Part shown: one piece after another, positions 1 through 20,000 of the stretch
Numbering within the stretch: the first letter of the stretch is position 1
How the letters are laid out: the number at the start of each line of letters is the position of its first letter
Source: an uncultured virus (IMG/VR IMGVR_UViG_3300031140_000597)
Taxonomy: Duplodnaviria > Heunggongvirae > Uroviricota > Caudoviricetes
Virus record (IMG/VR): IMGVR_UViG_3300031140_000597
Coordinates: 55,391 to 75,390 of that record
Strand: one strand, 5' to 3'
DNA length: 20,000 nucleotides
The notes under the pieces: generated by a model
What the model saw: the letters and a program-made list of their open reading frames with translations, nothing else
Told to the model about the DNA's origin: nothing
Databases searched by the model: none
Position numbers and translations under genes: made by a program

Positions 1-1
1 A

Positions 2-76
2 CTCAACGAAGGATTCAGATTTAATAATCCAAACGCAAAAGACGAATGCGGTTGTGGCGAAAGTTTCACTGTATAA
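2..76 (+). CDS. iscA: Fe-S cluster assembly A-type carrier (IscA/HesB family), 3' end only
   Basis: Frame 2 reads LNEGFRFNNPNAKDECGCGESFTV*, containing the C-terminal NPNA..CGCGESF signature of IscA/SufA/ErpA. Confidence 0.9.
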   Translation, partial: LNEGFRFNNPNAKDECGCGESFTV

Positions 77-94
77 TATTTTATTAAATAAGTG

Positions 95-123
95 TTGACA
101 AGAGAAGTATAATGCGTTACAAT
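95..123 (+). promoter_or_regulatory. sigma70-type promoter P1
   Basis: TTGACA (95-100), 17 bp spacer, TACAAT (118-123). Confidence 0.75.
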
Positions 124-207
124 AGCACAACGTTTTGAGAAAGACATAAAGTTTTTTGATAAATAAATAAGAAGTTTATGCTGACGTATTTCAAGTCACT
201 AATTTAG

Positions 208-265
208 AAATAGTTTAAAATAGTTTAAAATAGTAGTTGACAATAGTTAATAAGTTTGATATAAT
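208..265 (+). promoter_or_regulatory. sigma70 consensus promoter P2 with phased A-tract/UP-like repeats
   Basis: TTGACA (237-242), 17 bp, TGnTATAAT (260-265); preceded by AAATAGT repeated at a 10-bp period (208-234). Confidence 0.85.
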
Positions 266-275
266 AGTAGAACAA

Positions 276-304
276 GTTGAGAGATCAACACGCTCTTTAA
301 AAAT
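276..304 (+). promoter_or_regulatory. rrn-like antitermination leader (boxB-like hairpin + boxA)
   Basis: GTTGA-GAGA-TCAAC hairpin (276-289) followed by GCTCTTTAAAAAT (292-304), close to the rrn boxA consensus TGCTCTTTAACA. Confidence 0.6.
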
Positions 305-317
305 AGTTTGTTTTAAT

Positions 318-399
318 ATGTATTATTGTTGATGAAAGTAGGGCTTGATGTTGGAAGTAGAACCATTAAGGTGTCTGACGATAGTTAACAATAATATAT
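318..399 (+). ncRNA. putative structured ncRNA (element C), irregular hairpin
   Basis: 15-bp terminal stem 318-332/385-399; inner stem CTTGATG/CATTAAG; shares the 3' ACGATAGTTAA motif with element B. Confidence 0.5.
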
Positions 400-422
400 T
401 TTAAAATGAATTAAAATAGTTA

Positions 423-451
423 TTGACATTGTTATGAAACTTTGTTATACT
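423..451 (+). promoter_or_regulatory. sigma70-type promoter P3
   Basis: TTGACA (423-428), 17 bp, TGnTATACT (446-451). Confidence 0.75.
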
Positions 452-462
452 ATTAAAGTGTT

Positions 463-616
463 CTTTTGTATACACATTAGGTAGATACTGATTTTAGTAG
501 GTATGGTGATTCGTGCTGAACGTTGAAGGGAATCGCTAAATGACAAGGGACTTGCTGTGTGGGATTAATCATCCCTGTCGTAGACAAGCGGTTGTTAAAT
601 AATGTGTATGCAAAAG
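463..616 (+). ncRNA. putative structured ncRNA (element A), paralogue of 628-770
   Basis: 17-bp closing stem 463-479/600-616; 67-nt core aligns without gaps to element B. Confidence 0.7.
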
Positions 617-627
617 TGTATTTTAAT

Positions 628-770
628 ATATGCTATTGGGTAGAGCCAGATCGTAGTAAGCATAAGGGTGCGTGCTGAAATTTGAAGGGAATCGCTGAAC
701 GACAATAGGTTTAATGTATACAGACTAATCCCTGTATATTGGAACCAACGATAGTTAAACGATAGTATAT
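628..770 (+). ncRNA. putative structured ncRNA (element B), paralogue of 463-616
   Basis: 11-bp closing stem 628-638/760-770 with a different sequence from that of A; core 639-705 matches A at 51/67 positions by hand count. Confidence 0.7.
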
Positions 771-799
771 TTTAAAGTTTATTTTAAATAAAGTTTAAT

Positions 800-875
800 T
801 CCTGAATAGCTCAGTTGGTAGAGCAGTAGACTGTTAATCTATTTGTCGTTGGTTCGAGCCCAACTTCAGGAGCCA
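800..875 (+). tRNA. tRNA-Asn(GUU)
   Basis: Full cloverleaf, acceptor TCCTGAA/TTCAGGA, anticodon loop CT-GTT-AA, TTCGA T-loop, encoded CCA. Confidence 0.96.
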
Positions 876-884
876 TTTTCATAG

Positions 885-969
885 TTAGTTTATTCCTTCT
901 TACAGGATATCCTGAGAAGATACGAAGAAAACTGATAGCATCACATCTGAAACAATGACGATGTGGTGC
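885..969 (+). ncRNA. putative two-hairpin spacer RNA
   Basis: Irregular hairpin 885-935 (CTTCT/AGAAG, CAGG/CCTG) and 10-bp hairpin GCATCACATC/GATGTGGTGC (938-969). Confidence 0.35.
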
Positions 970-975
970 GGTTGC

Positions 976-1049
976 GCCCGATTAGTTAAGTGGTATAACA
1001 ATTGCCTTGTAAGCATTAGTTGGTGGTTCGATTCCATCATTGGGCACCA
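976..1049 (+). tRNA. tRNA-Thr(UGU), copy 1 (divergent)
   Basis: Acceptor GCCCGAT/ATTGGGC, loop CT-TGT-AA, one T-T mismatch in the anticodon stem, CCA. Confidence 0.93.
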
Positions 1050-1055
1050 TTTTTT

Positions 1056-1191
1056 AAAGTAGTATTAAGTAGTTACCCTAGCGGCTCATAAGAGAGAGTC
1101 GGTTCATTGCATATAGTTACAGTTATGTGTAGTCAGCGAAATGTGCATCTGTAAGTGCATGTAGACTCGGCTAACTTCTTAATATTATTTT
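1056..1191 (+). ncRNA. putative ncRNA (element D), three-way junction with complementary loops
   Basis: 14-bp closing stem, GAGTC/GACTC stem, two hairpins whose loops TTACAG (1117-1122) and CTGTAA (1149-1154) are exact complements. Confidence 0.7.
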
Positions 1192-1192
1192 T

Positions 1193-1268
1193 GCTGACGT
1201 AGCTCACTCGGGAGAGCGCGACCCTGTCAAGGTCGAGGTAGTGGGATCGAAACCCATCGTTGGCGCCA
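1193..1268 (+). tRNA. tRNA-Asp(GUC)
   Basis: Cloverleaf, loop CT-GTC-AA, G discriminator, CCA; T-loop is ATCGAAA. Confidence 0.93.
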
Positions 1269-1315
1269 CATTTAAGATCAAATTTCTTGACCAGAAGTTT
1301 GAAACAACGTTTTAT

Positions 1316-1406
1316 AGAGAGTTGGCAGAGTGGTCGAATGCACTGGTCTTGAAAACCAGCAAGGGTTCATAGCCCTTCGAGAGTTCGAACCTCTCACTCT
1401 CTGCCA
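1316..1406 (+). tRNA. tRNA-Ser(UGA)
   Basis: Class II cloverleaf with long variable arm, loop CT-TGA-AA, G73, CCA. Confidence 0.96.
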
Positions 1407-1483
1407 TTTTAGATAGTGCTAAATAGATAGTTCGTCAGATGATGTAACTATTTTATAGGAATAAACCATGTATAATATAATTT

Positions 1484-1558
1484 GTCCCATTAGCATAATG
1501 GATAGTGCAGTGGATTTCTACTCCATAGATCAGGGTTCGACTCCTTGATGGGACACCA
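1484..1558 (+). tRNA. tRNA-Arg(UCU)
   Basis: Acceptor GTCCCAT/ATGGGAC, loop TT-TCT-AC, CCA. Confidence 0.93.
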
Positions 1559-1574
1559 ATTTTAAAGAGCGTAC

Positions 1575-1658
1575 AGTATCATCGCTTGTCAAGTAGATAC
1601 TCAGGTAACATCAGGCATAGCCCCTCATGATGTTATTAGGTGAGGGGGTGAGACAAGC
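1575..1658 (+). ncRNA. putative double-pseudoknot ncRNA (element E)
   Basis: Four perfect helices: AGTATC/GATACT, GCTTGTC/GACAAGC, TAACATCA/TGATGTTA, CCCCTCA/TGAGGGG, forming two crossings. Confidence 0.65.
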
Positions 1659-1668
1659 ACATTTTTAT

Positions 1669-1738
1669 ATCATCATTTGCCAATTGGTAAGGTTAGGCGA
1701 AGTAGTCGTTACTGGTTCGATTCCAGTTGGTGATACCA
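1669..1738 (+). ncRNA. tRNA-like RNA with truncated anticodon arm (pseudo-tRNA or tRNA mimic)
   Basis: Acceptor ATCATCA/TGGTGAT, D-arm GCC-AATTGGTAA-GGT, T-arm ACTGG-TTCGATT-CCAGT, ACCA end; only about 15 nt where anticodon arm plus variable loop normally take 21-22. Confidence 0.75.
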
Positions 1739-1745
1739 ATTTTAA

Positions 1746-1818
1746 TGCGGGATGCTAAGGTATGCACTCCGGGCTCATAACCCGCGAGGTTGAGTTTCGA
1801 TTACTCTTTCCGCTACCA
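1746..1818 (+). tRNA. initiator-type tRNA-fMet(CAU) with atypical D-arm
   Basis: Loop CT-CAT-AA, three consecutive G-C pairs in the anticodon stem (GGG/CCC), 1:72 mismatch (T-T), ACCA. Confidence 0.8.
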
Positions 1819-1823
1819 CATTA

Positions 1824-1901
1824 GGGCCTATAGCTTAGTTGGTTTAAAGCAGACGACTCATAATCGTAAGATCCTTGGTTCAAGTCCAAGTAGGCCCACC
1901 A
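1824..1901 (+). tRNA. tRNA with CAU anticodon, probably Ile2 (lysidine type)
   Basis: Cloverleaf GGGCCTA/TAGGCCC; CGACTCATAATCG anticodon arm resembles bacterial tRNA-Ile2; elongator Met not excluded. Confidence 0.85.
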
Positions 1902-1947
1902 CTATAATTTATTTTTGTATAAGATTTGTCTTATACATTTACAGAAA

Positions 1948-2040
1948 TCGCTTCTGTTATCGTGACATACAACGACAACGATAGCGTTACACTCGTAACA
2001 AATACATGTTAATTATGCGAGTTGACGATAACAGAGGCGG
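1948..2040 (+). ncRNA. putative structured ncRNA (element F)
   Basis: 16-bp closing stem 1948-1963/2025-2040, 27-nt A/C-rich asymmetric loop, inner stem ACTCGTA/TGCGAGT. Confidence 0.6.
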
Positions 2041-2048
2041 CGCTATTC

Positions 2049-2123
2049 GCGAGTATCGTATAATGGTTATTACGGGAGGTTTCCAACCTTTTGATGTCAG
2101 TTCGATTCTGACTACTCGCTCCA
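2049..2123 (+). tRNA. tRNA-Gly(UCC)
   Basis: Acceptor GCGAGTA/TACTCGC, loop TT-TCC-AA, U73, CCA. Confidence 0.95.
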
Positions 2124-2145
2124 ATATGTAAGAAGTAAAGAACAT

Positions 2146-2231
2146 GCCTTGGTGGTGGAATTAGGTATACACATCAGATTTAAAATCTGACGACTTCGGT
2201 CATGCGGGTTCAAGTCCCGCTCAAGGCACCA
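2146..2231 (+). tRNA. tRNA-Leu(UAA)
   Basis: Class II cloverleaf, loop TT-TAA-AA, variable arm GAC-TTCG-GTC, A73, CCA. Confidence 0.95.
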
Positions 2232-2253
2232 AAATTAAAATAGAAGATGTAAT

Positions 2254-2985
2254 ATGAATAGTTTGTTTGAATACACAGAAGCAGTAGAAGAGTGCAAAGG
2301 TTCGTTAGAAGGTGATGGTGATAATAAGTTATTTACCGAAGCAGAGCGTGTTCTATCTACTGAAATAAACAACGAAGAAAAGATATTAAAGCATCCGATA
2401 TTACATGAAGCGTTTGATCGCATCGTAGAGCAACATGTACCAAATCAATCAACTGCATTTTTATCATTATGCACTGCTACTCGTCCTTATAACAAGAGCA
2501 AGAAGTGGAAAGGATTCATCAACAAGTTTGGTGGTAAGGTAGATATGATAGTTGTATCTAATGGTGGTATGATGCCACAACAGTTTTGGAAAAGTTGGCC
2601 CTATTTGAATTACGATGGGGGTGATCATTATGATGTTAAAATGTATCAAGATATTATGCATGAACGATTATTGAAGTTTTTTAGGAAGCACAATTACAGT
2701 AATGTTATTGCAAACTTTAGACCTAATTTAATCAATCATCAACCAGCACATGATGCGCTTTCTATTCTGAAAGAAGAAGGTAGCATTGGTGATTATATTG
2801 TAATGCCTAATCAGGAGTTGTATGATAAGGCACAGTCATTAGGTTGGCGACCACCACAAGGTCAAGGTGATATGTTCCCTGATTTAACCAATACGATACT
2901 GAGTGCATTAACTGCTCAAGTGGAAGAATTCGGGTATGATGAAGATTTATTTACTGTTCATGAAAAATTAAAGTACAATAAGTAG
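2254..2985 (+). CDS. DUF5591-like protein (domain found in archaeosine synthase ArcS/TgtA2)
   Basis: 243 aa; FLSLCTATRPYNKSKKW resembles the C-S/T-x-x-K/R-P-Y-x-x-S motif, followed by VVSNGG..P and PY.NYD. Confidence 0.55.
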   Translation: MNSLFEYTEAVEECKGSLEGDGDNKLFTEAERVLSTEINNEEKILKHPILHEAFDRIVEQHVPNQSTAFLSLCTATRPYNKSKKWKGFINKFGGKVDMIVVSNGGMMPQQFWKSWPYLNYDGGDHYDVKMYQDIMHERLLKFFRKHNYSNVIANFRPNLINHQPAHDALSILKEEGSIGDYIVMPNQELYDKAQSLGWRPPQGQGDMFPDLTNTILSALTAQVEEFGYDEDLFTVHEKLKYNK

Positions 2986-2998
2986 GTTATTTTTATAG

Positions 2999-3012
2999 TA
3001 TAAATAATACTA
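2999..3012 (+). promoter_or_regulatory. T4-like late promoter
   Basis: Exact TATAAATA (2999-3006) followed by N4-TA, upstream of the hydrolase gene. Confidence 0.55.
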
Positions 3013-3030
3013 TAGACAGGGAGAAAGATA

Positions 3031-3705
3031 TTGTTCAAGGGAATATATAATCTTTTTAAGCAGAAAGAAGAGCCTATAGCAGAGATGATTGAAATCCCTG
3101 TTAAAAACCCAGAATTACCTCATATTGTGTTTATACACGGTGCTGGATGTAGTCATCGCAGTTGGAATTATATATTAGCAAAACTTAACCCTACCCGTTA
3201 CACTATGTTAGAGTATTCGGTAGATGATAAGTTTTATACTAATCTAAATAAACTGTCGACTATTGTTGGTCAAATACATGATAGGGATTTATTTATAATA
3301 TCTCATTCTATGGGTGGTATATATGCATTGCATTTATGTCAGAGTTTTAGTCATAGAGTAATTGGTTCAATATCTATCGCGACTCCGTTTGCGGGATCGA
3401 GAACAGCAGATTTTGTAAAATATGTATATCCATCGTATATATTGTTTCGAGATGTTGGAGTAAGAAGTGCGCCTATTATGAGGTGTCATGATATTACAAT
3501 CAATGTACCTTGGACACAGATAGTTACGACAGATGGGCATGTACCGTGGCATAAGGGTGAGAACGATGGTGTTGTGACGGTAGAAAGTCAGCGTCATCGT
3601 AAAGATATAGATTATGTAGAAATACATGTAACCCACCATGAAGCGTTGGTGAGTGATGAAGCATTAGATATTATAAAAGAAAAATTAGATATCAAAAACG
3701 CTTGA
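3031..3705 (+). CDS. alpha/beta hydrolase (esterase/lipase-like)
   Basis: HGAG oxyanion motif, SHSMGG nucleophile elbow, TPFAGS, NDGVV acid, C-terminal His; TTG start with GGGAG RBS. Confidence 0.85.
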   Translation: MFKGIYNLFKQKEEPIAEMIEIPVKNPELPHIVFIHGAGCSHRSWNYILAKLNPTRYTMLEYSVDDKFYTNLNKLSTIVGQIHDRDLFIISHSMGGIYALHLCQSFSHRVIGSISIATPFAGSRTADFVKYVYPSYILFRDVGVRSAPIMRCHDITINVPWTQIVTTDGHVPWHKGENDGVVTVESQRHRKDIDYVEIHVTHHEALVSDEALDIIKEKLDIKNA

Positions 3706-3730
3706 CAGAACACGTTACATAGTGTATAAT
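3702..3730 (+). promoter_or_regulatory. sigma70 consensus promoter for tRNA-Ala/Ala/Thr
   Basis: TTGACA (3702-3707), 17 bp, TATAAT (3725-3730). Confidence 0.85.
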
Positions 3731-3779
3731 AATTTATTAGATAAATAAAGTAGTAAGTATGAAGTGGTTACATAATCGT

Positions 3780-3855
3780 GGGGATATAGCTCAGTTGGGA
3801 GAGCGACTGCCTTGCACGCAGTAGGTCGTAGGTTCGATCCCTATTATCTCCACCA
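3780..3855 (+). tRNA. tRNA-Ala(UGC), copy 1
   Basis: Cloverleaf, loop CT-TGC-AC, G3:U70 Ala identity pair, CCA. Confidence 0.97.
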
Positions 3856-3904
3856 TTATGTGACTATTAGTCTAATAAATAAAGTAGCAAGTATGAAGTA
3901 CAAT

Positions 3905-3980
3905 GGGGATATAGCTCAGTTGGGAGAGCGACTGCCTTGCACGCAGTAGGTCGTAGGTTCGATCCCTATTATCTCCACCA
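3905..3980 (+). tRNA. tRNA-Ala(UGC), copy 2 (identical to copy 1)
   Basis: Same 76-nt sequence as 3780-3855. Confidence 0.97.
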
Positions 3981-4015
3981 TTTTAAAATTAAAGAGATAT
4001 CAAATTTCTTTAAAA

Positions 4016-4091
<76 letters not shown>

Positions 4092-4099
4092 AATAATCA

Positions 4100-4125
4100 G
4101 ACTCCCTTCGGGGAGTTTTTTGTTT
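4100..4125 (+). terminator. rho-independent terminator ending the tRNA cluster
   Basis: GACTCCC-TTCG-GGGAGTT hairpin (cUUCGg loop) followed by a T-tract. Confidence 0.9.
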
Positions 4126-4167
4126 CTGCAATAAATACAATTATGAAAATTTATAAGAATAATCCGA

Positions 4168-5193
4168 ATGTATGACATTAAAACAATAGAATTGGAATTA
4201 GCAACTGTGTGCAATGCATATTGTCCCGTATGTATTCGCTATGATGCAAGAGACGAAGGTTTATTTTTAAACCCCAAAGCCAATCTTAATCAATTGATAG
4301 ATCTAGATACTATCGACAAATGTTTTAAATCAGACAAAATACCCGATGACGTAGAAGTGAGTCTAGTTGGTACTTCTGGCGATCCACTTGCTCATCCTAA
4401 AATTTTAGATATTATCAAATTGATATTACATCATAAGTCGCATGCAACATTTAATATCCATACTAATGGTGGACTTAGATCAACAAAATTATTCGCTGAA
4501 CTTGCACATATATTAGGAGATGGCGATAGGTTTTGTTTTAGTTTAGATGGGTTAGCAGATACCAACCATATATATCGAATAGGGGTTGACTTCAAGAAAG
4601 TAATATCTAATATGACTGCATTCATTGAAGCGGGCGGCACACCAATTTGGCAATTTGTGATATTTGATTGGAACAAACATCAGATAGAAGAATGTAGAAA
4701 ATATGCATTTGATTTAGGCTGTAGAGCATTTGAGTCTCGCGAAAATGTCAATCCCGGGCTTATAGATGTCGCCATCGCATCTGCAAATAAGCAGATAGTT
4801 AATGCTGTATCTCCATCGTTTTATTCTGATAGTATGGTCGAGTCTGATGATTATGATTACATAGACGATGCGTGTATTCAAGAACAAGGAATATTCATGG
4901 CACCAGATGGTAAAGTATATCCTTGTTGTATGTTCTATGCGGAACGTGCGGGTCCAGGTTCTACATTGGTGTACGATACCATGTATAAGAAGTTTGGATA
5001 TGATTGGAATGATTTAACTATATATTCACTAGATCAGATTCTAGATCATGCTTGGTGGGATGAACTACATACCAGCATAGTTAAAAGTCCATGTGTTACA
5101 TGCATCAATAACTGTGGTGCTGTTCGTGATGAACGTAGTAATTCTGACATAAACGAAAAGGCATATCAAAATATTTCAAGGACATTAATATGA
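4168..5193 (+). CDS. radical SAM protein with SPASM/twitch domain
   Basis: CNAYCPVC (CxxxCxxC), GTSGDP, HTNG, SLDG; C-terminal C..G.VYPCC..CVTCINNC. Confidence 0.9.
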   Translation: MYDIKTIELELATVCNAYCPVCIRYDARDEGLFLNPKANLNQLIDLDTIDKCFKSDKIPDDVEVSLVGTSGDPLAHPKILDIIKLILHHKSHATFNIHTNGGLRSTKLFAELAHILGDGDRFCFSLDGLADTNHIYRIGVDFKKVISNMTAFIEAGGTPIWQFVIFDWNKHQIEECRKYAFDLGCRAFESRENVNPGLIDVAIASANKQIVNAVSPSFYSDSMVESDDYDYIDDACIQEQGIFMAPDGKVYPCCMFYAERAGPGSTLVYDTMYKKFGYDWNDLTIYSLDQILDHAWWDELHTSIVKSPCVTCINNCGAVRDERSNSDINEKAYQNISRTLI

Positions 5194-5540
5194 CAGTACC
5201 ATTATTCAATAAGACATTCAAATTATTTGTATTTAAGGGTGATAACGAAGTAAGTATATCACTTAGAATCACCGATAAATGTTGTAGATCATTCATGATG
5301 CCATTAGAAGATTTCACGTATATCATTAACAATTGGCGCACAGGTGTTGATGGTAGAAACATAGATGGTAATCGTTGGTGGTGGGAATACAGAGATTGTG
5401 GTCCGAGACCAGAAATAGCCCCAGCAGATTTTGTATCTATTAGTGTACATGGATGGAACTGGCGCGTTACGGTAGCAGAGATGGAAGAGTTAGAAAGTGC
5501 ATTTAATTTTCAGTTAATCAATAAAAATCATTGGGATTAA
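5190..5540 (+). CDS. hypothetical protein
   Basis: 116-aa ORF, ATGA overlap with the upstream stop. Confidence 0.7.
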   Translation: MTVPLFNKTFKLFVFKGDNEVSISLRITDKCCRSFMMPLEDFTYIINNWRTGVDGRNIDGNRWWWEYRDCGPRPEIAPADFVSISVHGWNWRVTVAEMEELESAFNFQLINKNHWD

Positions 5541-5552
5541 CTAAATAAGTGT

Positions 5553-6044
5553 ATGGGAAAAATAATAAAATCAATTAGTCTAACACAACTCGTATTTACG
5601 TTGATATTTTTATCTATGTTTACGGCTATTGGCTTAAATATATATCTATATGTGAAGTTACATCAAGCATGGCCATTAGAACATTTCAATGGTAATATAG
5701 AAACTCCTGTTGATATATCGGTTGATAAAACGATTGTTGCATCTGGTACATTTAATCGTCGTGTGGCATGTGAAATGTATAATTTCAGTTTGCAGTTACG
5801 AAATGTAGACACGAGAGATATAATTATATTAAATCCCGAACATTTAGCAACGGCACCTACCACTACGATGTCACCAGCGAAAGATATAGATGTTAATTTT
5901 TCGCTACATATTCCAAGTAATCTATATGTTGGATTTTGGACACCTACATTCACTGGGCACTATATCTGTAAAAGCGGTATGTTCACACAAAATAAGACTC
6001 AGCGCATCGTCGTTGATTCATTCGAAGTAATCAAATCTAAATAA
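5553..6044 (+). CDS. hypothetical membrane-anchored protein
   Basis: 163 aa, single N-terminal hydrophobic helix then a beta-rich domain with two Cys. Confidence 0.7.
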   Translation: MGKIIKSISLTQLVFTLIFLSMFTAIGLNIYLYVKLHQAWPLEHFNGNIETPVDISVDKTIVASGTFNRRVACEMYNFSLQLRNVDTRDIIILNPEHLATAPTTTMSPAKDIDVNFSLHIPSNLYVGFWTPTFTGHYICKSGMFTQNKTQRIVVDSFEVIKSK

Positions 6045-6061
6045 TCAAAAATAGGTAATAT

Positions 6062-6925
6062 ATGAACTTATTAAAAAATATTGAATTGAAAGAAATTCAA
6101 TCTACTGGTAGACCAGTGATTTTTAAGCACCCATCATTAATCGCCAACTTTCCTGACAGACTAGACAAAGCAAAAACACTATTTGATCAGATGACAGTAC
6201 CAATGTGTGAAAAATATAATAAATTTGATTTTGAAGATGAACATTTCAGAACAGATCATTGGGAAGACGAAGAAGTACCTGATAAGATCTACGCACATCG
6301 CTATGGTGGTCCTGCATTCAGTTATGACATAGATACTATGGTAGGTCCTCAAGATTGGGAAGGTGATGGCGATGCTACCAAAGTAGGCGATCATGTGCTA
6401 AGACGTAAGATTTATCTGTATGATTGGACACGCGAGCGTATGAAAGATGGCAACATACAACCAACCGCAGAAATGGAATATTTCTTGGACTTGCTTGATG
6501 TAGTTAAACCTATATTAGAACATTATAACAAAGAATGTTTATCAGATCAAACAGATAAAGTTAAGTTTTATCTTATTAAGATGATGTTGATCGAGTATAG
6601 CACACCGTGTGCGACAGATGATAATGTAGTAGAGCATAGGAAATTTAACACTGATCGTTTCGGTCCGTCTCATTGCGATGAAGCATTGTTGGGATTGCAC
6701 GTTGGTGAGAGTATTAAAGAAATACAGACACGAAACCATGTTACTGGTGAATGGACTTATTTACCAGATAATGAGACATCACTTCTATTGTTTGGCGAAG
6801 ATGCTGCAAAGAGTGACTGGGACCCGACCTATCATCGTATGATTCACAATCCAAATGGTGGGTCATCAGATTCACGTTATGTGATTCTAATAGATTATCA
6901 AGCACGTTACAAAAATAATGATTAA
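6062..6925 (+). CDS. 2OG-Fe(II) oxygenase-like protein
   Basis: HCD (HxD), distal H (YHRM) and R (SRYV), spaced as in IPNS-like dioxygenases. Confidence 0.6.
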   Translation: MNLLKNIELKEIQSTGRPVIFKHPSLIANFPDRLDKAKTLFDQMTVPMCEKYNKFDFEDEHFRTDHWEDEEVPDKIYAHRYGGPAFSYDIDTMVGPQDWEGDGDATKVGDHVLRRKIYLYDWTRERMKDGNIQPTAEMEYFLDLLDVVKPILEHYNKECLSDQTDKVKFYLIKMMLIEYSTPCATDDNVVEHRKFNTDRFGPSHCDEALLGLHVGESIKEIQTRNHVTGEWTYLPDNETSLLLFGEDAAKSDWDPTYHRMIHNPNGGSSDSRYVILIDYQARYKNND

Positions 6926-6928
6926 GTG

Positions 6929-6957
6929 TTGACAAACAGCCACTTAGTTGATATAAT
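6929..6957 (+). promoter_or_regulatory. sigma70 consensus promoter of clpP
   Basis: TTGACA (6929-6934), 17 bp, TGnTATAAT (6952-6957). Confidence 0.85.
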
Positions 6958-6989
6958 AGTTCATAACCTAAATCGGAGTAGTAAATAAT

Positions 6990-7604
6990 ATGTTAGTACC
7001 AACAGTAGTAGAATCAACAGGACGTGGAGAACGCGCTTATGATATTTATAGTCGCTTGCTTCGTGATCGGATTATTATGCTCAATGGAGAAGTAAACGAT
7101 CACACCGCAAACCTAATCGTAGCACAGATGTTATTTTTGGAATCAGAAAATCCATCAGAAGACATCAATTTTTACATCAATAGTGGCGGTGGTTCTGTCA
7201 CCGCTGGACTTAGTATCTATGATACTATGCAGTATATCAATTCACCAGTGTCTACCATCGTAATGGGACAAGCGTGTTCAATGGGATCATTGTTATCGCA
7301 AGCGGGCGCTCCAGGAAAGCGATTTGTTTTACCTAACAGTCGTACTATGATTCATCGTGTTAGTTCGGGCACTCAGGGTACACGTGGTAGTATTCATGTA
7401 CAAGAACTTGAGTTTGAAGATGCAAAGCGACATATGGATGAGTCAGTTAATTTGAACAATCGTCTTACGCAGTTGTATGTAGATCATAGCAGCAAAGGAA
7501 AATCATTTGATGAGTTTTATGCTACTATGAAGCACGACACTTTCATGTCAGCACCAGAAGCAGTTGAATTTGGTCTTGCTGATAAAGTGATTGCTAAGAT
7601 CTAG
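6990..7604 (+). CDS. clpP: ATP-dependent Clp protease proteolytic subunit
   Basis: [31 protein letters not shown], catalytic Ser (ACSMG), His (MIH), Asp (HDTFM); GGAG RBS. Confidence 0.97.
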
Positions 7605-7612
7605 ATTGATCA

Positions 7613-7641
7613 GAAGTTGGACAGTCAGTTCAACTTCATTT
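7613..7641 (+). terminator. possible terminator hairpin after clpP
   Basis: 9-bp stem GAAGTTGGA/TTCAACTTC; weak T-tract. Confidence 0.35.
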
Positions 7642-7710
7642 AGTCCCGCCAATGATAAATATGTATATCAGTCATATTATTGTGACATTAATATAAAAGG
7701 AATTTAATCA

Positions 7711-8559
7711 ATGACGTACAGACACGACAACAAAGATCCCAATATGAGTGGATCACAAAAAGCATTAAAATATGACGTAGATGGTGAACCATCATTGCGC
7801 GTAAGCATTAAGGAGACTTCTAATTTGGTTACGCCTGTTGGCTCAAACAAGCCATACTTGCTAGAAGTAGCACAGGGATTAATTCCAGGATACGGTTGCA
7901 ACCACAAGTTTGGTGCAGTGCCCTCTATGAGTAATAACACCCAAGGTAGTGTATGGGATGTTTCTGACACAGTATACCCATTTAACGCATTTGGTGCTGG
8001 TAGTGTTATCAACGTTGAACGTACTAATGCAGCAGATGTAGGTAGTGTAATTAGAATGCAAGGCTTAGATGTAAACTTTAATTTCATCGAAGAAGACATC
8101 CCACTTAATGCGAGAGACCAAGTAGGCACACTGGTATTCATTAGATTAAACAGAGCGTTCATGGTTACTGATGGTGGATCAAACATTGGCGACATTAATT
8201 TTGAAATTGGGGTACCAGGCGGTGTAACGATTGCTCGTATAACAGAAGGTTATGGACAGACGCTTATGGCAGTGTACACAGTGCCTGCAGGCGTAACAGC
8301 ATATTTACTTAATATTTCTGCTACTGCATCAGATGACGCAGATGCCACAATCTCACTATTAAAACGTGAGGCTTCTAGTGACGTTTTTAGAATAATGACA
8401 ACATTTGAATTACAAAAACGTGGCGGCGGATTTACACAAGAGTTCCCTTGTGCACTAACGATCGCAGAAATGACAGACATTGATTTGAGAGTTATTTCAC
8501 GTGCACGTGACAAGCGTTTCACGGGAACATTTGATATGCTATTAGTAGATAATGTATAA
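7711..8559 (+). CDS. hypothetical protein, possibly virion structural
   Basis: 282 aa, beta-rich and G/T/V-rich, GQTLMAVYTVPAG motif; late-promoter-like ATAAATA at 7655 and AAGGA RBS. Confidence 0.7.
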   Translation: MTYRHDNKDPNMSGSQKALKYDVDGEPSLRVSIKETSNLVTPVGSNKPYLLEVAQGLIPGYGCNHKFGAVPSMSNNTQGSVWDVSDTVYPFNAFGAGSVINVERTNAADVGSVIRMQGLDVNFNFIEEDIPLNARDQVGTLVFIRLNRAFMVTDGGSNIGDINFEIGVPGGVTIARITEGYGQTLMAVYTVPAGVTAYLLNISATASDDADATISLLKREASSDVFRIMTTFELQKRGGGFTQEFPCALTIAEMTDIDLRVISRARDKRFTGTFDMLLVDNV

Positions 8560-8567
8560 ATAAGTAT

Positions 8568-9254
8568 ATGAGATTACATAATTTATTTGAAAACAACAAA
8601 CCAATATTAGATGAGGGTCCAAAAGATCCTCATATCTTTAAATCAGTATTTCTTGCGGGCGGACCAGGTTCTGGTAAAAGTTTTGTAGCAGGTAAATTAC
8701 TTAAAGGCGGCGGTCTTAAAGTAGTTAATTCTGATGATATTTACGAATACTTAATGAAACAGCAGAACTTAGAAATGGACCCAGAGACTATTTTTAGTCC
8801 TCAAGGTCAAGCAATTCGTGATAAAGCGAAAGGTCTAACAGGCATCCGTCAAGGCGGATTTCTAGATGGTCGTTTAGGTCTTGTTGTAGACGGAACTGGT
8901 AAAGATACTGGTAAAGTAAAAAAGGAAAGTGATAAACTACGTGATTTAGGTTATGATACGATGATGGTATTCGTTAATACTAGTTTAGAAGTAGCACAAG
9001 CGCGAAATCAAGCACGATCTAGAAAACTTGCACCAGAAGTAGTTGAGGCGATGTGGAATAAAGTTCAACAGAACATAATGAAATTCCAGCAAATCTTTGG
9101 CTCGGCGAACTTCCATGTTATTGATAATTCTGGTGGATTAGAAGACCCAGATAGAGCAGAGAATTTCGATACCGTATATAAAGAAATACAAAAGTTTATT
9201 AATACACCACCATCAAGTCATATTGCTAAAAAATGGCTAGATAATAATAAATAA
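8568..9254 (+). CDS. P-loop kinase (AAA_33/zeta-toxin-like)
   Basis: Walker A GGPGSGKS, NSDD, VVDGTG, RNQAR.R lid motif. Confidence 0.85.
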   Translation: MRLHNLFENNKPILDEGPKDPHIFKSVFLAGGPGSGKSFVAGKLLKGGGLKVVNSDDIYEYLMKQQNLEMDPETIFSPQGQAIRDKAKGLTGIRQGGFLDGRLGLVVDGTGKDTGKVKKESDKLRDLGYDTMMVFVNTSLEVAQARNQARSRKLAPEVVEAMWNKVQQNIMKFQQIFGSANFHVIDNSGGLEDPDRAENFDTVYKEIQKFINTPPSSHIAKKWLDNNK

Positions 9255-9287
9255 TTCTATAACATATTAAACCATCTTATAACTAAG

Positions 9288-9326
9288 AACTCATGTATTG
9301 CTAAATATAGATATATGGGTTTTTTT
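9288..9326 (+). terminator. terminator-like hairpin with a late-promoter motif in its loop
   Basis: 11-bp stem AACTCATGTAT/ATATATGGGTT plus T-tract; loop contains CTAAATA. Confidence 0.45.
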
Positions 9327-9358
9327 ATGCCTGTAACATAATAAGAGGAACACATATC

Positions 9359-9703
9359 ATGTATACATATCGTGTTAAATTAGTAAGAGTAATAGACGGT
9401 GACACCATTGATGCAGAAATCGATCTAGGCTTCAATGTGGTGATGAGACAGCGAATTAGATTGTACGGTATAGCGACACCAGCGACTCACACAAAAGATT
9501 TAGAAGAAAAAGAGCGTGGTCTAGCATCAAAGCAGCGCCTGACCGAACTATTACCAAAAGAGTTTACTGTTGAAACAATATTAAACAAGCGTGGAAAGAT
9601 TGGTAGAATAATGGGCATCGTGTATGTAGAAGAATATGATACGTCTATCAATATCAATGATGTAATGGTTGAAGAAGGTCACGCAATTAGGTATAATAAG
9701 TAG
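9359..9703 (+). CDS. thermonuclease (SNase-like) family protein
   Basis: VIDGDT, RIRLYGI.TP, GKIGR.MG, IN..MV.EG.A motifs; GAGGA RBS. Confidence 0.85.
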   Translation: MYTYRVKLVRVIDGDTIDAEIDLGFNVVMRQRIRLYGIATPATHTKDLEEKERGLASKQRLTELLPKEFTVETILNKRGKIGRIMGIVYVEEYDTSININDVMVEEGHAIRYNK

Positions 9704-9713
9704 AGGATAAATT

Positions 9714-11270
9714 ATGAGATATTTTGGTATTTGGACAGTTTTTGTAGCATTAACTATTAGCGTAGTAGCAGCGTATTATTCAATCATTGGACTAGTTGCT
9801 ATATTCGCCGCATCAATGGTTCCTGTCATAATCATGGGCAGTGTATTAGAAGTAGGCAAAATAACAACCGCAGTATGGTTACATAAGTACTGGGATAAAG
9901 CAACATTCTTGATGAAATCTTATTTAACTATTGCTGTACTGTTACTCATGTTTATTACTAGTATGGGTATTTTTGGTTTCCTATCTAAAGCACATATTGA
10001 ACAGACAGCAATGGCTGGTGAAGGTGTAGCACAATTGGAACGTGTGGAAGCAGATATTGCACGAAATCAATCAGTTATCGCTCGTGCAGATGATAAGATG
10101 ATCAAACTAGAATCATCAGATGAAACAATAGATACCAATATTCAAACAAAGATTGCGACAGAAGAAAATCGTATCGCAGGGAAGTCACAGAGATTACAAA
10201 CAGCAATAGCAGAACAAACAGCAGCGATAGAGTTAGCAGTTGCACCGTATATGACACAGCAACAAGCAGCAGACAATGCACTCGCATTAATGAATGGGTT
10301 TGTTCAGAATAATGAAATTAAGAAGATACAAGGATTAATTGGCGAAGTACAAGATGGTTCATATGGAACAAAGACTGCCAATGGAGTGAAGGAATATAGA
10401 AATAACCTACTTGATGAACGTGCGACAGCATTGTCTATTGTCAATGAATTACGAGCAGATACCAGAACTGAAATCGCTAGACTACGTGCAAATTTTGAAC
10501 AACAGGTAGAATCATCGAATGCACTGATTAGTCGAATGACAACTGAACTTAGCGTAGTTGAACGTGTAGACACAGAAGCAGACATAACTGCATTGCAATT
10601 GAAAATTAAGAATTCAGAAGAATCACTTGACAAACTCTATGAAACAAAGTATACTATAGAGACTAAAAGCAGAAAGTTAGAAGCCGAAGTAGGACCTGTT
10701 AAATACATAGCAGCATTAATATATGGTGATGATCCTACTAAAGACACATTGGAAGATGCTGTACGATGGATTATTATGATACTTGTAGTTGTGTTTGATC
10801 CGTTAGCCGTTGTATTAGTAATTGCGGGCATTTCTATTCTTGAGCAAAAGAAAGTGAACGTAGTACGCGATGATCAGGCTGAATACGATAGAGCAAGAGT
10901 ACAGCGTATGGTTGATAATACACCTCATAAAGAAGTGGTGGTTGAGCCAATTGAAGTTGCTGAAAAAGAAACTTCAAAAGTAGAAACAGAATTAGAGCGT
11001 GAGATTCGTGAATTAAATGAACAACGTGAATTAAATGAATCAAGTCGTAGCATACAAAAAGAAGCAAATCAGCAAGCATTATTGCTTGTTAAAGATATAT
11101 CAAATCGCATGATTCAAAGCGGAAGCAATATCACATGTATCAGTGATGTAATAGCATCAGACGATACAGGAACCCTGAAGCAGTTATTAGAGGGTGCTGA
11201 TAAAGACACATTGAATGATGTACAAACTATTATAGCAAACACAATTAATCAAATACAGGAAAGTAAATGA
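9714..11270 (+). CDS. membrane protein with long coiled coil, function unknown
   Basis: Three N-terminal hydrophobic helices, long heptad-rich region, then a further helix (VVFDPLAV). Confidence 0.75.
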   Translation: MRYFGIWTVFVALTISVVAAYYSIIGLVAIFAASMVPVIIMGSVLEVGKITTAVWLHKYWDKATFLMKSYLTIAVLLLMFITSMGIFGFLSKAHIEQTAMAGEGVAQLERVEADIARNQSVIARADDKMIKLESSDETIDTNIQTKIATEENRIAGKSQRLQTAIAEQTAAIELAVAPYMTQQQAADNALALMNGFVQNNEIKKIQGLIGEVQDGSYGTKTANGVKEYRNNLLDERATALSIVNELRADTRTEIARLRANFEQQVESSNALISRMTTELSVVERVDTEADITALQLKIKNSEESLDKLYETKYTIETKSRKLEAEVGPVKYIAALIYGDDPTKDTLEDAVRWIIMILVVVFDPLAVVLVIAGISILEQKKVNVVRDDQAEYDRARVQRMVDNTPHKEVVVEPIEVAEKETSKVETELEREIRELNEQRELNESSRSIQKEANQQALLLVKDISNRMIQSGSNITCISDVIASDDTGTLKQLLEGADKDTLNDVQTIIANTINQIQESK

Positions 11271-11710
11271 AGCAAGACAACAGTAGTTATACAATAACAA
11301 ATCCTGATCTATTTTTAACAAATGATGGGATTTCTGTATTAATCACGAGTACTAACAAAGAATTCATTGACGAAGTAAAATTAATAGTAGAGCATCACAT
11401 TGAACATAGTATTGTGTTTAATGTGCAGCCTTCTAGCACCACCGAAACAGGTGTTCCCTGGATGTGGTATGTGAGTCGTGCAGTTGACATTATGTTTGTT
11501 GATTTAGACACATGTGCTTGGGTAGACATTTGTACTGCATTGACAAAAGAACAGGATGATAATCATGTTGTTGTGTTTTTTAGTGACAGGAACAAAAAAC
11601 GCGATGCTATTAAATTGATAAATGCAACGAGTAAGTATATTATACTGAAAGATATTAAAGAGATCAGTGCATACATGGAAACACATGTTCAACTGTCTGC
11701 TCCTTTATGA
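11267..11710 (+). CDS. hypothetical protein
   Basis: 147-aa ORF with ATGA overlaps on both sides. Confidence 0.75.
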   Translation: MKQDNSSYTITNPDLFLTNDGISVLITSTNKEFIDEVKLIVEHHIEHSIVFNVQPSSTTETGVPWMWYVSRAVDIMFVDLDTCAWVDICTALTKEQDDNHVVVFFSDRNKKRDAIKLINATSKYIILKDIKEISAYMETHVQLSAPL

Positions 11711-12936
11711 CAGAAATGTTAAAATGCGCATTTTGTCATAAGACACAAAAGCAAGTTTCTAAGTTACTTGCTGGCATAGACGAGCACATTTATATTTGTA
11801 ATAAATGTGTTCATTTGTCGCACAGCATTTTAGAGAAAGAAGATAAAACAAAAACACTCAAAGATAAGAAACGTAAGTTACGTGATATTTTTGATACTGT
11901 CCCACCTAAACAAGTCCATGAATATTTAAACGAACATGTGATTGGTCAAGAAAAAGTTAAGAAAGGAATTAGTGTAGCAATATACAATCATTGTAAGCGA
12001 ATCTTTAATGACACCACTGTAAAAGTACAAAAATCAAATGTATTACTATTGGGTCCTACAGGTGTTGGTAAAACACTTATTGCACAAACGCTAGCAAGTT
12101 CAATGGATGTGCCATTCGTCATTACAGATGCAACTACGATTACTGAAAGTGGTTATGCTGGAGATGATGCAGAAGTATTGATACATAAGTTATTCCAAAA
12201 TTCTGATTATGATATTGCACGAACCGAGATTGGTATCATCTACGTAGATGAGATAGACAAGAAAGCCAAGCGTAATGACATGGTAAGTTTAAGTCGTGAT
12301 GTATCAGGCGAAGGTGTTCAACAAAGTTTACTGAAACTCATGGAAGGCACCACCATCGCAGTACCTAATAAACATGATAGATCTCCTGAAAAAATAGATA
12401 TAAATACAGAGAACATCTTATTCATTGTGGGCGGTGCTTTTATTGGATTAGAGAAAGTAGTTGAGCAGCGTCTAGGTAAATCAAAAATAGGATTTACTGG
12501 AAAAATGGCAAGCAAAGATTATAATTGGGAAGATGAACTTGAAACGAGTGATCTAGTTCAATATGGTCTAATACCAGAATTCTTAGGAAGATTACCATCA
12601 GTTAATGTATTACATGAATTATCTAAAGATGATTTGGTGCGTGTGTTGACTGAACCGAAAAATAGTATTGTAAAGCAATATCAAGCATTATTTGAATTAG
12701 ATAATGTTAGTTTAGAATTTAAGCCATCTGCATTAAGAGCAATCGCAGAGACTTCTATTAAGCAAGATCTAGGTGCAAGGGGATTACGCAAAATAATCGA
12801 CAATGCACTCATTGATACACAATATGAATTACCCGATCTTGTAAGACAGGGCGTTCAGAAGATTATTATTAGTGAAGAAACTATAACTAGAGGAACAACA
12901 CCACACATGATCAAAGGATCCATAAGTGAAAAATAA
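11707..12936 (+). CDS. clpX: ATP-dependent Clp protease ATP-binding subunit ClpX
   Basis: C4 zinc finger (CAFC..CNKC), GPTGVGKT, YVDEIDK, RDVSGEGVQQ, IGF loop, PEFLGRLP, GARGLR. Confidence 0.97.
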   Translation: MTEMLKCAFCHKTQKQVSKLLAGIDEHIYICNKCVHLSHSILEKEDKTKTLKDKKRKLRDIFDTVPPKQVHEYLNEHVIGQEKVKKGISVAIYNHCKRIFNDTTVKVQKSNVLLLGPTGVGKTLIAQTLASSMDVPFVITDATTITESGYAGDDAEVLIHKLFQNSDYDIARTEIGIIYVDEIDKKAKRNDMVSLSRDVSGEGVQQSLLKLMEGTTIAVPNKHDRSPEKIDINTENILFIVGGAFIGLEKVVEQRLGKSKIGFTGKMASKDYNWEDELETSDLVQYGLIPEFLGRLPSVNVLHELSKDDLVRVLTEPKNSIVKQYQALFELDNVSLEFKPSALRAIAETSIKQDLGARGLRKIIDNALIDTQYELPDLVRQGVQKIIISEETITRGTTPHMIKGSISEK

Positions 12937-13432
12937 AAAACCAATGTTGATGTTTAATCAATTCATAACATTTCGTGAAGTACGTGTCAATTTTGAAGAC
13001 GGCGAAAGTAAAGTACTAAATACAGTAGAGGCATTATCTATCGCAGAAGGTAGAGGACTGGATTTGATTGTTATCAATGAAATTGCAGTTCCACCAGTAT
13101 GTAAGATTGCTGATAAAAATAAGTTTTTGTATGAACAGAAACAAAAACAAAAAGACACTGCAAAAAAGGCAAGAGCCAGTACAGTAGAACATAAAGAAAT
13201 CCGTATGGGTTTGAATATCGAAGAAAATGATATTACTGTTAAATCTAATAAGATTAAAACATTATTGGAAAAGAAATGCAGAGTTACTATTACCGTGACC
13301 TTGAAGGGTCGTGAACGAAGTAAGCAACATATAGCACGTGAACTAATCCAATCTATTGCAGATCGATTAGGTGTTGAGTTGGAATTATTCGGTGCAAGTG
13401 GTAATAGAGTTAGTGCGAAAATAAAAGGTTAA
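12926..13432 (+). CDS. infC: translation initiation factor IF-3
   Basis: EAL..A...GLDLI.I......PPVCKI.D..KF.YE, KEIR....I...D...K, GRE; GTG start with AAGGA RBS. Confidence 0.93.
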   Translation: MKNKKPMLMFNQFITFREVRVNFEDGESKVLNTVEALSIAEGRGLDLIVINEIAVPPVCKIADKNKFLYEQKQKQKDTAKKARASTVEHKEIRMGLNIEENDITVKSNKIKTLLEKKCRVTITVTLKGRERSKQHIARELIQSIADRLGVELELFGASGNRVSAKIKG

Positions 13433-13434
13433 GA

Positions 13435-13677
13435 ATGGCATATAATAGAAATGAGCGTCAAGGTTTGACGGTTGCAGTATACAATGATAACATCGAACAA
13501 GCGTTGCGTAAATTTAAGAAGAAGATGACCACAGACGGTAAACTTCAAGAAGTAAAGGATCGTGCAGAATTTACACCAAAATTTGAAAAGCGTAAAGCAT
13601 CACAAGCAGCAGCAAAGGCACGATTGCGCAAGCAATTGGCACAAGAGAATAATGTTACTAAAAAGCGTTTATTCTAA
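13435..13677 (+). CDS. rpsU: 30S ribosomal protein bS21
   Basis: V.V...NIEQALRKFKKK....G.L.EVK.R..F.P..EKRK; small and basic. Confidence 0.9.
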   Translation: MAYNRNERQGLTVAVYNDNIEQALRKFKKKMTTDGKLQEVKDRAEFTPKFEKRKASQAAAKARLRKQLAQENNVTKKRLF

Positions 13678-13704
13678 ATAGACAACTGGTAACTTTACAC
13701 TAAC

Positions 13705-13729
13705 AAAGGAGCATTAAATGCTCCTTTTT
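13705..13729 (+). terminator. rho-independent terminator after rpsU
   Basis: AAAGGAGCAT-TAA-ATGCTCCTTT followed by further Ts. Confidence 0.85.
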
Positions 13730-13731
13730 GC

Positions 13732-13760
13732 TTGCTTTATTATTAATTCCGTAGTATAAT
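13732..13760 (+). promoter_or_regulatory. sigma70-type promoter of clpS
   Basis: TTGCTT (13732-13737), 17 bp, TATAAT (13755-13760). Confidence 0.7.
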
Positions 13761-13787
13761 ATATGTTAACCAATAAAGGAAATACCA

Positions 13788-14096
13788 ATGACACAATCAT
13801 CAGCATCAACATCATCCGAACTAACACACACACGACTACGTGGCCCATCAAAGTATAATGTTATCTTTTTAAATGATGACGCAACCTCTATGGAATTTGT
13901 TATTTCGGTACTAACTGCTATCTTTCATAAAGATGCAACAGAAGCACAAGAAGTAGCAACACACATTCACGAGAAAGGGAAAGCAATCGCTGGAACCTAT
14001 ATCTACGAAGTTGCAGAACAAAAAGTAACCGAGACTGTATCTAATGCCCGAACCGCAGGGTTTCCACTGTCATTGACATTGGAAGAAGTTGAATAA
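13788..14096 (+). CDS. clpS: Clp protease adaptor ClpS
   Basis: P..Y.V.FLNDD.T.MEFV..VL...F, IH..GKA..G.Y..EVAE.K, FPL. Confidence 0.95.
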   Translation: MTQSSASTSSELTHTRLRGPSKYNVIFLNDDATSMEFVISVLTAIFHKDATEAQEVATHIHEKGKAIAGTYIYEVAEQKVTETVSNARTAGFPLSLTLEEVE

Positions 14097-14121
14097 AAGA
14101 ATAATACAATAGGAAACAATC

Positions 14122-14580
14122 ATGACCACTATGACTTCGATCTCTGAAATTGTCTCATTTTATAATATACTAATAGGACCTGTGACAACGTTTGAAGGGT
14201 TGCAAGGACGCATGTTATCAAAAATTGAACAGTCTGATGATGAAATTAAATTTTACTTAACTGACACTAATTATGTGCGTATGTACCACCAGCAAGATTG
14301 CTGTGAGTCAGTATATATCGAGGATATCGTAGGTGACTTAGACGACTTGGTAGGCACTCAATTATTGTTAGTTGAGGAAGTGCAAAACTATGAACCATCT
14401 AATGAAACAACGTATGACTCAACCGAAGATCATTATGAACCAGAGAGTGAAACTTGGACATATTACCGTTTTAACACTGAAAAAGGTGATGTATCTATTC
14501 GTTGGTGTGGAAGCAGTAATGGTTATTACTCAGAAAGTGTAGATATTGAAGTTATCGACGAAAAAACACTTGACAAGTAA
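14122..14580 (+). CDS. hypothetical phage protein
   Basis: Acidic 152-aa ORF with HQQDCCESVYIEDI.GDL and SNGYYSE motifs; exact start uncertain. Confidence 0.75.
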   Translation: MTTMTSISEIVSFYNILIGPVTTFEGLQGRMLSKIEQSDDEIKFYLTDTNYVRMYHQQDCCESVYIEDIVGDLDDLVGTQLLLVEEVQNYEPSNETTYDSTEDHYEPESETWTYYRFNTEKGDVSIRWCGSSNGYYSESVDIEVIDEKTLDK

Positions 14581-14598
14581 GAAGCCTTGGTATATAAT
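14570..14598 (+). promoter_or_regulatory. sigma70 consensus (early) promoter
   Basis: TTGACA (14570-14575), 17 bp, TATAAT (14593-14598). Confidence 0.85.
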
Positions 14599-14632
14599 AG
14601 TTATATAAGTTAATTAAAGCAAGGAAGTTATT

Positions 14633-14998
14633 ATGGGTATGTTAGTCAGTGTTTATCGTAGTAATAAATTAGTCGATTGTACAAATGGCGGAGTATCTGC
14701 TAAGTTAGACCGATTCATCGTAGCGAATGTTGAAGGACCGTTTATGTCAGAACCGACTGCAACAGATGTGTTGGTTCTTGTACAAGGTCCGTTAGATAGT
14801 GCACGTTTAATTCCAGCAGTATATAATGACTCAACTGATGCGTGGGAACCTATTAATAAGGCACTAGGTGAATGGGTAATGTTTGGTGGCAATTACGCTG
14901 GTACATCTGATTCACGATTCTGTGAGGCTACTAGTTTTCTCACTGGTGGTACACGACTTGATATTGTTAAAGTATTTGATAGGATTGAGGCTTTTTAA
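14633..14998 (+). CDS. hypothetical phage protein
   Basis: 121 aa with DCTNGGVS and MFGGNY..TSDSRF motifs; AAGGA RBS. Confidence 0.8.
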   Translation: MGMLVSVYRSNKLVDCTNGGVSAKLDRFIVANVEGPFMSEPTATDVLVLVQGPLDSARLIPAVYNDSTDAWEPINKALGEWVMFGGNYAGTSDSRFCEATSFLTGGTRLDIVKVFDRIEAF

Positions 14999-15219
14999 TG
15001 GAACAATCATTTAAGAAAGCAGTATGTTATGCATTTCATGGCGAATCTGATGACGCTATTCTTGAAAGCGGATTCGTTGGCGATTTGATAGAAGTACATG
15101 AGTACGCACTAATGCTTGCTGAAAAACTTTATGAAACAGATTATGATTTGCTTGAAGTATACGACTTTGTATATGCATGGTCTAAAAACGACGACATTAA
15201 ATTTCCTTGGGAAACGTAA
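14998..15219 (+). CDS. hypothetical protein
   Basis: 73-aa acidic ORF, TAATG overlap, GAGG RBS. Confidence 0.7.
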   Translation: MEQSFKKAVCYAFHGESDDAILESGFVGDLIEVHEYALMLAEKLYETDYDLLEVYDFVYAWSKNDDIKFPWET

Positions 15220-15236
15220 TCAATTACATTAAACCC

Positions 15237-15265
15237 TTGACAAGTAAGGCTTATTGTTATATAAT
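15237..15265 (+). promoter_or_regulatory. sigma70 consensus (early) promoter
   Basis: TTGACA (15237-15242), 17 bp, TATAAT (15260-15265); shares CTTGACAAGTAAG and the downstream AAGGAAGTTAT RBS with the promoter at 14570. Confidence 0.85.
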
Positions 15266-15296
15266 ATTTATATAATTTAATCAAAAGGAAGTTATC

Positions 15297-15440
15297 ATGG
15301 AATTATCAAACGCAGATCTTTTATCATATGTAATGGTTTCAGCAATTCTTACGTATGCACTGTTTTGGATGCCTTATGTTATCATCAAGTCGATGTCGGC
15401 AAAGTGGAAACAAATCACTCAAGGAAAAGTAACAGAATAA
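15297..15440 (+). CDS. small membrane protein (47 aa)
   Basis: MELSNADLLSYVMVSAILTYALFWMPYVIIKSMSAKWKQITQGKVTE*; AAGGA RBS; directly after a promoter; below the ORF-track cutoff. Confidence 0.75.
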   Translation: MELSNADLLSYVMVSAILTYALFWMPYVIIKSMSAKWKQITQGKVTE

Positions 15441-15468
15441 TGTACATTTTAACTCAAGGAATCATTTA

Positions 15469-16719
15469 ATGCAACCGTTTGAACTATTGGATAGGTTTGA
15501 ACTGATGTACCCTAACAACAGTAAGTTATCAGATCTGCGTAGGGCATACATTGACAAAGATCTAAGTAGTATCTTTCGATTACTACCAGCAGGACATAAC
15601 GACTTACGTAAGGCAGTGATAGAACAAAACTTACATAGTATCTTTCGATTACTACCAGAAAAACATGAAGACTTACGTAAGGCGGTGATAGAACAAAACT
15701 TACATAGTATCTTTCGTTTGCTACCAGCAGAGCATGAAGAACTAGGCAGAGCAGTGATAGAACAAAACTTGCATAGTATCTTTCGATTACTACCAAATGT
15801 TAGTAATGATGATCTTGAAGACTTACGTAAGGCAGTGATAGAACAAAACTTGCATAGTATCTTTCGTTTGCTACCAGACGAGCATGAAGAACTAGGTAGA
15901 GCAGCAATAGAACAAAACTTACATAGTATCTTTAGACTAGTAGACGATGAAGACTTGCGTAGAGCAGTGATAGAACAAAACTTGCATAGTATCTTTAGAC
16001 TAGTAGATGATGAAGAATTACGCAAACTACTATTAGAAGATAATATTTGGAAGTTATGGCCTGTACTATCTAGATACACTGATACACAGTTCGTTGAAGC
16101 ATTCAAAAACTTCTTTGTCAATGATACTGAGATATGGGATGATTGTTTCGCAAGAGGACAGTTAGAAAGTAAACTATGGTTAGTGCGTGAATTGCAACAA
16201 TGTAATATACCACTAGGCACTGTGTTTATTTGTGCGGGCTGGTATGCAACTATCGCTACTATGTTGTTTGAGAGCGACATGGAAATAGATAAGATTCGCA
16301 GTTTTGATATTGATACTACTTGTGCAGAAATCGCAGAAGTGTTTAATAAGCCTTGGGTAGTAGATGGATGGAAGTTTAAAGCGGCTTACAAAGATATACA
16401 CGATATTGATTTCACAGGAAAAACACCCTATAGTGTTTATAAATCAAATGGCGAAGAGCAATTGTTATGTGATAGTCCAGACACTGTTATAAACACAAGT
16501 TGTGAGCATATTGATAACTTTGAAGCATGGTATTCCAAGATACCAGATGGTAAATTGGTGATATTACAAAGTAATAACTTCTATGAAGTGGATGAACACG
16601 TAAATTGTGTTGCAGATGTTGATGAATTTATTGACACTGCGCCTATGAGTACTGTATTGTACAGTGGAGAATTAGAGTTGCCTAAGTATACTAGGTTTAT
16701 GATAATTGGATATAAGTAA
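15469..16719 (+). CDS. class I SAM-dependent methyltransferase-like protein with N-terminal tandem repeats
   Basis: GQLESKLWL, VFICAGWY (motif I-like), SFDID, VINTSCEH, LQSNN; AAGGA RBS. Confidence 0.75.
   Translation: MQPFELLDRFELMYPNNSKLSDLRRAYIDKDLSSIFRLLPAGHNDLRKAVIEQNLHSIFRLLPEKHEDLRKAVIEQNLHSIFRLLPAEHEELGRAVIEQNLHSIFRLLPNVSNDDLEDLRKAVIEQNLHSIFRLLPDEHEELGRAAIEQNLHSIFRLVDDEDLRRAVIEQNLHSIFRLVDDEELRKLLLEDNIWKLWPVLSRYTDTQFVEAFKNFFVNDTEIWDDCFARGQLESKLWLVRELQQCNIPLGTVFICAGWYATIATMLFESDMEIDKIRSFDIDTTCAEIAEVFNKPWVVDGWKFKAAYKDIHDIDFTGKTPYSVYKSNGEEQLLCDSPDTVINTSCEHIDNFEAWYSKIPDGKLVILQSNNFYEVDEHVNCVADVDEFIDTAPMSTVLYSGELELPKYTRFMIIGYK
15532..16068 (+). repeat. in-frame coding tandem repeat, about 8 units of 21-27 aa
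   Basis: Units start at 15532, 15601, 15670, 15739, 15820, 15889, 15952, 16015; IEQNLHSIFRL is exact in six units. Confidence 0.95.
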
Positions 16720-16745
16720 ATTAATCAATAATATTGGAGAGTAAC

Positions 16746-16862
16746 ATGGATGACAAACATTTAATATGGGGTACTATTGTACTGTTTATTGCATTTTGGG
16801 GTGAGCCTGACTTGCTTGATAGTGCGATTTCTTATTTAACCTATGCATCTGGCGGTAGGTAG
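16746..16862 (+). CDS. small membrane protein (38 aa)
   Basis: MDDKHLIWGTIVLFIAFWGEPDLLDSAISYLTYASGGR*; GGAG RBS. Confidence 0.7.
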   Translation: MDDKHLIWGTIVLFIAFWGEPDLLDSAISYLTYASGGR

Positions 16863-16863
16863 T

Positions 16864-17184
16864 ATGGACGAGTTAAAGAATGCAGGTGATGTGGTAGAGA
16901 GAGCATTATTACATGCATACCAGCAGTCGAGTCATAACATGGAGTCTACTATGCAAATAGACGCAATGTACCCACAAACTATTTATAATAGTGATGGTGT
17001 ATCAGTTCAAAGATATACTGTCGTGGCTTCTACATTATCTGCATCTGGTAATACCACAGTGGTATGCTTTGGTATGGTTTTACAGTATGTTATTACAACT
17101 CCTAATACCAAATTTTATGAAGACTTAAAAGATAATATATTGGTGCTGGATCAAGATGTTGCAGGATGGTTATATAATGATTGA
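16864..17184 (+). CDS. hypothetical protein
   Basis: The ORF-track frame 16843-17184; ATG 16864 follows the upstream stop and is the likelier start. Confidence 0.65.
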   Translation: MDELKNAGDVVERALLHAYQQSSHNMESTMQIDAMYPQTIYNSDGVSVQRYTVVASTLSASGNTTVVCFGMVLQYVITTPNTKFYEDLKDNILVLDQDVAGWLYND

Positions 17185-17461
17185 TCTAATGCAAGCGAAT
17201 CCGCGATTAACTATTGTTTTACTTGCTACAATTGTATATGCATTGGCTTACTGGATGGGACGAAATTCTTGTCAAAGTATGATTGCCGATGCGGTGCAAG
17301 CATCTGTTGCAGTCTCAATAAAAATAACAACAGAAACGGTAGTCAATGAACTTATTGATGCTGGTTATATTTGCTGTCGTGAGGAAGAAGAAGATGGTGA
17401 GATTGTATCTTACATGATTACATATGAAGAATATATTGCTTCAAATCCTCAAACTAAATAA
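17177..17461 (+). CDS. hypothetical membrane protein
   Basis: N-terminal hydrophobic helix, acidic C-terminus; ATG 17177 with AGGA upstream (track start 17156). Confidence 0.65.
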   Translation: MIDLMQANPRLTIVLLATIVYALAYWMGRNSCQSMIADAVQASVAVSIKITTETVVNELIDAGYICCREEEEDGEIVSYMITYEEYIASNPQTK

Positions 17462-17465
17462 TACT

Positions 17466-18302
17466 ATGACAAGACTAGCAAAAGATAGTGTCGCACAAGA
17501 TGACATTAAAGTAACCATTTTCAATCCAACCGATATTACTGAAATAGCAGATACAGACGAATTATATAATGCGTTTGAATCTGGTTGGCCCGTGGTCATA
17601 TCTGGATTAAAGATCCCTGGCATTGATTACGATTATTATAACGATTTGCCAGATTGGGTAATCGAAGATAATAAATGGATTGCACCTTGGTATCCAAGTG
17701 ATATTCGTAAACGAGATAGGTTACGCAACGAGCGAGATTGGTCAGAAGAACAGATTGATGAATTCGCACAGCAACACAAAGAATCAAATAAAGCATGGAA
17801 TAATTTCTTTGCTGAGTTGATGCCTCGTTATGCAAATGCAACGGGTAAAAGTGTTAGTCACCGATACAATATGTTAGTTGAAAACAATTTACACTTCGAC
17901 GAACTAGACCAAGAGCATACTGGACAAGAACAACAGATTCGTGTATTGACTAACATGGATAAACAACGCTGTCGTATTACTGCGGTAGGTCCTAACATAG
18001 AACAATTGTATAATAAATACTATGATGAATTTAAGTTATGGGAATTAGATAAAGAAGACCCGCACGCATTCATTACAGAAATGCGCAATCGTTGTATTTG
18101 GAACGATAAAAATTGGTCACATTTCCACCACCCATTGCATTATATAACATGTGATCCAGGTGATATTTGGTTACTCAATGCACAGTGGGTATCACATCAA
18201 ATTGTATTCGGAGCAAAGTTACAAGTATTCGAAGCAGATATTCAGAAAGAACACATGCTAAACCCAGAGTTGGTTATGGCAGAACGTATTAAAAATTTAT
18301 AA
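17466..18302 (+). CDS. Kdo hydroxylase (KdoO)-like Fe(II)/2OG dioxygenase
   Basis: LHFD, IRVLTNMD...R and PGDIW......VSHQI.FG pattern recalls the Kdo_hydroxy family; start placed at ATG 17466 (track start 17424). Confidence 0.6.
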   Translation: MTRLAKDSVAQDDIKVTIFNPTDITEIADTDELYNAFESGWPVVISGLKIPGIDYDYYNDLPDWVIEDNKWIAPWYPSDIRKRDRLRNERDWSEEQIDEFAQQHKESNKAWNNFFAELMPRYANATGKSVSHRYNMLVENNLHFDELDQEHTGQEQQIRVLTNMDKQRCRITAVGPNIEQLYNKYYDEFKLWELDKEDPHAFITEMRNRCIWNDKNWSHFHHPLHYITCDPGDIWLLNAQWVSHQIVFGAKLQVFEADIQKEHMLNPELVMAERIKNL

Positions 18303-18312
18303 GGAATAACAT

Positions 18313-19377
18313 ATGAACGCAGTTAACGCTTGGACAGAGTTTCAACCATTGAAGAAAGTAGTATTGGGTGCACCATTCCCAGAAACTGCATTTGATTGGC
18401 ACGAAGATGAAGAGACACGAGACACTATGCGACAAATCTTCCGTGAAACAGCCGAAGATATTGAAGTATTAGCACAACTATTAGAAGCACGTGGAATTGA
18501 AGTGGTACGTCCCAAGAACATCTTTACAATCACTGGTGAAGAACAGATTCAATTACCGTGGGCTCATTGTGCGTTTCCGAACCATCCATTAATGCCGCGC
18601 GATACGTTGATGCCATATGGTCATTCAATTTTTGAATGCTTTACAGGCGGTGACAATCGTTACTTTGAAAACCTAGCATACTATGATCACGTAGTAGAAT
18701 GGTTTAAACAAGGTGCTGATTGGATTTCAATGCCTGGCTGCATGGTAGAAACTGGTAAAGGATATGATGAATACGTAGCAGAGCAGCGTGTACTGTATCA
18801 TGCTGCAAATATGATCAAGTGTGGTGATACTATCTTATTCAGTCAACCATACGAAGGTGACAACAAGCGTGGACGTGGTACGAATTTGGGCAAGGAATGG
18901 ATGCAAAGAGAAATCAAACAGCGTTATCCTGATACTAAATTTATTGATATTCCAATTGGTGGTCACATAGATGGTAAGATTGCATTATTGAAGCCGGGTG
19001 TTCTTATGACGTGGAACAAAGCATGGGTCCCAGAAGAATTCAAGAATTGGACAATCATTGAAGTAGAAGATGATTTTGACATGCCAGCAGATTTTCAAAA
19101 TACACGTAAGCGTAGATACTATAAAGAGTATGTACAGAAGTGGTTAAGTCATTGGGTAGGTTATGCAGACGAGTCTGTATTTGATGTTAATGTATTATCA
19201 TTGGATGAAAAGACGGTAATCTGTACAGGTAAAAACGATGCAGCATTTGCTGAAATGGAAGCAAACGGAATTGAACCAATTGTTTGGCGATTCCGTCATC
19301 AGTATTTTTGGGATGGTGGTATCCATTGCTTGACTAGTGATATCGTACGTGAAGGTAATTGTGAGAATTATTTATGA
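18313..19377 (+). CDS. amidinotransferase (glycine / inosamine-phosphate amidinotransferase family)
   Basis: VN.WTEFQPLKKV.LG, MPRD, HIDG, GGIHCLT with catalytic Cys and His; AAGGA RBS. Confidence 0.85.
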   Translation: MNAVNAWTEFQPLKKVVLGAPFPETAFDWHEDEETRDTMRQIFRETAEDIEVLAQLLEARGIEVVRPKNIFTITGEEQIQLPWAHCAFPNHPLMPRDTLMPYGHSIFECFTGGDNRYFENLAYYDHVVEWFKQGADWISMPGCMVETGKGYDEYVAEQRVLYHAANMIKCGDTILFSQPYEGDNKRGRGTNLGKEWMQREIKQRYPDTKFIDIPIGGHIDGKIALLKPGVLMTWNKAWVPEEFKNWTIIEVEDDFDMPADFQNTRKRRYYKEYVQKWLSHWVGYADESVFDVNVLSLDEKTVICTGKNDAAFAEMEANGIEPIVWRFRHQYFWDGGIHCLTSDIVREGNCENYL

Positions 19378-20000
19378 GTATGCTATGGCGTGATAATATA
19401 CAAAGCCTACAAGTAGATGTTACTAGTTATTGTAATGCTAAGTGTGGTGGATGCGCTAGAAATGACGACGGTCATGAAACAAGACCGGGTCTTATTCTTG
19501 AAAACTTTGATGTTGATGTATGGAATCGTATGGCAGAGCATGATACCAAAGATATTTTTATTAATGAACTGGTATTAAACGGGAATTGGGGTGACTCTAT
19601 GATGCATCCTAAAATTAAAGATATGGTTACAACATTTGCAAAATTTCATCCAGAAGCGAGTTTATATATTCATACCAATGGCAGTATGCGCACGACCAAA
19701 TTCTGGGCTTCTTTTGCCAAAGTTTGTCGTCAATTCTCAAATCATCGTGTAGTTTTTGCAGTAGACGGTCTAGAAGATACACATGCGATATATCGTCGTA
19801 ATACCGACTTTCTTAAAATTATGGAGAATATTAAAGCATTCACCGATGCGAATGGACGAGCGAGTGTAACCATGACCCTATTTGAACACAATAAACATCA
19901 AGTAGAAGAAGTTAAAAAATTAGCACAATCGCTTAATGCAGATTTTGCCTTACGTTACAGTCATGGAGATGAACTAGAAGTAATTGCGCCTGGCGAAAAT
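19374..20000 (+). CDS. radical SAM protein, 5' part (runs off window), paralogue of 4168-5193
   Basis: MSMLWRDNIQSLQVDVTSYCNAKCGGCAR.., GNWGD, HTNGSMR, FAVDGLEDTH.IYR, N.HQ.EE; ATGA overlap with the amidinotransferase stop. Confidence 0.9.
   Translation, partial: MSMLWRDNIQSLQVDVTSYCNAKCGGCARNDDGHETRPGLILENFDVDVWNRMAEHDTKDIFINELVLNGNWGDSMMHPKIKDMVTTFAKFHPEASLYIHTNGSMRTTKFWASFAKVCRQFSNHRVVFAVDGLEDTHAIYRRNTDFLKIMENIKAFTDANGRASVTMTLFEHNKHQVEEVKKLAQSLNADFALRYSHGDELEVIAPGEN

Follow-up and report, generated by a model that had tools for sequence, protein, structure and literature searches.

We have identified a tandem pair of paralogous, structured units, c1 and c2, on the + strand within the tRNA region of a large marine phage. 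Folding and comparison of alleles support a Y-shaped RNA made of a closing stem, a 5' arm and a 3' arm. The units look like real, uncatalogued RNAs and have been found in one phage lineage only. They are most likely structured small RNAs, probably processed, that belong with RNAs C and D of phage T4. The reading that we prefer, at a probability of about 0.5, is that they would be stable, trans-acting tandem RNAs of the T4 RNA C/D kind that are co-transcribed with tRNAs, released at their stems and read by a protein.

The window analyzed here is a stretch of 20,000 nucleotides, bases 55391-75390 of a 75.4-kb IMG/VR virus record (G000) that is judged 21% complete. A 192-kb contig (G001) belongs to the same phage and is 52% complete; about 48% of the phage genome is not sequenced. 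The contig encodes a Gp23 major capsid protein, a Gp20 portal, a T4 baseplate and a prohead protease (T4-type), and the capsid, portal and baseplate genes therefore point to a large T4-like phage of ~370 kb. Genes for IF3, ribosomal protein S21, ClpP, ClpX, ClpS and several radical-SAM enzymes are found in the window. The tRNA region holds 18 tRNAs, all on the + strand, and c1 and c2 lie inside it, 30-340 nt upstream of tRNA-Asn. Near-identical DNA is present in two seawater RNA libraries and in runs of marine metagenomes that come from 19 studies and may represent a single campaign; the four runs examined in detail (X10, X15, X16, X17) may likewise belong to one. Pfam scans of 229 ORFs (25 + 204; on G001, 9 of 236 called ORFs cross a locus border and were left out) recognized no gene for an RNA-binding partner.

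Sequence, fold and operon context of the units

The cores of the two units (480-546 and 639-705) align without gaps and share 51 of 67 positions, exactly as the first-pass annotation had reported. The binomial probability of this identity is ~1e-16, or ~2e-8 when all offsets in 20 kb are allowed for, and a repeat search returned the same pair as 71 nt at 76% (D3). Divergence between c1 and c2 is very uneven, with the core 76% identical and the 3' arms barely alignable. Folding reproduced the fully paired closing stems of 17 bp in c1 (17/17 pairs) and 11 bp in c2 (628-638/760-770). With one mismatch, the c1 stem extends to 455-479/600-624, or ~25 bp (I1: 29-nt arms, 83% complementary), and the c2 stem extends outward to about 616-638/760-782, or ~17 bp. 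Positions 616-624 are common to the outer 3' strand of c1 and the outer 5' strand of c2, so the two extensions compete. The closing stems had also been described as swapped. Both do pair fully, but they are not unrelated, as they align column by column with both partners replaced in three pairs. Also present, as the annotation had listed them, are the small hairpin (GGTAT or AGCAT with GTGCT), TAATC in the loop of the 3' hairpin, TCCCTGT and GTTAAA. A truncated paralogue further upstream, e0, can be aligned with the 3' halves of both units (A4) and is not detected by the covariance model described below. Coordinates of all features are collected in Table 1.

Table 1. Positions of the RNA units and of the neighboring operon features in the window
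Feature	Position	Strand	Basis or content
Promoter-like site 1	95-123	+	TTGACA, 17 nt, TACAAT; 11/12
Promoter-like site 2	237-265	+	12/12, with TG extension
Leader hairpin GTTGA-GAGA-TCAAC, then boxA-like CGCTCTTTAAAAA	277-303	+	Resembles rrn boxA
e0, truncated paralogue: closing stem and 3'-arm-like hairpin, without 5' arm	304-413	+	I2: 27-nt arms, 81%; fold
Promoter-like site 3	423-451	+	TTGACA, 17 nt, TATACT; 11/12, with TG
c1, whole unit with extended stem (core unit 463-616)	455-624	+	Folds; covariance model 143.9 bits
c1 closing stem, 5' strand	463-479	+	Pairs with 600-616
c1 5' arm	480-537	+	Invariant GGTAGA 480-485, AGTA 496-499, GAA 518-520, AATCGCT 531-537
c1 apical hairpin	500-517	+	7 bp around TGAT
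c1 3' arm	541-598	+	TGACAA/TTGTTA base, inner stems, GGGAT-TAATC-ATCCC tip
c1 closing stem, 3' strand	600-616	+	Pairs with 463-479
c2, whole unit with extended stem (core unit 626-770)	616-782	+	Folds; covariance model 148.7 bits
c2 5' arm	639-696	+	GGTAGA 640-645, AGTA 655-658, GAA 677-679, AATCGCT 690-696
c2 apical hairpin	659-676	+	Alignment of alleles; RNAalifold
c2 3' arm	700-757	+	GGTTT/GAACC, then GTATACAG/CTGTATAT around loop ACTAATCC
tRNA-Asn, first of 8 tRNAs in succession on the same strand	800-875	+	tRNA search

The folding energy of c1 is -48.8 kcal/mol (z -3.86), which none of 200 shuffles equaled, and that of c2 is -42.7 kcal/mol (z -3.03; 1/200 shuffles as good). In a strand test, the + strand of c1 and c2 gave -48.1 and -36.9 kcal/mol versus -31.3 and -22.5 kcal/mol for the - strand, favoring the + strand by 14-17 kcal/mol, and in both units the energies fell well under those of shuffles for the + strand only. 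The + strand is the more stable because of many G-U pairs, as is expected if it is the strand of the RNA. The invariant bases are mostly unpaired and comprise GGTAGA at the junction, TAGTA and TGAA flanking the apical hairpin, AATCGCT, GACAA and GTTAAA. No ORF of at least 40 aa overlaps the region, and ORFs of 20-39 aa show no conservation between the copies beyond the letters of the shared DNA core. Small proteins were considered and rejected: two - strand ORFs share MSFSDSLQ.SAR only over the conserved DNA core and then diverge completely. A leader peptide was likewise rejected, the 7-codon ATG frame of c1 being missing from c2.

Three promoter-like sites of sigma-70 consensus type stand in tandem ahead of c1. 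The first belongs to a 60-nt promoter repeat present in three tandem copies (D2). The third has a predicted start at ~457-459, within the opening bases of the extended c1 stem, and is kept in all four metagenome variants, including the one that lacks c1. No terminator-like site occurs from the promoters until 4099-4118. In rRNA operons, RNase III uses long flank-to-flank stems around the payload, and the leader described here shares several traits with those of such operons, namely tandem strong promoters, a hairpin followed by a boxA-like element (the E. coli rrnB leader has TGCTCTTTAACAA at the corresponding place), a payload inside long flank stems, and a distal inverted boxA copy (1555-1572, 89% complementary; I5). 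It differs in that the payloads are 110-120-nt RNAs and tRNAs, not rRNAs, and in that the promoter nearest c1 is downstream of the boxA-like element. Judged by this analogy, the layout is that of a stable-RNA operon. Other spacers of the tRNA array also hold stem-closed folds (1050-1192, z -6.0; 1902-2048, z -6.2; genome 54524-54639, z -3.9), and joints show that these spacers have been exchanged between strains.

Contigs of the two seawater RNA libraries span 228-1054, which takes in e0, c1, c2, a 166-nt insertion located where the extra cassette described below sits, and the next tRNA. The contigs carry neither strand nor ends, and neighboring protein genes stand at similar depth, so that DNA carry-over is possible; transcription is therefore likely rather than proven.

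Allelic variation and covariation

An exact-pattern scan of a metagenome collection returned 24 stretches, five of them real, and supplied four diverged variants of the locus (L025, L029, L036 and L045). The comparative set consists of five alleles from two paralogues of one phage lineage (alignment A2). RNAalifold, applied to these alleles, recovered the closing stem and both arms, the 5' one long and ending in a 7-bp hairpin. In a curated structure of 28 pairs, 93.4% of cells pair across the five alleles, and six pairs show double-sided changes (three in the closing stem, two in the apical hairpin and one in the lower 5' arm). This number of double changes was matched by 2 of 500 column shuffles; with the partners slid by 1-3 columns, pairing was 21-48% and double changes numbered 0-1. 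The structure was derived from the same five sequences on which it was tested, so these covariation statistics are weak, and supportive rather than decisive. The putative lower 5'-arm helix (GGT(A)GAT with ATCGCT) is invariant and has next to no covariation: five of nine pairs never vary, and three show unpaired cells. A competing register, in which TGATT pairs with AATCG, is the minimum free energy fold in c1 alleles. The first-pass annotation had set against its RNA reading a DNA-level site or untranscribed duplication without stem covariation among homologues. Covariation was found in the few homologues available, and the annotation's proposal of selection on structure is supported by the five alleles, where stems are kept through compensatory change and junction and loop bases are invariant.

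The variants differ from the window in blocks. In L025, L036 and L045, three patches of the c1 5' arm are replaced, and the c1 closing stem and 3' arm are a single base off the window (T-to-G, in the 3' arm). The c1 of L025 still pairs its apical hairpin at 7/7 positions with two double changes; GGTAGA, TAGTA, TGAA, TTG, AATCGCT and GACAA are untouched, and one 3'-arm substitution disrupts a pair. The variant L029 lacks c1 exactly, with the promoter joined to c2 at the 7-nt AAAGTGT that opens both units, as an unequal crossover between tandem paralogues would produce. At least c1 is therefore dispensable in nature. In all four variants, the c2 apical hairpin has the loop sequence of the window c1. 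L036 has another hairpin in place of the c2 3' arm. L025 and L036 carry a further, unrelated stem-closed cassette of ~165 nt after c2, with an inner hairpin that differs between them. Three versions of the 3' arm are known; each is a hairpin with ATC in its loop, and their sequences are unrelated. The loss of one copy and the exchange of loops, arms and cassettes thus make the region a mosaic of exchangeable RNA modules.

Distribution and comparison with known RNAs

A covariance model, one of the checks suggested by the first-pass annotation, was built from the five alleles (R1) and scored both copies at 144-149 bits in the record of 75 kb as well as in the contig of 192 kb. ClpP homologues of 69-79% identity marked out 78 loci (1.2 Mb in all), 12 of them with tRNAs; the model had no match there and none in 26 whole records of ClpP relatives, four of which are at least 90% complete (321-354 kb). 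Two weak matches were obtained in 16 records of capsid relatives and both were rejected; the better one (L276, 15.5 bits) has no nearby tRNA and is coding-like. These capsid-relative records are uninformative either way because the five that were checked hold no tRNAs. The closest syntenic relative (L280, ClpP 79%) has no c1/c2-type RNA; its tRNA-Asn is preceded by a promoter and a 66-aa ORF.

Searches by other routes returned the same phage. Exact-pattern scans of viral contigs gave, among the matches listed, only this phage (three near-identical contigs) and chance matches. Five of eight loci in one such scan, and 112 of 113 among the matches listed in another, did not extend beyond the pattern, and L004 and L007 were coding-like by eye. 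None of the 17 stretches from an exact-pattern scan of a genome collection was real, the best (L058, 17.9 bits with nhmmer) having no covariance-model match. A search by IscA neighbors recovered three identical contigs and the non-syntenic, tRNA-free L014; a search by DUF5591 neighbors recovered identical contigs only. When the region was compared by blastn with 50,697 phage records, T4 included, matches fell in the promoter stretch and none in c1 or c2. Rfam 15 recognized only tRNAs at gathering score in the window, the upstream 7.4 kb and the four variant loci, and at E up to 10 its sole match in 463-744 was a 12.5-bit chance match. Relatives have no model match, L280 has an ORF instead and L029 lacks c1; the family is therefore young or confined to one lineage.

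The T4 tRNA region carries two small RNAs, whose roles PMC3014915 gives as still unknown. These RNAs, RNAC and RNAD (species 1 and 2; rnaC, rnaD), are adjacent non-tRNA RNAs of ~120-140 nt that are co-oriented inside the tRNA cluster, as are c1 and c2, and the phage described here also has a T4-type capsid, portal and baseplate. The two pairs have no sequence similarity and fold differently. T4 rnaC has a tRNA-like T-arm (GGGTTCGAATCCC) that c1 and c2 lack, and rnaD is hardly more stable than shuffles (z -0.83). In addition, c1 and c2 are paralogous to each other and stand at the head of their cluster, whereas rnaC and rnaD stand at the tail. Another comparison is with Cellulophaga phage phi14:2, in which two long intergenic regions are transcribed above most genes and stay abundant, with functions described as undetermined (10.1101/2020.03.07.982082). 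Those early intergenic RNAs have no sequence relation to c1 and c2, which are clear paralogues with an invariant core.

Other known RNAs were considered and rejected. Bacterial Y RNA (YrlA, RF02553) is also ~100-150 nt long with its ends paired in a long stem; it occurs as a tandem pair in Salmonella, and some Y RNAs are phage-encoded. Its only match, at 20.7 bits versus a gathering score of 69, rests on tRNA-Asn (745-855), and c1 and c2 lack the tRNA-like T-arm. The Ro/TROVE and RtcB families had no Pfam match among the 229 ORFs, a set from which about half of the genome is missing. Rfam gave no match to hammerhead or other ribozymes, riboswitches, 6S, SRP or tmRNA, and the closing stems are longer than a switching P1 could be. 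A MITE-like transposon was dismissed, given that the terminal repeats differ per cassette and the apparent target duplication, AAAGTGT, is part of the paralogous flank. A diversity-generating retroelement was dismissed as well, the differences between c1 and c2 not being confined to adenines (by eye) and there being no reverse transcriptase.

One local motif has a counterpart among known RNAs. The AGTA and GAA of both units lie directly under the apical hairpin and are invariant in 5/5 alleles. AGUA opposite GAA likely forms an S-turn (sarcin-ricin/loop-E) module, judging from the bases. Such modules are frequent sites of protein or tertiary contact. AGUA/GAA is listed among the canonical sarcin-ricin motif sequences in PMC1865062.

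Proposed model and competing explanations

In our preferred model, c1, c2 and the truncated e0 would be tandem paralogous ~150-nt RNAs of the + strand that lead a strongly promoted tRNA operon. They would be transcribed together with the tRNAs from the sigma-70-type promoter at 423-451, freed at the closing stems, which are long enough to be cut in the manner of rRNA operons, probably by an enzyme of RNase III type, and would persist as small stable RNAs like RNAs C and D of T4. In the Y fold, the closing stem joins the 5' and 3' ends; the 5' arm combines an invariant base and internal loop with a covarying apical hairpin, and the 3' arm is freely replaceable. It is hypothesized that the invariant junction and internal loop form a surface read by a protein. 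Copy number differs between strains and relatives lack the family, so that the role would be accessory rather than essential. Of this model, the data show the relationship of the sequences, the compensated fold, the strand, the operon setting and the limited distribution; transcription, processing, stability and a protein partner are inferred.

That phage tRNA clusters can hold small non-tRNA RNAs has been known since T4; PMC3014915 describes their roles as unexplained. As two paralogues and a truncated third copy with a defined Y fold and few invariant unpaired bases, c1 and c2 offer a clean study case, and nature supplies alleles in which one copy is missing or arms are swapped. A partner protein, if found, could provide a first function for RNAs of this class; if there is none, the locus documents the gain and loss of self-folding RNA modules in the tRNA operon leaders of large phages.

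The main competitor, possible but clearly less probable, is that the units are cis-acting operon furniture only: leader or spacer modules that shield the 5' end, insulate the tRNAs while these fold, or give RNase stems, and are then degraded. The shared core would then reflect a recent tandem duplication with gene conversion and would have no function of its own. The furniture reading agrees with the stem-closed folds in other array spacers and their swapping between strains, with the start of the c1 stem at the predicted transcription start, with the copy change in L029 of exactly one repeat unit, as in an unequal crossover at AAAGTGT flanks, and with the absence of the family from relatives. 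Filler, however, needs stable stems only, whereas here unpaired bases are invariant while stems change, even in the c1 of L025; the very uneven divergence of c1 and c2 also speaks against it. Because the invariant unpaired core is kept across paralogues and in a heavily substituted allele, we place a protein-binding role in trans ahead of cis-acting furniture.

A more specific role in trans, in which the RNAs copy the surface of a rRNA or tRNA with their invariant junction and sarcin-ricin-type internal loop and capture a host ribosomal protein, a translation factor or an RNA-directed defense nuclease, is unlikely; if true, it would represent an RNA-based tool for takeover or counter-defense in the fast-recombining tRNA operon of a phage that carries IF3 and S21. 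We consider it quite unlikely that the units are decoys, perhaps made from tRNA fragments, for a host defense that attacks tRNAs (an anticodon nuclease or RNA-sensing protein). The PARIS defense is reportedly neutralized by a viral tRNA, the units lie in a phage tRNA array, a region polymorphic between strains, and 478-499 of c1 matches the stretch from D-loop to anticodon in a tRNA of the phage itself, tRNA-Leu(UAG), at 18/20 positions with one 2-nt gap (3/500 shuffles), a likeness that nevertheless fails correction for 18 tRNAs x 5 elements. Window positions 175-193 resemble the 5' end of tRNA-Asp (D12). Against a decoy, neither ARAGORN nor Rfam calls a tRNA or tRNA-like structure in the units, a T-arm is missing, the similarity of c2 to tRNA-Asn is at chance (115/500 shuffles), for which descent from that tRNA was rejected, and no defense system or target was identified. 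Mimicry of a ribosomal RNA site (5S or sarcin-ricin-type) that binds a ribosomal protein or translation factor is very improbable. It would suit a phage with IF3, S21 and ClpXPS genes in the window and the invariant AGUA/GAA, and E. coli 5S rRNA can be aligned at 39-62 with TGCTGAAC..TGAAGGGAATCGC (17-18/23; 4/300 shuffles reach the score of L025 c2) and at 63-80 with GTAGAGCCAGATCGTAGT (15/18; 10/300 shuffles). Yet the two 5S-like stretches come in swapped order and are not paired with each other in 5S; the score is reached by 71/300 shuffles of the window c1 and 291/300 of L025 c1, which lacks the GAAGGG part, and is thus at chance in two of four alleles. The Rfam 5S model (RF00001) is silent at E up to 10, and the comparison was made post hoc with a single 5S sequence. 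Less probable still is a DNA-level element or untranscribed duplication, for example debris of recombination or a repeat bound by a protein. Repeats do abound in the 0.8 kb around the units, with the promoter triplication (D2) and AT-rich direct repeats, and the evidence for transcription consists of contigs only; but RNA pairs are maintained by compensatory changes, G-U pairs make the fold strand-asymmetric, the units have consensus promoters on one side and co-oriented tRNAs on the other without a terminator, and RNA-library contigs span them. The least probable reading is that of a retron-type msr-msd RNA or a retron decoy, which the first-pass annotation had raised as one hypothesis on account of the inverted repeats at both ends, the G after the 5' repeat and the long 3' hairpin. 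The G is present (480 and 639), paired in both units at the base of the 5' arm in our model. Retron RNAs adjoin their reverse transcriptase, whereas c1 and c2 lie in a tRNA operon leader and have no Rfam match. The annotation had noted the lack of a reverse transcriptase in the window, and a six-frame search with PF00078, which works on controls (matches in 3/14 control genomes), was also empty for the whole 75-kb record and for the 192-kb contig (52% complete); none was found among the 229 Pfam-scanned ORFs either. The annotation's second suggestion, a scaffold with variable guide segments, is not supported, because what varies is the tip of either arm and the middle portion of the 5' arm, the ordinary pattern of a structured RNA; no target complementarity was found.

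Two minor observations concern the loops and the RNA runs. The apical loop (GAT) and the loop of the 3' arm (ATC) offer 3-4 complementary bases in 5/5 alleles, as judged by eye, and a loop-loop contact between them was set aside as too short to tell from chance. In the RNA runs, seen through contigs only, bins 81-160 and 1121-1200 had little or no cover.

Exchangeable cassettes and promoter repeats

Some strains carry an extra stem-closed cassette of ~165 nt 3' of c2, the second of the two paralogous Y-shaped RNA units. It was found at L025:516-684 and L036:516-669, both diverged metagenome variants of the leader, where it is inserted between window positions 776 and 777 and is unrelated in sequence. 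Between these two variants the base stem is kept and the inner hairpin is exchanged. Contigs from two seawater RNA libraries carry 166 additional nucleotides at this position. Stem-closed multi-hairpin folds also occur in further inter-tRNA spacers, at 1050-1192 (z -6.0), 1902-2048 (z -6.2) and genome positions 54524-54639 (z -3.9); in other strains, a different stretch of 95 nt stands in place of the spacer unit at 1054-1189, and the segment 1663-1739 is missing. The D2 repeat (60 nt), composed of a promoter and an AT-rich stretch upstream of it, is present in three tandem copies, each with a different RNA module downstream.

The gene 5' of the leader varies by strain as well (window 1-76 vs L029:1-110). 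In the window it encodes an IscA-type Fe-S protein, which is replaced by another gene in L029 (a leader variant lacking c1) and in the RNA-library variant; the end of that gene appears glutaredoxin-like when read by eye.

Positions of leader, promoter and tRNA features in the window
Feature	Position	Remark
D2 copy	68-127	
D2 copy	210-269	
GTTGA-GAGA-TCAAC hairpin, then CGCTCTTTAAAAA	277-303	3' of promoter 237-265
D2 copy	396-455	
Inverted 18-nt copy of 277-303 stretch	1555-1572	89% complementary
Promoter ahead of tRNA-Ala(TGC) pair	3702-3730	12/12 consensus
tRNA-Ala(TGC)	3780-3855	Rfam 70.1 bits
tRNA-Ala(TGC)	3905-3980	Rfam 70.1 bits

A boxA-like element and its inverted copy

The sequence following the leader hairpin, CGCTCTTTAAAAA, closely resembles the E. 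coli rrn boxA, which reads TGCTCTTTAACAA in the rrnB leader. Its inverted copy lies 1.25 kb downstream, directly 3' of tRNA-Arg. The two stretches could pair and would then enclose the truncated paralogue e0, c1, c2 and five tRNAs in a structure resembling an rRNA processing stem.

tRNA genes and tRNA-like pieces

Two segments hint that the leader is in part made of tRNA debris: the 19 nt at 175-193 resemble the tRNA-Asp 5' end (84%), and 478-499 resembles the D-loop-to-anticodon part of tRNA-Leu(UAG) (18/20, with a 2-nt gap). Further tRNA-like pieces without an ARAGORN call are located at window 1690-1745, a T-arm-bearing part of the 1559-1823 spacer, and at L010:5323-5396, 5938-6020 and 3652-3769. 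Among the uncalled pieces, Rfam tRNA matches exceed the gathering score in two cases (38.9 and 36.1 bits) and fall short of it in a third (24.7 bits).

The tRNA-Asn of L025 (696-767), L029, L036 and L045 shares its anticodon arm with that of the window (800-875), whereas the D-arm region (GTGCCCCCAAGGTGGGGGAGC in the variants) and the T-arm are very different; the variant tRNA scores only 47.3 bits, compared to 69.6 bits for the window gene. The two tRNA-Ala(TGC) genes are 125 nt apart, both downstream of the same promoter.

Host-like genes of the phage

Window 2254-20000 and G001, a 192-kb contig of the same phage, contain an unusual set of host-like genes. These include IF3, S21, two ClpP, ClpX, ClpS, IscA, NifU and a cysteine-desulfurase-like aminotransferase. 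Radical-SAM proteins number at least nine, of which the window encodes two and G001 a further seven. A 7-deazaguanine pathway may be represented by GTP cyclohydrolase I together with a PTPS/QueD-like protein and a DUF5591 protein. SbmA/BacA, TctA and a tryptophan halogenase are also encoded.

Follow-up and report, generated by a model that had tools for sequence, protein, structure and literature searches.

A conserved double-pseudoknot element in the tRNA operon of a large marine phage: a candidate small RNA gene

The tRNA operons of phages also carry small RNAs that are not tRNAs, as has been known for about fifty years from RNAC and RNAD of phage T4. The locus described here, an 84-nt stretch (1575-1658) lying among the tRNA genes of an uncultured virus, raises the question of whether it specifies another RNA of this kind and, if so, what such an RNA may do. 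The window analysed, 20,000 nt in length, forms the final stretch of an IMG/VR viral contig, 75 kb long and estimated to be 21% complete. A second record of the same phage reaches 192 kb at an estimated completeness of 52%, which implies a very large phage, and the sequencing runs in which this phage occurs are marine.

The window holds 11 tRNA genes between positions 800 and 4091, all of them on the + strand (ARAGORN), and the whole contig 18. Consensus sigma-70-type promoters occur on the + strand at 95-123, 237-265 (12/12) and 423-451, and a canonical terminator (4099-4118) lies just 3' of the last tRNA gene. As all pairs of the element are Watson-Crick, its fold alone gives no information on the strand; the + strand promoters upstream and the terminator after the last tRNA gene place it inside a + strand tRNA operon, and the features below are given on that strand. 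Its upstream neighbour, in the lineage of the window only, is tRNA-Arg(TCT) (1484-1558; ARAGORN and Rfam), which ends 16 nt before it. Downstream, and outside the element, is a lineage-specific insertion that resembles a tRNA (1669-1737; the "mimic" of the original prediction), which scores 26.4 bits with the Rfam tRNA model (threshold 29) and whose anticodon arm is cut short, with 12 nt where 17 are needed. It is followed by a tRNA(CAT)-like gene (1746-1815), also below the Rfam threshold (20.6 bits).

The original prediction described four helices with 28 perfect pairs in 84 nt, and these were reproduced by inspection of the sequence and by an exhaustive script that enumerated all perfect helices of at least 6 bp and recovered the same four. 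P1 pairs AGTATC (1575-1580) with GATACT (1596-1601), P2 pairs GCTTGTC (1584-1590) with GACAAGC (1652-1658) over 7 bp, P3 pairs TAACATCA (1606-1613) with TGATGTTA (1628-1635) over 8 perfect pairs, and P4 pairs CCCCTCA (1621-1627) with TGAGGGG (1641-1647); all four are Watson-Crick throughout (28 of 28 pairs). The topology is likewise as had been described. P1 crosses P2, whose 5' arm lies within the P1 loop, and P3 crosses P4, whose 5' arm lies within the P3 loop and abuts the P3 3' arm with a linker of 0 nt; no base is shared between helices. The second, H-type knot formed by P3 and P4 is nested in the span of P2, where it constitutes the long third loop of the first knot.

The single-stranded segments are short. 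The P2 5' strand is bordered by ATC (1581-1583, loop 1 of the first pseudoknot) and AAGTA (1591-1595, leading to the P1 3' strand), that is 3 and 5 nt, and CAGG (1602-1605) joins both pseudoknots. The loops of the second knot measure 7, 0 and 5 nt, with GGCATAG (1614-1620) as loop 1 and TTAGG (1636-1640) as loop 3, and the junction GTGA (1648-1651) precedes the P2 3' strand. Loops of these lengths permit the helices to coexist under the rules that apply to H-type pseudoknots, TTAGG being tight yet feasible as a 5-nt crossing of an 8-bp stem. On either side the element is accompanied by a conserved 5' flank, AAGAGCGTAC (1565-1574), unpaired in the model, and by a 3' flank, ACATTTTTA (1659-1667).

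Such an arrangement is rare by chance. When each 84-nt frame was given the score of its best combination of perfect helices (at least 6 bp, no position shared), the element (28 bp, 4 helices) was the maximum of the 20 kb window, followed by 22 for a subset of the element itself and 21 elsewhere, and it was also the top-scoring frame across the whole contig of 75,390 bases. A score of at least 28 bp arose in 2 of 300 shuffles that kept the dinucleotide composition of the 20 kb window, a figure that is somewhat flattering as the frame length and the helix minimum were set post hoc. The pseudoknot-free fold has a minimum free energy (MFE) of -23.6 kcal/mol (z = -1.89), a stability matched by 7 of 200 shuffles; the MFE fold includes P2 and P3, and the centroid retains P2 and exchanges P3 for P4. 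The nested fold being unremarkable, the signal resides in the crossing helices and not in ordinary hairpin stability.

Further evidence comes from diverged copies. A scan of metagenomes with the pattern AACATCA-N8-CCCTCATGATGTT recovered the phage itself (L055), a copy at 99% (L056) and two that have diverged, L054 and L057, which are 91.6% and 92.6% identical to the window block and align to the element free of gaps. Relative to the window, L054 differs at 1575 (A>G), 1576 (G>A), 1582 (T>C), 1600 (C>T), 1601 (T>C), 1617 (A>T), 1621 (C>T) and 1647 (G>A), and L057 at 1575 (A>G), 1589 (T>C), 1601 (T>C), 1617 (A>T), 1621 (C>T), 1647 (G>A) and 1653 (A>G).

P1, P2 and P4 are maintained by compensatory substitutions. 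Ten columns vary within 1575-1658, eight of which are the two sides of four compensated pairs and two of which are unpaired. In the window P1 has A-T at 1575-1601, against G-C in both diverged copies, and G-C at 1576-1600, against A-T in L054; P2 has T-A at 1589-1653, against C-G in L057; and P4 has C-G at 1621-1647, against T-A in both copies. The tally is thus two pairs in P1 and one each in P2 and P4, each a switch between the A-U and G-C types. No pair is broken, standard pairs filling 84 of 84 pair cells in a sample that consists of three distinct sequences and one single-base variant (1617 A>G), all more than 91% identical and from one phage lineage. Every slid control of the covariation count gave zero. 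With the 10 changes placed at random on the same three branches, at least four compensated pairs arose in 1 of 2,000,000 trials, and in 0 of 1,000,000 trials once the 20 columns fixed by the scan pattern had been excluded. The best nested (MFE) structure accounts for one compensated pair and has two broken cells; its helix 1600-1603/1641-1644 is disrupted in L054 and L057 and was rejected.

Retention in homologues was one of the points on which the original prediction would be judged: L054 and L057 keep all four helices, and the mutually crossing P1 and P2 are both compensated. Covariation in both of these helices, which have no base in common, means that the pseudoknot forms or else that two alternating states are both under selection. 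P3 is invariant in all copies and is not assessable by covariation, as the scan pattern fixed 14 of its 16 bases (in the 5' strand, 1607-1613); the P4 3' arm was free in that pattern and its complementarity is kept.

The unpaired bases are no less constrained. Among the 28 unpaired positions of the element only two vary, namely 1582 (C in L054, T in the window and L057) and 1617 (A in the window, T in L054 and L057, G in a contig from an RNA library). AAGTA, CAGG, TTAGG and GTGA are invariant in the three distinct sequences, GGCATAG is so except at 1617, and none of the ten positions of the 5' flank varies; in the 3' flank two of nine columns do (1661 and 1662, in L054). Orthologous tRNA genes of the same arrays are 84.6-98.7% identical and the two alignable spacers 77.5-80%. 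Judged from these alignments, the element is conserved to a degree comparable to the neighbouring tRNA genes, unpaired positions included.

This conservation has sharp limits. The shared block extends from AAGAGCGTAC to ACATTTTTA (1565-1667), and outside it the three lineages diverge. Upstream of the element lie tRNA-Arg in the window, tRNA-Met in L054 (at a similar distance) and, in L057, 351 nt in which blastn finds nothing that matches the window and ARAGORN calls no tRNA. Downstream are the look-alike in the window, tRNA-Ser in L054 and, directly after the 3' flank in both L057 and the RNA-library contig, a tRNA(CAT)-like gene; it is in the 3' flank that neighbouring genes are exchanged. 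The 77-nt indel that carries the look-alike begins at 1663, and the RNA-library contig skips 1663-1739. Among contigs of four sequencing runs aligned to 1400-1900, one keeps 1565-1667 with seven differences in other surroundings.

BLAST and a covariance model (R1) found a single copy of the element in each of the two records (75 kb and 192 kb), so that the single-copy count rests on about half of the estimated genome; the same model found no element in a 220 kb phage. The 5' flank was also considered as a general signal of tRNA arrays and was rejected, its exact sequence occurring once in the window and matches with at most two mismatches 10 times against 12.35 expected by chance. With a single copy and no fixed neighbours, a cis role bound to one particular tRNA becomes less likely.

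Beyond these copies the element was sought widely. The exact 27-nt core occurs in three IMG/VR contigs only, all 100% identical over 360 nt, and the 3' end of the look-alike in no IMG/VR contig beyond those three. Using tRNA-Arg as an anchor gave six loci: three of the same phage, two (L041 and L043) of another phage with an identical tRNA-Arg and no element, and one that is unrelated (L044). A looser core pattern gave eight loci, five of which (L047-L049, L051 and L052) are chance matches in an unrelated phage devoid of tRNA genes, and the tRNA(CAT) anchor gave the same phage and one unrelated GC-rich phage. A descriptor search of the kind proposed in the original prediction yielded no new homologues: with the junctions specified and all helices left as N it recovered the three known contigs and nothing further in IMG/VR, and had 0 matches in 185,579 prokaryote species genomes, as did a descriptor of the 5' half in the same genomes. 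No genuine match was found by blastn (E up to 10) among 50,697 isolated phage records. Among 30 IMG/VR loci that encode relatives of a neighbouring DUF5591 protein (A2), the 28 non-identical ones (at most 56% identity) have neither the element nor this tRNA array. Among the entries listed by full-text literature searches, none was pertinent to pseudoknotted non-coding RNA in phage tRNA clusters.

Searches of Rfam 15 (E up to 10) with 1400-2000 (601 nt) and 1555-1672 (118 nt) matched the element to no family; the rows over it are noise, from snoRNA, miRNA and IsrR models whose scores of 11-18 bits fall short of their thresholds (40-70). The Rfam tRNA model (RF00005, 29 bits) has no match over 1575-1658 at E up to 10, and ARAGORN calls no tRNA on the element at its default or 80% threshold. 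At 60% it reports a "tRNA-???" at 1636-1731, which reaches into the element by no more than its final 23 nt, and with introns allowed, at thresholds of 80%, a split "tRNA" at 1578-1738. The latter was rejected, as it depends for its 3' half on the look-alike, which is missing in two lineages. No tmRNA was detected by ARAGORN in the window, or in 1540-1830 at a 70% threshold.

On these grounds the element would appear to be of a known kind, the non-tRNA RNAs of phage tRNA operons, with a fold that matches no catalogued family. In T4, RNAD (species 2, 119 nt) and RNAC (species 1, 139 nt) are annotated directly after tRNA-Arg in the phage record, and their roles are unknown (PMC3014915). Like the element they are non-tRNA RNAs of a phage tRNA operon, on the tRNA strand and following tRNA-Arg, and the likeness is one of context and not of family membership; the two T4 RNAs do not make up a defined family. 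Both are larger than the element, and RNAC has a T-arm-like hairpin that the element lacks. In blastn-short comparisons only words of 6-8 nt were shared, with E values of 0.24 or worse, and no comparable set of perfect crossing helices was found in either RNA; homology to RNAC or RNAD was rejected, the resemblance being limited to these short words.

Tentatively, and with a confidence that stops a little short of an even balance, we propose that 1565-1667 is an autonomous module for a stable RNA of about 95-105 nt, processed from the tRNA operon and acting in trans. The element would be transcribed together with the tRNAs from the strong upstream promoters, and host tRNA-processing nucleases might release it at its A/U-rich flanks. 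In favour of + strand transcription stand the position of all 11 tRNA genes of the window on that strand, the promoters and terminator, and a 498-nt contig that holds the element and comes from an RNA library, a kind of library that can contain DNA. The released RNA, compact and stable, would persist, and its invariant single-stranded positions could bind a protein or a small molecule; release by nucleases and action in trans are suggested by the context and by general knowledge of how tRNA operons are processed. RNAC and RNAD of the T4 operon, as small stable RNAs, would be the parallel. The near-invariant unpaired bases are as compatible with a catalytic core as with an aptamer or a protein-binding site, and no result prefers catalysis to the alternative functions.

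A bolder proposal is that the locus represents the first member of a new class of phage small RNA gene, either a self-cleaving ribozyme whose fold, two joined H-type pseudoknots, would be unprecedented, or a pseudoknotted decoy or aptamer for a factor, from host or phage, of the tRNA and translation machinery; this we regard as rather unlikely. If true, it could provide a first experimental handle on the non-tRNA stable RNAs of phage tRNA operons, from T4 onward. A catalytic or ligand-binding element would add a new fold to a short list, and a stable trans-acting RNA could reveal the role of such RNAs in large phages. At under 100 nt the element offers a compact and tractable case, with compensatory support for three of its four helices, near-invariant loops and gene-like behaviour; its distribution so far is one marine phage lineage, which limits generality.

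The readings that compete with a stable trans-acting RNA differ in how well they accommodate these observations. One of them, possible but unlikely, is that the knot acts in cis as a barrier or punctuation mark that stalls an exoribonuclease or sets a processing point in the precursor and thereby shields or marks off part of the operon transcript, in the manner of exonuclease-resistant RNAs (xrRNAs). The xrRNAs of RNA viruses, which include flavivirus, plant-virus and coremin-type knots, are compact structures of tens of nucleotides that hold a 5' segment in a closed ring. The likeness is topological: the 5' strand of P1 pairs into the loop closed by P2, so that an enzyme arriving from the 5' side would meet a helix braced by a ring, and P3 and P4 are stacked with zero linker. 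However, the helix plan differs from that of xrRNAs, and no Rfam exonuclease-resistant family or xrRNA sequence matches the element. Punctuation would be expected at many spacers, whereas the element is single-copy and tied to no particular neighbour, the constraint on its unpaired bases is stronger than a mere barrier requires, and the reading presupposes a 5'-to-3' exonuclease in the host.

Somewhat less probable still is a new class of self-cleaving ribozyme that would cut the multi-tRNA precursor. The helix order of HDV ribozymes is P1, P2, P3-L3-P3', P1', P1.1, P4, J4/2, P2', a nested double pseudoknot, and the element shares with HDV-like and theta ribozymes the order P1 5', P2 5', P1 3', with P2 3' last. 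Between 1590 and 1596, where the P3/L3 hairpin of HDV belongs, it has only the 5 nt AAGTA, which leaves no room for P3/L3 and hence no P1.1, and a second H-type pseudoknot stands in place of the simple P4 hairpin. Most newly found structured RNAs have not turned out to be self-cleaving, which counts against this reading. There is, however, a precedent: theta ribozymes are small double-pseudoknot ribozymes found beside phage tRNAs in uncultured phages, for which cleavage at the 3' trailers of gut-phage tRNAs has been proposed and whose catalytic C is the first base of J4/2 (PMC10879173). The corresponding junction of the element, GTGA, has no C at its first position or elsewhere.

With the helix order departing from that of HDV, the J4/2 C absent and HDV-type covariance models giving no match at E up to 10 (1400-2000 and 1555-1672), identity with the HDV-like or theta ribozymes was rejected. 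The original prediction had noted the absence of P3/P1.1 of HDV and of the twister and pistol consensus, and this was borne out: the models of twister, twister-sister, pistol, hatchet, hammerhead and hairpin ribozymes have no match at E up to 10, as is true of every Rfam ribozyme family. The compact double pseudoknot with near-invariant junctions (2 of 28 unpaired and 0 of 10 positions of the 5' flank vary) shows a pattern typical of catalytic cores. The ribozyme reading is also favoured by the tRNA gene 16 nt upstream in the window and at a similar distance in L054, and disfavoured by the 351 nt without an ARAGORN tRNA upstream of the element in L057. The 498-nt RNA-library contig, which carries the 1617 A>G variant, spans the element uncut; this is a weak argument against cleavage, as an RNA library can contain DNA and the molecule may be an uncleaved precursor, and as the runs are stored as assembled contigs in which starts, ends, strand and level are not readable. 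Coverage in the other RNA run is confined to a portion of tRNA-Arg and a diverged tRNA-Met.

It is very unlikely that the element is a riboswitch-like aptamer that controls read-through into the initiator-like tRNA(CAT) and tRNA-Met genes. H-type pseudoknots with invariant loops are common aptamer architectures, some of them known in marine bacteria and phages, and this speaks for such a reading. The preQ1-II/III and SAM-II/V aptamers share with the element the H-type pseudoknot and conserved loops, ACATTTTTA follows directly 3' of the P2 3' strand, and in two lineages the element stands immediately before the tRNA(CAT)-like gene. Unlike these aptamers, however, it joins two pseudoknots and has no Rfam riboswitch match (E up to 10), no downstream mRNA and no expression platform. 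The genes that follow are tRNAs, two lineages have another gene between the element and the tRNA(CAT)-like gene, and no terminator-like site is called at the element, P2 with its 61-nt interior making a poor terminator.

Scarcely credible, finally, is a functionless origin as a decayed tRNA or spacer with leftover or chance helices, as a DNA-level signal or as a short coding frame: the 7-bp P2 stem does span 75 nt, the size of a tRNA, about 16 of the 23 bases of 1577-1599 do agree, on visual comparison, with the 5' portion of the look-alike, relaxed ARAGORN does join 1578-1738 and ATG 1627 does open a frame with synonymous changes, but four compensated pairs with none broken largely refute this reading, the element is as conserved as working tRNA genes are, neither Rfam nor ARAGORN at lowered thresholds calls a tRNA for the element as such, the split "tRNA" depends on a look-alike missing from two lineages, and a double-stranded DNA site needs no crossing helices. 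The coding frame from ATG 1627 was rejected, as it lacks a ribosome-binding site and varies in length, ending after 13, 35 or 43 codons depending on the lineage. The synonymous changes in that frame are those at 1647 and 1653.

The 77-nt insertion at 1663–1739, which holds the sub-threshold tRNA-like sequence (the look-alike, 1669–1737), is lineage-specific: it is absent from the RNA-library contig that carries the double-pseudoknot element and from L057, one of two diverged metagenome copies of that element, and in the other copy, L054, a tRNA-Ser occupies its site. The look-alike also occurs immediately 3′ of a different tRNA in a further contig (record 9 of run X14), and its 5′ part resembles positions 1577–1599 of the element, with about 16 of 23 bases alike by eye. 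Within the element itself, an additional 2-bp contact is possible between 1581–1582 and 1648–1649 (A1581-T1649 and T1582.G1648). The sole change at 1582, a T to C in L054, would convert the wobble to a C-G pair; since it is one-sided and comes from a single sequence, it offers only a hint of such a contact.

A tRNA(CAT) gene follows the look-alike at 1746–1818, reported by ARAGORN as tRNA-Met at an 80% threshold, not called with default settings, and scoring 20.6 bits with Rfam, which is below that database's threshold. Its acceptor stem is topped by a T.T mismatch, its anticodon stem ends at the bottom in three G-C pairs and its D arm is weak, features that are hallmarks of initiator tRNAs. 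The gene is conserved (89.0% identity in L054 and 93.2% in L057), and its T stem reads GAGT/ACTC in the window and GAGG/CCTC in L054. The long inter-tRNA spacers at 1050–1192 and 1902–2048 are conserved in L054 (80.0 and 77.5%, respectively), and within the second is the cluster of helices that ranks next after the element in the window (1916–1983; 21 bp in three helices). In L041 and L043, IMG/VR loci from a different phage, the only tRNA is a tRNA-Arg(TCT) with exactly the sequence of the one in the window; an open reading frame comes after it, and the element is absent.

Three copies of a 60-nt unit (68–127, 210–269, and 396–455), each bearing a near-consensus sigma-70 promoter (11–12 of 12 positions), are stacked 5′ of the tRNA array. 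Closely 3′ of the consensus promoter at 423–451 and ahead of the first tRNA are two 71-nt units (476–546 and 635–705) that are 76% identical and have in common GTGCTGAA..TTGAAGGGAATCGCT. These units, which gave no match in an Rfam search up to E 1, may represent further non-coding RNA modules.

Inside the array lies the gene for a 243-aa protein (2254–2985) with 33 homologs at E up to 0.001; its relatives bear Pfam PF17884 (DUF5591), and one of them is labeled "predicted RNA-binding protein" by one source. The same neighborhood encodes two radical-SAM proteins (4168–5193 and 19374 to the end), a polynucleotide-kinase-like ATPase (8568–9254) and a translation-initiation-factor-like protein (12926–13432).
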